Assembly (NCBI GenBank): GCA_053919585.1
Contig: CM132789.1
DNA length: 64,000 bases
Source: Euprymna scolopes
Lineage: Eukaryota
Direction: 5' to 3' (one strand)
Part shown: in pieces, positions 1 to 64,000 of the stretch
Layout: the number at the start of each line of letters is the position of its first letter
How positions within the stretch are numbered: position 1 is the stretch's first letter
Translations under genes and position numbers: made by a program
Notes under the pieces: generated by a model
Databases searched by the model: none
What the model saw: the letters and a program-made list of their open reading frames with translations, nothing else
Told to the model about the DNA's origin: nothing

Positions 1-262
1 GGCGATAAGATCAAAGTGTAGTATCTGTTCCGACAGATGCTGCAAGCGATGACTAGCAAAGACCATATGTGGGGGTAACCCCACATATCTGACCTTGGTC
101 ACTGTAGGGGCAACCCTTCATACCAACACTTACTAATCCAGCTCCCATTTCCCACCTCTCGGGAGCTGGTCCCCCCCTTTCCCTCCCTCCTCCCCCTATC
201 TCCACATTAAAAAACGGCCTTGTGCCTAATTTGCTCAGTGGGGAAGCAAATAAATCCAACAG
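1..262 (+). mobile_element. U2 snRNA-headed structured short element, copy 1 (5' end at or near the window edge)
   Basis: 6-30 TAAGATCAAAGTGTAGTATCTGTTC matches the invertebrate-type U2 5' segment; several hairpins follow; 3' block 199-254 is homologous to 24430-24489. Confidence 0.75.
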
Positions 263-584
263 GCCGAAAGCCAGTTGTCTCAAGAGAGCTAAGTAACGTT
301 TGTTCAATGTTGACTTCGTCATATCAGACTAGCTTTCATTTCGCTCCTCCTAGTAAACAGGGAGCGGATTTTTAAAAACAAACAAACCGATTTATTCACC
401 TCATTCAAAACTGTCCCGCACAAAATTGTAACTGCTGAATACCTATCGCCGTCACGTCAATCAAAAACACGCACCTGTTTTTTTTTTAAACACTTTACTA
501 TTTTCCAATTGTGCGTCGTGAAGGCTTCGTTTTTTTTCACATACCCCGAAAAGCACCCGGACAACGCCGGGTACCCCTCGCTAG
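263..584 (+). mobile_element. 3' end of a Helitron-type non-autonomous element
   Basis: GC-rich hairpin ACCCGG-ACAACG-CCGGGT (555-572), then CTAG (581-584) followed by T, the typical Helitron 3' terminus. Left boundary is approximate. Confidence 0.65.
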
Positions 585-3323
585 TATAATATAAGAGAAT
601 AAATTACAAAAACTTTTCTCAAGATATGCTTATCAATTATCATTATCAAGGGAAATAAATTAAATAAAAATAATGTTTAGTTAGCTAGAAAGACATACCA
701 ATGAGTAATTAGAGTTCACAGATGGTGACTTCTCTCTTTATCTCCCCTCTTAGTTTCTCTCTCTCTCTCTCTCTCAGAAGGTAACTTTCTACTCTTCCCT
801 CTTTTTCTCTGAAGACGATAGATTTTCTTTTTTATTGTTCATGAAGTATATGTTTTTATTTACGATGTAAAATAACAGATAATTATAAATATGCATGGTC
901 TGAAATGAAATCGCTGAATTCGGGGGGGGGGGGGTTGTTAGTTAACATTTATAAAATGAAAAATCTGTTATCAACAATCCCCAAATAAATAAATTTAAAA
1001 AAATAAAAGAACAGCCATGTTGCCTTTTCTACTTCATTCATTCTCATTTTAGTTTAATTAAATAAATTAAATAGGTTTCAGCATTACTTATAATCGAATT
1101 TTATATATATATATATATAACTTAAACCTTCTTTTAGAAAAACATTAAAAAATTCTAAGGTATGTCAAGTCTCATTCTACGCATAAAATGCCAAAATGAA
1201 AATTAAGTTGGAACAATATAGTCATCCAAACTAGTAGAAAAAGAGGCTAGCTAAGGAAGAACGATAACTCAATGTATTTGCATATCTTTTTAACTAGAAA
1301 ATTATGGGAAGATATTATTCTTACTTAGCTAGGATATTTATCATTGTTTATAAAGATAGTGACTATATTTTTACACCAAATTGAAAATAAGCACAAATTT
1401 AACCATATTCAATGATTAATTTGGCATAAAATTCTTATTCTAAATCAAGGTCTATTAAGTTTGGCTAGTTAATAATATTCTGTTGCAGGCTAAGGCTAGT
1501 ATCAACTACTTTGGTATCTTGTGCTTACAATTTACATTTTTTTTATTCTTTCGGAAAATGAAATAAAACTACAAAATTATATCCTATTTTTAAAATGTAT
1601 TACTATGTCTTTCATTTTTTTTTATTTTACAAATAAACAAAAACGTTAAGAAAAAGAACATTTTTTAAAATTATGTTTGTGTGTAAAAATAATTTTCATA
1701 TTTGTCTGCATGCTGCATTCCTTGAAATATAAACAAGAAAAAACATGTAGATTTACTTTTTTGCTTTCTCACATCAAACCAAAAATATCTTTCCATTTAG
1801 TTTAATTTTTTTCTAATTTTCATACCTGATAGAAATAAAATATTCAAACACATATGCACACATATAACTCTCCACATAATGAATTTATCAGACACATCTG
1901 ACATATGAGCATTAATTGACTTTACTATAATGGGCATAAAATGTTATCTATGAAGAATTCGCAAATAAATTTTAAAAAACTGATTCAAAATGAGTTTGAC
2001 AAAAAAGAGAAAATTGATGAAAAGATCAAATTATTTTACTGCTTTTCTTTATACAAAATTTTACTATGAAAGTTTTTTTTATTCAAAGAACTTTAATTTC
2101 AATTTTAGTTTGTTATAAATCCGTAGATATAAAATATATTTCTAGATCGAAGATGAATCCTTTGTGCTGTTTTTTAGTATCACACTAATTATCAATAACC
2201 TGTGATTATGGCAGAATGTTTTAGCCAATCAGAACAGAGCATGCTGTATCAGATAATGATTATATCAGTTCTCTAAGATGATTGCAATATTTTATAGGTG
2301 TCACCCCACTATTTCTCTTTACCGCGAAAAGTTTGTGTCTGAGATTGGAGACAGGATGTATTAAAGGGTTACAACTTCTGTTTTTGCATGGCTTACAGTT
2401 GTACAAAGTTGCCAATTTATCTTTTCTAAACATTACATACAGTGAATGTGTTAGTTACTTGTAGCTATCTTCTTTTCTTACATGCTAAAAGCCGGGGACC
2501 TTATCTATTTTTGTGTCTAAGATTGAAGCAGCTGAAACTTGAAGGAATGCTGTGTAGTGATGTAATATACCTTGTACTCACAAAAATATTTTGCTTCATC
2601 TTGCAAGCAAATTGATAAATTTGTTGTGAACTGGTAAGGATCCTAAAGAAAATATACAACTCGGTGTTTAGTAGAAACAAAATAAATTGAACAGAAAATT
2701 AAATATAACAAATAACAATTGATTATACGTCAGTTCAACTGCCAAGCCTGTATGATTTGTGTATAACCTCAAGAGATATATTCTCCCGGTTTTTATAGTA
2801 AGTAGAAAAGTTCATTGTTATCCATGATAATTTTATTCACTTTTTGAAATGTATATTTCTATAAATTACAACAAAAAAAAAAACTTACGTTTCATAACTT
2901 ATCTTAATTATAAGTTCTAGAAAATCTATGTTCACTCAGCGCATAAATACTTTTTATGAATACAATTTTTAATGACTTTCTCATAAAATTTATGCATAAA
3001 ACTGATGTTTATATGAATGAAAATAAAACAATAGTATTAGAAAATAAATTTTTTAAAACTTTTTTCTTTTAATCATTAAGTAAATTAAACACCTTGATAG
3101 TAACCATTACGTTCGGTATGCAAGAAACATTGTGATAAGTACTCATTAAAGTAACTTTGCATACATAAATACACTCAGCAGTATTAATACTAAAATAAGA
3201 CAATAATTTTCAATGTTTTAAATTATTTTTTTCTACAATAGTGATGTTTCAGTTATAACAAGATTGAATTGCATGACAATATTTGATTGACATGATTGTT
3301 TGTATAAATCTGTCTACTTTCAG

Positions 3324-3411
3324 TGGCCAAGGTCCATCTGAAGCTGATATTAATTTACTCGATACAGCAAGGAAAATTGAACAGTATGGAATCCGAAATT
3401 TTCCAGCAAAG
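3324..3411 (+). CDS. FARP: FARP/Cdep exon, FERM domain (GQGPSEADINLLDTARKIEQYGIRNFPAK)
   Basis: tttcag| acceptor, AAG|gtagct donor; 1+87 nt open; resembles the band 4.1/FARP1 FERM segment [29 protein letters not shown]. Confidence 0.93.
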
Positions 3412-4714
3412 GTAGCTTTTATTTTTTCTTTATAAATTTTACTTACTGTTTATAAAATGGACAGCTCTTTTTATTTTATCACTGTCATCAAGTTTTGAAA
3501 TTTAAGGTGCTGCAAGTGCCCTATTCTCTGGGGTAGACAACGTCTCACGTCTGTTTTTTATGCTGTCTGATCCATAGGATTGGCATTAGTTAGATTGCAG
3601 TCAAATCACTTATTACTCAAGCCAGGTCTTTCTCGGTCTAATATGCTATGACTCTAATATCTGCAATATCCAGGTATGTGATAGCGTTAATGCAAGAGGT
3701 GGCATGTATGGCCAAACTATCATGCACCATGCATTTATAATTCCACTACTAAAATTTTCCTTCATCATTTTATTCTTGCTTAATAAAAAATGGTATATTT
3801 TGGTATAAAAATTAAACAAACTATTGAATTTCATTTCTAATTACAATCAAATCAAATATTCTCTCTTTATAAAATAGAGAAAGGAATTTATCTTCTTTTC
3901 TGTTTTATTCTAAAATAGTTCAGAAAATTTTAGAATCTGTTGTAAAGAATTTAAAAACTAAACGAACAATGTTATTTATTTGAGGGGAGGGGGAGTTCGT
4001 GTTCAAAATCCACTTCATATTAAAAAAAGTAATTTTGTCAGTAAGCAAAGAGGGACTGCCTCAAAGAAAAAACAAAGGAAGATAACTCAGCAATAATTCA
4101 AATTTGCAAGATCAACCTTGTAATGCCTATAATTTCCTATTAATCGTGTTAAATCATTTAAAAATGATTTAATTTAGAAAAATATAACTACTTAATCAAT
4201 TTATGTGATTTTTAAAAATCTTTTCGTTCTGTTGCAGATATGTACCTCATCATAATTATTTTTTTGTATTTTTGTTTTCTAATATAGGGAGAATTCTGGG
4301 CGACCACCCTTTTTAAAAATAAATCTGTTGTAATATCTCTTGTAAAGAGTAAAAAATTAAAAGTAAAAAATAAAATAAAAAGCCATAACATTGGTGCAAT
4401 TAGAATTACATTTTGAATTTGGCAATTTTTTATACGAATGTGACATTAGAATGCTCCCTCCCAAAAAAAACTTTTGTAAAAATGGTAAACAAGTTTTTAT
4501 ATTTATACAATAAACAACAATCATATTCCACCTACTTTACTCTAGATTGAAAAAATATGATTTTCTTGAAAACTCTTAAGTGATCATAAAATTTTTTAAA
4601 CGATCACTTTTAACAAAAATGATAATGCAAATAGTTAAGTATTAATAAGTTATAAAGTTTTTTTGGTTTTTTTTCGTGTTAAATACCAAGAAAAAAGAAG
4701 TTAAGTAACCAACA

Positions 4715-4961
4715 ATAGTTGAGGGCAACCCAAAGGTTCCCTTTTTCATCGACTGCTATACTGAGGTGTAGAGGAGGATGTCAATCCATTCCCAGGATTA
4801 CTCCACTTGCCCTTGATCCTCCCTTTATAATGCTGAGAGTTTAGCAAGGAAGTATCAATTACTGTTTTTTTTTGTTTTAGCCTTTGATATGACTTGACCA
4901 AGGATTAAATCCTGGTTTCTCAGCTAATTAATAAATGCTCTTACCAACATGTCAAATGGCC
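4715..4961 (-). mobile_element. Degenerate tRNA-derived SINE
   Basis: Minus strand begins with a decayed A-box/B-box head (TTGGTAAGAGC...GGATTTAATCC) followed by a body resembling a common cephalopod-type SINE (recalled, not searched). Confidence 0.6.
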
Positions 4962-5994
4962 TGATAAATGGTTACAAAATTAAATGATATTTTAAAAAAT
5001 ATTTTAACAAAAGCAAATAGCATAACTTGTAAATAATAATTTAAGTTACATAACAAGAAAAATTCAATTTTATTAATCTAGAAAATTAACTAGCGGCTGC
5101 ATCAGCAACCGGTGTAGCTTCTGAATAATAAGAGAAATTTCCAAAGTGCTAACCGAAATAAGATAACCACAAAAGTTGTAGTCGATTGAATATTTTTAAA
5201 GATATTTCTGAGCCCACAACAACCGATAGTTTTATTCAGTTTTATTGATATATCTGGCATAATTTATTATCAATTGTAAAACTGTTTATTTTTTAATGTT
5301 ACATTTATACAACTCGAAAATGACTTCTGAGTTATTTCCCTTTATTAAAATGGTTAATTATATCAAAGGGAGACAACTTAGCATTTCTCAGTGGAGAAGA
5401 TTAGCTTACAAACAGTCACACGATGCTACAAAATGAAAAGATGTTATCAAGATTGATTTGTTTTTAACTGCAACATGCTGTTCAAAGGATTGTGTCTACT
5501 GTTACGAATGCATGCCATGCGAGATGAAAATATGAATCACCGGATTAAAGGAAATAATTTTTAAAGAAAAGCTGGAATTATTTCTCAAGGTTTCTTTTCA
5601 GTAACAGAACATTGGATGAAAAAAATGGTCAATACAAGAAATTATATAAATTATATTTATTTACAGAGAGGATGAATATACAAAACCAAAGGAGAATGTT
5701 AGTTTAATAACAGAAGCGTAATTAATTTAATAATATTGAGCAAAATTCATACAAAGCAAATATATCATCAGAGTAAAAACAAAAACCGTTATCTGTTTGA
5801 CGAAAAGTAACTTCAGTGTAAAGCAAATATTTTCACAAATTAAAAAACAAATTGTTTAAATTTCTTTTGAGATTCAAACAGGTGTCTCGGGAGTTCGGTG
5901 CTGTGTGTGAGAAATTTGGGTATTGTTAGGACGATAGTTCCACTATCAAAGAGAGGTAACTCCTTTTTTTGTTTCAGGCGGAATTACCTCCACG

Positions 5995-6025
<31 letters not shown>

Positions 6026-6560
6026 TAGGCGTCACCACTTATCAAGGTCGATAGGCCACTCAAGGATAAGGGTTAAAGAGTGTAGAGTATTCAAAAGGAC
6101 AATATAGTAATCGATAGTAATGGAAGTTCGGTAAATTTGTTAACTTAAGTGGAACGGATCATCAGAAACTTGTTCACGTTGGACTTGAAGACAACCATAT
6201 TATAGACAGCTGGAAAGCAGGAAAACGGAAGACAATTCCACAGGCGTGCAGTTCTAAGAAAGAAGCTTTGATCATGGAATCTATGTTTAGGTTTAGGTAC
6301 AGATAAAGAGTGGGGAAAATTATTGATAATGTTTTCAGCTAGTCTAGTGTTTCTTGTGAAAGTTTGGCGAGGGGGGACCATAGATTGAAGCTCAGTTGAA
6401 CACTTTCCATGAAAATAACGATAAAGCAGAGACAAACTCGCAACATCTCTTCTGTGAGATAGAGGTTGCAGCGAAGAGAAAAGGACATCTCCCACCCGGC
6501 CACGAAGTCTATTTTGAACCCTATCAAGGCAGGACAAGTCTTTTCTAGCAGCTCTAGTCA
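5995..6560 (-). mobile_element. 5'-truncated non-LTR retrotransposon (CR1/L2/Jockey-group-like), C-terminus of ORF2 + 3' UTR + poly(A)
   Basis: ORF 6145-6561 (LDRVQNR...LQPLSHRRDVASLSLLYRYFHGKCS...SFFLRTARLWNCLP); 28-nt poly(A) at 5995-6022; 3' UTR shared with the copies at ~15670-15850 and ~62850-62916. Confidence 0.9.
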
Positions 6561-7001
6561 ACTCAAGTCAACTTTTCTTCAACGACTTTCTGTCATTCAT
6601 GTGCTACACACACACACACACACACACACACACTCGTCTTCGGGCATAATCTTCTGCATGGCATTATTAGTTATGATATACCAACACTCATTCATAATGG
6701 GGTTTAATATCTCTTGCTGTCGATAAAGCTGGCTCGAGACATTGAGAAGATAAGTCTAATAATAAACTTTGTGATTGGATTCTTTTGATAAACAATTGTG
6801 TATTCACTTTGTTTCATTTTACTTCAAAGTTTTCAGAAATCAAGGGGCTCTTTCCTATGAGCTAACACTTGATCTCTGTATGAGACACATATTTGAATGT
6901 TCCTTGAGCAAAAGCAATGTGAGATAATTTTATTGTTAATCAATATAACTAGTATATACCATTTTATGCTATTTTAATACTTTCATTTTCCATTATTTCA
7001 G

Positions 7002-7157
7002 GACCATGAAGGAGTACATTTGAGCTTGGCTGTTGCACATATGGGAATTGTTGTTTTCCAAAATTTTACAAGAATAAACACATTTTCTTGGGCAAAAATA
7101 AGAAAATTAAGTTTTAAACGTAAAAAATTTCTCATCAAACTTCATCCTGAAAATTAT
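7002..7157 (+). CDS. FARP: FARP/Cdep exon, FERM C-lobe ([52 protein letters not shown])
   Basis: tttcag| and |gtgagt; phase 0/0; contains the [23 protein letters not shown] signature. Confidence 0.96.
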
Positions 7158-8322
7158 GTGAGTTGGTTTTATTAATTTTTCAGGAATTTTTTTTTTTTTT
7201 TTTTGTATTTTTTAAATGCTATCAAATCATAAAATATTCTTAGATAAAACAAAAAAAGCACTGTTTTAAAAACTTGAAAAAAATATACAATGAAAACTAT
7301 GGCCTTAGAGACAAGACATAATAAATTAATTTTAAGTTGATTCAAATAAACATTAAAATTTCATTTTATATGAAACAATGGTGGAGGTTTGGAATAGAGG
7401 CTGCCGTGTCTTGGGACTATTTTTTGGATTTTCTCTTCAAAAGAAATGCATATTATTCTTGATAAATGAATTTAAGAAAAGATTTTTATGTATCATGCAT
7501 AATTCACTTTGCTATTTTACATTTGTTATCAAATGAACACTTGACAGTTGGTATAATCGAAATTGAAATACCTTATTTTTATGTTAAAAATAGCACAACA
7601 ATTGTTTTCATTCTAAATAAAAGATTTCGGTTATATAAGGTATAAAATCTAAGTTCATTTTACAATGAAGACTTAATAACAAAGTGAATGAAAATAAAAA
7701 TGTTGAATTAAGTAATCGTGCTTTATATTGGTAATTAATAACAATTTGCTTTCTTTTTTATATATGAAAAGATGTAGAAAAAATAAGTAAAAATGAGCTG
7801 GACTTTATTCCAAACCTCAGCCGAAAAAAATTAAATGACTTTAGTAATTGTTCCTATATCTGTATCAACAATCTATATTGCTTTAAGTAAAAAAATAAAT
7901 AAAATCTTTGATTTCTATTTAGAAACTATTGATTTCTATTTGATGCAACTTAAAGGTGACAACAGCTTCTGTATTATTTGAACGATTGATTATTTAGATA
8001 TTTTCCTCATTTTTAAAGTTCAATACATGAATTATTGGTTAACGTTTGTAAACAAAAAATATGAAACATTTATAAACAATTATCTGAAATATAATTGTGA
8101 ACATGTATTTTTAAAATACAAGTCAATATTAGTTAGAATACTTCTACTGTCCACATTTTCAATAAATTATTTTATTCTCTCAAATAAATGCATCTACTAT
8201 AATGTGCTAGTTCAGGTGAAACAATGTTCAATCAATAATGAATACTTATTTGGATTCTTAATAAGTATTCAATACATGTACTTATTTTTGTGGAGAGACA
8301 TTTACTAATGAATACTCTTTTT

Positions 8323-8788
8323 GGCACTTGTACAGTTTAATCAGGACATTAAAAAATGAAAATATCGAAAAAATGTTATATTGCACGTATCCGTTATGGA
8401 ATGAAGTTCTCCAAAAAACAATTTCACTTAATTCCATCAAGTACTTTTTGTTTTACAGCAAAAAAACAATTTGTTATGATACCGAGCAAAAGGAAGAAAA
8501 GCTAGTATTAAAGATGGGGAGGGAATGTCGGCGCTTTAACTGGAGTTATCTCCCCGTGACGTGTTCTAAATTCCAAACAAAAATTTAAAATATTCCAAGA
8601 TGTCTCCCTTCAACGTGCTCTCATAAAAACGTGTTTTTCCGCTGTAAAAAAAAAAAAAAAAAAACTACTCGATCAAATTAAGTGAAATTTATTTTCGAAG
8701 ATCTTCTGTTCAAAGCGGATACGTACAATCTAACCTTTTTTTTCAATATTTTCATTTTTTAATGCCTTGATTAAACTGTACAAGTACC
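8323..8788. mobile_element. MITE with ~140-bp imperfect TIRs (GG termini), probable 8-bp TSD
   Basis: GGCACTTGTACAGTTTAATC... versus ...GATTAAACTGTACAAGTACC; flanks CTCTTTTT / CTCTTTTC. GG ends with an 8-bp TSD suggest Merlin-like (inference). Confidence 0.8.
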
Positions 8789-9477
8789 CTCTTTTCAATG
8801 TAAAGTTATTTCCCTTTGAGTAACTGGATATTAAGAATAATGTGGTTAATAAAGTAGTACTAGCAGGTGGCACTGTGGGTTTATATAGCATTTGTTTTCT
8901 TAATTTACATATCAATCATGCTTGGCTTAGTCTGGAAACTAAAAGTTTGACAAGAGCCAGTAGATTGCAGATAGGATCTTTTTTTTTATTATTATTGTTT
9001 GTATAGGTTTACTTGCATAGAGTTTAAATATTGGATTGGAAGGTAATAATTGTTAGAAATTACTTAACAGAAGGAAAGATTCACATTTGTCATTAAATTC
9101 TTTTGCTATTTTTTTATAAGATTAAAAATCATAGAAAACGAATCCATGTTGCCAATCTCAAAGTTGATCAAATCAATATGGTGTTAGATAATGCTATTTT
9201 CAAGATTAAAGTTATGTCCCTTGAATAATTAGATTAGAGCAGAACAGTTATTTTTGTGGAGAGATATTTGTTAAATAATGAATAATTTTTTCAAGATTGT
9301 AATTATGTCCCCTTGAATAATTAGATGTCTAGAATAAAATGATCAATAGTAGTAGTAGTAGTAGTAGTAGTAAGTTGCAATGTTGGTTAGTTTAAGTGTC
9401 CTTTTGTTGGCTTATGAGTCAATAATGCATGGCTTATTCTAAATAGTAAAAATATGACAAGAGTCTATAGATTACAG

Positions 9478-12400
9478 GATCTTATTTTGGATTATTTGGA
9501 TTCTTCAGTTTACTGTTTTCATCTTGAGTGTTATTTTCACAACATTTCAATTGATGTAACCTCCAACCTTCTTCAGGAATATTTTTGTTGAACTCAGGAA
9601 TCTGCACAGAATTTGAAATAGAACCGACCTTGTCGAGTGGGCATTAGAATACCTTCAATTCGGCCATTTGTTGATTGTGGGTGGCGATTCATGATGCTTA
9701 AGGATGGGATTCTGGTGATTGAGCAGATCATGCCCAGGACATCATAAAGATATAAACTGCAGCATACCACTTTGGCCTTTACTTGGGCTAGACAGGGGGT
9801 TGAATAGATCTGATTCAATCAATCAGTTGGTCACATCTAGCTCTAACTTTCCACATTATATGATAAACTGATTTAGTAAGCCGTGGCTGAAGGGTCAAAC
9901 TACTTGACAGATAATGAACCCAACACGGCAAACATATTTTTTCTAAAAAGAAACTTAGAAGTAAATGGAAGAACCACGGATGCTTGGATCCACCAAAGGG
10001 TAGAGTATACCCTTCCTATATCCCTATTGTGTTGGGATGAATGGATTTTCCTCTCAACATCTCCCACATAGGGCTCTGAGGGTAGTGGGGAGCAGGAGAG
10101 ATGAACAAAAGCACAAAATTATGTACAACAATCAGCCTCATAAAAAAAAAAATCATTCTGAAGTTACGGATCTTACTAGTTCAGACCCAGAAATCGAAAT
10201 GAAATATAAAAGCACAAACTTCCCAACATACATAGTGATGGAAAACTCTGTTAAAAAAATATCAATTTTCAAAATAGAAAATAATATTCTACAAAAGTAT
10301 CAAAAAAAAAAAAAAACTAAACAACAGCACAATACTAATTGAAATAACAAATAGAAAACAAGCAAAAAAAAAAAAGCAGAAGAGCTACTAAAATGAAAAC
10401 AATTTGAGAATACAGCAATCAAAACTTAACCACATAAAACACTAAACTCGAGCAAAAACAAAATAAAAAGTTCTGAACTATCACTATGCACAATGGAAGA
10501 AATGAAGGACACTCTCAAAACACAAAATGTTACAGATGTACAAAGAATACAAAGAAGAAAAACAAATTATATTCACTAATACATAATCCTAACTTTTGAT
10601 ACCCCCCCTCCTGCCAAATTCTCCAAAATATCAAAATAGGATATCTGATAATAAACACAGAACCATACATCTTTAACCCTCTAAGATGTCACAATTGTCA
10701 AAGATCTAGACATCATTGTGACCAATATACACCCCTCCCTCAACATGCATAAGATGCGTGGAGGGAAAATAGATTCACACAAAGAATGCAAAAATAAATT
10801 TAAATGCGTTAATTGCAATGAAACTCAATGGGAAAACTCCAAAAATTACCCTATTTGGAGAAAAGAAAAAGGGACCCTCAAAATAAAATGCACCAAAAAC
10901 ATTATGTTCTTGAAAACATTAGAAAACACCAATTATGCAGAAATAAATAAAAGAAACCTATCAAATACTAACATACCCAAATCACCATACAAAAGCAATA
11001 AACCAATGTGAAGATGTCACAAAACTCTTAAATCAAATGAAAAATTTACTAGAATTAAAAAAAAAAACACAAACTAAATTAATAGTGAAAACAAAATCTA
11101 CCCAAATAAAAACCAAAATATGACTTAACATCGGATTTAATAAAAAACCAAACCAAAAATATACACAAAACCACAAACTGCAACTACTTCTACACAAACA
11201 GTTATCCCCATGAAATTGGAGGGGGGGGGGCGAATCACACCAAAAGCAATAAAATCATCACCCAACAACAAAGAACCTAAATCCAAAAGAAGGAAAACAT
11301 TGATCTGTATCAATTATCTAAAATAAAAATTCCTTTCCAAAATCAAATTCAGGCAATGGATACAGAAAATGAAAGACCAGACCCCCCCCCTCCCCCCCCA
11401 AAGAAATAAAAAAAGTAAAGAGAAAAACATCCACAACATTACACTACAACTACCCACATCCTTCATATTACTAAGAGACTTTAATTTCCACGGCCGAATA
11501 TGGAGTGGCAGTGAAATCAACCAAAAGAGCAAATTCATCAAAAGTTTCATAAACAAAAATAACCTATGCATTTACAACAACCAATCGTCAACACTTGGGT
11601 AAATATTCAACAATAGACCTAACCTTATATGATTGGTCCGTCCTAATGGACTTTTCATGGTCAACACACAATGATACGTGTGCAAATAACCACTTCCTTA
11701 TGATCCTAGAAGGTCTGAATACCAATCCAAAAGACAAAATTCCAAATTGGAACCTCAAAAAAGAAAACTTGAACAAATTTACAACAATTTGTTCCACAGA
11801 ACTAACTCCCAACTCAAACACCAAAAACCAAGATCAAATTACATACTTCACCATAACAATAACTTTCATAGCAGAAAAATGTATCCCTGAATTTTCTAAA
11901 TGCACCAAACATAACTATTCTTGGTTCAATGAAGAATGCCGAAAAGCTATCAAACTATGCAAAGCTGTTCTACACAAATTCAACGTGCATCCAACAGCAG
12001 AAACTAAAATTCTTTCAAAATATGCAGAACCAAAAGTATAACAAATAATTAAATAATCTAAATGTTCTACATAGAAAAAAATCATATCCAAAATTAACTC
12101 TAACACAAAAACATAAACTGTGTGAAATACGATCAGAAAAATTGCTGTCAAAAACACAACTACCCCTCTCAAACATCTAAACAACAATACAAAAGTAACT
12201 GACCCCAAATTGCCAATACATTTGCCCAATACTTTGAACAAAACTCTTCTGCTACAAACCACAATAAGAAATTTCAGAACTTGAAAAACAATAATGAAAA
12301 GATAAAACTGGACTTTCACTCAAAAATAAAAAAATACAATTTCCCTTTTACCTTCACTGAATTACAGAACACCTTAGTTGGACCTGACAACATATACTAT

Positions 12401-14627
12401 GAATTCCTTAAACAATTTGCAGATCCTTCTATGAAATACCTACTAAAGATCATGAACAATATCTGGATTAGTGGAAAAATACCCAATCTCTGAAAATAAG
12501 CAAATATTATCATCCTCCATACCCAAAAGTGAAAAAGACTTATCAAACCCCTCCAGCTATAGTCATCTGCCTAACCAATTGTTTATATAAAACCGTAGAG
12601 AGAATGGTCTAAGACTAATTTGGACTCTAGAAATCAACAACCTACTAACTGACTTTCAAGCTGGTTACAGAAAAGACGAAGCACAGTTAACCACTTGATC
12701 CACTTAGAAACAGTTATCAGAAATGCTTTCATCAAAAAAGAACATTTAATTGCATTTTTTTTTTTTTTTTTTTAAATCTCAAAAAGGCATTTGACATTAC
12801 ATAGCAATATGGTATAATGTTAGAACTTAACAAATTCGGACTCAAAGGTAAGCTACCAACATTCATGGAAAATTTTATATCCACCCATTTCTTTTTATGG
12901 GAAACCCCTTTCTGAAATCTACAAGCAGGAAATGGAAATACTACAGGGAAGTATATTATCAACCACACTTTTCAATATCCAAATGAGCAGCATTGTCAAA
13001 ATTCTGGATCCCAGGTTGGAACCTTTTCTATATGTCAATGATTTTCTCATTTGTTACAAATCAAAACCTATCCACACTATTAAACAATGTCTCAACAAGA
13101 TTAGCGAATTGTTCAACATAAATGGGTTCAAATTTTCCCAGACAAAAACTAAGTGTTTACATTTTTGTCAACAAAAGCTACATCTTCATCCTTTTCTCAA
13201 ACTTAATAATAAAGAAATATCCACAGTTGAAAAACATAAATTCTTAGGCATAATCTTCAACAAAAAATTCACATGCAAAGCACATGTAAATGACCTCAGA
13301 ACTAAATGTAATAAAATAGTACAGTTAATGAGAGTAATAACCAATACAAACTTATGAACACATAAAAATCCTACTAAAAAATATACAAATCGCTTGTCAG
13401 ATAGAAGCAAGACTTTGCCAGCTTCATTTATGGATCTGCAAGGAAATTTTATTTAAGAGAATTGGAAACAATTCACAACCAAGGACTCAGAATGGTTCTA
13501 AGAATTTACAGAACTTCATCAACAGTATGTATGCAGAAGCCTTCAAATACCAGTCTCCTTGAGACAAGAAAGAGTAGTACTTCAGTACTACATTAAACAC
13601 ATACTGTGTCTTCACCCCAAAATAAACCTCTTCAACAAAGAAAAAAATGCCATAAAAACCTATGGAACACAAACAGAACACCTACTAACTAGAAAATTGT
13701 CTTATAGATAAAAACGTTCACAAATTCAAATTTCCAGAAAACCCTCCATGGTTACTAAAACAACCAAAACTCATCCTTCACTTAACAAAATATTCCAACT
13801 CTGATATGCACCCTGCAATCTGTATAGACAATCTCAAGAATATATTAGGACAATACCCAAACTGGACATGCATATACACAGATGGATCTAAAGACCTGAA
13901 CAAAATCAACTGTATTTAACAATATCATACTACAAAAACGCTTTCCAGGCAACAGCTCAATTTTCAATGCTGAAACAACAGCAATAGAATTAGCCTTGGA
14001 TATCAGCCTTTAAACCAACTCAAACAAGTACATAATACTTTCAAATTCCTTATCAGTTTTAATGTCACTAAAAATCAAAGACTTAAACAAGCCCCTAATC
14101 ATAAATCTTTTACAAAGAGTTAATTATGTCTCCCGAAACACAAACATCATCATAAGACTCAAAAATTTTTTTAAAATGATCACTAGCAATACAAAAGTAC
14201 CCTGTACAGACTTCTAAACAACAAAAATATCATATCTAAATGGCAGAAGTCATAGAATTCCTGCAAAAACAATAAACTCTATCAAATTAAACCCAACCTC
14301 AAAGAAAAAACAAGACAAAATCTCTAATTATAAGATGGCAAGAAGGGAGTAGTAATAGCAAGTCTCCAAATAAGATACACTGCTATGACACACTCGTACC
14401 TACTAAAGGGCAAAGAAGCACCAATCTGTATCCCATGTCCAGAACCGTATATCATAGAACATATTCAAAGATCTCCAACAAATATGAAAAAAATGTTACC
14501 AAAGAAACAATCTAAAAGACCTTTTCCGCAATCTCCTAATAATACAAATTAACAATCTTCTAGAGTTAAAAAGAAAACACCTAGCATACAACTAACACTT
14601 ATCAAAGTGTAATAATCACACTAAGAG

Positions 14628-14675
<48 letters not shown>

Positions 14676-15150
14676 ACTAAAAAGCAATAAACAAATTAAA
14701 CCAAACAATATTTTCAGCATTAGATAACCCAAAAGAGTTGATATGCTATTAAACCAAATCAAATTGAAGTGAACCCTTTATTTAAACCATGGAGGTAGCA
14801 TCAGCCATAACTGGGTAGAAGTCCTAAGTAATTCCTAATTGTGTTTTGAGTGCCATTTGCACTGAAGATTGAATCCTCAACATCTTGAAAAGTGTAACTT
14901 ACAACTGAATTTTACAAATTATTTTATCCAATACACCATGGATCCTGATGGAATGAGAGCATGCTACCCCATGGATTAAATAATAAATGATATGCAGGGT
15001 TTGACAGAAAGATTCTAATCTCAACAAAATACACCTGAAGAAGTCACATCAATGAAAACATGAAAATAATAATCCAGATGAGAACAAAAGTCAAAAAAAT
15101 ACAAATAATACGAATAATCAATCCTCATCTCAAAAATTCAAAAACATAGA
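9478..15150. mobile_element. Penelope-type non-autonomous inverted-repeat element (9478-9625 + 14764-15150), split by the LINE
   Basis: The two halves join to match uninterrupted copies at ~41385-41690 and ~50190-50530; the arms carry decayed CTGAAGA...GAAACGTTGTG hammerhead-like cores. Confidence 0.6.
9626..14763 (+). mobile_element. Full-length but degenerate I/Nimb-type LINE (ORF1 zinc knuckle; ORF2 APE-RT-RNase H), many frameshifts and stops
   Basis: ORF1 remnant EPYIFNPLRCHNCQ; APE remnants (LLRDFNFH..W, STIDLT..NHF); RT remnants (QGSILSTTLF, LYVNDF, KFLGIIF); RNase H CIYTDGSK near 13870; C-terminal CxxC..EHI; AAAC/AAAT-type tail; degenerate TSD TTGAAATAGAACC / TTGAAGTGAACC. Confidence 0.9.
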
Positions 15151-15385
15151 ATCTTTTTGTTTTCTTTTTTTCTTTTCTTTTAAATCTAAAAGCATTTTTA
15201 TGAGTTCAGTGTTAAATTTTATTTTAGATATAAAACTACCATAATATATTTTACTTTCAACATTTTGACATTGTAAACAGGTCACAAATACATATAAATT
15301 TATTCATTACTTAAACAACAAATTCTCTCATTTATAATTGTAATAATTGTCATAATGTTTAATAATTTTCTTTTTATATTTTTAG

Positions 15386-15546
15386 GGTTACTACAAAGAC
15401 ATAGTTGAATTTTTCTTTGACAGCCGAAATGAATGCAAAGGATTTTGGAAAAAATGTATAGAACACCATGCATTTTTCCGCTGTCACACTGTTAAGAAAC
15501 TCCCCCGTAATAAAACCCGAGTTGTTAGCCGAGGATCTTCCTATAG
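15386..15546 (+). CDS. FARP: FARP/Cdep exon, end of FERM / start of FA (GYYKDIVEFFFDSRNECKGFWKKCIEHHAFFRCHTVKKLPRNKTRVVSRGSSYR)
   Basis: ttttag| and AG|gtttgt; CKxFWKxCIEHHAFFR and SRGSSxR motifs; phase 0/2. Confidence 0.96.
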
Positions 15547-15665
15547 GTTTGTATTCTGTCATCTATATTTAGAATGAAAGACCTGGCAACTTAACTCAGT
15601 AAAAAAGCAAATTTGTGTCAGCACAAGTGAGAAATTTGCATATCTTTATGCAAATTTGTCTCACT

Positions 15666-15860
15666 CTTTTTTTTCTTTTCTACAGGGGAGTCACCACTTA
15701 TTAAGGTCCAAAGCCCACTCGAGGATAAGAGTTAATTAATGTGAGGTGGTTGTGTAGTAATCGTTAATGGTGTAGATTTGATAGAATTTGGATTATTTAA
15801 GGGGACAATTCAACAATAATTTGTTTACATTGAACTTGAAGGCTACCATATTGTAATCTT
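15666..15860 (-). mobile_element. Short 3' fragment of the same LINE family as 5995-6560
   Basis: T-run + GTCACCACTT...AAGGTC...CCACTCGAGGATAAGAGTTAA, plus the ACCATATT motif, shared with 6030-6200. Confidence 0.7.
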
Positions 15861-16823
15861 TAACAAATCGCTAACTTTTCTTCAGTGAGAAAAAAAATTA
15901 CTGCCATGGAATTTTGCTTGTATGAAGTACAAACACCCAATCTATGGATTTGCTGAAAAATCAACAGTGAACTTCAATATTTGAAACATTTTTAAAAGTA
16001 ACATAATCTACATACTTTTAAGCCGTGTAAAAAAATTTTAATTAAAAAATTCAATGGAATTCTTTGGATTTTTGAATTCAAAGAGACTGAATGTATAATG
16101 AATTTCTGGAGAGAGGTGATCAATTTTTTAAAGCTAATTTTTTTCTCTCTATTTTATATAATTGAGATTAATATTTTAAATGATTACACAGACAAAAAAG
16201 GAATTATTTTTATGAGGGATATTTTAGCATTTAGTGGTTTTCCTTTTCTGTCTCTTAAATTGCTTTCTTCATATTTTATTTGATTGAATTTCTTTTGTCT
16301 AATGTAGATGTTGAGATGATTATTTTTGTGCATAAATGAATTTTTTTTAATACTCACTACGGATATGTGTTCATAATGGTGGTGCAGGTGAGTTCTGTGT
16401 GGGGTTTTGTATCACTTTCACTAACACTTGTGGAAAGAAATGAATCCATCTCTTATATACTCAGCTATGCATAAAACAGGTTCTGAGAAGGAGCACTCTG
16501 AAATAACCAGCTATTTGTGGTACTGTTTCTACCTTCTGAACATCTTTGATGATACAAGACATTTAGATTTCAAAGTATGATGGGTCACAGGACATAACTG
16601 GAGACACAGTGTTCCTCAGTAGGCAAATGTGATGTAGATTGCTTTGATTAATGCTTAATAATTTGTTAAAGTGTATTGTTTTTTTTTTTTAATTCATTTA
16701 AATTCATTAAAATAAATTGAAATTCATTATCTTTTAAACAGAAAAATGATGAATATTGTTGATTAATTATATTTTATTAGAAAAAATTTATTCCATACAA
16801 AACATAAAAATCTCTCTTTACAG

Positions 16824-16898
16824 GTATAGTGGTAAAACACAGAAGCAACTGATGGAATATGTCCGGGAGAATTATTTTAAAAAGCGGCCATTTGAGAG
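16824..16898 (+). CDS. FARP: FARP/Cdep exon, FERM-adjacent domain (YSGKTQKQLMEYVRENYFKKRPFER)
   Basis: ttacag| and AG|gtttgt; phase 2/2; RYSGKTQKQ...FER FA motif. Confidence 0.95.
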
Positions 16899-18091
16899 GT
16901 TTGTATCTTTTTTTGTTATTCATTTTTCTTGTGTCAATTTTCTATCCAATAAAATATCAATTTTTATCATGTTACCCCCCCCCCTTATTTTGTCTCACTG
17001 CTCCTCCTTTAAAAATAACTTTTCCAGAAATGATGAAACAGTTATATTTATGAATGTTATTTTCAAGATTGAAATTTTTAAATTGTTTTGCCCAACATAT
17101 CTGATTAAATCATCTTTTTTGATATCTAATTTGACTGTATCAAAAATTGATGTTACCTAAAATCTGTCAAGGAAGCAAAACAAATATTTTCTCAAACTTA
17201 AAAATCAATAGAAAATTCTCGCTTGTTCATGAATGTAAGTTCTCTATTTTATTTACTAATACTGTTTGGAACGGTGTGAATCCACTAGGTTTTATAAAAT
17301 TCTGATGTCTATGAATTTACAAACCTTTATAACCACATCTTCAGGAATATTTTGTCTTGCAAAAGAATTATGGAGATTCTTGAAGAAGTGTTAGTCAGTG
17401 GACAAAAGGTCCAGTGAATATGTTGGTGAGGACAGAATTTCATAGCCAAGTAGATTTTAAAAAAAAATTTATTAGGACAAAGCATTTATTTTTATTTTTG
17501 TATTTTTTAAACATTAAAATAAATTTATGCATTTTTTTTTTTTTTGTTAGAGATGCCCATGAAAGTATAAATAAAAATTTAAACTATAAATTCTGAGCAT
17601 CCATTTGTAAAGCAAATTTTGAATTTGTTCTCAATTAATAAAAACAATGAGAAACTTTTAAAAAAAATGAAATCCGTTAGACAATTAGATTTGCGATTTT
17701 TTTTTTTTTCTTAGCTAACATTGAAATGTTGCTTGTTTTTATTAAATCTATAAAACTAATGCTTTTTTATTGTTTCTTTAAATTTTGTTAATATCATAGA
17801 ATAAATCATAATTTTTTTCAAATAAAACTCAAGTGTTGGTGAAAAGTAAATAAAAACTTAAAAAAATTTTTTTATCAATACCAAAATAAAACTCCTTAGA
17901 AATTGTTTATCAAAACCCAGAAAAACTAAAAATTTCTTGATGGCTTTTAAATCATTTTCTCCAACGTATTTGATTAAATCATCTTTTTTAGCATATAATT
18001 TTACTATATTACAAATTAATGTTGTCAAAAATCTGTCAAAGAAACAAAACAAGTATTTATAGATTATTTATTACTGCTATGATGAATTAAA

Positions 18092-18202
18092 TTTTTATTT
18101 TTATCATTTGATTGATTTTGGTTTTATTTTTATCATTTGATTGATTTTTATCATTTGATTGATTTTGGTTTTATTTTTATCATTTGATTGATTTTGGTTT
18201 TA
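18092..18202. repeat. Minisatellite, ~30-bp unit TTTTATTTTTATCATTTGATTGATTTTGG, 3-4 copies
   Basis: Directly visible tandem copies ~110 bp upstream of the giant-exon acceptor. Confidence 0.85.
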
Positions 18203-18309
18203 AAGAGTTTCTATGACTTAAGCTGATCAGTGAATATTAATTATACACTGATTTGAGTAAAATTGTTGATTTTTTTTTTTTTTTAATTTTTTATTTCTCT
18301 GGTTTTCAG

Positions 18310-21300
18310 ATCTGTGAGCGGCCGGATCAGTCGGAGTACGAGTGCAACCCCTAAAAGTCATCAAAAGACGACTACTCTGAACTCTTCTGACTTTCATGTA
18401 AGTCAGAATAGTACTGCCTCCAGCGGCTCACAAATCTTGGCCGATACTACCCAGGAGAGTAATCATGTATTGCCATCGTCTCGGGTAGAAACTGCTGAGG
18501 TGCACAGTGAGAGTTCCTTGTCAGGCAGCCGCTCCTTGGGATCACCAAAGCTGGATTCGGCTCGCAGCCATAGTCAGCCAGCCATCACTTTGGAGCAGGA
18601 TGGGAACAGGAATGACCACCAGGCTCCGGGCAGTTCTCCACACAACACTGACAACAAAGTGGAGTCCAGTGATCATGTCCATGGCAAAATTGCCAAATCG
18701 GATTTGAATGGTATATCCGTTAGCTTAAGTTCTGATAGGCAGCAAACATTGTCAGCCAATCAAAATGCAAATGACAATGCTGGAAATCATAATTTATCTT
18801 CAATTTTGAGTACATCTAGTAACAGTGGTAAAGAGAAGGGTCCGAAAAAAAGTTGCGATTCTAGTGACACCTCCACACACATTCTGAAATCGGTACATTT
18901 TATGAGTGATGTTATCGATAAAAATGGTAATGCTGATAGTACTGATGACATTCCACTTCAGACAATTCCCCGTAGCAACAGGTTTGATAATATCTCTGAC
19001 ATAGGAGAAGATTACGATTACGACTACCAAAGTGACGATGACGATAGTGACGATCAGAGTGATGACGATGACGATCATAGCGATGATGAAGGCTCAGTTG
19101 ACAAACTCGAGTATAACGTGTCTTTAGAGGAAATAGCTAGTCATGAGGACATAAATAGGCGTGATAGTCCTCTGACTATAGAGAAACTATCTGCAGAAAG
19201 GGATCAGTTAAGGGGTCATAGGAGAATGGGAAGTAAAGAGCGTGTACTTACATGGAATATAGCAGAGATGTCTTTAGAAGGAACTAGTGGGGAAAATGAT
19301 TGGGAAAGACTAGACAGTGGAGAGATTATTGATATGATAGAAAATGATGGTCCTAGTGATTGGGATGGTGGAGAGCTTTACCTAAATTTAGACACAAAAG
19401 ACTCTAAAGGCATAGAGGATGAAAGTGATGAACTTTCTAGTTCTCCTGCTGTGCAGGATGTGATGTTCAGTTTGGGAGTCCCTACTGATGAATCTAGTGA
19501 ACTTATTACGGAGACAGACACAAGTCCAACTGCTGATGAGATGGTCGAGGAAGGTGGAGAAGATTCAGTTCCCTTTGAAAACATTCCACCTTTGCCTCCA
19601 AGTTCGTCTTTTAGTGAAAGTTCAAAGGTTATAGATGATCTGTTGCCCAAATCGGATTCAGGTATATCTGGTATCGAGGACAGCAGAATAAGTTGCAGTT
19701 TGGAGACGGAGGAAGAAGACAGGTTGCACGAGATTCTTAGACAAGTTGATTCCGGTGAAGAACTGGATAAATCACCTGCTGAAAGGGAAACCCTCAATTT
19801 TCCTTCATCAAATCGAGATTTTAACTCTGAAAATAATCGAAAGGATGACAAAATGCCCCGGCATGCAAAAAAATCAAAAGAAAAACCCGATAGCAACCGA
19901 CAGAATCTTGATAACGATACAAGCAACAAGCTGCTGTCGTCATCCCAACCTTTTGAAGATAATAAATCCACTTCTCATAATGTCTTGAATAACATTTCCA
20001 ATTTGACTAATGAAAATAAGCTGAATAAATACAATAAACCCAATAGTTTTGTCAATGGCAGTGACCTTATCAAAGACATTCCATATATATTGCATCGTCG
20101 ACTCAAAATTGATAAGGAGTTGAAAGATGAAACTGAATTATTTGCTCTAACAGAAACTGAATGCCACAATGTCCAAACAGTTGAGAGCAAACTATCTTCT
20201 TCTCTTCTGCTTGAGCAGCTCAATTTGAACAATGAATGCCAATCTCAACGGAAGTCAAGAGGCCCATCACCTAACCGAAGATCCCCATCATGCAGAACTC
20301 CTAAGGATCATTCTCCGGCCAGTCCCCGTCGATTTGAATTAGTCAGTTACAATAAACTTCCTCCTAAAACAAGTTATTCCAGTATCGATGATACAACTAG
20401 CCCTTCATTAGAAAAAGAAATTTTAGAACAAATCCAAAAGCGGGCCCAGAAAGAAAATAATGAAAAAAATAAAAAAAGTGAAATCACTGCTGGTAAAGAA
20501 GACAATGAATTGGTTGACACTGTGGTAGGGAACACAGAATTTGTTACCTACCGAAAACTTCCAGCTAAGGACAGTTTTTCCAGCCTTGACCATACAACCA
20601 GTCCTACAGTTGAGAGTGATATAGAGAAACATAGACTCACAGTAGGTCAAATGTCAGTTGAGTCTGAACATCTAAATGATAATGATGCAGAGATAAAGTC
20701 AAGTGAACTGCCAGAGCAATCAGTGGACACTTCAGTCCACCTTGTAAAAGGATTAAGAGGTCTACCCGAACCAGCCAGTGTGGCATCTATCAAGAGAACG
20801 ATTGTTGAAGATGAAAATTCTGAGGTTAAATCAACCGAGGTCTCAACTCCAAGCCAACAAGAAATTGATTTATATCTTCTCTCTTCATCTACTGCTGATG
20901 ATGATGATGATGATGATGAACAAATAATTGATACTACTACTACTACTACTACAGCATTATTACACCAAGAGCCTAGATTTGGTGGACTGTTATTGGACTT
21001 AAACGATGACTGTAATAGCAATGAGGCAGCCAGCAATAATGACAATGACCGCAATCACTTCAACAACGATCCTGCTTCTGTTGCTGCTCTGATTCTAAGT
21101 CAAGATATTGACACAGAACCGAATGAGCGCAAGATAACTTTTAGCACCTTCAAACCACCTCCACCATCGCCAGGGTCTTTGATTGGAGATGAGTCTGAAG
21201 GGAGTTCAAAGATAAATTCTGCTAACCCGAAGAGCAGCAACAGTCTTGTTAAGCAAGATTCAGTTGTGTCTCTTGGTAAACCTTTGACCACAATTACTGA

Positions 21301-22285
21301 AGAAGAGAGCACCACAGATTCATCCAGAGCACAGTCCGATGAAATGACCCAAAAATTGTCCGGCTCTTTGAGGCGACGGAACCTTTCCTGTGAATTTGCA
21401 CTGCCACGACGACACAGTGCTACTGATGATGCAGATGATTCTAGTTTAGCCGACAGCCAGTTAGAAGATGAATCATTTGATGTGCACGATTTATTAGAGC
21501 CGTTGGAACATCTTCAAACAGATGATGATTCAGAAGAAGACTTTAATGGAAGTAGTACGTCTTTTACAAGAGATAGTGAAACGAGTGAAGCATGCTCAAA
21601 CTCATTTTTGGCCTCCAACCGAAGGGCATTGTCCCATCCAGCATCAAACAGTTCCAGTGAGAGCTCCTCATCAGGTGAATCAGATTATGAAAATAGGAAA
21701 AAACTCTTGAACATCGATCCATTAGCTGAACTCGAGAACCTTGATATGACAAAATTAGAATCGAGCGACGATGATGAAATTACAGAGAATAAAACTTCTG
21801 ACTACATGTGCACATTGGCCCCTGCTGCTTCTACTGCAGCAACTGTGTCAGAGTACAGAATGACTGCCAGCTCTCATCATGATGATGACGATGATCCTAA
21901 AAATGCTACAGCTCCTAAATTGGACGCTGCTCGATGTGTAAAGGCAGGATCTCATTCTAAAAGTACATTTGAAATAGAACGGACTCGGGTGGTTGAGCTT
22001 AATTTGGAGATTTCAACTGAAAATCCATGTGGAAGGTCAATTTCTATGGAAAGCACCTACAAGAGAGTCGTCTTTTGTGAGTCCTCCTCAGATAATACAG
22101 ATTTCCAAGAAACGGATAGTTCTGCAGCTGTTAGCTCTCCAGATAGTGCCCAACTGTCCCCTCTCACCCCAGACAACGCAGTTGGTGGAAATTCAGAAAA
22201 AGAACAACGAACAAGTGCTGTTTACCAAAATCCGTATGCAGAAACTGTCCTCAGGCAAGAATTGAACTTCTCACCCTCACAATGA
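18310..22285 (+). CDS. FARP: FARP exon after the FA domain, read through as a giant terminal exon (~1320 aa acidic/Ser-rich low-complexity tail); the canonical isoform must leave it at an internal donor
   Basis: Polypyrimidine tract + ttttcag| at 18309, phase 2 in frame with the previous exon (R-SVSGRISR...); 1323-codon ORF with higher GC than the introns; TGA at 22283-22285; AATAAA at 22707-22712. Candidate internal donors include 18398 (gtaagt, phase 0) and 18711 (G|gtatat, phase 1, compatible with exon 47035). Confidence 0.85.
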
Positions 22286-24138
22286 GCAAAACACAAGGAA
22301 TTTTCATTTATTTTAATTTATTTGATAAAATGTCACAACAAAATCACACAGATTTTACACATTCCAATTTTTTATTTCGTTTTTTTTTTCTCCCTGAGAG
22401 TCTTTTTTTCTTTTTTTCTAAAGAAATATTTTCAGCATATTTAGAAGACTTCCCCCTTTTTTTCTCACTGTCTTTTAAATTTCTCTATAAAACACAAACT
22501 TAACACTTGTAATTTCACATCAAGCTACAATGTATTATAAGGTTTCAGATTGTATATAGAGTAAGAATAATACATTTGTGCAAATGTTTGTCAATAAGTT
22601 TCATTCTACTTACATGCAATTTTGGATTGATTAATATAATCGGTGAAGCTCTCCCCATCTTATGTCCATTTTACTTATAACATTTTAATGATTTTTCATT
22701 TTGAACAATAAATATCTGATAATTTATTTAAAATCTAGATCAAACAATATTTATAAAATTTTTAAGTTTCTATAATATTTTGTGTGACAGAAAATCTAAG
22801 TCTGCAATGGTTTGCATTTTTTTATTTTTTTTTTGTCTTAAATCTGTAAATATTTTCTCTCAAATAACCTGATTAAGATGAGTAACTATTTCTGTTAATG
22901 AACATAAACAGTCTTGCTGCTCCATATAATCAAACGATTAGCTAACACTTACAATCTTATTTTCTACTATTGTTGTTTGTGTTTTTATTCAAGAGGAACA
23001 TTAATTCCTTGAAATGTGTTAAGATTCAAAGATTTCGTTCAAATTGACTCAAAGAACCTATACATGCGAGGAATAATAATGAATTTCTCTTATATAAACT
23101 GATTTTAAAAAACACCCCACTTAAAAAAAAAAGCAAAAGAAAAGAAAACAATTATTTCAAGCTGTTAAAATGATAAATTGAAAACCAGTTCACTTTATTA
23201 TGAAGTAATTTTTCAAATTGACTTTCCAAGAAACATAATTGTTATTTTTGTAAGCAAACTGCAGTTACATTTAACATGATTTTCTCTGACTGTTTAATGT
23301 TTACACAAATAGCAGCATGCTCATGATTCTTTGAATGTTGATAGTTAAGTGACAATTAATAAGAAATCAGATTTCTTAATTGTCAGTAAATAGACATTTT
23401 TTGCTCACGTATAGTTTTAAGCTAATCTTTTAATATTTTTATTTGCTTCATTTCAAAAGTTTGTGAAATTATATAACTCTACTATGCAAAGAGATTCTTC
23501 ATCAATTACATTACTCATCACCTGTATCCTAAGAAAGTGTATATTATAAACAAGAGAACTTAGGGAATATGACCATTTTGTATGGACTTTCCATTGCCGA
23601 AGTCAGATTCTAGTTGTTTCTGACTTTTGATCTTCAAGCCCCCTTTGCTGCTTATCTCTCTTTCTCTGACTGTGTTTTCTCAGTCAGTCGAGGGAACTCA
23701 TTTGCTAACAACAAAACAAGAGTAAATGCCACAGTTTAGGAGCAGAACTTTCCAATTCAAATTTTCTTACATAAGTGCAATTTATTTAATCTTGGCAGTT
23801 TCTATTTTTTACTAAGGTTGAAGTTTAATTCAATCGTTAATAATAAGCGGATGTTAAGAATGGACGACTCTCAATTATTGGTGCTTTTTTCTGACGTGAT
23901 GGAGAAGGAAGTTTTTCATCACAAATGGCTGTTAAAAAATGTATATCTTTTCTTTACATATGGACTGAGAGGGAAAGGAACATTCTTTGAATATAGACAT
24001 ACTAACTGTTCAGATCTCATTAGATTTTAATACATTCTATTTTAATATAGATCGGTTTAGTCTACTTTAAATTCATTTCTTTTATAAACTATTAAACTAA
24101 TTGTTTCATTTGTAAGGATTTATAAGGAAAAAGAAACC

Positions 24139-24728
24139 AGTTCTTGCCCAGAATTCCACTTATTTAAAAAAAAGAAATAAATAAAATGTATGATGACAAA
24201 ACGAAAATATCATATTCCAAAAATTATGTAAATTGATCAAGTACTTTTATTTTTATAAAGAAAATTATTTTTTAGCAATTAATGAAAATTTGTAGACATT
24301 ACAACATCGGGACAAGATCAAAGTGTAGTATCTGTATCTGTTCTCCAGATGCTGCACTTCTATTTCTTGTTCTCTTTCGGTGGAGGAGAAATCCTTCACG
24401 ACTGAGACAATTTTTATTTTTGTACCTTTTCTCCACGTTAAAAAACGACCCTGGTGTCTAACTCTGTCCCGTGGGGAGGCATAGTAAATAGGTACAACAT
24501 AAATCTGACAAGTTTTGAATTATTGTTGAGTTATCTCCCTTATTTTTAAGATTAAAAAATGACGGGCAAGAGTCACTCTTCTGATACTCATAAAATTTGA
24601 TTTATTTAAAAATAAAATCACTTGATCAAGTTATGTGATATTTGGAATATGATATTTTCGTTTTGTCACATCATACAGATTTTTTTTAATTTTGTTTTTT
24701 ATTATAGGGTGAATTCTAGACAAGAACC
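24139..24728. mobile_element. MITE family B copy 1 (~110-bp TIRs, consensus end GGTTCTTGTCCAGAATT), containing the U2-headed insertion
   Basis: Inverted arms 24139-24260 and ~24605-24728; flanks AAGAAACC / AAGAAATC. Confidence 0.85.
24308..24492 (+). mobile_element. U2 snRNA-headed structured short element, copy 2, nested in a MITE
   Basis: AAGATCAAAGTGTAGTATCTG head; flanked by TACAACAT at 24300-24307 and 24493-24500; sibling MITE copies show a single TACAACAT at this site. Confidence 0.85.
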
Positions 24729-27700
24729 AAGAAATCTTATAGATGTCAACTATTTCTTCCAATCACAATTATTTCTGAATCCCTATTTTTTATCTTTTAA
24801 TTGGGATTTCTAAATTGCAATTTCTCTCTTAAACTTTACATAAGTTGGATAGCAAAGATATTTGAAGTAATTTCTAATCAATATTTTTATTCAGTAAAGA
24901 TCATTAAGAAAATTTAATGAGAATTTATATTGTTTGGCTATAATGATCTCTCATCTTTTTCGTTAAAGCCAGATGTAGAAGGTGTACTATCAGGTGTTGA
25001 CTGCTCATGAACTATCTGTGATTAAATCTCTCTTTTCCAACAAAGACACAGTTTGCTTTCTGGTCTTCTTGTATCAGGAATCTTCTTACAGAATTCTTCC
25101 CCACTTTTACTTCAGACTGACTGATTTACAATGACATGCATTATTGTTAGCAGATATATTATCTTTTAATTCTCTGTGCCTGATAAACACCTGATCTCTC
25201 ATTTTTTTTTTTTTCTTTAAATGTAAATATTTAAAATATGGTGTGTCAACAGGAAAAAAGTATTCCAAAAACGCAAATGATTTTTGAAAACGGACATGAT
25301 ATTCATTTGCCTATCACCCAACATCATTTTTATTCAATCATCATCACCACCATCATCATCGTCATCATCATCATCATGTTTAAGTAACAAACAATTGGTT
25401 CAAAGATTAAAATAGCTGTGGCTGTTAATGGGGCCTGGGCAGGCCATTTTTTCCCCCTGCCCCTTCACATCTCAGTATTTATGCCTGCCTTGACACCAGA
25501 GCTGCGGTTTTGACTTGTGATTTCCATGTCAATTAAAAAAAAAAAAAACTCAGTTTCCTGCCAATGCTCATTTGGAGCGACTTCCTGTTAGTCGCATTTA
25601 TGTTGTAGATTTTTCTATCATAAACAAAAAAAAAACGAAAATTCCTAGATATATTTGTAATTTCATTTTTTAAATTCCTATCACAAAAATCTCATTTTAT
25701 TATTTGTTACTTATTCTGATTATTAGAAAAAAAAACATTTTAAGTATTTTTAAATACTTACAAAAACGTTTCTATTCAATCAATTAATGGTGCAATCTGT
25801 GCACATTTGCTGAGCATTTATTTTCAAAGACAGTTGCACTAGAAATAGACTCAACTAGAATTTTAGTAGAATTAAAGCGTTAAACATATCACTTGAGAGA
25901 GTGGAAACTTGAATCAGTTTTTCCTTTCATTTGAAAAAAAATGTCTTCTTGAAAAACGTTTCCTTCTCATAATTTCCTTTGCCAATTCCATTTTCATTAT
26001 CATTGTCTTTATCGCTGCAGACATTATCATCATCACCATATAAGTTGCTTTATACTTATATAATTTATTGCTGGATTTATGTTTCATAAGAAACACTTTC
26101 CCATTATCTTGATAACGCTAACATATGAAGTAGTTAAAAGACAAAAGTTTATTGTTTTATTACTTCACTCTTACTTTTTAAAATTAAAATTATCCCTGAC
26201 CCCATTTCTCTAAAAATTTATGATTTTTTTCATCATCTGTTAGTCTTGACTGATGATCTCAACTGCCTTATTTGTTTCTGCCTTTATCTAGATTTGATCC
26301 TACATCTCGGACCTTAGTCTTTTTTACCTCTCCTGATGAACTACTACTCGATTTTGATCACTCATTTTCTTACAAGTTTGTGAATTTACTTCGATACATT
26401 CCTATTTTTAATCAGTCACATTGTCGCCAAAGATTGTCTGGCAACTTCTTTCTCTTGGCACCAAATTCTGAAATATTTTTTTTATTTCTGGTCCTTTGAA
26501 TCACTTTTTATATTTTGGCATATAATTTCATAAAAACATTCCATTATTATGATTATCAGTTTTTTGCATTCGTGATAAAAAAAATTGTCTTTTATATTTG
26601 TTATAATATATTAGCAACTTAGTCAAACATTCCAACTATTTTTTATGATTCTGTGTTCAAAAAAAATATTCCAGATTCCACTTTCTGATCATTGCAATTT
26701 TTCCTCTTTATTTTTCTCAAATTTATAATTAGTGCTGTTTTGTTGGCTTCATATTTTGCTTTTAGAGGAAGTAAAAATAACTGCTATATTTTAAGATAAA
26801 CTATAAATTATAAATTTGTTAGAATTTATGATTTTTTTTTTCCTTACAGTTTTTTTTCTTTAAAAAATGTTTTGTGTTTAACATTAGGGATTCATTTTGA
26901 TTTAAAAATAACTTAGAACAAAAAAATGGTTAATAATAAAATATGCTTTTTTCAAAATAATTTCCGTTCGTTTTTAAAATGGAATCATTTATCTCCACGA
27001 TTTTCAAACTTTTCTCTTTGATATTTTTCTAATATATACTCATAAGGGCATTGACGTTAGGCAGATATTCTTGTATAAACCAGATGACAGATTTGTCTAA
27101 TACAAATCACTTTTCATCTTATTGTCTACTCCATGAATACTTTTATAAAGTTTATTTTTCACTTACAAACATGGCCTCATTTAAATAATCTTCCTGATAT
27201 ATCTCCAAGAAAGCTTTAAACTTTCATTCCCCAGCTATGGCTAAAAAGAACTTTTTGTTTACAATGGATAGTTTATCATAGGTGATTGCATACTCAACAT
27301 TAAATAGCGCATAAAAGGTTTGATTAATCAAATTATAAAAATAATGCTAGAAATTGTAATGATAGAGCTAGATTTCATTGGTCAAGGAACAATGAAAACG
27401 AGTATCTATTTTTATTAGTCATGCTTGATAAGGGAGTTATTTCAGTGTTTCTTTTTATCAGATTATATGGACTTAGATCTTATTCATATATACCCCCCCC
27501 CCATTTTATTTTAATTAACAAGCACAGACAAAGTGCATGTGGTGGTTACAATAGATATACTAAGTTAACAGATCATTTTTTTTTTTTTAGCACTTCCCCA
27601 TTTTTTTCTTTAACGTTAAGATGAACATCAAAATTAATAAATTGTCTTCATATCTGAGTAAATTTGATCCAATGCAATTCTCATTTTATTCATTCTCAGA

Positions 27701-28972
27701 AAATATTGATAAATCCATATCAAAGAGAAGCATAAGATTAAAATTGGGTTTCCATTGCCCAAAACTTCATGTAAAACCATTCAAAGGTTTTGTGATCTTG
27801 ATTTACGTTCTCATCCAATTCTTCTGTAGAATAAGATACTTTATTTTAAAATGCGCACATTTTCATCCAATTCACCTCATAAACAGCAAATTTGAATGTA
27901 TACAAACCTATTTCTGAACATTTACCTCTACAATAATATGAATAGATGGATCTGAAAGAGTAAGCTATAATAAATTTAGTCTTTGTTTTTTGGTGCTTGA
28001 CTTCAATCATTACAATACACCTCAGACTACTTGAACTTTTACCTCACATCCTCGTATAAGACCCACCTGCATGATCTCTGGCTGCTCATTACTCGTTTGG
28101 AAGTTTCTATATATTTAAGTTTTAAAAATTTTAAATGACTTGGTGCATGTAGTCATCTCTCATTTTTGTAACCCAATGCTTTTGGTTTTAGATTTTCTTT
28201 TGTCTCGGTGTGAATAATAAATCAAAAATTATTTCTTTTTGTTTTTTTAAGTGATTACCTCATGTCCTTTATAACGTTTTTCCTTAGATTCTTGGAAATG
28301 ATTTTGTTCATATCGCAAATGACTGACTTTTCATATGCTCAACTAATGACTTTCATTCTCTTAATTTCTTTACACAAATAAAAATAAATCATCCAAATTT
28401 TCTTTTAAATGAAACTGTTTTATGGCCATATTCATTGAAGTACTTTACGCAACACTGAATTTCTTGATTTCTTTAAAGCTTTTATGCTAATTTTATTTAC
28501 TCATGACTATGTCAAATTAATCTCTGACTCGCTTCATATTGGTTTTTATCTGTTAATCTGTTCATTATTTGTATATAAACCCTAATATTTGTTTTGTTTC
28601 CACTGCAATGGACTATTTCTTACCCCTTTGATATTATTTGGTCTGAATAACATAAGGAACCATCTCCATGACATGACTCTAGTTTGTCAACATTTATACT
28701 CCTAGCAATTTATTCATACACATTGATGCAGTATTTGCTCACAGCCCCTGCTATACCGAAATGGTTACTAGATTCATTGTCACATAACTTTGATGATCTG
28801 ATGGAAACTAGTGTCAATGTGATTTAGAAATCTCTGCTGGTTATATTATATTCTACGATTGTTGATAACTGAATTCATTTGCTGCTGTAGAATTCATAAT
28901 TTAATTGAAATAATTTGATTAGCTCAAACACTTACTGTTGATAAGTTTCAAATTTCATGTTTGAATATATAT

Positions 28973-29028
<56 letters not shown>

Positions 29029-29437
29029 ATGATTTCATGTATCCGCATAACATTTTATAAGGAGATATATTTTCTGCATTGATTTTCAGTATGTACTTCA
29101 ACAGTGCTCAATACATGAGTAGAGCTAAGTAGTAAATTATGGAAATATAGATGGCAATTAAGCTACATAGAATGATCTGCATTTATTCCTTTGTAAGGGC
29201 TTATCAGGCTAGACTTGCCATATATATTTTCAAAACTAATATATATATATAAAATAAAAATTACAATTAAATTTACCAAAATGATCCAAGATGGTAAAAC
29301 TAAAGTATATTATAAATATTAAAGAATTAATATTTATAAAGTAATCTCAACCAGTGTCAACTAGTGTTTACTTTTCAAATTAAATGTGTTTAACTCTTTT
29401 TCAAAGTGTTTTTAACATGTTTTATTAACTATTTGCT

Positions 29438-29508
<71 letters not shown>

Positions 29509-32500
29509 CATCTGTACCAAAACAGTTGTATATTTGGTCACGAAACCTTTCCATCTCATGACCTATCTTTTAAAATCGGTCATCCTTCACCAGCAGTTTA
29601 TGGTTGAAAGAGTGGAAAATTATTTAAAATCATGTAAGATTGTTATAAATATCAATTTTAAACTAAAAATAACCATTTCCTTGTAAGACTTGTTTAAAAT
29701 CTGTGTAGAAATGTCAAATATCTATTCATAATTTTGACTTTGAAATGACAAACTAATAAGTTTTTGTTTAGATGCAATTAGAAAACTGTTTCCATTTTAC
29801 TCTCACTATTCATTGTTTTCTCCCTAAAGAAGAGTGTGGGACGATGCCAATCTTCAGGATTGAATCTGCTGGATTAACAACTTCTTCAAAACAAAGCTTT
29901 GGCAAATTGGTTTATTGAATATAACCAACAGTATTGATGAAAGGCATAACTTACCCTCATTCCAATGTGAGTTTTTTTTATGCCACATTTGTTGCTGCTA
30001 TTGTGTCCGTCCATTTCAGTCATGTGACGTTGTTGTCATCATCTTACAGGTGATAATCAGAAGGGAGAGAGGAGGGGCTAAATCAGCTGAATATTCATGA
30101 CTGATGTTTCTTAAAAAACAAAGTGTATATAATATTATATCCGATGACCTCTCTCCTTCACTTGCACACAAAAAGTAGACTGCATTACAAACATTGAAAG
30201 ACTTTCTCCATGAAGCTTATTCTAAACTTTTGTTTGCTTTTTTTTTATTATTCAACCTTGCATACAAGTAAATTGTTGGCATTATTTATGACATTTTAAA
30301 TTATTTTGATATACTCAATCTTCTCACTTCATCATCTTAATCGCTACAAACGTCTATCTTATACCTATTTAGCTATTTGTTCTTATATAATTTAATTTCC
30401 TGTTTAACTATTTATGTTCCTATATAATTCAATTTCCTATTTAGCTTATGTACCTATATTCCTGTAATATTTTTACTTAGAATTTTAGATTTAAGGTTAA
30501 ACTTTTTTGTAGAAAATATTTTAATAATTTGTCACACCATTTAAGCCTGTTCAATTGGTGACCAAAATCTCCCGTTTAGGGAGATATTGCAGGTGCTCAC
30601 GTCATTGTTGTAGGTGTTTCTAGTGTGAGATGACTAACATTTCTTGTTCCCTGGGCAAACTCTCCATTTGTGAGGGCATGGCAGGGCCAGACAGGGGTAG
30701 TGATCAGCTTGCATCATAGATAAAATATGATATTGTGCAGCATATGCATTTATGCCATTTGTGTGTTAATGTGCAAATTTAGGGCACTCATACCTTCCTG
30801 AAGATTCCCCGATAATAATGAAAAAAAAATTTGAATTATGATTATACAACAATTCAAATTCAAATCTTTTGCAGTTGAACTGAAAATGTTATTGTTTATT
30901 CCTACTTCCCCACCTCAATCCTTATTTTTATTATTCTGAACAAGGATGTTATAGACGTGTTTAGATGTTTTCAAAAATGAGTAATTTGAATTCATGTTTC
31001 TATCTATATTCTTTGTATCGGGGGAGAAAGAAACAAAAGCGTTGTCCTACTATGAAATTGATTTATCATTCATGATTTTTGTTTTCTTTCAATAATTCCA
31101 GGTATATCTGAAGAGCATTTTCAATGTTTGAAGATGTTTTCTTTTTCAATCTTCTCATCTAATCTGTATGGGATGTCATCTCTTCTACAGATTTTCTTTA
31201 TTTCTTATGATTAATGAGAATCTTACCAATTAAGATGTGAAATAGCATCTCATAGAATGCAAGTATTTACTAAGCTTTGAGAACATAAAAGTACATTGCA
31301 GATCTAGAATACACAGCCCTTAATCAGTTTTTACAACTGTTTATATTCCAATACAAAAAGGGACAATAGTTTTTCTTTTATATCTGACGAATAGAATTCG
31401 ACCTGTCCTGTTACTCAAATATCTTTGCCGAATTTAAATTTTCTGATTTGTTCATAAGAATATGGAGATTATTTTCAATTCTTAATAAATTTAAAGATTT
31501 TATTTGATTAGAAGATTGAATGCAGAAACTGATTTTTTCTTTCAACTACATTTGAATCTTTAAATTTCTAATCAAATTAGAAATAATCCAAATCAAATTG
31601 AATGCTTTTTTTACTGTTAAATTCATTGTTCTCATCTCTTATTAAAAAGACTGTTCAACTCCACTTAATATTTTCATCTTATTTACCATTCATGGTGGTA
31701 TTGTTGTTGTTGTGTAATGTCCTAAAATAATTTTATTGGTTATTTTGTAGAAAATCATGTTTCCCTGTTTCCTATTTCAGTGTTTTGCTTTGTCTTTAGC
31801 CTGAAATCCTTTTTGAAATGCCATTCTGTTACATTTCATTATCATCCTTACGTCCATGTGTTATTGTTTTGTTGCTGTTTTGTTATTGTTGATTCCCTTT
31901 TATCTTTTTATAGAATTATCTTTGAAAATCATCATTTCTTATTTAGTTTTTGTGTTGTTTTTTGTTTTGTTTTTTGTTTTGTTTTTCATCCATATTGTTA
32001 CAAAAGAATTTAGTTGTACTTTTGTCAAACATCAAAGGATCTTTGTGTAATTAACAATTTTATAAGCAAATCCAAAAAGGATCTGTCACCATTGACAATG
32101 TCTGTTTGTCCCTTCCCCCTCGCCATGTATAAAATGTTCACCTTTCATCCTTACCTATTCTCCTCCTCACACTTTCTTGGTCATCTTCATCTTGTAGCTT
32201 CTTTTTCAAAATGATGAACTGTGTCGGTCAATTCACGACTATACAAAGCAAATCAAAAGTCTACTAAGGGTAATTTCCTTCAAATGACAAAGAAAATCAT
32301 TTGGCAATGAAAAAAAAATGTTTAATAAAAAAACAAAAAAAAAAACATGCCACCAAATAAGTGTGAATTGTTGCAATACTTTCCCTTTTCATTCATTATT
32401 GTTTTCTAACCCCATTGTCAATACTTTTTGGTTTTTTCTTCCTCAAATTTTGTTTTGTTTTTAATTTATTCAAAAATAAATATTAATGTTAGCTCCTTTC

Positions 32501-34160
32501 TCAATGACTAGTTGTTTTATTTTTTATTTTTTTGTTCGCTTGACAATCACTTTTTTTTAAACTATTTTAACACAACTTCCTCAGTAAAAACCAAACGGTA
32601 CAGAATAATAACAGTCTAGTAATTATAAGCATTTAATCCTGTAAAACTTACTTTTGAATTTAGATCAAAATAAATCCTGAAGCGGGTGATACTAATAATT
32701 CCTCTTTCCTTTTTGTCACCTCATATCCACCCTTCCTTATTTCATTTTATTTTCCTTCTCTGTCTCTAAGTTACTCTCTCTCCTTATCAATGATTTAAAG
32801 TCAGACTGATTTTTCCCATACATTGTACACCCATTGTCATTCGCATTTTGATTCTACAAATGTTGTTTTTAACAATTTTCTTAAGTAAAGCATTCGCTAT
32901 TGTCATCGAATTAATGTATCATAATTTCTTTTTTTTTTTCTGTGCTAATTTGCATTATCCTCCGCTTCCAATAATTATAACAATAATTAAAAAGAAAAAT
33001 GATTGGTAAATTGAATTATCATCTAACATAAAACTAGCATTTAAAGTTAAGAAGACAAATGACATGACAACATATGTAATATTATCATCATCACCATCAT
33101 TATTCATCATGACCAGTACTAACAGTGAATGTACTTCTTTGGATATGATGTCATCAGTTTGTCATCATTTCATATACAAAAGAAAAAAAAAAGATTAAAA
33201 AATCCAACTGATATTTTATGGAACACATCCACAATTTCCGATTATCAAAGATCTTTTGTCATCTTTCTGTAAAAAAAAAAATTTTTTAAATTAAAAAAAA
33301 AAAAAAAAAACTAAAAAAAAATGATTTATAACAAGTCATTTCTTAACTTCATTTCATAGTCTAATCATTTTGCTAAACAATTTTGAATAACTGAATGATT
33401 AGTTCTTCATTTTGGAGATTTTTCAGCCAAAAATGAGAAGACTATTGATGCCAGCAATATATTAAAGAAGACAAAATTAGATCTATCTTTTTGAAGAAGT
33501 TTCAGTCCTGGTGTGATATATACGTGTAGAGAAAAATAATGATAATAAACTGGCTTCATTGTAGTCAATTGGTTTGTGTCCTTTTTTTTTTTTTTTTTTT
33601 CTTTTTCATTTAAGACATTTTATTTTCACTCATGTCAGTAAAAATGAGAAAAAAAAACTTATCAAGACAATTTATATACATACAAATATAAAAGCATACT
33701 TTTTAGATTTTATTTTGTAAAATTCTCTTTATTTTTGTATACTCATTTGTTGCTTTCTTTTGCTCATAAAAAATTACTTATACTGATCAAGGATGTTTTA
33801 TAGGTAAGAGAAGCGTGATATTTTTAATATGAATTACCATGGCAACGTTTAAGAAAGATTTGATTTTTAATTGTATTTATTTCCATGTTAAAATTGGGAG
33901 TCTTCTTTCGATATTAAGATAAGTATTCTGGTGTCTATATTTAAAAACGTGTGTTTTGTAATTAGGTTTTAAAGGGACAATAAGAAATGCAGGACAAAAG
34001 ATAGAAATTCAAAATCACTCCAAGCGCATGTCTCTTGTGAGTTAATTGGCTGCATTACCCCCTCCCCGATCATACATTTTGATTGGCTGACCATTGTGTG
34101 CATGCCGAGGCTTTTCTTTTTATTATCTGCTGTTTAATTATTATTAGTTCATAGAACCCA

Positions 34161-34349
34161 NNNNNNNNNNNNNNNNNNNNNNNNNNNNNNNNNNNNNNNN
34201 NNNNNNNNNNNNNNNNNNNNNNNNNNNNNNNNNNNNNNNNNNNNNNNNNNNNNNNNNNNNNNNNNNNNNNNNNNNNNNNNNNNNNNNNNNNNNNNNNNNN
34301 NNNNNNNNNNNNNNNNNNNNNNNNNNNNNNNNNNNNNNNNNNNNNNNNN
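34161..34349. other. Assembly gap (189 N)
   Basis: Run of n. Confidence 1.
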
Positions 34350-35146
34350 TTTGTCTGCTTGCTGCCATTTTTTTTTCCTTATGCAATGATTTGATCCCAT
34401 GGTTTCACTGTTATATGTTTATTCTTCCACAGCACTTTTATATTAAATTGTTTTGCAATGTTTACATACACACAAACACATATATATTTTTTTATTTTAT
34501 TTTTTTTATTTTGTTACCCTACTTTCCTTATATCCATCCCTCTTGCTTTGAAGGTCCATACGTCTTCTGCAGCTCACTCTGTCAAATGTTTGATTTGTGT
34601 CCAGAATAAAATATAACATTGTGAGGTTTTTTATTATCAATTTCAAGAAGAAAGTGCATTGCAAGTCTACAAAAGTAAGTCTATTAAAATATTTCAGATG
34701 AGGAAAAAAAATCCCTCATTAATATATTTTATAATAATTTTGTTTTGAAATGTTTTTCTTTTTTTTTTTCCATGGAATCCTCTTCCCATGGTTTTTATCT
34801 GCTGATAAGAGTATTTGTTTTTATATCTCTTTAGAATATTTCCATTTATTATCTATTTGTGCCTAAAACTAAAGATAAATTTCATGATTAGTTTCTTTCC
34901 TAGAAATGCCCATCTGTGGAACATAATACCATGGGGCTGCTTCCTAGCTGACCATTTTTAACTCTAACATGAACAAGGACCATTTTTAATTCTAACATGA
35001 ACAAGTTCTTGTTGAGCTGTCCTCTTAAATAAGCAAACACTACCTAAGTTCCACGATTACCAAACATTATAGTATTATTTCACCTGACACTCATTAACTC
35101 GTAATGTTGTCACCTTTAGCCCTTGATAAGTGGTAACCCCACTCCC

Positions 35147-35194
<48 letters not shown>

Positions 35195-38100
35195 TTACAG
35201 CTCTCTTTTTTGAGTTTGCAAGTTATGAAAAGAATGATCTAATTTTCCTGATTGAAGCACCTAACACACATGTATATGATTAGAAAATGTATGTAATCAC
35301 TAAATCTTGCAAGATCTGTTCTTGCTTCATTTTGCGGGTTACGATTTCAATTGTTCTTCAAGAACATATTCATGATTTTAGTTAAATTCACATTTTATTT
35401 TACTCTGGACACATTTTTTTGTTTTGTTTTAGCAATCTTTTGACACTTTTTTTTAATTTAAATTTTTTTTTTCAACACATGTTTTTGTTATGATGTGTTG
35501 ATTATCATGTGCAACTACACAAAAATTCATGCCTGTTTTATTTGTGTATTTTGTTTTTTTTTTGTTTTAAGCTTTTATTCTGCCTTTTTGTTGCAAATAT
35601 ACAACCACAGCTCAATGTATATCAGTTGATTTGTAAACATTATGAAGGACGCATGAAATTTAAATCTGCATTCTTTTATTTCTAGTCAGTAATGAATAAA
35701 ATAGTAAATAAAATTCTCAAAATAAAAAAAAACATTTATATTAAATTTAGTCACTTATATAGGTTTTCTACATTTTTCCCCCCTTGGTTATATGAAGAAG
35801 TTTCTTTATAAAATGAATTGCCAATTTGGTGAAAAATATTAAGAAATATTTTTTTACATCAATAATTTAGAATTTTTTTCTTTTTTTTAGTCATTATATA
35901 TTTTAATCTTCATATGTTTAACCATCACATTTTTGTTTCTGACTTATTTTTACTAATATTTACATCTATGATATGCAGTTTTATTTCGTATGATTCTATA
36001 ACTTATTGTTAACAAGACCACTATTTTAATTTATTTTCTACATTATTCGTGTAAATTGTTTTTAGTTACTTTGAGCTCCTTTGTTTATAGATTGTTTTAT
36101 TTTTTTATTTTTTGCTCAAATTGCATTTTTTTCTTTGTTTGCCTTTGTTTTTTTATTTTCAGTTTTGTTTGTATTTTCACTTGACCCATCCACCAAAAAG
36201 GAAATTAGCAAATACTTACAGATTCCTTGAATCTTTTTAATTTGATAAAATCATAGGTCCGACATAAATGATTTTAATTTTGAATTGTTTATAAATTTTC
36301 TAACAAAATAACTCTTTCCCAAATGAATGCTTTTGCTTCATGATGAATTTAAATTATTGTTAGGCCTCGCATGATTATTTATTAAAAAAATTAAATTTTG
36401 GAATATTATATTTTTGTTTCCTCATGTGTACGTACATCACACAGATTTATCTTTATTTTTTAATATAGAGGGAATTCTGAACAAAAAGAGATTTTTTTTT
36501 TTTCTTGAGGAGGTTTTGCATAATTATACGTTCTTTATACTCTCTCACTTCCACCACAAGACTGCAACAACATTCTGCTCACTTAAAGACTTAAGCATAA
36601 TAAAATTTGAACCATAAGGAAATACAAAAAAAATTATGTTGACACTGAAAATCTTAAGTTCTATCATTATAAGACTCTTTGATTTATGCTTGTTCTGGCC
36701 TAAAGATTTTTCAATCAAAAATATGGTGCTAATGCAAGTATTTTGGGATCTGAACTCTTTTCTGCATTAAAATGGTTCAAGGATGTATCAGTATTATGTA
36801 CCTCATTTGGGATGGAGATTCCAGCTTTTTAAAATAAATCTATATTATGATCCCTCTCCCATAACAACCATTTCAAAAGGTATTTGCAGAATGGTAGCCG
36901 ACTTGGTTTGGAAAACCAGTATCTGGTCACTCATGTAAGTATTGACCAGACAATATCACTTCAGTTATCTTAGGGGAACTGATATGTCAACCTGATCATA
37001 CAATTAGAACTTCAATTACAAAATGGAAGCATTAATACATTTAAAATTTTATTTTCTTCATTACAGTTCATCATTTAGAACCAAAGTAAATTTTTTTTTT
37101 AAATATCTTTTTTTTATGTCGAAACTTAAAAAAAATTTTTTAATTTACTTATATAAAAAAAGGTCCTATTTTCTCCCTTCCATTCTTTGTTATTCATTTT
37201 ATTTTGTTTCTAATTTTGCAATGCTTTTAATAATATGCCTCTCTCTCTCTCTCTATCTCTTTCTTCATTATTTCCCCTTTGTTCTCTGTTGTTTTACACC
37301 AGAAAAGTTGAGAAATGTTTTTCATCTGTGTCGACCTCTCCCTCCATCCACAGTCACCACCTGTGCTTTTTGTTATTTTTTATCTGTTGTCTCTCACTTG
37401 CTTCCACCTGTGAATGGTTTTTGTTGTTTGATTTTTTTTTCTTACACCTTTCCTTTATTCCCTAAACATTAGTGGAAGGGGCTACATGACAGAAAGTGGG
37501 TCAGTTAATCAAAAATGCTTTCTTTTAGAAAAATTTAGATCAAATATGATTCAATCTATTAATTTTAATGCAGATCTCTTTTTATATTCCAGTCAACTTG
37601 CTGACTTTAATTCTAAAAGTATTTTTAATAAATTCTTTGTAATCTATTATTTCATTATTCGTAATATTAACATTAATGCAGTCTTTGTAGATACTTTGTT
37701 TTATTATTTTGATCATAGTTGATTTTGAAGAACAAAAGCTTTTACATGAAGTTTTTAATCGATTTAAAAAGAAAATAAAAACATGTTCCTGTTAATACCA
37801 TTCCTCTAAAGATAACAAATTTGAAAAGATCCTAAGGATCAGCTCTGCCCCCTAGTTAACCATTTCCAACTGTTGTAACACAACTTCTAACATCTTATAG
37901 AAATGCTCTTCAGATTCCTGATTTTCTCTTTACGGTTTCTATCTTATCTAATGTTAATGATGTTGCCATGGAAAAATGCTTTAATTCTTGTTAATTTTAC
38001 TTTTCTTTTACTAAAATATTAACAAATTTTCTTTGACTAACATATTCTGTATATTTTATATTAATTTTATTTGCTTTAATTTTAAAAAATTTATATTAAT

Positions 38101-38364
38101 TTTATTTGATTTAAATTAAAAAAACATTTTTTTTTTCTCATTTACACTGATCATCAATTCTTGTGAACATTTTGTTGTGCAGTTTTTTTTTTTGGTAATT
38201 TCCAGGTATGATGTTCAAATCAAGTAACCAATGCTTTGATAGTTTTCTTTGTACTTTTGTTTCTCATTTTCACCTAATTAATATAATTTTTTTTTAATTG
38301 GTGATTAGATTAAAGCTCATCATAGAAGTGGGTAAAAAGGACAACTGCTCATTAGAAATTAGTT

Positions 38365-38416
<52 letters not shown>

Positions 38417-38424
38417 ATATATAT

Positions 38425-38867
38425 ATGTTTTTATTTGTTTTTGTTAGCGATACTTTATTGAATGAATTCAAGTATTTATATGAAAGTGCATTTTTACCTA
38501 AATGCTTGTTGGGAATAATTTTCCCATTGACCAATCTGGTATCCCCTTAATGGGGAGCGGCATATATATTATTTTTAAAATATAATTATCCACTGACGCG
38601 TGTTTCGTCGTCCACGACTCATCAGAGTGGTTGAATCTAGCGAGATTTGAAATCGGCACCTCGTGATAAGAAGCCTAAACTTCTACCATGCGACTAACCT
38701 CGCCGGACTACTAAATGTATTGCTTTTATGTAGATGTTTTCATTTGTTTTTGTTAGCAATACTTTCTTGAATGAATTCAAGTATTTATACGAAAGTGCAT
38801 TTTTACCTAAATGCTTGTTGGGAATAATTTTCCCATTGACCAATCTGGTAACCCCTTAATGGGAGCA

Positions 38868-38876
<9 letters not shown>
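38425..38876 (-). mobile_element. Retrozyme/SINE-like partial tandem element (period 309 bp) with tRNA-like head and hammerhead
   Basis: ~143-bp near-identical direct repeats at 38425-38568 and 38734-38876 bracket the tRNA-like segment (38638-38704, minus) and the ribozyme; flanked on both sides by (TA)n. Confidence 0.8.
38590..38630 (-). ncRNA. Minimal type I hammerhead ribozyme
   Basis: Minus strand CCACU-CUGAUGA-GUCG(UGGA)CGAC-GAAAC-ACGC-GUC^AGUGG: complete catalytic core, 5-bp stem I, 4-bp stem II, short stem III; predicted cut between 38595 and 38594. Confidence 0.92.
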
Positions 38877-38901
<25 letters not shown>

Positions 38902-38904
38902 CAA

Positions 38905-39790
38905 ATAATATAAGTTGTACCCAGCTACACATTGCTGTGGCTCAGTTTGTTTAAATGGAAAACAACTAAAAAAAAGACAAAATGTATGTTTATTATCTTG
39001 ATGTTCTCAATACTTGTGGATATACAATATCTTGAGACTTGTTAATGGTTATTGCAAACCACAAGGAAATTATGAAGTGCAATATCTTCAATAAAAATGG
39101 TATATCCATTGAAGTCATTATTCAAAAAAAAATGTCCTTATTTTTCCACATATTTTTGGAGAAAAAAATATTGCATTCAAATATAATTGATGAGAATGTT
39201 TGTTAGCATTTTGGTTCCTCCTCATTATAGTAGCAAAATTTGGAAATCAAGATGATGTTCAAGTGGAACCAATGAATTGCCATATCACGAGAAAATAGTT
39301 TCCAAAAAAATTAGAAATGTTGGTTATTTCCCTTGTGTTTATGGCACATGTCACATAACCAAAACAAACATAAAATCATTTTTTAGTTGAATCTTGGAAG
39401 ACATAACTAATTCTGCCATGACACTTAGGTAACGTTTTTAATTTTTTAAATCGACAAAAAAATGGTGTTGTTTTCATTGTGATTTTAATTAAAAATCAAC
39501 CTTTTGACGGTTGGATTTAAGCACAATAACAAAGAAGTACCCTTTTTATCGGCCTGCCTGTACAATGCACACCTCACATATATTTTATTGGCATTTTTGC
39601 AGAATTTGTCCCAGATCATCGGGAATTCACGTCAATTATGGTTCGGGCTCAACTAGTAGTCACCAGATGAATTTCAAAATAAAGTAACCATAAAAAAATA
39701 GGAATACAGTTTTTAAAAAAAATTAATAAAAATATACTCTAAATTTAGTGAATATATTACTTTTTCTCAAAAAAACTTGCATTTTATAGT
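38905..39790. mobile_element. Probable Helitron-derived remnant
   Basis: TGTACCCAGCTACACATTGCTGTGGC resembles a common Helitron subterminal motif; minus-strand IVYPQVLR (~39003-39030) resembles the RepHel helicase C-terminus (recalled, not searched). Confidence 0.4.
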
Positions 39791-41384
39791 GTTTATTTGC
39801 TTTTATTTATTTTTTTTGTCAATTTTTTTATCAACGAAAGGTGTTTTTGTCATTATCTGAGATGCATGCTCAGCCAAATACACAAACACATGCATGCACG
39901 AATTATAATAAGAACCATTAACAAAGGGAAATACATACAGTGAAAGAGAGAGGGAGGAGAAAGAGTAATTTTTTTACAGTGTGAATCCTGTAGAATAGCA
40001 AACAGCAGTCCAGCGGCTGAAAAGTGATTTATATGATATGCACACACACACACACACACACACACACAACTGTAGTGAAAGCATTAAATGGACTTGACGG
40101 TGGGCGAAATAATGTCTGTTAGTGACACCATATTTTAATTTTAGTAACTGTTCATTTATAAAGGAAAGATTTGGATGCTGGAATATGAAAATTTTCAGAG
40201 TTCAGCCAATTAGAATGGACGATCTTTGGTGAGGGAGCCTTTTTTATTTCTGAGTCACAAATTGGAAAGATTATGTTAAGTCTATGTATTCTTGAGCCAG
40301 TTATGGTCGGCGTAATCACAGAATCTGTGGAACATGTAGAATTCGTGCTAGTGACAACTAGTAGGAGTGGTAGGACTAAATATTCAGAGAGAAAAATGGT
40401 GTTGATTGTAGGATGCAATGTAGTATTTTAATATCAGGACTAAAATGGTGTTCGAAAGAATAGTGGATATTATCCTAGATGTATTGAATTTGTATGTGGC
40501 ATATGTTATCGCAACCCTACACTACTTTAGTCCAGAGGGAAATTTCTGCAGTGATTTTATTATATATGGATGTATTTTTTACTTTTCTACAACAGATTTT
40601 TAGTATAACAATTAACCATAGGAAAAAATTGAGAGTTTTCACATTTTTAAGATTACATTATATGGGTTATAAGTATGATTCTTAAAGAAGGTATGCTTTT
40701 TTATTGTATTAATTCAACACTGGCAAAAATCATTTATATAAAAAATTTAAATTTATATTATTCTTGTGCTGAGCTTTTGTCTGTTATTCAACTTTTGTGC
40801 TAAGCTTTGGAGCTTTAACTCTAAAAAAATATAACTATCGTTAAGTTTCATTCACCAGTCAGAAAATGAGAACCTCTTCATAGGAATTGAGCTAAGACAA
40901 AGAAAAAGTACATTACATCAAAAATATGAATTATCTATATTTTGTTAAAATCAAAAACGAAATCCTGGAAATTCTTACTGTCTGCTTAATGTTTTCAAAA
41001 CGTTGATTCTGCCATTTGCTTTAGGCAGAATTGATTTAAATTCTAATGCTGATTGCATGTTAACCACACTAACAATTACAAGAGTTTGAGTATGTATAAA
41101 ATAGTAAGTTACAAATGTACAAACTGTATAACAATGAAAAAATTCTAATTTAGTTTTTTTTTTTTTTTAATTAAAAATAAAAATCCTCTTATTGTAGCTT
41201 TTTGGAATGTTTTCATTAATACAATAGTAGCATGGTTGAAAGAAAACTGCACAGATGGACCATAATACTTTACATTTTGCCCGTAAACTTTCATTCTGAC
41301 TAGAATTTTTTTTTTTTATCTGTCATTTTTAAAGTTTCAAAATAACTTTCAAGGGTCAAAAGTTATGAAGCAAAAACTCATATT

Positions 41385-41690
41385 CTTTGGTCTCTTGTTT
41401 TCATTTTGAATGTGATTTTCACAACGTTTCAGTCAATGTAACCTCCAAATTTCTTCACATATATTTTGTTGAACTTTGGAATCTGCATGGAATTTCAAAA
41501 AGAATCCTTTATTTAATCCACCGGGTAGCATGATCTGGTTCAGTCAACCATGGCTGGATAGAAGTCCTGAGAATTGAACCTTCAACCTCCAAAGATTTTC
41601 GAGTTCAATAAAATACACCAGAAGATGAGAACAGTAATCAGAAGAATCCAAATAATCAATCATCATCTCAAAAGTTCAGAACCAGAAAGC
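41385..41690. mobile_element. Second copy of the Penelope-type inverted-repeat element (internally deleted)
   Basis: TTTTCACAACGTTTCAGTCAATGTAACCTCC...GGAATCTGCA...CCTTTATTTAATCC, homologous to 9530-9625 and 14770 onward. Confidence 0.65.
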
Positions 41691-44600
41691 ACTTTTAAAA
41701 ATCTAGTATTTTTTCTTTTTCTCCTAAAATAAAGAAAAAATCTTTTCTGATTGTATCACCATTATCTGATTGGATTTTTTCAATGTTGCAATATTTTGCT
41801 TCTGTAAAAATGTTATTTTAATTTAAACATTTCTCTATAGTTTTCTATTTATCAAAAAGTAATACTGAAATTGATAAGAAGAACCATTTTATTATTAAAG
41901 ATAATTAATTTTCTATTTATTGCATTTGAAATATTTGTAATAAAAATTTAAAGCATTGATTTTTTTTTTAAATCTTAAGCATTTGCATTAATTTCTGATT
42001 TTATGTCACTTTTCTGAATAATTAGCATAAAATATTGTGTAATTTTATGACATACTTAAACATATCTGATGAGGTTTTCATTTCATTCAATTTTACATTA
42101 AGAATAAGATGAGCCAATAAAAAGGAAACTGTCTCTTTCATTTAAAGTGTACTTCCCCAAAACCTTTTATAAGCCAAAAATAAACTTTGTTGACTAAAAA
42201 TAAATGAGGTAAAAAATATATAAACTACTCTAATTTATTCATAAGATATATTGTAGAACAATCTGTAAATTCACCACTTTCCACTTTAAATTTTCAACAA
42301 TGAACAAGTTTCATCTTATGAAAACTTATACAGAATTCAGATATTTTTAGTTTACAAAAAAAAAGCTGTATTTTTTTAAATTATTTTACACAAACTTTAT
42401 CATAGGCAGTTTGTATGTAAGCTGTGTTTCATATATCGACTGTGAAAATTGTAAGTTTACTTGTGAACAAATTTAATTTAACTTTACAGTTGAGGCACCA
42501 AATTTTAATAATTATGATCAAAGATTGATATAAAATGTTTTTTGTTACACAATCTAGTATATTTCCCAATATTCATTAATCAAACTGTAACAGACACAAA
42601 CTCTTGTGATAAACATTTTTACTCATATTAACATGACCTATTTAATTATTCGTCATGAACCTCATGTTGATATAATTAAATTGACTTTGAAAATAGAACC
42701 TTTTTGTATTGTAATACGTTTTCTAACACAAATTGAAAGACAAACAGCTGGTTTGGAATGGTTTCCAAGAAATAAGACCTTCACCAAAAGAAAAAAAAGG
42801 AACCCATTTAACATTTTGCAGAATCTTTTTTCTCTTTTCGTAGTTACTATAAAATTTATATTCTCTTCATTAAACACTTTCATGGCATTATATTAAATTA
42901 AAAAGCATACTAAAAACATTTTTATTCATTCGTTTAGTGAATGTGGGATTCCTTTTTATATTGTCTTAATATTTCTAAACATCTGTTTTAACTATCTCTC
43001 TCTTTCTCTTCATGAGCCATCTTAGTGTATTTTGGTTTATCAAAGACTTTCTTACACGCATTTCCTGTTTGTCTGATTTTCTTTGGACCATTCCTCCTAA
43101 GTTTTTTGTCTACCAACTTTACAAGTTTGAAGCAAGAAGGTGATTCATAAGTAAAAGGTAAGTAATGCTGAACATTTGCCCTTTAAAATCTTCCACAGCT
43201 TTTCTCTTCATATGCTCTTATCCAATTTAAAGAAATAAATAAAAAGTAGGGTTTTTTTTTTATTGCAAAGAGTGGGGAAATTATTTATTCTTTAATGATA
43301 AAACTGATCCAAGCAAATAAAATTTTTGAAAAATAGATGAGCAATAAAAAAAAAAAAAAAAAAAACTTTAGAATTAAGTATTTAAAGAGGTGCTTTTATG
43401 CAGAGGAAGGGAGATATGCTGATATTCAATTCATATTGCTAAGAATTTAGAATAATGAAATATGAATTTTAATAAATATATTGGAGTAAACAAAAAAATA
43501 TAATTCTGTCTTTAAATTGAATATGATTTTTTTCATCCAATTTGAATACAGAATGGAGTTTTATAAGAGTTGATTTTATTTTTGATGATATAGATGTCAC
43601 ATTAGTCAAGATGATGGATATTGCTGACATACATGTCAGATTATATACATGTTTTTTAATATGCCATGACCATGGTTTCATACACCTTAACAATTTTCAA
43701 ATGACGAAACATGAATGGGTACAATTTTAATCTCAAAGTAACGTGTTGAGCCATCTTAAGATTAGAAACTAAAAATATGTCATTTTTATATATATATAAA
43801 ATATGAATTTATCTCCTATTGAAAATGTTTTTAAATATTTTTTCTATTTTTATTTAATAAATGCAAAAATATTAGTATAGATTTAAAAATTTCCTCAAAT
43901 CATGGTGGGTAACTCTTGCCTCTTGGAATAATAATTTAATTTGAGAACCATAATTTTTAAATTAAAACGAAATGTTTCATTCTTTTTTTGAAATAACTTG
44001 AAAATATTTCTTACATACGTGGGGCATTTCAAATGTAATATATCCTATTTTTTACTTCCGCCTGAATGGGTCAGCAATTCCTGGTAAAAGTGCCTTGAGG
44101 ATAGTGATGACTTTGTAGAAAAATAAATTCTGGAGCACCAAAGATCACTTGTCTTAAGGATACCACTCCCATCTTCACAGCTCTTCAACTTTTTTAGATA
44201 AAAATAGGAAGCTTTACATTATTATCAGCTATAAATTTGATTTTTATACACAGGTTTATATTTTGAAACTAATTTGAATAAAATTAAAAGAAACACTCAC
44301 TTGCAATAAAAGGAATCATTGTAATTTGGATTAAATTATTTTCATTAGAACAATTGAATACAAGAATTCAACTATCGCTCAGCTTAACCAATTGCAGGTA
44401 AGTATGTATGTGTGTGTATGTATGTGTGTGTGTGTGTATATATATATACACACACACACACATGCACAGGTCATATGAATAATAGCAGTAAAAGAAGTTT
44501 AATATTTGATTTCAATTCAAAAGTTTTAAGGTAAATTAAAAGTTGCCGATGAATTCTATATGAAATTCTATATGTAATAATTCTTATTTCTAATATATTG

Positions 44601-47034
44601 TTGGAATTTGAAAAATGTCTTTTATTTGCAAATCAAAGTTTGAATAAATATAATTGGAATCATATTCTTATAAAATCTTTTAATTTTTCTTATTTATTTT
44701 TTATTCCCCTCACTTAGTTTAATAAGTTTTGATTCTTTCTACAGGTTAAAGCTAATTTTAAAACTAATGCAAACATTAATTTGTCTGTATATTTCTTTTT
44801 GTATTAGATTAAATGAAAAATTATACTCTGTTGTATTTGTTCTAATCAAATAAGTTTACAAGAATGATAGAATCATGATTAACATAAAACTAAAGATTGT
44901 ATTAATATTGTGTGTGTGTGTGTGTGTGTGTATAGTAAGTTATGAAAATATATTTATGGCAGTTAAGCTACACAAAGACTTTTATATTTCATCTCCATAG
45001 CGAATGGTCAGGCTAAAAGGCATGGAATTTGTGATATCAGGTATTATGTATAATGAATCTGATTGGTTAGCTAGTTAGACAAAACACTACATGTATATAC
45101 AAAAACACTCAGCAACATGGATTTCATGCATTTTCAAAACAAAATCATCAGCTCAAATATAAATTGGGAATCTTAAAATTAGCACCTTCTTGCAATAGAA
45201 ATAGGAAATACCAAATTATAAACTTAAGAAAAAATATTAATGTTTTTAATCACAGCTGAATGTAAATATAAATAATTGCTCACTTTATACCCATTGCATA
45301 ATGTTTGAAAACGGATTACTAAGACCAAAAAGCGTAAAATGAGACGCCACATATATAAATACTGTTAATTCTTTAAACAGGTTTCCAAGTTCTACCAGAT
45401 GTTAGAAACTAGTCACGTATTCTTCTGATAATCGGTAATATTGTGAAACTGCAGTAAAGTGTATAGCTAAATACAATTTATGAAACAATATCAATTAATA
45501 AGTAATATTTTCGTTATCAATGAGTTTAAGTTTTTTTTTATTTTAAGAAGTGAAAAACAATTAAAAATTGGTTTTTATTCACTTTTACTTTACATTTCCA
45601 AATATGTGACATTCCTTTTAATATATATGCTGTGAAGATTCATCTTGCTTCTTGAAACATTAATATAAAAAAAATTGTCCAATAAGTTTTTTTTTTTTAA
45701 TTTGGCTCTGTTTATTGCATTTCTATCATTAGCAACTTTTTTTTATAAAAGTACTTTGGTAATATATGAACAAGATTGTGATAAAACTTTCTCACAAAAC
45801 TATTTGTATGGTTTCATGAATCTTCAGTTTCTATTTGGGCCGTTTTCATAGCATGTTGTTCTGCTTGGATCTTAAGTCACTATTCTGTAAATATTTTTTT
45901 ATTCTCTCCTCAAAATATTGACAAATGATTTCAGTAAAGGTCAGCTGACCTTTGCAGTTCATCATCTAGAATCGACTCCATCTTGGATTTTATTGGCTGG
46001 ATACACTTATACAGATTTCTATGTTTCAAGAAATTAGAAACCTTTATGCACATATACTTTGGTAATGTCTGTATTAAACCTGTAGCAAAGACAGAAATCC
46101 ACATAAAATATTTTTTTGTTTTATTATTCATATGAATCTGTTTTTTTTTATCTTCTTGGATTGATTTCATTTCAACATAATTGACAAAACAAGCTGACAC
46201 ATTTTTTGCTTTTTTTTTTTTTCTAGATGATTCCAATGTTATTAACAGGTTGTTGCACTATTGTCTTTTTAGCCTTGTCAAACCGGTTGCTGAGAGGAAA
46301 TCAAAAGCTGTAGAAGAACAAATTTGTTTTTGTTTTTTATTTATTTTTTTAAGCATAAATTGCTATTTTCATTTGATTCATTCAGTGTTGTATGTTTAGA
46401 CGAGAAAGGTGGAAAAAAAAAAGATCTGGCAAAAAAAAACAAAGTCATTCAGTTCAAATATCAACTTAATATTTTTTCTTTTCTATTTTTCATTTCTAAT
46501 AACATTTATTCTCACTATTTTTAATTCTTTATTAACTGAATACATTTAAATCTGTGAATATATGAGGATATCTTTCTATGACTTATCCTCAATCCAACCC
46601 TGCTAAAGTAAAGACTGGATTTACTGGTAATGTAAAGTAGTCGGTCGGAAAAATGATATCCATATGACTATGGAAAAGGTGGGTAGATTTTAATACTGAG
46701 TAAAGGAAAAAGGAGAGAGACCATAATAGATTGCTTATCTACTAAATTTGTAAATCTTATACTGTATTTTACAATTATAAAGTAGATTGTTTTTTGTTTT
46801 ATTTGTATATTTTAGATCAATTTAACTCTTGTTCCATTATAAATTATTTCAATCCATATGTACATTTAGTTATGGTACTTTAAACTTTTTGTATTTATGT
46901 GAATTTTTTTTTTTTTTTTGAAACCTGGGATCTTATCATCATTAATATGTTTGTATGAGTGTGTATACTTTTTGTGAACTGTTGACGTTTGTTACATACT
47001 TCAATACATTTTGTTAATATTTTTCGTGTTGTAG

Positions 47035-47218
47035 GTTCCCTGAATAACGGTGATGTAAGAGATTCTTCCAGCTTCCTGATGGACCGTAAATACTCTGAGC
47101 CAATCCTTAGTCAAAATGAAAGCATTGAAGACAATGCCATTATACGTTCTAACAAGGTAGAGAATATTCCAGAACACATACGAGAGACTCCGGAACCAAC
47201 CTCACCCAATAAACATAG
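47035..47218 (+). CDS. FARP: FARP linker exon (GSLNNGDVRDSSSFLMDRKYSEPILSQ...PEPTSPNKHR)
   Basis: gttgtag| and AG|gtaaga; phase 1/2; end phase matches exon 54685; coding-like composition. Confidence 0.78.
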
Positions 47219-47926
47219 GTAAGAAATACACTGTTTATTTACATAAACGTTTTCAGTTTTACTAATTCATTCTGTAGATATTTTGCTTTTGTTTGCATTT
47301 TTTGTTTGTTTCTGCTTCTTTGCATGACAACCTGTAAAGATCCAATGTTGCCTAGTAATATTTATACATTCATTTTTAAAAGGTTGTTGGTTTTTAGGTT
47401 TAAAATAAGCAGTTTTAATGATTTTTTTTTTTTCAAACAGAACAATCAGTAGTATATGTGTAATATAAAATTGTTTCTTTTTTATTGCATAATATTTTAA
47501 TGTCCTCTGTTTGAAACTTTATTGTTAATGTTTAAAAATAATTGCCACTTGAATGTATTATGTAAATTTGTTAAGATTATTTTGCAAACATACAAACAAA
47601 CATGATACAAGGTTACATTTCTATCACTCTGTTTTAATTTCGTGGTAAATTCAATCATCAGATGTATTTCTGCCTTGCATGACCTTATGCATGTGAGCTT
47701 GCATTTAAATGTAAACAATGTGTGGAATAGGAAACTTCTCGTGATGATTAGATTCACCATTAAACTTTTTAACATTTCAGTTTTAAGACAAATCCTTTTA
47801 AATATTATTTTTACAAAACTCTATCTGAAAGGATATCAGGCCCTTTGTGTGTTTCTTTGCAAGATTTGCTATCTTAGATCGAATCTGTTCTGAATCAGAA
47901 GTTGTTTTTTCATATTATTGATACAT

Positions 47927-48337
47927 GGTTCTTTAGAATTCGCCCTATATTAAAAATCAAAGAAAAATCTATGATATATGTATCTATGACAAAATGAAAA
48001 TATCATATTCCTAAAAACACGTAAATTGATCTAGTAGTTTTGTTCTCATAAAGATCATTTTCATACAATTAATGGGAATTCATAGACATTACAACATAAA
48101 CCTAGTAAGTTTAATTTACTTTTGAGTTATCTCCCTTGTTTCTTGGGATTATTTTTAAGATTACAGCACAAGACAGTCATTTCTCTCTTGGTCATAAAAT
48201 TTGATTTTCTTAAAAGTAAAACAACTTGATCAATTTATGTGATTTTTGGAATATGATATTTTTATTCCAGCATGGGTAAGTACATCATACAGATTTTTAT
48301 TTGTTTGTTAATATAAGGGCAATTCTGGACAAGAACC
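47927..48337. mobile_element. MITE family B copy 2 (empty-site form)
   Basis: Same TIRs; internal CATAGACATTACAACATAAACC...GAGTTATCTCCCTT with no insertion. Confidence 0.85.
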
Positions 48338-49079
48338 GATATATCCTATAATTTCTTTAAAAAGTTAAATTTTTCATATTAACAAGAAGATTAAAGAATC
48401 TCCTTTCTAAAAATAAATTAATTAAAATGAATCTTTAGTCTATAAAAAAACTTACTATCACTTAGAATATATTCTTTCTTGTTTAAAAATGTTAAATTGA
48501 ATATCTTTAATATTTGCAAAGTATTGCTTGTTTTTTTTTATGCATGATTTCTTTTTTTAATTTTCAAAATCTAAAACCATTGCAAATTTCCTTTATGCAC
48601 ATAATGATTTTTTCCCCGACAGTTTTTATCCATAGCCAAATATTGTAGACCACTCAGTGTAAAACCCGTGTAGCTCATCTTAGCTGATCATTTACATTAA
48701 TTGGCTAGATAAACCAAACATATATACCTGTGCAAAAGAAACAAAAATCCAATACTAATGTGCCTTGCTTTTCTTCTTCCTTGTTTCTTGTGAGAGGTCA
48801 TTATCTTCAGATATTAACCTGGTTTTGCTGTTTTCCCTACTTCACACGACCTTCCTTCCAAAACGAAATAATGGTATACATCCCCCTTAAGCATGCAAGA
48901 TATGAACAATCATCATTCAATAGAGAGATGCGACTCCTTCCCATGCAGCATTTGGATGATGCAATATGACCAGCACCAACGCCACAAGATGCACAATCTT
49001 CTCCTCTTCCTCCGCCTTCAACTGAAATAATATAAAAAGGTTACAAGGATAGATATCTTCACTGATTCTTTTTTTCCAG

Positions 49080-49227
49080 GCTCGAGCTTGTGGAAGAAGA
49101 AACCTCTTTTGAATCTTCGGAGCAAATGGAACCACAAAGAAAATATGCAGTTGCCATTCCTGATGATGCTGTGAAAAAAATGTTTTCAAATGCAATTTTC
49201 AGAACTTTTCATGCAAAAAACAATTGA
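49080..49227 (+). CDS. Possible alternative terminal exon (R-LELVEEETSFESSEQMEPQRKYAVAIPDDAVKKMFSNAIFRTFHAKNN*)
   Basis: Strong acceptor ttctttttttccag|, phase 2 matching exon 47035-47218, 48 open codons, AATAAA at 49254-49259. No homology recognised. Confidence 0.3.
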
Positions 49228-49535
49228 TGTAGAAATGCATGGTCTTGATGGACAATAAAACAATGGGGGTGGGGAAGGGATCTAGAAATTTGATTTTCTT
49301 TCTTGTATCCTTTAACCCCTTCTTCTTCTGACCATTCTCTCATAAGTTTTGTATAAACAAATATTTAATAATGTATTTTCAACAAAGACAATTTGTGAAT
49401 AGTTCATACTTGTTGACTATTGCACCTATTTTTCTATTATATCTAATTGAGTGGTTTGCAGTTTTCAATGTAGTTTAACATTAAATAATTTCCAAATTCC
49501 AAAAATACTTTCCAAATTCAAAGCTTTGTAAAGTG

Positions 49536-49536
<1 letters not shown>

Positions 49537-49605
<69 letters not shown>
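49537..49605. repeat. (TG)n microsatellite; other SSRs include (TA)n at ~14631, 28965, 29440, 35153, 38368, 54571, (CA)n at 6606 and 40042, (AGT)n at 9347, (CAT)n at 25338
   Basis: Directly visible. Confidence 0.95.
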
Positions 49606-49607
<2 letters not shown>

Positions 49608-50189
49608 TTTTCAACTTGTACTTTGAAGAAACTTGTTTTGTTTACAATATAATTTTTTAATTCTATTGGGTTTTGGAAATTCTAGAAAAGAAATTTTCAG
49701 GAATTATTGGATTCACTTCTATTTTTAATGGGATGAAATAATTTTAAATGCTTATGGCTCAATTCCATATTTAGACTGAATGGGGATCAGCTCTCCGGAT
49801 ATTAATTTTTTTTTTTCAATATAAACCTAAATGAAAGAAAATTTTCCCTAGTGGGAAGTTGTTCCATCAAGTTCAGAAAGTATTTTTCTCGCCATATTTG
49901 TACTGTTTTTTTTTGTTTTTTGTTTTTTTTTAAATCTTTTTCTCCTGTTAAAGGTTACACCTTACTATCAATAATAGTCAACAAATTCTTAAAACTTAAA
50001 TTTCTATCCTACTTGCTGATTTGATACATCTTATTAACAGAAACTCAACAATAAAGCTGCAATAAATCATGTTTACCCCTTATTTATTCCCAACTCATTT
50101 AATTCATTCTTATCTGCTGTAACTTAAGCATAACATGTGAGACAGTGATCTACTTAGAATTATTTGTATCAATTTGTATCAAGGTGAAT

Positions 50190-50530
50190 GTTCATATTAT
50201 TTGCATTCTTCACACTACTGTTCTCATCTTGGGTGTTATTTTCACAATGTTTCAGTTGATGTAACCTCTGACCTTCATCAAGTGTATCATGTCGGACTCT
50301 GGAATCTTTCTGTTAAATTCAGGAATCTTCACAAAATTTTGAACAAAACCCTTTATTTAATCAATGAGGGGTAGTATGTTCTTGTTCCATCAGCCATTAC
50401 TGGATAGAAGTTCTAAATAATTTGCAATTGTATTTTGAGTGTCACTAACATTAAGGATTAAACCTTCAACATCTAGAAGAGTGTAATTAACCACCGAATT
50501 TTACAAAGTACCTAATCAACTATATCATGT
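50190..50530. mobile_element. Third copy of the Penelope-type element
   Basis: TTCACAATGTTTCAGTTGATGTAACCTCTGACCTTCATCAAG...CCCTTTATTTAATC...AACCTTCAACATC, homologous to the other copies. Confidence 0.65.
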
Positions 50531-52954
50531 CTTAAATAAGCATAGTGATCTATAGGATTATTTTTATCAAGGGAAACATTATTTGAATATGTATTTTTTG
50601 GATTATCAGTTTATGATTTCCAAGAAGATGTACATTATATTTTTTATTATCCTCATCATGTATTTCATATTCACAAAGTTTTGACTGCTCTACTTTACAG
50701 CCTATTATTTCAGATGATTTTTATTATTCTTGTATTTCATACCGAGCCAAGAATCAACCTGACAGTCTAGCACCAGACCTTTCTTTGTCACGATAAGTTA
50801 TGGGCCCACTCTGACCTCAAAGGTGCACTCTTTTGAACATTACTTCCTCTTTTTGGGGAAGGGGTTAATTATTATTGATTATCTGAGGCACTCTTATTGA
50901 GGTATGCAGATGGGTCTGTTCATGGCTGTATTTGTACTAACCAGAGTGCCTCTTTGGGGGAGCTGGCTTTCTGCACCTTTCAGCTTTGTACCATCTTTTT
51001 CTCCAGTAAATAACAATCTTATGTAAATTTTAAACAACTTTTCATTTTACTTGTTATTTACCTTTACTCATATTGCAGTTTTTTATTTTAATATTTTAAT
51101 TTCAGCATGTATTATTATTATTATTATTATTAGCCATCACAAAGTGTGTGTGCAATATTTTTATTTCAAAATATAAAATTACTAAATTCGAAAATAATAT
51201 TGAAAATGTAACTGAAAAAATGTTTCCTTTCATAGATTCAAGTTAAATTGTAGCAGTACATGCTGTATGGATGGTTGAAGTGAAGTTTGGATATTTTCTA
51301 ATGACACCATCCAACATCCAGATGTCTTGACTTTTCTTGTTTGCCAGTTATTAACTAGGAAGATCAGTTGGTTGTCTTTTTCCATTGTGACCTCTATTAA
51401 AAGTCTTCACTTCACATGAACCTGTGATATTTGAACTCCTTTCTCGTGTGACCAGAGTATGAATGTATCATGTGGTTTAAAATTAGGTAAAAATTGGTTA
51501 ATTGGTTAAAAGATATTCTCAAGTGAATTCTCTCTGGAGATTGTTAGCTCATTCAATGATGAATGAAGGAAAGAAAAAATGTTTTCATAAACAAAATGCT
51601 CTTGATACATGTTTGGTTCTTTTATTATACTTGTCTGACACCACCACTTCTCTTCATTGTCACAGTTTTGTTTAGTGATTGCTGTACAAATAAGCTTCTT
51701 TTTTTAAAGCAGGAAAGACATAAGGAAACGTTAAGTGAATGTTTTCTAAAAGCTTTTATTTTGAAGAGAATTGACTTAGGCTCATGAGAGAGAGACTAAT
51801 GTTCTCTTAGCTAATTTAGTATTTAGTTACTTTGAATAAGTGCTGCACGAATAGATATATTGAGGTAATGTTTTGCAATTAGCGATTATCAAAGTTTCTT
51901 ACATTATTGGCCAACTGTCTTATGCAATCTATGGCAGACTCATTGTTCAAAGTTTCCTTCGCATTGCTCCCACATAGACAAACTGATTTGAAAACCTTTG
52001 TTTTCTCTCGGTTTGAAAAACGTGGCATTATTCATCATCACTTACTCATACCTTTGTTTTATTGATGCCATTTAGCTTGGACATTACATGTAAGCCGTCT
52101 TTAATTACACTTTGGGAACGATTCTGCTTTGCAGATCTGAGTTAACATGCAGTGTGACCCTTGTAAAAATCCATACTAGTTAACTTAATTGCCACTGACA
52201 TAGGATCCCTAATAACAAAATGACTGATACAACATTCAAAGGAATAAGAACAATTAGTCCTTTAAAAATTCAAAATTTCTAGAAGGTTGCTATGAAGAGT
52301 CAAAATGTGAATATGACAGCCATGATGTGGATAATAGTCCAAAATATGTAATTTACACCATCTTAACCCAGAAATATCAAATATCACAATAAATGTAGGT
52401 TGTTCATAAAAGGAAATATCAATTTTGAGGAGATGAGTTTATTACTCAAGTTTTTTTTTTTGTGTAGATACACACAACATACACTTACATAAGTTTGGGA
52501 TTTGTTTTTCTGTTTGTTTTTTTTACTTTGGATCTGAATCTAATTCCTAGATATTTTGTCTGAGAAACGTACAGAAAAATATTAAATTTTGAGAAGATAA
52601 ATAATAAATAAAATGCAAAAGATGGAGGTGCAAAGAAAACCAGCTGAACATATTAAGACTGAAAAGGATGTAGGCCTGCTGGATCCCAAACGAAAAGGCA
52701 GGTAAGGTGAGGAATGTATACAAATTGTGATGTGTATGCAACCAATCACAAATAAGAGATGGTTCTAGAATTTCTTTGTCATTTTGTATTTATTTTAAGA
52801 TACTATCACCAATATATTATTTCTTATGTGTCATATTAATAAAATTGAAAGAGTAATTTTTTCTTTAAACATATTCAGTTTTCTTATTCCTTTTCCATTT
52901 GAAGTTTCATTATTTGCAAAGTATATAAAATCAGTAATTATGATTCAATTATAC

Positions 52955-53400
52955 AGTTCTTGTCCAAAACTTTTCCTTTAATAAAAAAAATCAAAAATAA
53001 GAAAAATTTATGATGTATGTACCTGTAACAAAATAAAAATATTATGTTCCAAAAATCATGAAAATTGATCAAGTATTTTTATTTTTAAATAAGAATATCA
53101 AATTTTAGGAGTATTCAAGGAGTGATTGTTTCACCCACGATTTTGAAAAAAAAAAAAAAAAAAAAAATTAAAGAAACAAAGGGAGAAAATAATAATTCAA
53201 ACTTGTGAGATTTATGTTGTAATGGCTATAAATTCTTATTAATCACTTAAAAATTATTTTCTTTATAAAAATAAAGGTACTTGATCAGTTTACGTGATTT
53301 TTGGAATATGATATTTTCATTTTGTCACAGATATGTACATCATACAGATTTTTCTTTATTTTTGTTTTTTTTAATAGAAGGGAAATTCTGGACAAGAACG
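52955..53400. mobile_element. MITE family B copy 3 (opposite orientation, empty-site form)
   Basis: Same TIRs; internal AACTTGTGAGATTTATGTTGTAATGGCTATA is the reverse complement of the empty site. Solo arms also occur near 4190-4305 and 36395-36490. Confidence 0.85.
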
Positions 53401-54567
53401 AATTCTTTACAGAAACTCAAGCCTATTATTTTAACAATAAAATTAAAAAGCAAAATGAAATTTGTTTATTATTAATGGTGATTCTTTTATAGAAGATATT
53501 ATTTAACATGCCCAATATGTAGACAACTTTGATTATTCTATAGTTTTAGGAAAACATGATATAAAGTCTTAAAAATTACCAAGAGAGATATTACATAAAG
53601 AGAAGGCATGCAATAATGGTATTTAAATGTCAAGAAAGAGTCACCAATTGTCAAAAGTAAAAGGGAATTAAAGGACAAGAGTTTTTTCTTTTTAAAATAT
53701 TTTAATGAACAAAGCAAAATAAAAACTTGACAAAATAGCAATTCACAAAAAAAAACAAAAAAAAACTGAAAAATGGGAGAGAACAACCAAAATGATTTTT
53801 GAGAAAACGTGAACTGTCAAAATGATAACTGCTATGAAAATTATGTATATTTTGGGGAAACTTTGACTATGGAGCAAATATCTTCACTTGTAAAATGCAG
53901 AGATTGTGCATTTGCAGATGCCATTTGCAATTTAAAGAAGAATGTGTCCATTGTGAAACGAAACCATTACATGAGTCACATAATAGCAATGAAATTTTAA
54001 TGAATCACCCAGATTTACTTTGTGTAGGATTTGCGTATTTGCAATATCTGTATCTGCCAGTTGCAGAGATGATTAAAAGAGCAAATAAGTTAGCAGTGAT
54101 GGTGCAATAATAAATGTACCTCTGTTCATTTTAATTGCGATAACAAAATATACTGTAGTTGCTTGCAAAATGTGTCATCTTGCCGTCTATTTCTGATTCT
54201 ATAACAAGCAATGAATAACATTCTTAATCTCCTAACAGGAATGGTGAATGTCTCTTGCAATTCTAAAGAAATTGAAAATGATTTTCAATGAAACTACTGT
54301 AACCATTGTTGCTACAGTTAATTAAGATTAGCTTTGTAACATGTATTTTTTTTTTAAAAGTTTATATTATATGTGTGTGCATATATATATATATATATTT
54401 TTTTTTTCGAATTTATGCATATTTTATTTATGTTAGTCCTTTGATGAAAAGTGTTTATTTCTGAAAATCTATGGATTAAGGATTTTTCATTATTATAATT
54501 CCTTGTTTGAATTTTTGATGGATTAATAAATATTGTAATTTGGCCAATTTTATTTTTATCGATTTTT

Positions 54568-54610
<43 letters not shown>

Positions 54611-54684
54611 TAAAATTTGTTAAAAAATATATTTATAATTTGTAAAAGTATGACAAATTGTTTAAATATTTTTGTAATGTGTAG

Positions 54685-54937
54685 GTTTGTCTCCTCCAAT
54701 TTCAGCCTTACTCGAAGTCAAAGTGTGAATCAAGAGAACCAGTACCACTACGACTCGACCCTTCCCCTTCCACCACCACCACCACCACCTGAAGATGGAA
54801 TCAATGGTGCTGTTCCTTTGTCACCTCCGCAACAGGTGAAATCAGTATTAGTGGGTGACATTGAAACAGTAGCGTCAAGTAACGTTAGCACTTTACGCTC
54901 TCTTGATGGTGAGGAAGAAACCACAAAGAAAAAAAGG
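54685..54937 (+). CDS. FARP: FARP linker exon with polyproline tract (FVSSNFSLTRSQS...LPLPPPPPPPEDG...EEETTKKKR)
   Basis: gtgtag| acceptor (phase 2), AGG|gttagt donor (phase 0) leading into the DH exon; in-frame alternative acceptor at 54706 and alternative donor at 54950. Confidence 0.85.
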
Positions 54938-56029
54938 GTTAGTAAACGGGTTAGTAGTGTTGCCTCTTTATATCATCTTTGAACTTTTTTCTTCTTTTAA
55001 CCTTTTACAAAATATTAATCTTGTAACAACAAGCGATTCTCTACAAATACATTATTTTATAGATATGCTAGTTATACATTGATATGATAATCTTGTACTT
55101 TTTTTTTTTTTTTTAACAAAATTATTAAATAAACCTAATCATTGTAAATCTATCACTGATTCTGTTATTGTAATGTTAATTTAATATCCATTTATAAAAG
55201 TATTAGATGTAAATAGCTTCCAATCATTGTAATAATAATCTGGAATCAGAATTTAGTTTCTAATTCTCTATTATGTAAAGTCGACAAAGTAAATTCATAT
55301 CTTAAAAAAAAAAATCTAAGCAGCTTTAATAATTAAACTGATTTTTTTAATATAGAATTGTTTAGATTCTTTTAGCTACAATAATAATAATCTCAGGTCA
55401 GATTATAGTTAATTAGTCTCTATGAAGCCAAGGGAACAATTTTATCTTGAAACATTTAAAAATTGTATATTAATAAAATTGAATTATTAATATAAAGTTG
55501 TTTAGATTTTTTTTTTTTTTTTTTTAAATGTAATAATAATCTCAAGCCTGAATGTAGTTTACTACTGGTAAAATATGAAAAATTAACATCTGGTGATTTG
55601 GGCAGCAGTATCAGTACTTCTGACTGTGAGAGTTAACTCATTTGCCTTGCTCGATTCCTGACTAAAAATGAACTATGGATCAGAAAAAAAAATCAATGAA
55701 ATCGATTGAAAATAACATTTGTTTTATAAAACACAGATCAATAATTGGCCTAAAATATTATGAAAAATATTTTTATCTGTATCTTATTATTAAAGTTATT
55801 CCCATCAATCAAATAAGAGAAATTCTAACTTTAGATTATATATAAGATAATGATTTATTAAATTTATGACCTATAGTCATTTATGACCCTGAATCAAAAT
55901 AAACTAAAAAATCAAAGACAAAATGGATATATTCAAGTCACATGAAGCACCCCTCCCTTCTGTCTCTGGGCAAATGCAACAAATTATAACAAATGTTTCT
56001 ATGTTTGTTGTTGTGTTTGTCTATTATAG

Positions 56030-56119
56030 CGTGCCCCAACTGACAAATCCTACTGCATTACCAAAGAACTGTTGATGACAGAAAGGACATTCAAGAAGGA
56101 TTTAGAAGTTGTTACACAG
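56030..56119 (+). CDS. FARP: FARP DH (RhoGEF) exon 1 (RAPTDKSYCITKELLMTERTFKKDLEVVTQ)
   Basis: ttatag| and CAG|gtgaga; resembles FARP1 RFPTDKAYFIAKEVSTTERTYLKDLEV (DH CR1). Confidence 0.96.
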
Positions 56120-56389
56120 GTGAGATAGGATTTTTTTCTTTTAATTATTATTAAAAAGGACATTTTTTTAAAGAATTTTATTTAATGATTTTGCAGGAAG
56201 ACATTTTATAAAAACCTTTGTTATTTTTTAAAATCAGTTTCGATAATTTGTAGTTTTTTTTATCAAAACAGAATTTACTTTAAATTATTGAAACTGCATT
56301 TATGCCTATTCAATATATTCTGTTATGCTTATATTTTGCTTTACTTATACACAATGTATTTATAACTAAATCTTTTTTTTTCTTTTAAG

Positions 56390-56520
56390 GCTTTCAAAAA
56401 CGCCCTGCTTTCTACCACAATTCCAGAATGCCTTTCACATCTCTTGTTCTCATCTTTGGGCTCCATTTATGATTTCCATTGTACTTTCTTAAAAAATATT
56501 GAACAAAGAATTGTTTCTTG
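56390..56520 (+). CDS. FARP: FARP DH exon 2 (AFKNALLSTTIPECLSHLLFSSLGSIYDFHCTFLKNIEQRIVSW)
   Basis: ttttaag| acceptor; FHxxFLKxIEQR..W motif; ends TG|gcaagt (GC donor), which is needed to keep frame. Confidence 0.92.
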
Positions 56521-56773
56521 GCAAGTACCTTTTTTGTTTTACCTTCTAAAATTTGTTTTTAAGCTTTCTCTATATTTTTCTGAACTTTAGCATTGACATG
56601 AAAACAATACCATTTTACTGCATCGATACTTTTTATAGTTTCTAGTTCCATTTTGCAATTTACATTTATTTTATTTATTCTTTTGATTTGTTTTGTTTTA
56701 TGGATCTGAAATGTATATATCATCCTTTAAAATAGTTTTTTCTCAAACAGAAATCCTAATATGAGGAGAATAA

Positions 56774-57267
56774 TTAGTACTTATGCAGAATAAGAACCAT
56801 GCTATCGTCGGAATTTTCCAGGAAGTTTACATAAAATGTTGAAAGCTGCTGAAACACTGAGCCAATAAAATCACAGCAGCAAATGTCATTTAAGAAAACA
56901 TTTGCTATCATTGGTTTATTATAAAAAAATATTTTGATTTGAACAAAAAAATCATTTAAAAAATCAATTTTTTTTTTTACTATCAGTTGTTCAAAAAAAT
57001 ATTTATTCATAAAACTTACAATAACTTTTTTACTTTTGATTTTCTTAAAATTTCATAAAAATTGTGCACTAATTATTCATTCATTGCTTCATTTGTTTTA
57101 ATTTTTATTGAATTTCGTAATAACAGAAATATTTTTTTAATTCATTGAAAAAATTGGCCAACATTTGTGCAAGCAAAATTAAACTTTGTTTGGCACCTTC
57201 TGTAATTTTACATAAATTATCTGGAAAATTCCAATGTAACCCAGTTCTTAACCTGCATAATTACTAA
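56774..57267. mobile_element. MITE-like inverted-repeat element inside the GC-AG intron
   Basis: TTAGTACTTATGCAGAATAAGAAC...GGAATTTTCCAG versus CTGGAAAATTCC...GTTCTTAACCTGCATAATTACTAA. Confidence 0.65.
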
Positions 57268-57447
57268 ATGATCTTTAACCTACCTTACCCCTTTAAAAAA
57301 AAAATGGAATATTTTTATTTTGTGACTATTTAATTAAAAATGAAATAATATTTAACAATTTTTTTCATATGATTGGTCCATGTTTTCTTGCTTTTTTTGG
57401 AGAAATACTTTACTTTGATTTTTCTCCATTTTCTTATCAAACAACAG

Positions 57448-57529
57448 GGAAGGAAAGAGCAATGCCCATGTTGTAGCTGATTCACAGAGGATAGGCGATG
57501 TCTTACTAGGACTTAACAAGATCTTACCA
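57448..57529 (+). CDS. FARP: FARP DH exon 3 (EGKSNAHVVADSQRIGDVLLGLNKILP)
   Basis: caacag| and CCA|gtgagt; resembles FARP WEGRSNA...QRIGDVML. Confidence 0.95.
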
Positions 57530-57819
57530 GTGAGTTATTTAGAAAATCACATCAACAATTTTTTTTTTCACTCAATTTCTCATATTACTTTTTCCATTTG
57601 TACTGTTTTTGAATTTTAGTAGTTTTACATCTTAAGACTACAGTCTTCACTGCCACAAGTCAGCTACAGATAGACGTAGATAGCATCAAGAAACCATGTA
57701 ATAGCCGTAACTAGGTATACTGAAATAACCAGAAAACACATTGGGTTACAGAAATTAGGAACTTGTGATTTCTGCAAAATCTATAAGAGTGTGGTATTTA
57801 ATGGGTAATCAATAATTCC

Positions 57820-58690
57820 CCCAATATCCAACCTACGGTTGAACTGCTTACCCAGCGGTTCATCTTGAATTCTGCAACCCCTTCCTTCTAAATTTCACAC
57901 TACAGAGAGAAGCTACATTTACCATTTATAGAATGAAACCTTCAACATATGTGGGCTTGATTTTATCCCTGCTATAGTAAAAAAAAAAATGCTCTGCTGA
58001 GCTGGTTTCTGTTTTTTGTTTTTTTTTCAAATTCTATAACAAATGCCTTGTTGAATCTTCTTTCTCTTATCTGGAAAATTGCCTCTATGGTAACAGTGTT
58101 TAAAAATTCTGGTGAAAGAAATGACCCACAAAATTATGACCTAACTCTCATATCTGAATGCATTTACCATACACTGGATAAAGCAGGCGAAGCTAGGGTG
58201 TTAGCACTTGATATACCCAAAGCATTTGACAAGATTTTGCAATTTTCTCATAGAAATTAATTTGTATGCTATTATGGGCTGAATATTTAATATAATCAGA
58301 TCCTTTTTAGCCAATAGAAAGATCAAGGTTATCCTCAATGACTGTATACATGAAATTAAGACAAGTGTGCCACAGGGATCCTTGGTTATCTTTATTATTC
58401 CTGATCTTCATAAACAGAAAATGACCTTCAGTCTGTAAAATTTAATGCTACTACTTAGACGAAGCTTCTTTCCTTTAACAATTATAAGAAACCAAACCAA
58501 TCCGATTGGCATAACTAATATCATTCTACCTGAGAGTTCAGAATTCCATTCATAAGTAAAATGGAACAAGTACAAAGAAAATACTGCTAAATTTGTTCAA
58601 GGAATGTGAGCTCCCTCTACCAGGCTAGAACATGTGCCCTGACAAACTTATTGCACTTGTACCAATGTAAATATTCTCAACTAACCGGAC
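57820..58690 (+). mobile_element. Highly decayed LINE reverse-transcriptase fragment
   Basis: WKIASMVTVFKNSGERNDPQNY, VLALDIPKAFDK and SVPQGS remnants. Confidence 0.75.
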
Positions 58691-59537
58691 AATCAGCAAA
58701 ATCCATGCATACATTTAAATGTAATGTGAACAAGCACCTTGTTGCACAACTCCCCTTATGATGACCCTATAAATCTAACCCTAATTTACAGTAGTTCATT
58801 ATCTCTCAGTGTTTAGTATGAATATAAGTATTAAAAAAAATTTTTTTTAAATAGAATTTAAATCGATCCAATCTTTTTGTAAATATTGAATGGGCACGCT
58901 TGTAATTAAATTCCTTAAAATTTGATATATAATTTATATTTTTCACTTGTGTGAATAAACACTTTGTTTTGGATTAAAAGATGAGACCAATTGTAAAACT
59001 AACCACTTTTTATTAGATCATTTTATAAAAACTTCTGACATGCTGAAAATTTAAATATTTTGCTAGATATTTTTTAAATCCGACAAATGTAATATGCAAT
59101 ACTTTCATAATAGTCACCTGCAAATATTACTTATCTTGAATAGATTTTTTCTTTTTATAATCTAAAGAAATTTTATCAAGGAAACATCAATGATTTTTTT
59201 TTTTTTGGGGGGGGGGGGTACAAATTTTCTGACTTCAAATACATATATTTCAAAAAGCTATGGATTTCATAAGTTTTCTTTCAATTGACATTCTATAATC
59301 ATTCTATTCTTTATAGCAAATCTTAATTTAAACTCCTCCATGAGAATTGCTACTTATATTTATTTTTCTATTATTTTGATTTTTATACTTTATTTTAATC
59401 ATTTGCCTTTATTATACAACTGAGAGAAAGAGAGGTGTGAATGATTCAGAGTAAATAGATATCCATAAATAATGAAATATCATGTCTCATCTATAAAGTA
59501 TAATTCTGTTTTTTTTTTTCCTTTTTTTGTCCTGAAG

Positions 59538-59724
59538 ACTTATAAAAACTATTTGGACAGATTAGAAGAAATGTTGAGTGAATTGGAATTGACTCTCAAG
59601 AGAAATCGAGAATTTGAACAACTGTACAAAGAATTTGAAGCAGAAAAAGCTTGCTATTTGCCTTTAAATACATTTCTTCTTAAGCCAGGACAACGACTGC
59701 TGCACTATAAACTCATTCTGGAAA
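59538..59724 (+). CDS. FARP: FARP DH exon 4 (TYKNYLDRLEEML...YKEFEAEKACYLPLNTFLLKPGQRLLHYKLILE)
   Basis: Pyrimidine tract + aag| acceptor, A|gtaagt donor; DH CR3 motif CYLPLNxFLLKPxQRLxHY. Confidence 0.96.
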
Positions 59725-60466
59725 GTAAGTATTTCCAATCCCATTTAGAAATTCGTGTTCCTTCAAGACATTCTGTATAAGAAGTTGTTTTTGTCATGCT
59801 TTCTACTGACTTGTCACTTTCTAAATGGTTCAATTTTATAGAATTGAATTGAATATAAACATATATGATCATATTTTTAATTAAGTTAGTATTATCTTCA
59901 GTCATTTGTTTCGTGCTTATCTACAGAATAAAATATTCAAATACATAATACTTTTTCAAAATGAATCTGGAATTTTCATTATGTAATTTCAATGAAAAAG
60001 CTATTAATAGTCAGTCATGTTGTTTTTCTTTTAGTTATTAACAAAATGTTTCTTGTATTTTCAAAAATATGGGTAAAAAGTTATTGCAAAATCCCAAAAA
60101 AGATAACCTAATTGAAAAAATTTTCACAAAATACAATTCAAATTTAATTTTTGTTTTGACTACAAAGAAATAAATATTAAATTTAGTTCAACACAAATCA
60201 GTTTTATTTACATATAATTTTTTTTTATTTCATGAAAAGCCAAAAACTCACATTATAGAGTTTTAAAATGGCATGTTTAAATGCATTTTAAATTGACAAA
60301 TGATTATATTTTGATTATTACAAATGTTTTCTTTTTCTTGTTTATATTTACATTAAAATAATGCTTTTTTTATTAAAATCTTATGAATAAAAAAATACAA
60401 ATGCTTGTATTGTATAAAAATGGTTTCTCTGATTGTTTTATATATGAAATTTTTTTTTTTTTTTAG

Positions 60467-60517
60467 GATTAATAAAACATTATAACCAAGATCATCCTGA
60501 TCATGATAACTGTCAAG
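60467..60517 (+). CDS. FARP: FARP DH exon 5 (RLIKHYNQDHPDHDNCQ)
   Basis: ttttag| and AAG|gtgagt; phase 1/1; KHxxxxHPD DH motif. Confidence 0.94.
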
Positions 60518-61386
60518 GTGAGTTAAAAGCAATGATTGATGTCGAAAATATTTGAGAAATTGCATTTTTTTTTTTTTTAATAATAATAATAATAATAATT
60601 TCAAACACATACTCTTCTGATGACTAAGCTTTTTCAGTTTATCATCCAATTCATTAAAGAAGAATCTATATTTTATCTTTGTGATAAATCACATACACAC
60701 GGGTGTTGAATGGATCACCTGAGTTGAACAATATTGAGGCAAGTTAGTACTTAATGTGTGACTGCTTTAGAATATATTTAGCAAGTGTATAAATGTGTAC
60801 AAGACTAACGGAAATTAAAGCAACAGATGAGCTTTCTTTCACAGGTGTGATTTAACAACATAAAAACTGCACAAATCAGCATAGCTTTTTATCCATCTTG
60901 AAAAGGAATAGTAATTGAATCTAGTTTTGATTCTAAGTGTCAAAAGCCAAATTATTTTTCTAAAATTTAAATATTTTAGTAAAGAAATTTGTTTAAATTG
61001 AACAAATAAACAATTGCTGATTTTATATTTTAAACTTTCACAATTTTGTATAGAAAAAGGTTAATACTGAATAAAACTTTTGATAAAATGAGTTTTCTTT
61101 CTTTAACTTTCAAATTTTATTTTATTTTTCTAAGTCACCACTTATCAGCCATTTAAGGGTTAATGAGATGGAATTTTAGTTGAATGATAGAAATTATAAG
61201 ATGATTGAAAATGATAAATGAAATCGACAAAATTTGAAAACCTATGATGACATCGGATTTAAAACTGGCTCTTATAGTCTGCAAGGAAGTAGTCTCATTG
61301 TAATGTGTTCTATATTTTAAAGTTGTTCAATGCAACCGAGTATTAAGCATTCTATAATTCAAATCGATTGTGTTCTTCTATTTCAG

Positions 61387-61445
61387 TTGCTCTTAATAAT
61401 ATCCTTGAAGTAATCAATCAATTTCGAGATAAAATGCAAAAAGTG
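61387..61445 (+). CDS. FARP: FARP DH exon 6 (VALNNILEVINQFRDKMQKV)
   Basis: tttcag| and GTG|gtaagt; phase 1/0; fits the C-terminal DH helix. Confidence 0.9.
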
Positions 61446-61959
61446 GTAAGTATCTTTTTATTTTAAGACTTATGTATATCTCTCTTTTGTTCTTGATGGA
61501 TCAATTGATAAAGCTGATTACTTTTATGTCATGTTTCAACATCTCAACAGTAAATCACATCTATTTTACATGAATCCTGACTACTTTTTACATCTGCAAC
61601 ATTGCATGTACATTCATCAAACTTTAAAATGAATCTATAACAATCTAAGAAGAAAGTTGACATGAGGCTTATCAAAAACAGAAAAAACAATTCATAGATT
61701 TGTTGATGATTAGGGAGAAAGTTTCATTTAGAGTGAATTCAGTGTTGCCGAGAGGGGGGGGGGAAGGGCATGGACAGCAATAGAAGAGTTAAAAAAGGTG
61801 TGTAGCATTCTTTTACTCTTTCTCTAGTTACAGATTTTTTTCTTACTTCAACTAAGGACAAAACACATACTGTTAGTTTCATACAAACGGTCAATGGAGG
61901 GGTGGGGAAATCACACTAAATGTTCACCATCTTCCCCTGACAACTTTGAATATTACAAA

Positions 61960-62137
61960 AGAGTTTTCCCGGAAAATCCGTTCTGTTACTTTTTTTACTC
62001 ATATCATGTTTAATGTTTGTGCAAAATTTTAAGAAATTCCAAGGTGTAGTTATTGAAAAAAGTGCAGACAGATGAACGGATGAACAGACAAGGGTGAATT
62101 TACAGGTCCACCCTCCTTTTGTTGGGTGGCCAAAAAA
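61960..62137 (+). mobile_element. Helentron-associated (DINE/HINE-like) element end
   Basis: GTGCAAAATTT motif, GACA/GATG/GACG-type microsatellite, terminal hairpin CCACCC...GGGTGG (62108-62129), then an A-run. Confidence 0.55.
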
Positions 62138-62399
62138 CATTTGCAATCCATTTAATTCATTGAAACTTAAATTTTTAGATGTTACTTCTTGTGTTTAATT
62201 CATGAAAACATCTTGACCATTCTGGAAAGAAGAGGGTGGGACACTATTTGACAATTCTTCATTTTTATTAAAATTATTTCATACATTCAAATTGCATCAT
62301 ATTGTTCTGTGTTATACCATTATTTTTTATATTGAGAATTTAGAATTGCTCTAAATTATCTGAAACATTTTTAAATGAAATCATTGTCATCATATTTGA

Positions 62400-62916
62400 T
62401 TTGACATCTGTATTACATGCTTCCAAACTAACTTATCTCTGGCCAGGTCTTTATTTATCCCTCTTTTTCTCAAATCCATTTTTATCACTTTCGCTTTGGC
62501 CTTCTCTTTTGAACTGAATCAGATCCGATAACTGTTTTACATCTACTAACCCAAAAACTATTATGCATTCTTTCAACTTGACTACACCATCACAGACTAT
62601 CTTCTGCACACTTTCAGATGTAATCTTTCTTTGAAGACATCAAATTTAAGCTTGTTTTTAAGATTCACATTACCCATCCATTGTAATATTCTCATATGGT
62701 TTCTTTTTATGCAATGCATGTTCTCAACCCTCACCAGCCAGGTTTTACTTCACTATATCATCACATTGTTTACATATGCCTGATTGACTCTTGTCTTGGT
62801 CAACAGTAGTAATGCTTTGCTATTTATTAATTATTAATTGTACTTCCAATAACCCTTATCCCTGAGTGGCTTCCGGGCCTTGATAAGTGGTGATCACTGT
62901 GTAAAAAAAAAAAAAA
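62400..62916 (+). mobile_element. Decayed 3' LINE fragment of the 5995-6560 family with poly(A); another tail remnant at ~63320-63375
   Basis: AACCCTTATCCCTGAGTGGC...CCTTGATAAGTGGTGA...GTAAAAAAAAAAAAAA matches the 3' UTR of the minus-strand copy. Confidence 0.7.
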
Positions 62917-64000
62917 GCAAAAATTCCTTTAATTTATTCCATCTGCTCTTAATTCTTGCAATCAAAAGAGCTTCTGTAAAAGATATTTAAAGTTATAAGT
63001 TACTATTAACAATATATTTAATACTAGTTGAAGATTGTCTGTCTATGACAGCACATCGAAGAGCATTGGTGATCAAATTGTTACTGATTCCCACTCTTCT
63101 GATCTTAAGCACAGTGTAGACTAGAGGAAAAGGTGGTTTGTTACTTTTAACATTTTTAAAACCAAGCTTTTCTCCTTTCATCACTAACACCTGGATCTGT
63201 TTTTTGTCCCAATCAAAATGAATGGCTCTCTCCTTGATGAAGCTCCTTATTTTGATAAACTACTACACCTTTCACTTCAAACGAAATATGTTCAAAATTG
63301 GTTCTGACAATCATTCTATCTTATTCTTGAGTGGCATTTGGCCTTGATAAGAGGTGATTGCTTTTAGTTAAAAAATCATGACCACAATATTAATTGCATC
63401 TCCTCCCAATTTCATATTAAAATATGAGATTTGAACTCTTTGTTCAGATCAAATTCTAAATGTAACAAATTATAATATATAAATTTTAGATCATAAAAAG
63501 ATAAATGCAATATTTACTTAGCATGAATTATTGCTGTGACATAAGTCTTCATCACATTCAATTATAAACAGTTTAATAGTTTAACATTCAATTCAGTTGT
63601 CTAAAAATCGGGCTCAAGTGGTTAGATGCAATCAAGTTATGGTTAGTCTTATTTTACTATCAAACAATTTTGGTGTCGTGAATTGGATGGTAAAAGCATG
63701 GAAAGTGGATAGACATACAATGTTTGTTTTTACTTAAATATGAGGAAAGAGTTCTATTATCTGTAGAGTTGGTTAGGAGTTGAATGTGTGCACACACAAA
63801 CTTAATGATTTGTTTTAAGACATTTCCTGTCAATGGTCAAGTCTATTTTAATTGGCAGCGTATAGGAATCAGAAAATGGTTGTTTTTATCCATCAAGACA
63901 ATTTTTTTTTCTACAATCTCTCTTTCTCACGTTTTATTTCTTTATTAAATTCATTTTTATTGTTTAAGATGTTGCGCAAAATGTCAGCAGTGGAATGTTC

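What the first reader, a model, noticed from the sequence alone, without database searches (positions are those of the whole stretch)
1..262. Second U2-headed copy: same head and tail, entirely different GNRA-hairpin middle
Seen: a 25-nt U2-type segment (6-30); the same masking hairpin TGTAGTATCTG/CAGATGCTGCA (17-44); a perfect 10-bp stem ATATGTGGGG-GTAA-CCCCACATAT (65-88); AGGG-GCAA-CCCT; a 9-bp stem CCAGCTCCC/GGGAGCTGG; then the 3' block TCTCCACATTAAAAAACGGCC..GTGCCTAAT..GTGGGGAAGCA shared with the 24.4-kb copy. The middles of the two copies are unalignable, yet both form GNRA-capped stems. Inference: selection acts on RNA fold (a modular ncRNA or ribozyme-like scaffold). Speculation: the shared tail contains a branch-point-like CTAAY, a potential cis partner for GUAGUA.
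Basis: partly seen in the sequence, partly recalled or inferred. Interest (0 to 1): 0.8.

Follow-up and report, generated by a model that had tools for sequence, protein, structure and literature searches.

The report
U2-derived SINE copy inside a Helitron
This is one of roughly 13,000 copies of a short non-coding jumping element in a large mollusc genome; it begins with a copied piece of the U2 splicing RNA and most likely moves using a LINE that lives in the U2 genes, and although its hairpins are real and one is evolutionarily maintained, nothing points to a ribozyme.

Summary
Window 6-30 is an exact 25-nt copy of this genome's own U2 snRNA (nt 22-46), and the described hairpins and the tail shared with the 24.3-kb copy are all present. 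The element is about 270 bp long and starts 11 nt upstream of the window. It is a SINE-like retroposon with about 12,900 A-type copies and 13-17-bp target-site duplications. This copy sits in a Helitron-like repeat with a 14-bp duplication; the empty site occurs 1,053 times. Part of its body and its tail core match the 3'UTRs of abundant, intact APE+RT LINEs that interrupt the real U2 gene cluster.

The ribozyme-scaffold reading and the CTAAY/GUAGUA speculation are not supported. Selection on RNA fold is partly supported. The two middles are not entirely different: they share one GNRA-capped hairpin module (window 97-130 and 24375-24408; window 62-95 is a paralogue). Across subfamilies this module shows compensatory changes in 6 of 8 pairs. 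Weak colinear remnants of the rest of U2 suggest a remodelled whole U2.

The closest published kind is the crocodilian SINEU family, mobilised by target-specific LINEs. The scan has already found this family on other DNA of this genome. It is a new variant of a known kind, of moderate interest.

The parts
1..5 (+). End of the 5' leader. The element begins at L001:1489, 11 nt before the window, directly after the 5' copy of the target-site duplication at L001:1475-1488. The leader carries a small GC hairpin (CCCCGGGG).
   Evidence: leaders of other copies carry UNCG-capped hairpins (GCCC-UCCG-GGGC, CCGC-UUCG-GCGG)
6..30 (+). Exact copy of U2 snRNA nt 22-46, including the branch-point recognition sequence GUAGUA. 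In the family consensus the identity covers nt 23-46.
   Evidence: 25/25 identity to the real U2 of the C9 cluster
17..44 (+). Head hairpin of 12 bp: the U2-derived arm (17-28) pairs with an element-encoded arm (33-44) around a UCCG loop. It is shared by all subfamilies, and the LINE1 5' end forms an analogous hairpin.
   Evidence: only G-U/A-U one-sided changes; reads from other families diverge just after position 44
45..64 (+). Body segment homologous to a LINE 3'UTR block (..CTATGACTAGCAAAGACC). Its copy number varies between subfamilies.
   Evidence: z 5.6 for this copy, 8.5-9.1 for A2 copies, against the LINE1b 3'UTR in L075
62..95 (+). Hairpin 1: a perfect 10-bp stem (65-74 with 79-88) and GTAA loop. 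It is a paralogous duplicate of the hairpin-2 module.
   Evidence: 30.3 bits to model R1
97..130 (+). Hairpin-2 module (GGTCACTG-stem-GCAA-stem-ATACC). The stem pairs 103-109 with 114-120 and has a U-U mismatch in this copy. It is the conserved GNRA hairpin shared with families A', B and C.
   Evidence: 41.1 bits; compensatory changes in 6 of 8 pairs
138..169 (+). Stem 3: CCAGCTCCC (138-146) pairs with GGGAGCTGG (161-169). The 3' arm plus the following C-run resembles U2 stem-loop III (GGAGCTTGCTCCCCC).
   Evidence: z -5.1; A' copies z 4.2-4.4 against U2 nt 128-148
170..198 (+). C-rich tract. A similar tract lies at the same place in the LINE 3'UTRs.
199..258 (+). Tail. TCTCCAC (199-205) pairs with GTGGGGA (239-245) and encloses the core GGCCTTGTGCCTAA (216-229). 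The element ends ..GCAAATAAATCCA with no poly(A).
   Evidence: (core exact in the LINE2 3'UTR, one indel in LINE1)
259..272 (+). 3' copy of the 14-bp target-site duplication ACAGGCCGAAAGCC. The 5' copy is at L001:1475-1488.
   Evidence: empty site 1,053 times; RNA-seq joint 1474->1759 with 14 shared letters
273..584 (+). Right part of the host repeat X, a non-autonomous Helitron-like element of about 700 bp (5'-TC ... GC hairpin ... CTAG-3', inserted between A and T). Its left part is at L001:1202-1474.

Best explanation
Window 1-258, plus 11 nt upstream, is one insertion of a non-autonomous retroposon (SINE) of about 270 bp. Its layout from 5' to 3' is:
- a small GC-rich leader hairpin;
- an exact copy of U2 snRNA nt 22-46;
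- a 14-nt arm that pairs with the U2 piece to form a 12-bp hairpin;
- a body made of a LINE 3'UTR block plus subfamily-specific hairpins;
- a LINE-type tail with no poly(A).

Shown here: it is a mobile insertion. It has target-site duplications, an empty site exists, and there are thousands of dispersed and stacked copies.

Inferred: copies are made by target-primed reverse transcription by the ORF2 protein (APE endonuclease plus reverse transcriptase) of the very abundant, intact L1-superfamily LINEs that sit in the real U2 gene cluster. These LINEs carry the same U2(..46) 5' junction and the same tail core.

Also inferred: the RNA's stems matter for the element's own life cycle, through RNA stability and/or recognition by the LINE proteins. 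This would explain why one GNRA hairpin is kept by compensatory changes. The family probably descends from a whole U2 retro-copy that was remodelled.
For: Mobility:
- 66 scored copies of 1,391 candidates are mostly 90-98% identical.
- The A/A'-specific 32-mer occurs 12,857 times with up to 3 mismatches.
- Dispersed copies have different 13-17-bp target-site duplications (L002, L004, L005, L007, L020, L022, L026).
- This copy has the 14-bp duplication ACAGGCCGAAAGCC. The uninterrupted site occurs 1,053 times, and RNA-seq reads bridge it.

U2 origin of the head:
- 25/25 identity to the real U2.

LINE link:
- The U2 cluster is interrupted by LINEs of about 7.1 kb with ORF2 = Exo_endo_phos + RVT_1 + zf-RVT. 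The best solved relative is human LINE-1 ORF2p (E 9e-64).
- Both LINE 5' junctions lie after U2 nt 46, exactly where U2 identity ends in the SINE.
- The tail core GGCCTTGTGCCTAA is exact in the LINE2 3'UTR and nearly exact in LINE1.
- The body block CTAGCTATGACTAGCAAAGACC matches a LINE1b 3'UTR (z 8.5-9.1).
- The LINEs are abundant (about 20,000 candidates), with 100%-identical intact copies.

Target preference and stacking:
- 199 X sites are occupied by A-type tails.
- Stacks sandwich the duplication.
- Eight tail junctions sit at U2 nt 39, the position Kojima and Jurka report for Keno/Utopia (PMC4640811).

Structure:
- Fold z-scores are -3.7 and -4.6.
- The GNRA hairpin shows covariation.
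Against: - No LINE was found whose 3'UTR carries the whole A-type tail through ..GCTCAGTGGGGAAGCAAATAAATCC. Only the core, the C-rich tract and one body block are shared.
- The element has no poly(A), unlike published SINEU elements.
- How it is transcribed is unknown. Poly(A) RNA-seq shows reads on both strands and no discrete start.
- The two LINE copies examined in the U2 cluster have 3' junctions at U2 nt 1 and nt 22, not nt 39.
- The 29 copies sampled around the query are a biased sample: 17 of 29 lie in X, against about 1.5% genome-wide.
- The hairpin-2 module is absent from the LINEs, U2 and U6, so its origin and partner are not established.
Confidence: 0.85

Rival explanations
1. A functional modular ncRNA or ribozyme-like scaffold. 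The hairpins would form a catalytic or regulatory fold, and the tail's CTAAY would pair with the head's GUAGUA like a branch point.
For: The folds are more stable than shuffles. One GNRA hairpin shows compensatory evolution. Head and tail are conserved across families.
Against: - No Rfam family, including all curated ribozymes, matches at gathering level or at E<=5.
- About 12,900 copies carry target-site duplications.
- Hairpin 2 is deleted in subfamily A2, and stem 3 is broken without compensation in several A' copies.
- CTAA is no better conserved than the neighbouring GTG and CC of a LINE-type tail core. It can form only about 4 pairs with GUAGUA, which is already locked in a 12-bp hairpin.
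- RNA-seq shows no discrete ends.
Confidence: 0.05
2. A U2 snRNA variant gene or an ordinary processed U2 pseudogene.
For: There is 25/25 identity to U2 nt 22-46. Weak colinear U2 remnants appear in related subfamilies, and the B copy gives a weak Rfam U2 hit (13.9 bits, E=1).
Against: - The copy lacks U2 nt 1-21 and most of nt 47-188.
- Rfam U2 does not reach its threshold.
- It carries LINE 3'UTR blocks.
- Thousands of copies share the same non-U2 architecture, so the chimera itself is what amplifies.
Confidence: 0.03
3. A satellite or tandem repeat spread by unequal crossing-over, or an internal or captured segment of the Helitron-like repeat X.
For: Copies often lie in head-to-tail arrays with a period of 260-310 bp. 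17 of the 29 best-matching copies are flanked by X.
Against: - Arrays mix subfamilies that are 70-97% alike, and the units are separated by repeated target-site duplications.
- Solo copies in unrelated DNA have their own duplications.
- X without the insert occurs 1,053 times, against 199 occupied sites.
- Leaders and subfamilies differ between the occupied X sites.
Confidence: 0.02

Closest known systems
SINEU (SINEU-1/2/3) of crocodilians (Kojima 2015, PMC4494074)
   Same: The head is copied from U2 snRNA. There is no obvious internal promoter. The element strongly prefers one site in a DNA transposon, and tandem insertions sandwich a target-site duplication. Mobilisation by target-specific L1/Tx1-type LINEs is proposed. 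[quoted passage not shown]
   Different: The host is a mollusc (apparently a cephalopod), not a crocodilian, where the paper says SINEU is exclusively found. This element has no poly(A) tail. The head is only U2 nt 22/23-46, preceded by a novel leader hairpin. The preferred transposon is Helitron-like, not Mariner. Copies are young (95-98% alike) and number about 10^4. Here a candidate partner LINE with shared tail blocks is found, whereas none was found for SINEU-1.
Keno (Tx1 clade, APE-type) and Utopia (RLE-type) U2 snRNA gene-targeting LINEs (PMC4640811, PMC4494074)
   Same: The LINEs here encode APE + RT and sit inside U2 genes in sense orientation. Stacked SINE units join their tails to U2-like sequence starting at nt 39 (ATCTGTTC), the site reported for Keno and Utopia. 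Tandem insertions occur.
   Different: Placement in the Tx1 clade was not tested. The two LINE copies examined join at U2 nt 1 and nt 22. The LINEs and SINEs here are dispersed genome-wide in about 10^4 copies, not confined to U2 genes.
Stringent-type LINE/SINE pairs recognised through a 3' stem-loop (for example eel UnaL2/UnaSINE1; from general knowledge), and Alu as a 7SL mimic
   Same: The SINE shares the LINE's 3' end and keeps RNA stems that evolve by compensatory change. The small-RNA-derived part may recruit that RNA's proteins.
   Different: The compensated hairpin here lies in the middle of the element, not in the shared tail, and it is absent from the LINEs examined. No protein binding has been shown.
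Ceph-SINEs of squids and cuttlefish (cited in PMC4824008 and PMC5786205)
   Same: They are SINE families of the same animal group, with a modular head/body/tail build.
   Different: Ceph-SINEs have tRNA-derived heads and a shared Ceph central domain. No U2 head is described for them. Searches of the paper library for this element's motifs found nothing.

Membership tests
SINE (non-autonomous LINE-dependent retroposon) | Short, non-coding and in high copy number | tested here: met
   The element is about 270 bp. The A/A'-specific 32-mer gives 12,857 hits, and the first look found 1,391 candidates.
SINE (non-autonomous LINE-dependent retroposon) | Flanked by target-site duplications, with empty sites in existence | tested here: met
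   Dispersed copies have different 13-17-bp duplications. This copy has a 14-bp duplication, and its empty site occurs 1,053 times. Bridging reads are seen.
SINE (non-autonomous LINE-dependent retroposon) | Head derived from a small cellular RNA that provides an internal Pol III promoter | tested here: inconclusive
   The head is U2-derived, but U2 genes use external promoters. RNA-seq shows no start site. The TATA box 30 nt upstream in X is not accompanied by a U6-like PSE.
SINE (non-autonomous LINE-dependent retroposon) | 3' tail shared with a partner LINE | tested here: inconclusive
   The core GGCCTTGTGCCTAA, the C-rich tract and a 23-nt body block are shared with LINE 3'UTRs. No LINE carrying the full A-type terminal 30 nt was found, and further fetching was blocked.
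SINEU (Kojima 2015) | 5' region derived from the U1 or U2 snRNA gene | tested here: met
   25/25 identity to the genome's own U2 nt 22-46.
SINEU (Kojima 2015) | 3' poly(A) tail | tested here: not met
   Copies end ..GCAAATAAATCC(A) directly before the target-site duplication.
SINEU (Kojima 2015) | Target preference for one transposon family, and tandem insertions sandwiching the target-site duplication | tested here: met
   One site in Helitron-like X is preferred: 199 sites are occupied and 1,053 are empty. Stacks are separated by AGGCCGAAAGCCAGTTT.
Keno / Tx1-clade U2-targeting LINE (as the partner) | APE-type endonuclease plus RT, inserted in U2 snRNA genes | tested here: met
   L047 and L048 lie inside the 764-bp U2 array. 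ORF2 contains PF03372 + PF00078 + PF13966.
Keno / Tx1-clade U2-targeting LINE (as the partner) | Fixed 3' junction at U2 nt 38/39 | tested here: inconclusive
   Eight stacked SINE junctions start at ATCTGTTC, which is nt 39. The two LINE copies examined join at nt 1 and nt 22.
Keno / Tx1-clade U2-targeting LINE (as the partner) | Phylogenetic placement of the RT in the Tx1 clade | not tested
   Only L1-superfamily affinity is shown. Database relatives are unnamed.
Self-cleaving ribozymes and retrozymes (hammerhead, HDV-like, twister and others) | Match to a curated catalytic core | tested here: not met
   Rfam finds no match at gathering level in the window. No ribozyme appears at E<=5 on units of families A, A2, B and C.
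Helitron (for the host repeat X) | 5'-TC and 3'-CTAG termini, a subterminal GC hairpin, and insertion between A and T | tested here: met
   Alignment of 8 copies. No Rep/helicase was looked for, since X is about 700 bp and non-coding.

The most novel reading that the evidence does not exclude
The family is not merely U2-headed. It would be a remodelled whole U2 snRNA that works as an snRNP mimic, with these parts:
- a stem-loop-I-like 5' hairpin;
- the branch-point recognition sequence, held in a hairpin;
- a GNRA hairpin built on the 3' arm of U2 stem-loop IIb and kept by compensatory evolution;
- an Sm-site-like AUUUUUGG in families B and C;
- stem-loop III/IV-like sequence leading into the tail.

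Such an RNA could use U2 biogenesis (Sm core, nuclear re-import, possibly the U2 promoter and 3' box) to become a stable nuclear template for a U2-homing LINE. This would parallel Alu's mimicry of 7SL, and could explain how promoter-less snRNA-derived SINEs survive.
Probability: 0.2. Interest if true: 0.7.

Novelty: new variant of a known kind. Interest (0 to 1): 0.45.

Why it matters
snRNA-headed SINEs are published only from crocodilians, where they are old and their partner LINE and mode of transcription are unknown. This genome holds a young family of about 10^4 copies, together with intact candidate partner LINEs sitting in the U2 genes. It also offers two defined landing sites and a structural RNA module with compensatory evolution. 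That makes several questions experimentally testable in one system: which RNA features a target-specific LINE needs in trans, how a SINE without an internal promoter is expressed, and how self-made landing pads build stacks. For genome annotation, the hairpins and the GUAGUA motif should be masked as repeat sequence. They should not be read as splicing or ribozyme signals.

Tried and rejected
- Rfam U2 family search of the whole genome failed twice with tool errors. The correct U2 has an extra A.
- I tested whether X provides a U6-type Pol III promoter, since it has a TATA box 30 nt upstream of ACAG and a T5 run about 125 nt downstream. The real U6 upstream region has a TATA at -30, but its PSE region shows no similarity to X. 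RNA-seq shows no start at ACAG. This remains speculation.
- The leader variant CCGCTTCGGCGGCAC as a U6 5' stem-loop copy: only the generic CGCUUCGGC is shared with the real U6. Rejected.
- Hammerhead motifs in X or in the SINE: none found by eye or by Rfam.
- Origin of the middles from rRNA or another Rfam family: no hits.
- The hairpin-2 module in the LINEs, U2 or U6: no hit with E<1.9.
- Tail as a derivative of the U2 3' end: only weak support (A tail z 2.2, p about 0.025; the B, LINE1 and LINE2 tails are not significant).
- The tail core also resembles U2 stem-loop I (GGCCTTTTGGCTAA, 12/14 identical). Which U2 part it comes from, if any, is unresolved.
- Relatives of ORF2 in other samples: one place had no DNA. 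One metagenome contig showed no U2 sequence and only a loosely similar 3' motif.
- The paper library has no cephalopod U2-headed SINE and none of the element's motifs.

Full report
**What is there.** The window comes from a 5.9-Gb, AT-rich (about 29% GC) eukaryotic genome with at least 46 large contigs. Earlier notes of this scan call it a mollusc (squid/cuttlefish). The head 21-mer occurs twice in the window against 0.01 expected.

I found the genome's real U2 genes as a tandem array of 764-bp units on C9. Window 6-30 is 25/25 identical to U2 nt 22-46. Predicted folds:
- Head hairpin: 12 bp, z -3.2.
- Hairpin 1: 10 bp, GTAA loop, z -3.1.
- Stem 3: 9 bp, z -5.1.
- Hairpin 2 alone: weak, z -1.0 (all).
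- Whole elements fold better than all 200 shuffles: z -3.7 for this copy and -4.6 for the 24.3-kb copy.

**It is a mobile element.** The 262 bases match many places in the genome. There were 1,391 first-look candidates, and the 66 scored are mostly 90-98% identical. The A-type hairpin-1 32-mer occurs 12,857 times with up to 3 mismatches.

The copy starts 11 nt upstream of the window. Dispersed copies are flanked by different 13-17-bp target-site duplications. This copy is flanked by ACAGGCCGAAAGCC (L001:1475-1488 and window 259-272). The uninterrupted site GACTCTAATCACAGGCCGAAAGCCAGTTGTCTCAAGAG occurs 1,053 times. RNA-seq reads join L001 1474 to 1759 with 14 shared letters.

The host repeat X is about 700 bp. 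It has 5'-TC and 3'-CTAG termini, a subterminal GC hairpin and A|T insertion sites, so it is a non-autonomous Helitron-like element.

X is a hot spot but a minor target overall. About 199 X sites carry an A-type tail, which is about 1.5% of A-type copies. That is still vastly more than chance for about 1,250 sites in 5.9 Gb. The 17 of 29 X-flanked copies in my first sample are therefore a biased sample. Occupied sites differ in leader, subfamily and number of stacked units, and the stacks repeat the duplication AGGCCGAAAGCCAGTTT between units. These are therefore independent, serial insertions, the pattern Kojima described for SINEU-3 in a Mariner element (PMC4494074).

**Partner LINE.** The U2 array is interrupted by elements of about 7.1 kb. 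Each has an ORF1 and an ORF2 carrying Exo_endo_phos, RVT_1 and zf-RVT domains. The best solved relative is human LINE-1 ORF2p (E 9e-64).

Both LINE copies examined begin immediately after U2 nt 46 (..CTGTTC|TCAGTGC..), exactly where U2 identity ends in the SINE. LINE1's first bases pair with the U2 GUAGUA region, as the SINE's arm does.

The SINE shares these blocks with the LINE 3'UTRs:
- The tail core GGCCTTGTGCCTAA is exact in the LINE2 3'UTR and differs by one indel in LINE1. In both it is preceded by a C-rich tract, as in the SINE.
- The SINE body just after the head (CTAGCTATGACTAGCAAAGACC) matches a LINE1b 3'UTR block (z 8.5-9.1 for A2 copies, 5.6 for this copy).

The LINEs are very abundant, with 100%-identical intact copies and 7-kb tandem stacks. 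In my loci, eight tails are joined directly to ATCTGTTC.., which is U2 nt 39 of the next unit's head. That is the site reported for Keno and Utopia (PMC4640811). Mobilisation by these LINEs is inferred, not shown.

**The middle.** Subfamilies A, A' and A2 differ by indels:
- a block of about 10-30 nt containing the GACTAGCTAT-type repeat is present in varying length;
- a 38-nt segment containing hairpin 2 is absent from A2.

Over the whole element, RNAalifold finds almost no covariation (term -0.41 of -54.7 kcal/mol; 2 of 49 pairs). Most stems are therefore conserved simply by descent.

Hairpin 2 is different. It is a 34-nt module (GGTCA.TG, a 7-8-bp stem, a tetraloop, the stem's return, then ATAC..). 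It recurs in families A, A', B (the 24.3-kb copy) and C, and hairpin 1 is its paralogue. Across 21 distinct variants:
- 88% of cells pair;
- 6 of 8 pairs show changes on both sides, for example G-C/A-U at 13:18 and 10:21, and GU/UA/AU/GC at 9:22;
- the covariation score is 0.368 against 0.216+-0.026 in shuffles (0/500) and 0.06-0.26 in slid controls.

Allowing for shared descent, I count about seven independent compensatory events. The loop is GNRA (GCAA, GTAA, GAAA) in most lineages, but ATCA in A'. A covariance model of the module hits only window 97-130, 24375-24408 and 62-95 in 64 kb. It hits nothing in the LINEs, U2 or U6. The two middles are thus not entirely different, and selection on fold is real for this module.

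**Traces of the rest of U2.** Different subfamilies keep short, colinear matches to U2 downstream of nt 46:
- A' ATGTAGGGATCAC matches U2 nt 78-90 (the stem-loop IIb 3' arm). This would explain the ATCA loop.
- A' GGAGCTGGATCCCCCTTTCC matches nt 128-148 (stem-loop III), z 4.2-4.4.
- C ATTTTTGGTAACCA matches the Sm site ATTTTTGGACCA.
- A B copy matches nt 57-84, z 2.3.

The B copy also gives a sub-threshold Rfam U2 hit over the full model. Each match is weak (p 0.003-0.03), but they lie in the right order. I read the family as a remodelled whole U2 retro-copy fused to LINE 3'UTR sequence. This is suggested, not proven.

**What it is not.**
- No Rfam family, ribozymes included, matches.
- CTAA in the tail is part of an invariant GTG(C/T)CTAA block within the LINE-type core and is no better conserved than its neighbours. 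It could form only about four pairs with GUAGUA, which is already inside a 12-bp hairpin.
- Poly(A) RNA-seq shows reads on both strands, many chimeric with flanks, and no pile-up of starts or ends. That pattern fits read-through of intronic copies.
- I tested whether X supplies a U6-type promoter (TATA 30 nt upstream of the duplication). I found no PSE similarity to the real U6 genes. How the element is transcribed stays open.

**Comparison and novelty.** The closest published kind is SINEU (PMC4494074). It shares the U2-derived head, the target preference for one DNA transposon, the stacked insertions and the target-specific L1/Tx1-type partner. This element differs in host phylum, in lacking poly(A), in its truncated head with a novel leader, in its Helitron target, in its young age and copy number, and in having a visible partner LINE. 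The paper library holds no cephalopod U2-headed SINE.

The scan itself has already reported this family on other DNA of this genome. I re-derived the LINE-in-U2-cluster link independently. This report adds:
- the Helitron hot spot with its empty and occupied counts;
- the LINE 3'UTR origin of part of the body;
- the shared GNRA hairpin module with compensatory evolution;
- the colinear U2 remnants.

**Verdict.** This is a new variant of a known kind and of moderate interest.

Noticed in passing
L001:1202-1474 plus window 273-584: Host repeat X is a non-autonomous Helitron-like element of about 700 bp (5'-TC, 3'-CTAG, subterminal hairpin CCCGGGCAACGCCGGG, A|T target). It has more than 1,000 copies, some in tandem. 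It holds a TATAAAAAAAA box exactly 30 nt upstream of the SINE landing site and a GC hairpin plus T5 run about 125 nt downstream.
   Followed up: partly
G000:C9:168,867,000-168,971,000 (L039-L048): The real U2 snRNA gene cluster has more than 100 tandem 764-bp units. It is interrupted at least four times by insertions of about 7-8 kb; the two examined are intact LINEs. This U2 has AAAG where many animals have AAG.
   Followed up: partly
G000:C29:105,979,000-106,000,300 (L079): A tandem U6 snRNA gene cluster with units of 474-483 bp and a TATATATAG box about 30 nt upstream of the U6 start.
   Followed up: partly
G000:C4:62.47-62.54 Mb; C19:152.71-152.79 Mb; C46:97.67-98.03 Mb (places listed): The U2-associated LINE itself forms head-to-tail stacks with a period of about 7 kb at many non-U2 places. 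A 62%-identical relative in another sample is stacked in the same way.
   Followed up: no
L005:760-935, L013:1100-1290, L004:1085-1250: Family C of the U2-headed elements carries AUUAUUUUUGGUAACCA, very like the real U2 Sm site region (GAUUUUUGGACCA). Family B keeps AUUUUUG at the same relative position (window 24414-24420).
   Followed up: partly
window 216-229 versus U2 nt 10-23: The tail core GGCCTTGTGCCTAA is 12/14 identical to U2 stem-loop I (GGCCTTTTGGCTAA). The preferred X site (GGCCGAAAGCC) is also a GGCC-N4-GSC hairpin. This may reflect what the LINE protein recognises, or it may be coincidence.
   Followed up: no
window 65-88, 138-169; L005:1315-1330: Several stems are perfect inverted repeats with no G-U pairs or mismatches (10 bp, 9 bp, and 6 bp in A'). 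This suggests a recent origin by a DNA- or RT-level mechanism such as snap-back synthesis, rather than a long-refined RNA stem.
   Followed up: no
L080:6560-6640: A metagenome contig encodes a 58%-identical ORF2. Its 3'UTR has a C-rich tract followed by GCGGCTTGACGCCGAGTTG, loosely like the tail core here, and no U2 sequence is visible.
   Followed up: no
window 757-777: A (CT)n microsatellite lies just beyond the Helitron-like repeat.
   Followed up: no

What the first reader, a model, noticed from the sequence alone, without database searches (positions are those of the whole stretch)
18310..22285. FARP gene hides a ~4-kb read-through terminal exon giving a GEF-less FERM protein with a ~1320-aa disordered tail
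Seen: the ORF begins in frame at a proper acceptor after the FA exon, stays open for 1323 codons in very AT-rich DNA and stops ~34 kb before the first DH exon. Known: FARP proteins are FERM-FA-linker-DH-PH-PH. Inference: a choice between an internal 5' splice site (e.g. 18711, giving ...KSDLNG|SLNNGD... with exon 47035) and intronic polyadenylation switches the gene between a RhoGEF and a large FERM-anchored acidic scaffold.
Basis: partly seen in the sequence, partly recalled or inferred. Interest (0 to 1): 0.72.

Follow-up and report, generated by a model that had tools for sequence, protein, structure and literature searches.

The report
GEF-less long-tailed FARP isoform exon
In a cuttlefish or squid FARP gene, the exon after the FERM-adjacent region can be read past its usual splice donor for about 1190 more codons to a conserved stop. 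The same layout occurs in snails, oysters and scallops and predicts a FERM protein with a long disordered tail in place of the Rho-GEF module, though the mRNA's 3' end was not seen here.

Summary
A splice acceptor proven by mRNA opens an exon at 18310. It stays open for 1324 codons to a TGA at 22283-22285, 33.7 kb before the first DH exon.

The 1190 codons past that donor are real coding sequence:
- dN/dS is 0.13-0.16 in three cephalopods.
- All indels between the window and the second species are in frame.
- Identity is 0.69 at third codon positions against 0.88-0.90 at the first two.
- The stop lies at the same place in all three.
- The upstream intron does not align.

Homologous giant ORFs follow the same linker exon in gastropods and bivalves. 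In an oyster, the public annotation already lists two products from one start: FERM-FA-RhoGEF-PH and FERM-FA-tail.

AlphaFold gives the tail a mean pLDDT of 39 with one helix. About ten short motifs are conserved across Mollusca.

Not shown in this species are the poly(A) site and an RNA joining the FA exon to the read-through. An abalone model uses the tail as an internal exon, so that form may also exist.

It is unnamed in the literature but already present as unnamed or misnamed database models.

The parts
16824..16898 (+). FA-domain exon that splices into the exon studied here
   Evidence: The GT-AG junction 16898|18310 is present in mRNA contigs L004 and L005.
18310..18710 (+). Linker part shared by both forms. 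This is the whole exon in the ordinary FERM-FA-DH-PH-PH mRNA.
   Evidence: It is 99.8% identical to L004 and L005 and is joined to 47035. dN/dS is 0.12 with dS 0.32.
18711..18716 (+). Alternative 5' splice site GTATAT, identical in three cephalopods and the weakest donor of the gene
   Evidence: A simple consensus score gives 2.7, against 3.4-12.3 for ten other donors of the gene. Its conservation is shown.
18711..22285 (+). Read-through extension: 1190 codons plus a TGA stop, encoding the acidic, mostly disordered tail
   Evidence: The frame is open. dN/dS is 0.13-0.16 in three species pairs. All indels between the window and L001 are in frame. Homologues exist across Mollusca. Mean pLDDT is 39.
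18752..18778 (+). SANQNANDN motif, 14 codons past the donor, kept in cephalopods, gastropods and bivalves
   Evidence: Seen in the protein sequences and in the consensus. The DNA here is nearly identical in three cephalopods.
20063..20101 (+). DLIxDIPYILHRR motif with invariant I, Y, L, R and R
   Evidence: Alignment A1 of 15 mollusc sequences. There is a local pLDDT bump.
20312..20476 (+). SPxxxRRxELVxxxKLPxKxSYSSxDDTTSP motif followed by the only confidently predicted helix
   Evidence: Invariant columns S668 to D694. The helix covers tail residues 564-587, with block pLDDT up to 90.
20537..20605 (+). Weaker second copy of the KLPxKxS(Y/F)SS motif, seen only in the cephalopods
   Evidence: Direct reading. 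The other molluscs show one copy.
21068..21160 (+). DxPSPAAA-like motif and TFSTFKP motif
   Evidence: Invariant D920, F944, T946, F947 and P950.
21434..21742 (+). Two acidic leucine motifs, DxLExLExL and DPLxxLExL
   Evidence: Nearly invariant D1060, L1065, D1136 and P1137. Small pLDDT peaks.
22220..22285 (+). Conserved C-terminus VYQNPYAE...Q and the stop codon
   Evidence: The stop lies at the same position in L001 and L003: TGA here, TAG there. VYQNPYAD also ends the distant homologue P0010.
22286..22740 (+). Candidate 3' UTR with the first AATAAA at 22707-22712 (not validated)
   Evidence: Hexamer scan. The flank has patchy colinear conservation with L003 out to about +1.4 kb, while the upstream intron has none. 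The hexamer itself is not conserved.
47035..47218 (+). Next exon of the GEF isoform, the acceptor for donor 18710
   Evidence: mRNA contigs L004 and L005.
56030..56119 (+). First DH (RhoGEF) exon of the GEF isoform
   Evidence: mRNA mapping. P0003 carries PF00621.

Best explanation
The exon at 18310 is a composite exon of a mollusc FARP gene.

If its weak donor at 18710 is used, the exon is a 401-base internal exon. The mRNA then goes on to the DH-PH-PH exons and gives the ordinary 1135-aa Rho-GEF. This step is shown.

If the donor is skipped, translation continues in the same frame for 1190 codons to a conserved stop at 22283-22285. The transcript most likely ends at a poly(A) site in the next 0.5-1.5 kb. 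This step is inferred.

The second product keeps the FERM and FA modules, which dock on membranes and receptors. It replaces the catalytic module with an acidic, serine-rich, mostly disordered tail of about 1190 residues. The tail carries about ten short motifs conserved since the common ancestor of cephalopods, gastropods and bivalves.

The product most likely works as a FERM-anchored scaffold. It could also compete with the GEF isoform for the same docking sites. Its partners are unknown.
For: Shown:
- The acceptor at 18310 and the junction 18710|47035 are present in two same-species mRNA contigs.
- The ORF is open for 1324 codons.
- Tail dN/dS is 0.16 for window vs L001, with dS 0.76, and 0.13 in three pairwise comparisons. 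This includes the last 150 codons at 0.23-0.41.
- Identity at codon positions 1, 2 and 3 is 0.88, 0.90 and 0.69 (phase corrected).
- All indels between the window and L001 sum to multiples of three.
- Nucleotide identity is 0.82 in the tail against about 0.61, barely alignable, in the upstream intron.
- The stop position and the C-terminal motif are conserved.
- The locus is single-copy in the 5.9-Gb genome.

Comparative:
- An exhaustive HMMER search found tail homologues in Bulinus, Biomphalaria, Haliotis, Mizuhopecten and Saccostrea.
- In the oyster, one locus has two annotated products from the same start: FERM-FA-RhoGEF-PH and FERM-FA-tail. The tail is a single 961-codon last exon that begins at RSVSGRIS.
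- The Bulinus model is FERM-FA-tail with no DH/PH.
- In the scallop, a 1421-codon ORF is continuous with the linker exon inside the FARP gene.

Expression:
- 19 runs from 8 studies hold at least half of the sampled words of 18311-22700.
- One is an oligo-dT RNA-seq run, with a share of 0.65.
- Eleven more of only 46-293 million letters, which the tool only guesses to be RNA, hold 0.73-0.93. That is hard to get from DNA of a 5.9-Gb genome (my inference).

Disorder:
- Mean pLDDT is 39, with 1109 of 1190 residues below 50 and one helix.
- Net charge is -124 and S+T make up 22%.
- Pfam finds nothing.

The donor at 18710 is the weakest in the gene. Synonymous change is halved around it.
Against: - No read-level RNA evidence could be obtained in this species. 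So there is no junction read linking 16898|18310 to sequence past 18710, no coverage profile and no poly(A) site.
- The only canonical hexamer nearby, AATAAA at 22707, is not conserved in L003.
- No assembled FERM-plus-tail protein from any cephalopod is in the protein collections.
- The cephalopod contigs that carry the whole ORF (L001, L002) include intron sequence upstream, so they look genomic or unspliced.
- The third cephalopod assembly (L003) has two single-base insertions in the last 270 codons. Selection looks unchanged beyond them, so they are probably assembly errors.
- Several frame-compatible GT sites lie inside the tail, for example 21674 and 22076. An abalone model splices out of the homologous ORF into the DH-PH exons.
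Confidence: 0.75

Rival explanations
1. Giant internal exon. The tail, or most of it, is spliced from a donor near its end into exon 47035. The product would be a FARP of about 2300 aa that keeps DH-PH-PH, with the tail as an insert between FA and DH. The stop would never be used.
For: The Haliotis rubra RefSeq model XP_046568871.1 (P0022) is FERM-FA-tail-RhoGEF-PH-PH. It leaves the giant ORF three codons before that ORF's stop. The window has frame-compatible, conserved GT sites at 21674 (CAG|GTGAAT) and 22076 (TTT|GTGAGT). A protein of that length would have fallen just outside the length window.
Against: The abalone model is flagged LOW QUALITY and needs a frame change inside the exon. In the cephalopods the codons after both candidate donors are still under purifying selection, with omega 0.2-0.4. 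The stop and the VYQNPYAE end are conserved, also in the distant P0010. The oyster, Bulinus and scallop models end at the stop. No such long protein turned up in the exhaustive search. This form may coexist as a minor isoform.
Confidence: 0.12
2. Separate nested gene. The tail is made from its own promoter inside the FARP intron, starting at an internal ATG, without the FERM-FA part.
For: The scallop RefSeq annotation models it this way: XP_021358601.1, a single exon nested inside the FARP gene. The cephalopod contigs L001 and L002 carry about 480 bases of intron in front of the ORF.
Against: The frame is continuous with the spliced linker exon in cephalopod, oyster and scallop. The first in-frame ATG of the window ORF is at residue 197. 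Residues 135-196, including the cross-class SANQNANDN motif, are nevertheless conserved as protein. The oyster and Bulinus models attach the tail to FERM-FA.
Confidence: 0.07
3. Chance or decaying open frame in a retained intron, with no protein made.
For: No Pfam family matches and the composition is low in complexity. No direct proteomic or read evidence was obtained here.
Against: The tail has dN/dS of 0.13-0.16, a codon-position pattern of substitution and in-frame indels. Motif-level conservation spans three mollusc classes. The chance probability of the open frame is below 1e-30.
Confidence: 0.01

Closest known systems
FARP1/FARP2 (FERM, ARHGEF and pleckstrin domain proteins; Drosophila Cdep)
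   Same: The gene is a FARP orthologue. Its spliced mRNA encodes FERM_N-FERM_M-FERM_C-FA-RhoGEF-PH-PH, 1135 aa. A cluster mate of the related cuttlefish protein is named FARP2 / FARP1 in Acanthosepion pharaonis.
   Different: The product discussed here drops DH-PH-PH and adds a tail of about 1190 aa that matches no Pfam family. Papers holding FARP1 or FARP2 together with 'truncated isoform', 'short isoform' or 'alternative polyadenylation' were ranked and none of the top-listed concerned a FARP isoform. No paper holds FARP1 with 'intronic polyadenylation'.
FRMD7 (vertebrate paralogue of FARP1/2)
   Same: The architecture is the same: FERM plus FA followed by a long C-terminal region without known homology and without DH/PH. 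FARP1 and FARP2 are its closest homologues (PMC3163398).
   Different: FRMD7 is a separate gene of 714 residues. Here the GEF-less protein is an alternative product of the FARP gene itself, and its tail is about three times longer. Homology between the two tails could not be tested, because no FRMD7 sequence was reachable with these tools.
Composite terminal exons: a splice donor competing with an intronic poly(A) site, as in the immunoglobulin mu secreted/membrane switch (from general knowledge)
   Same: One acceptor serves an exon that is either cut short at an internal donor or read on to a stop within what is otherwise intron. The two choices give proteins with different C-terminal modules.
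   Different: The poly(A) site is not mapped here. The read-through part is unusually long, at 3.6 kb of coding sequence, and old, being shared by three mollusc classes.
Unnamed or misnamed mollusc database entries
   Same: Their tails are homologous and share the same motifs. The oyster entry is the same isoform design. The entries are:
- Saccostrea XP_062582355.1, 'uncharacterized protein isoform X1'
- Bulinus KAH9513865.1, 'hypothetical protein'
- Biomphalaria KAK6963040.1 and KAI8770719.1
- Mizuhopecten XP_021358601.1, 'unc-89-like'
- Haliotis asinina XP_067669934.1, 'uro-adherence factor A-like'
   Different: They are only 20-33% identical to the cephalopod tail. The cephalopods have a second copy of the KLPxK motif. 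The annotations disagree on whether the tail is an isoform, a nested gene or an internal exon.

Membership tests
FARP (FERM-FA-DH-PH-PH Rho-GEF) gene | FERM (N, M, C lobes) and FA domains at the N-terminus | tested here: met
   P0003 carries PF09379, PF00373, PF09380 and PF08736. Its mRNA contig maps at 99-100% to window exons ending at 3411 and at 7002-7157, 15386-15546 and 16824-16898.
FARP (FERM-FA-DH-PH-PH Rho-GEF) gene | DH (RhoGEF) domain followed by two PH domains in the same transcript | tested here: met
   P0003 carries PF00621, PF22697 and PF00169. The DH exons map to the window from 56030 onward. This holds for the spliced isoform only. The read-through product lacks these domains by construction.
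Composite terminal exon / intronic polyadenylation isoform | Same 3' splice site as the internal exon, with an internal 5' splice site that can be used or skipped | tested here: inconclusive
   Use of the acceptor at 18310 and the donor at 18710 is proven. Skipping is supported only indirectly, by selection on the extension, by RNA-run word shares and by the oyster model.
Composite terminal exon / intronic polyadenylation isoform | In-frame stop in the extension | tested here: met
   TGA at 22283-22285, at the same position in L001 and L003.
Composite terminal exon / intronic polyadenylation isoform | A functional cleavage and polyadenylation site downstream of that stop, inside the intron | not testable with these tools
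   The only evidence is an AATAAA at 22707, not conserved in L003, and patchy 3'-flank conservation.
FRMD7-like (GEF-less FERM-FA protein) | FERM-FA followed by a long C-terminal region with no DH/PH | tested here: inconclusive
   This is predicted for the read-through product and annotated in oyster and Bulinus. It is not demonstrated as an RNA or protein in this species.
FRMD7-like (GEF-less FERM-FA protein) | Orthology, or tail homology, to vertebrate FRMD7 | not tested
   No FRMD7 sequence was available. The single-sequence exhaustive search listed 15 hits.
Intrinsically disordered region with short linear motifs | Low predicted order, biased composition, and islands of conservation in fast-evolving sequence | tested here: met
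   Mean pLDDT is 39 and 93% of residues are below 50. Composition is S 15.5%, D 10.8% and E 9.7%. There are 20 invariant columns clustered in five motifs among 15 sequences with 25% mean identity.

The most novel reading that the evidence does not exclude
The FARP locus of molluscs, and perhaps of the bilaterian ancestor, is a two-product gene: a Rho-GEF and an FRMD7-like GEF-less scaffold. Vertebrate FRMD7 would then be the second product, fixed as a gene of its own after duplication. The conserved tail motifs would define an unrecognised set of partners for FERM-anchored signalling.
Probability: 0.15. Interest if true: 0.7.

Novelty: new variant of a known kind. Interest (0 to 1): 0.5.

Why it matters
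FARP proteins couple plexin/semaphorin and SynCAM signals to Rac and Cdc42 at membranes in neurons (PMC4388020, PMC6041286).

A conserved second product keeps the docking module but swaps the enzyme for a motif-studded tail of more than 1000 residues. One gene could therefore either activate Rho GTPases at a receptor or occupy that receptor with a scaffold.

The arrangement has been kept across three mollusc classes, and in cephalopods the tail evolves under purifying selection at about the same strength as the shared linker exon (dN/dS 0.13-0.16 against 0.12). It mirrors what vertebrates do with a separate gene, FRMD7, whose tail is also unexplained.

There is a practical point as well. Several RefSeq entries for this ORF carry misleading names or split the gene, and these could be corrected.

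Tried and rejected
**Reads**
- I masked or skipped them in local scripts.
- As a result there is no coverage profile, junction or 3'-end evidence.

**Protein and sequence look-ups that found nothing useful**
- Word searches for shorter fragments of the ORF from transcript contigs found no cephalopod fragment (450 aa, C-terminal 300 aa).
- An exact look-up of the ORF product found nothing. The gene caller writes M for the GTG start, so this was expected.
- Pfam on the ORF gave no family.
- The ESM Atlas feature search gave only sub-threshold look-alikes of disordered proteins.

**Literature**
- Four searches found no description of a GEF-less FARP isoform or of this tail.

**Ideas considered and dropped**
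- I considered that the frameshifts in L003 mean the C-terminus is dispensable. I rejected this because omega stays at 0.05-0.3 beyond them.
- I considered a GC donor at CAG|GCAAGA just before the stop. I rejected it because its phase gives a stop four codons into exon 47035 (my reading).

- I built and searched no joined FERM-plus-tail protein. Exons were handled by reference only.
Full report
**The observation**

The ORF listing gives one very long frame, 18314..22285 +, with 1323 aa. Stop to stop it is 1332 codons. The next longest + strand frame in the 64 kb window is 177 codons, inside a retrotransposon. G+C is 0.39-0.41 in the ORF and 0.26-0.30 around it.

The frame begins right after a good acceptor...tttctctggttttcag|A at 18310. 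It ends at TGA 22283-22285.

**The gene and its ordinary mRNA**

A word search with the ORF found proteins of 1132-1135 aa with FERM_N, FERM_M, FERM_C, FA, RhoGEF and PH domains. These match only the first 10-12% of the ORF.

One of them, P0003, sits on two 4.1-kb Logan contigs, L004 and L005, from SRR24189493 and SRR24189505. These contigs are spliced mRNAs of the window's own species. They map at 99-100% identity to 13 exons of the window.

With GT-AG refinement the junctions include 16898|18310 and 18710|47035. The junction gives ...KSDLNG|SLNNGD as predicted. The first DH exon starts at 56030, 33.7 kb after the stop.

**Is the extension coding?**

Two other cephalopods carry the whole ORF:
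- L001 and L002 (Logan ERR12921341 and ERR12921339). The ordinary FARP of this species clusters at 90% or more with Acanthosepion pharaonis FARP2.
- L003 (ENA ERZ21867824, a 354-kb contig).

The ORF in L001 is open for 1378 codons and is 75% identical as protein.

Between the window and L001, every indel or adjacent indel group is a multiple of three.

| Region | Nucleotide identity |
|---|---|
| Shared head | 0.91 |
| Tail | 0.82 |
| First 175 bases after the stop | 0.71 |
| Intron in front of the acceptor | about 0.61, gap-ridden |

Apart from the exons, nothing upstream aligns with L003.

| Nei-Gojobori measure, window vs L001 | Head | Tail |
|---|---|---|
| dN/dS | 0.12 | 0.16 |
| dS | 0.32 | 0.76 |

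Blocks of 100 codons range from 0.016 to 0.45. All three species pairs give 0.13 for most of the tail. Identity by codon position is 0.88, 0.90 and 0.69 (phase corrected).

The stop is at the same place in all three species, and the last 25 residues are almost unchanged.

L003 has two single-base insertions, after window 21479 and 21808. Read in the window's frame, omega stays at 0.05-0.30 beyond them, so they are probably assembly errors.

The ORF is single-copy in the 5.9-Gb genome.

**Relatives outside cephalopods**

Pfam finds nothing in the ORF. An exhaustive HMMER search with the 1190-aa extension found 15 proteins. The named ones are all molluscs:

| Species | Accession | Length or name |
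|---|---|---|
| Bulinus truncatus | KAH9513865.1 | 1758 aa |
| Biomphalaria glabrata | KAK6963040.1 and KAI8770719.1 | |
| Haliotis asinina | XP_067669934.1 | 'uro-adherence factor A-like' |
| Haliotis rubra | XP_046568871.1 | 1993 aa, LOW QUALITY |
| Mizuhopecten yessoensis | XP_021358601.1 | 'unc-89-like' |
| Saccostrea cucullata | XP_062582355.1 | 'uncharacterized protein isoform X1' |

Domain content and locus structure tell the story:
- **Bulinus** is FERM_M-FERM_C-FA plus tail with no DH/PH.
- **Oyster** is FERM_M-FERM_C-FA plus tail. At that locus the collection records two products from the same start. One is FERM-FA-RhoGEF-PH and runs on. The other is FERM-FA-tail and stops. Its last exon is a single 961-codon stretch that begins at RSVSGRIS, the start of the linker exon.
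- **Scallop** has a 1421-codon frame continuous with the linker exon inside the FARP gene. RefSeq models only its ATG-initiated part, as a nested gene.
- **Abalone** has a model that runs FERM-FA-tail-RhoGEF-PH-PH and leaves the giant frame three codons before its stop. It also needs a frame change inside the exon.

The arrangement therefore predates the split of the three classes. Annotators have read it three different ways.

**What the tail looks like**

It is acidic, with 243 D+E against 119 K+R and a net charge of -124. S+T make up 22%, and only 21% of residues are hydrophobic.

AlphaFold2 with the 15-sequence alignment gives a mean pLDDT of 39. Of 1190 residues, 1109 are below 50. There is a single confident helix, at ORF residues 698-721.

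Across 15 mollusc sequences with 25% mean identity, invariant residues cluster in short motifs.
- DLIxDIPYILHRR
- SPxxxRRxELVxxxKLPxKxSYSSxDDTTSP, with a weaker second copy in cephalopods
- DxPSPAAA
- TFSTFKP
- Two acidic leucine motifs, DxLExLExL and DPLxxLExL
- SANQNANDN, just past the donor
- VYQNPYAE at the C-terminus, shared with P0010

The acidic leucine motifs recall paxillin LD motifs, and YQN recalls a Grb2-type SH2 site. Both are recollections, not tests.

**Expression**

The run search on 18311-22700 listed 19 runs from 8 studies holding at least half of the sampled words.
- One run is labelled oligo-dT RNA-seq, with a share of 0.65.
- Eleven more are only 46-293 million letters in size yet hold 0.73-0.93.
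- The shared head is only 9% of the stretch, so the ordinary mRNA cannot explain these shares.
- Random DNA of a 5.9-Gb genome at that size could not explain them either.

I take this as good but indirect evidence that the extension, and at least 400 bases after its stop, are present in RNA.

It does not distinguish mature mRNA from retained intron. It also does not show the 5' exons or the 3' end. I sent nothing from those places to any search tool afterwards.

**Splice choice**

On a simple consensus score, ATG|GTATAT at 18710 scores 2.7. The other ten donors of the gene score 3.4-12.3.

Synonymous divergence is halved in the head and for about 170 bases past the donor. The 60 bases after the donor are nearly identical in the three cephalopods.

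Both fit a regulated alternative donor. The same bases also encode a conserved peptide motif, so the two constraints cannot be separated here.

**The 3' end**

The first AATAAA is at 22707, 422 bases after the stop. It is not conserved in L003, although the block around it is. Colinear conserved patches reach about 1.4 kb after the stop. The site remains open.

**Internal or terminal exon?**

Frame-compatible, conserved GT sites exist inside the tail at 21674 and 22076, and the abalone model shows that an internal-exon reading is conceivable.

Against it as the main form:
- Codons after those sites are still constrained.
- The stop and the C-terminal motif are conserved.
- The oyster, snail and scallop models end at the stop.
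- No protein of about 2300 aa appeared in the exhaustive search.

I put 0.75 on the terminal GEF-less form, 0.12 on the internal exon as the main form, 0.07 on a nested independent gene and 0.01 on no protein.

**Comparison and novelty**

The gene is a FARP orthologue, and the mechanism is the known composite-terminal-exon design.

By product, the nearest thing is vertebrate FRMD7. It has FERM-FA plus a long tail with no known homology, and FARP1 and FARP2 are its closest relatives (PMC3163398). I could not test tail homology to FRMD7.

Four literature searches found no description of a GEF-less FARP isoform or of this tail. The ORF is, however, already in public databases for other molluscs, unnamed or misnamed.

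I therefore class it as a new variant of a known kind. It is solid as a coding feature and moderately interesting. The isoform structure in this species still needs confirmation by RNA.

I built and searched no joined FERM-plus-tail sequence.

A bookkeeping note: the window coordinates printed are one too low. The coordinates in this report are corrected.

Noticed in passing
window 10000-14550: An A-rich non-LTR retrotransposon remnant on the + strand, with reverse-transcriptase-like open frames of up to 177 codons. It lies in the intron between FERM exons 7002-7157 and 15386-15546.
   Followed up: no
window 18311-18890: Synonymous divergence is about half that of the rest of the ORF: dS 0.31-0.37 against 0.6-1.4. 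The 60 bases after the alternative donor are nearly identical in three cephalopods. This is a candidate control region for the splice choice, and it overlaps the conserved SANQNANDN peptide.
   Followed up: partly
L003:12530 and L003:12880 (approximate; after window 21479 and 21808): Two single-base insertions break the frame in the third cephalopod assembly. Protein-level constraint continues beyond them to the shared stop, so they are probably assembly errors.
   Followed up: yes
L009:9464-13726 and L008:17735-20617: RefSeq names for the homologous ORF are misleading: 'unc-89-like' in the scallop and 'uro-adherence factor A-like' in Haliotis asinina. The scallop model is a nested single-exon gene that starts at an internal ATG, although the frame is continuous with the FARP linker exon.
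   Followed up: partly
L010:58313-61380: The Haliotis rubra model leaves the giant frame three codons before its stop and needs a frame change between 58600 and 58765. This may be a real distal donor or an artefact of a low-quality model.
   Followed up: partly
window 20537-20605: The cephalopods carry a second, weaker copy of the KLPxKxS(Y/F)SS...TTSP motif about 70 residues after the first. The other molluscs examined show one copy.
   Followed up: no
window 34161-34349: A run of 189 N (masked or gap).
   Followed up: no
It was not examined or sent anywhere afterwards.
   Followed up: no

What the first reader, a model, noticed from the sequence alone, without database searches (positions are those of the whole stretch)
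24300..24500. Mobile U2-snRNA-headed element that masks its own branch-point-recognition sequence
Seen: a 185-bp insert (24308-24492) between perfect 8-bp direct repeats TACAACAT, while two sibling MITEs (~48090, ~53215) carry a single TACAACAT, so this is a real insertion with a TSD. It starts with AAGATCAAAGTGTAGTATCTG..TTC, the U2 5' segment containing GUAGUA, and then leaves the U2 sequence for CAGATGCTGCACTT. That arm can fold back over AAGTGTAGTATCTG as a 14-bp stem with two U-G wobbles, which pair only on the + strand RNA. A GTGGAGGA-GAAA-TCCTTCAC GNRA hairpin and an Sm-site-like ATTTTTG follow. There are no TIRs and no poly(A). Known: U2-derived SINEs (SINEU, crocodilians) and U2-targeting LINEs (Utopia, Keno) exist. 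Inference: an invertebrate family of structured U2-headed mobile RNAs whose antisense arm could hide the branch-point-pairing sequence, either protecting host splicing or acting as a switch.
Basis: partly seen in the sequence, partly recalled or inferred. Interest (0 to 1): 0.9.

Follow-up and report, generated by a model that had tools for sequence, protein, structure and literature searches.

The report
U2-headed short retroposon in a cephalopod
A 185-base mobile element that begins with a copied piece of the U2 splicing RNA has inserted into an older transposon in a squid/cuttlefish gene intron; it is probably a cephalopod counterpart of the crocodilian SINEU elements, and nothing shows that it affects splicing.

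Summary
A 185-bp insert (24308-24492) lies between two perfect TACAACAT copies. It sits inside an old palindromic MITE, and two sibling MITEs carry a single TACAACAT at the same aligned site. It is therefore a real insertion with an 8-bp target-site duplication.

A second copy lies at window 1-~258, cut by the window start. It shares a ~45-nt head and a ~60-nt 3' block, but its middle differs.

The head matches the U2 consensus from about nt 19 to 45, including GUAGUA. Neither copy comes near the Rfam U2 threshold (13.9 and 18.2 bits against 46). After the U2 piece comes an inverted partial copy of it, forming an 11-14 bp hairpin with two G·U pairs.

Both copies fold well as + strand RNA (z about -3.8) and less well as minus strand. 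A GNRA hairpin and a tail hairpin each keep one compensatory pair. There are no terminal inverted repeats, no poly(A) and no tRNA. The Sm-like site is in one copy only.

The host is a decapodiform cephalopod; the element lies in an intron of a FARP-like gene.

Best reading: a SINEU-like non-autonomous retroposon without a poly(A) tail. The "masking" function is untested and weakly motivated. I could recover no further copies.

The parts
24300..24307 (+). Left copy of the 8-bp target-site duplication TACAACAT
   Evidence: Sibling MITEs have a single copy at the aligned position.
24308..24492 (+). Copy B of the element, 185 bp, complete at its 3' end. Its 5' end may be full-length, or truncated with 6 extra nucleotides (CGGGAC).
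   Evidence: The + strand RNA fold is -58.6 kcal/mol, z -3.9, with 0 of 200 shuffles folding as well. The minus strand gives z -2.1.
24314..24345 (+). U2 snRNA-derived segment, about U2 nt 23-46, containing GUAGUA. It carries a 6-nt internal duplication TATCTG (24335-24340).
   Evidence: cmscan alignment to RF00004. Exact 22-nt identity with copy A.
24346..24359 (+). Antisense arm CAGATGCTGCACTT. It is the reverse complement of the U2 piece 24321-24334 with two A-to-G differences, which give G·U pairs on the + strand.
24380..24399 (+). GNRA (GAAA) hairpin, shared with copy A (loop GCAA). One compensatory pair, GC in one copy and AU in the other.
24431..24492 (+). Conserved 3' block. It has an outer 7-bp stem CTCCAC./.GTGGGGA, an A-rich loop, an inner 3-bp stem with one compensatory pair, and ends ..TAAATAGG without poly(A).
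24493..24500 (+). Right copy of the TSD TACAACAT
24120..24740 (.). Host MITE, a palindromic element with ~200-bp inverted arms. The insertion lies near the centre, between the arms. The window holds 5 family members.
1..258 (+). Copy A of the element, cut at its 5' end by the window start. It has the same head (U2 nt ~19-45 at 1-30, arm at 34-44) and the same 3' block (200-258), but a longer and different middle with extra GNRA-capped hairpins.
   Evidence: The + strand RNA fold gives z -3.7; the minus strand gives z -0.26.

Best explanation
This is a short non-autonomous retroposon (SINE-like) of a decapodiform cephalopod genome.

Its RNA has three conserved modules:
1. A 5' module made of a piece of U2 snRNA (about nt 19-45, including the branch-point-recognition GUAGUA), followed by a diverged inverted copy of that same piece, so the 5' end forms a stable hairpin.
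2. A small GNRA-capped hairpin, followed by a pyrimidine-rich tract.
3. A ~60-nt 3' stem-loop block that ends without poly(A).

Inferred mechanism: the + strand RNA is copied into DNA at a nicked target by the reverse transcriptase of a partner LINE that recognises the 3' stem-loop (a 'stringent' type of partner). This leaves an 8-bp target-site duplication. Copy B landed in this way in the centre of an older MITE, in an intron of a FARP-like gene.

The U2 head was probably acquired once. It could have come from a reverse-transcriptase template switch onto U2 snRNA. Alternatively it came from co-transcription of a master copy sitting inside a U2 gene; the U2 part ends 7 nt past the Keno/Utopia cut site at nt 38/39. 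The head was then inherited by both copies together with the inverted arm.

Shown: the insertion and TSD, two copies with shared ends, the U2 origin of the head, and predicted folding that favours the + strand. Inferred: the RNA intermediate, the LINE partner, and how the head was acquired. The hairpin is most simply a structural 5' module, or a by-product of an inverted duplication, and not a device to hide GUAGUA.
For: - Empty-site comparison and perfect 8-bp TSD.
- Second copy with the same U2/non-U2 junction, the same arm and the same 3' block but a different body. This is the modular pattern typical of SINE subfamilies.
- The U2 consensus is matched at every consensus position from model position ~19 to 45, with small insertions.
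- No TIRs, no tRNA, and no coding capacity with homologues.
- Both copies fold far better than shuffles as + strand RNA, and less so or not at all as minus strand.
- All wobble pairs in the head rod and the GNRA hairpin are G·U on the + strand.
- One compensatory GC/AU exchange each in the GNRA hairpin and the tail hairpin.
- Runs of five T inside copy B argue against Pol III, as reported for SINEU (PMC4494074).
- Precedents: U1/U2-headed SINEU and Tx1 LINEs with U2 heads in crocodilians, also inserted in a non-autonomous DNA transposon.
- ~1,300 U2-derived loci 'likely SINEs' in the giant squid (PMC6962438).
- L1-Tx1 LINEs belong to the coleoid repeat set (PMC8967140).
Against: - Only two copies, both from one 64-kb window, and the 5' end of one is cut off. 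No further copies were found in about 43 kb from two contigs of one related-species assembly (ERZ21867824), one of them the orthologous locus, or in about 61.8 kb from three other ENA assemblies of unidentified source species.
- No partner LINE sharing the 3' block is in the window.
- An 8-bp TSD is also the hallmark of hAT DNA transposons.
- Two compensatory pairs among two sequences is thin evidence.
- The origin of the inverted arm is not explained by any standard retrotransposition step.
Confidence: 0.62

Rival explanations
1. One reading: the antisense arm has been selected to hide the U2 branch-point-recognition sequence of the element RNA, either to protect host splicing or to act as a switch.
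For: The hairpin is in the minimum-free-energy and centroid structures of both copies. Its arms are 33/33 identical between copies while the tail is 42/52 identical (Fisher p 0.006). Its two wobble pairs form only on the + strand.
Against: - There is no covariation: all 11 shared pairs are invariant.
- The excess conservation is carried by the U2 half (22/22). That could equally come from re-copying or gene conversion from the invariant U2 RNA. The arm alone (11/11) is not significantly better conserved than the tail.
- The U2 fragment lacks everything needed to build a snRNP, so an unmasked GUAGUA hexamer would hardly interfere with splicing.
- The Sm-like site is not conserved.
Confidence: 0.07
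2. It is a non-autonomous DNA transposon (hAT-like, 8-bp TSD) that happens to have captured a U2 fragment.
For: The TSD is exactly 8 bp. There is no poly(A). The element is small and structured.
Against: - There are no terminal inverted repeats. The ends CGGGAC... and ...AATAGG are not complementary, and the only match is an internal 7-mer 20 nt from the 3' end.
- Folding and wobble pairs are asymmetric between strands, which points to an RNA stage.
- The TSD fits the hAT nTnnnnAn target preference (from my own knowledge) at only one of its two fixed positions.
Confidence: 0.1
3. These are independent chimeric retrocopies made by template switching of a LINE reverse transcriptase from some RNA onto U2 snRNA. 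They are not a self-propagating family.
For: snRNA chimeras of this kind are known for L1 (reviewed in PMC4494074). Only two copies were seen.
Against: - The two copies share the same U2 end point, the same inverted arm with the same two G substitutions, and the same extra A, yet have different bodies. This points to inheritance from a common master, not two independent jumps.
- A jump onto U2 should copy it to its 5' end and should not add an antisense U2 piece.
Confidence: 0.1
4. It is an ordinary U2 pseudogene or a divergent U2 variant gene.
For: There are weak full-model cmscan alignments to RF00004. Copy B shows a U2-like order of hairpins and a U-run.
Against: - Scores are 13.9 and 18.2 bits against a gathering score of 46, and there is no hit at gathering level.
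- Only nt ~19-45 truly match. Stem I is missing in copy B, stems IIa and onward are replaced by unrelated sequence, and the U-run is absent in copy A.
Confidence: 0.03

Closest known systems
SINEU (U1/U2 snRNA-headed SINEs of crocodilians; Kojima 2015, PMC4494074)
   Same: - Both are short non-coding retroposon-like elements whose 5' region is a fragment of U2 snRNA that need not start at U2 nt 1.
- Both have internal T-runs that argue against Pol III.
- Both are flanked by TSDs.
- Both are found inserted in a non-autonomous DNA transposon.
- Both show modular subfamilies with different bodies.
   Different: - SINEU has a 3' poly(A) tail. This element ends in a conserved stem-loop block without poly(A).
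- This element adds an inverted copy of the U2 piece, forming a 5' hairpin, which is not described for SINEU.
- The host is a cephalopod, whereas SINEU was reported as absent outside crocodilians in 2015.
- No sequence comparison with SINEU consensus sequences was possible.
Utopia and Keno, U2-gene-targeting LINEs (Kojima and Jurka 2015, PMC4640811)
   Same: Both are associated with the same stretch of U2. Those LINEs cut U2 between nt 38 and 39. An insertion with a 7-bp TSD would leave U2 1-45 upstream, exactly where the U2 similarity ends here. Keno belongs to the Tx1 clade, which is present in coleoids.
   Different: This element has no ORF, is 185-260 bp long, and copy B is inserted in a MITE and not in a U2 gene. 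No U2 sequence follows its 3' end.
Stringent-type SINEs whose 3' stem-loop is shared with a partner LINE (for example the cephalopod Ceph-SINEs with RTE-derived tails; PMC5786205)
   Same: Both have a conserved 3' stem-loop without poly(A), a variable body and a modular build.
   Different: Those SINEs have tRNA-derived Pol III heads. Here no tRNA-like head is detected and the head is U2-derived. Similarity of the tail to any LINE could not be tested.

Membership tests
SINEU | 5' region derived from U1 or U2 snRNA | tested here: met
   cmscan aligns copy A positions 1-30 and copy B 24314-24345 to the U2 consensus at about nt 19-45. Every consensus position matches, with small insertions.
SINEU | Short (<500 bp) non-coding interspersed element flanked by target-site duplications | tested here: met
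   Copy B is 185 bp with a perfect 8-bp TSD, checked against empty sites in sibling MITEs. No homologous proteins were found.
SINEU | [quoted passage not shown] | tested here: not met
   Copy B ends ...GTAAATAGG directly at the TSD. Copy A has no A-run either.
SINEU | High-copy family with a shared structure (retrotransposition unit) | tested here: inconclusive
   Two copies in the window share the same junctions. No eukaryotic genome collection was searchable. There were 0 copies in about 43 kb from two contigs of one related-species assembly, ERZ21867824.
SINEU | Mobilised by Tx1 LINEs, with which it shares target preference | not testable with these tools
   No partner LINE is in the window. 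Only one insertion site is known.
U2 snRNA gene (Rfam RF00004) | Score at or above the gathering threshold (46 bits), with stems I-IV and an Sm site | tested here: not met
   No gathering-level hit. Scores are 13.9 and 18.2 bits.
Classical Pol III SINE (tRNA, 5S or 7SL head) | Head derived from tRNA, 5S or 7SL with an internal promoter, and no internal Pol III terminator | tested here: not met
   ARAGORN finds no tRNA-like sequence in the window. No Rfam 5S, 7SL or tRNA hit lies in the head. There are two TTTTT runs inside copy B.
hAT-type MITE | 8-bp TSD plus terminal inverted repeats | tested here: not met
   The TSD length fits, but there are no terminal inverted repeats.
Utopia/Keno | Reverse-transcriptase ORF and site-specific insertion in U2 genes at nt 38/39 | tested here: not met
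   The element has no ORF, and copy B is inserted in a MITE.

The most novel reading that the evidence does not exclude
The element could be a family of structured RNAs that engage the U2 machinery.

Both copies lie in the sense orientation in introns of a transcribed gene. The arm CAGAUGCUGCACUU is complementary to the branch-point-recognition region of real U2 snRNA. The cis U2 mimic and the arm could therefore form a switch that either exposes a U2-binding decoy or hides it. In a cephalopod the perfect ancestral duplex would also be an ADAR substrate. Both arm differences from a perfect complement are A-to-G on the + strand, which is the signature that editing followed by retrotransposition would leave.
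Probability: 0.04. Interest if true: 0.8.

Novelty: new variant of a known kind. Interest (0 to 1): 0.4.

Why it matters
If a genome-wide survey confirms it, this would be a second, independent lineage of snRNA-headed short retroposons, in molluscs as well as crocodilians. It would differ in its tail type, a stem-loop in place of poly(A).

That would show that heads taken from Pol II snRNAs are a recurrent solution and not a crocodilian oddity. It would give a concrete explanation for the unexplained excess of U2-like loci reported in squid genomes. It would also add to the poorly annotated SINE complement of decapodiform cephalopods.

The self-complementary U2 head would be a useful handle on how such heads are acquired. 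The possibilities include template switch, co-transcription from a U2 gene, and fold-back synthesis.

Tried and rejected
- Rfam at gathering level over the whole window gave nothing. Low-threshold hits other than U2 (mir-544, mir-5856, ceN53, snoR31 and others) are weak hairpin or AT-rich matches, and I treated them as chance.
- Exact-pattern scans for head plus arm in the metagenome, prokaryote-genome and viral collections returned only unrelated bacterial perfect palindromes. I allowed A or G at the two wobble positions, and that is what let these palindromes in. The tail pattern gave 0 hits in viral contigs.
- I tried to reach other copies through translated ORFs of copy A: an exact look-up, a word-indexed search and a full HMMER search (which returned only a Gly-rich low-complexity hit). 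All failed.
- I tried to sample related genomes through the FARP exon and the LINE RT fragment. This identified the host lineage and an orthologous locus, but found no further copies. The Sepia pharaonis gene was too long to fetch.
- I tested whether the degraded LINE at 10.0-14.6 kb is the partner. Its 3' end is unrelated.
- I considered a hammerhead or retrozyme. There is no Rfam support.
- I considered a resemblance to the Ceph or CORE domain (CCTTGG in copy A). Only a 6-mer matches, so I did not pursue it.

Full report
**Observation**

The window sequence at 24300-24500 reads TACAACAT, then a 185-bp insert, then TACAACAT. The surrounding ~600 bp is a palindromic MITE with ~200-bp inverted arms, and the window holds five members of this family.

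I aligned the MITE's left and right halves with the siblings at ~47930-48340 (+) and ~52960-53400 (-). Both siblings run straight through a single TACAACAT into the sequence that follows the second TACAACAT at 24501. This is an empty-site comparison. The insert is a genuine transposition event with an 8-bp target-site duplication, and it is younger than the MITE, which is only ~72% identical to its siblings.

**Anatomy**

The insert begins CGGGAC. It then carries AAGATCAAAGTGTAGTATCTG, a 6-nt duplicate TATCTG, TTCTC, and the arm CAGATGCTGCACTT. After that come:
- a GAAA-capped 8-bp hairpin (24380-24399);
- a T-rich tract with two T5 runs;
- a 62-nt 3' block that ends ...GTAAATAGG at the TSD.

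A second copy lies at window 1-~258 on the same strand, cut by the window edge. It shares the head: 22/22 in the U2 part and 11/11 in the arm. It also shares the 3' block (42/52 over the core). Its middle is longer and different, with C-rich sequence in place of the T-rich tract and additional GNRA-capped hairpins. BLAST and profile searches find no other copy or fragment in the window.

**Is the head U2?**

At Rfam gathering level nothing in the window is a U2 gene. With permissive thresholds the U2 model aligns to both copies at 13.9 and 18.2 bits, against a gathering score of 46. The aligned core is unambiguous. Copy A reads GGC-ga-UAAGAUCAA-a-GUGUAGUAUCUGUUC against the consensus from model position 19. 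Every consensus position matches, and cmscan flags the match as cut at the 5' end by the window edge. Copy B matches from GAUCAA onward.

Downstream of nt ~45 the similarity to U2 is not credible. So the head is a U2 fragment, not a U2 gene or an ordinary pseudogene. From memory, and not tested here, the extra A in AUCAAAGUG also occurs in some invertebrate U2 RNAs. It may therefore simply reflect the host's own U2.

**Structure**

As + strand RNA, copy B folds to -58.6 kcal/mol (z -3.9, 0 of 200 shuffles as good). Copy A folds to -79.9 kcal/mol (z -3.7, 0 of 200). The minus strands give z -2.1 and -0.26.

The head hairpin has 14 bp in B and 11-12 bp in A, and it appears in the MFE and centroid structures of both copies. 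In B it is extended by a further 9-bp stem between the 5' end and TCTTGTTCT. Together these look like a diverged inverted copy of the whole 26-nt head. All wobble pairs in this rod and in the GNRA hairpin are G·U on the + strand.

Across the two copies:
- the 11 shared head pairs are invariant, which is uninformative;
- the GNRA hairpin keeps 6 pairs with one GC/AU compensatory exchange, and its loops are GCAA and GAAA;
- the tail keeps a 7-bp outer stem, plus a 3-bp inner stem with one compensatory exchange.

The hairpin arms are better conserved than the tail (33/33 against 42/52, p 0.006). The signal comes mainly from the U2 half. Re-copying from the invariant U2 RNA could explain that as well as selection could.

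**What it is not**

- It has no terminal inverted repeats, so it is not a hAT-type MITE despite the 8-bp TSD.
- No tRNA-like head is detected, and internal T5 runs are present, so it is not a classical Pol III SINE.
- It has no ORF with relatives.
- The ATTTTTG 'Sm site' is present only in copy B.

**Host and context**

Window exons match a FERM-RhoGEF (FARP) protein. Identity is ~90% to FARP2 of Acanthosepion (Sepia) pharaonis and 95-100% in most exons to an unnamed transcript cluster. The window therefore comes from a decapodiform cephalopod. Both copies lie in introns, in the sense orientation of the gene.

The orthologous locus of a related species (L014, ~80% identical in the large exon) has neither the MITE nor the element. 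Four further ~20-kb loci from ENA assemblies (one from the L014 assembly, three of unidentified source species) have no copy. This sample is too small to say anything about distribution.

**Comparison with the known**

- Kojima (2015, PMC4494074) described SINEU in crocodilians. These are short retroposons with U1- or U2-derived heads that do not always start at nt 1 of the snRNA. They have internal oligo-T and poly(A) tails, insert preferentially in a Mariner-derived non-autonomous transposon, and are probably mobilised by Tx1 LINEs, some of which carry the same U2 head. At that time none were found outside crocodilians.
- Utopia and Keno LINEs insert in U2 genes between nt 38 and 39 (PMC4640811). 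The U2 similarity here ends 7 nt further on. This would fit a master copy inside a U2 gene with a 7-bp TSD, co-transcribed from the U2 promoter. That is inference only.
- The giant-squid genome paper counted ~1,300 U2-derived loci and suggested they are SINEs, without characterising them (PMC6962438).
- L1-Tx1 LINEs are part of the coleoid repeat set, and decapodiform SINEs are under-annotated (PMC8967140).

The element shares the defining head and the general build of SINEU. It fails the poly(A) criterion, and it adds a self-complementary arm and a stem-loop tail. I therefore file it as a new variant of that kind and not as a member.

**Mechanism**

The best-supported reading is a non-autonomous retroposon, confidence about 0.6. 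Its structured + strand RNA would be recognised through the 3' stem-loop by a partner LINE reverse transcriptase and integrated by target-primed reverse transcription.

The 'masking' idea is compatible with the fold, but no test supports it and it is weakly motivated. The U2 fragment lacks everything needed to form a snRNP.

One alternative twist cannot be excluded. The arm, not the head, may be the biologically risky part, because it is complementary to real U2. Its two differences from a perfect complement are both A-to-G on the + strand. ADAR editing of an ancestral perfect duplex would leave this pattern in an animal with very active RNA editing. This is speculation.

**Limits**

No eukaryotic genome collection, Dfam or Repbase was available. 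Copy number, the true 5' end, the partner LINE and covariation therefore remain open.

Noticed in passing
window 24120-24740, 47926-48349, 52954-53408, 4069-4301, 36392-36500: This is a family of ~450-600-bp palindromic MITEs with ~200-bp inverted arms, about 70-80% identical to each other. The U2-headed element landed almost exactly at the centre between the arms of one of them.
   Followed up: partly
window 18314-22285 (+): This is a 1323-codon open exon encoding a serine/acidic-rich disordered region with no Pfam match, inside the FARP-like gene. It is 74-75% conserved in a related species, as proteins of 1133-1378 aa (P0001, P0002). The canonical 1135-aa transcripts (P0003, P0005) use only its first ~135-170 codons. 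It therefore looks like a giant alternative exon extension.
   Followed up: partly
window ~10000-14640 (+): This is a degraded LINE with strong A-rich strand bias. It has an RVT_1 fragment at 12932-13357 and ends at a (TA)n run at 14630-14670. Its 3' end is unrelated to the U2-headed element.
   Followed up: partly
window 24308-24314 and 24465-24471: The first 7 nt of copy B (CGGGACA) are the exact reverse complement of TGTCCCG, about 20 nt from its 3' end. The chance expectation is about 0.01 within the element. This could be a 5'-3' panhandle, or extra nucleotides copied from the element's own 3' region at integration.
   Followed up: no
window 24333-24347 and 24421-24435: There is a 15-nt direct repeat (13/15 identical) between the loop of the head hairpin (TGTATCTGTTCTCCA, the end of the U2 piece) and the start of the 3' block (TGTACCTTTTCTCCA). 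It may be a trace of how the body was inserted between head and tail.
   Followed up: no
window 24506-24575 (+): There is a weak C/D-box snoRNA-like match (ceN53, 20.9 bits against a gathering score of 50, E 0.08) in the right arm of the MITE. It is probably chance in AT-rich sequence.
   Followed up: no
window 34161-34349: This is a run of 189 N (gap or masked).
   Followed up: no
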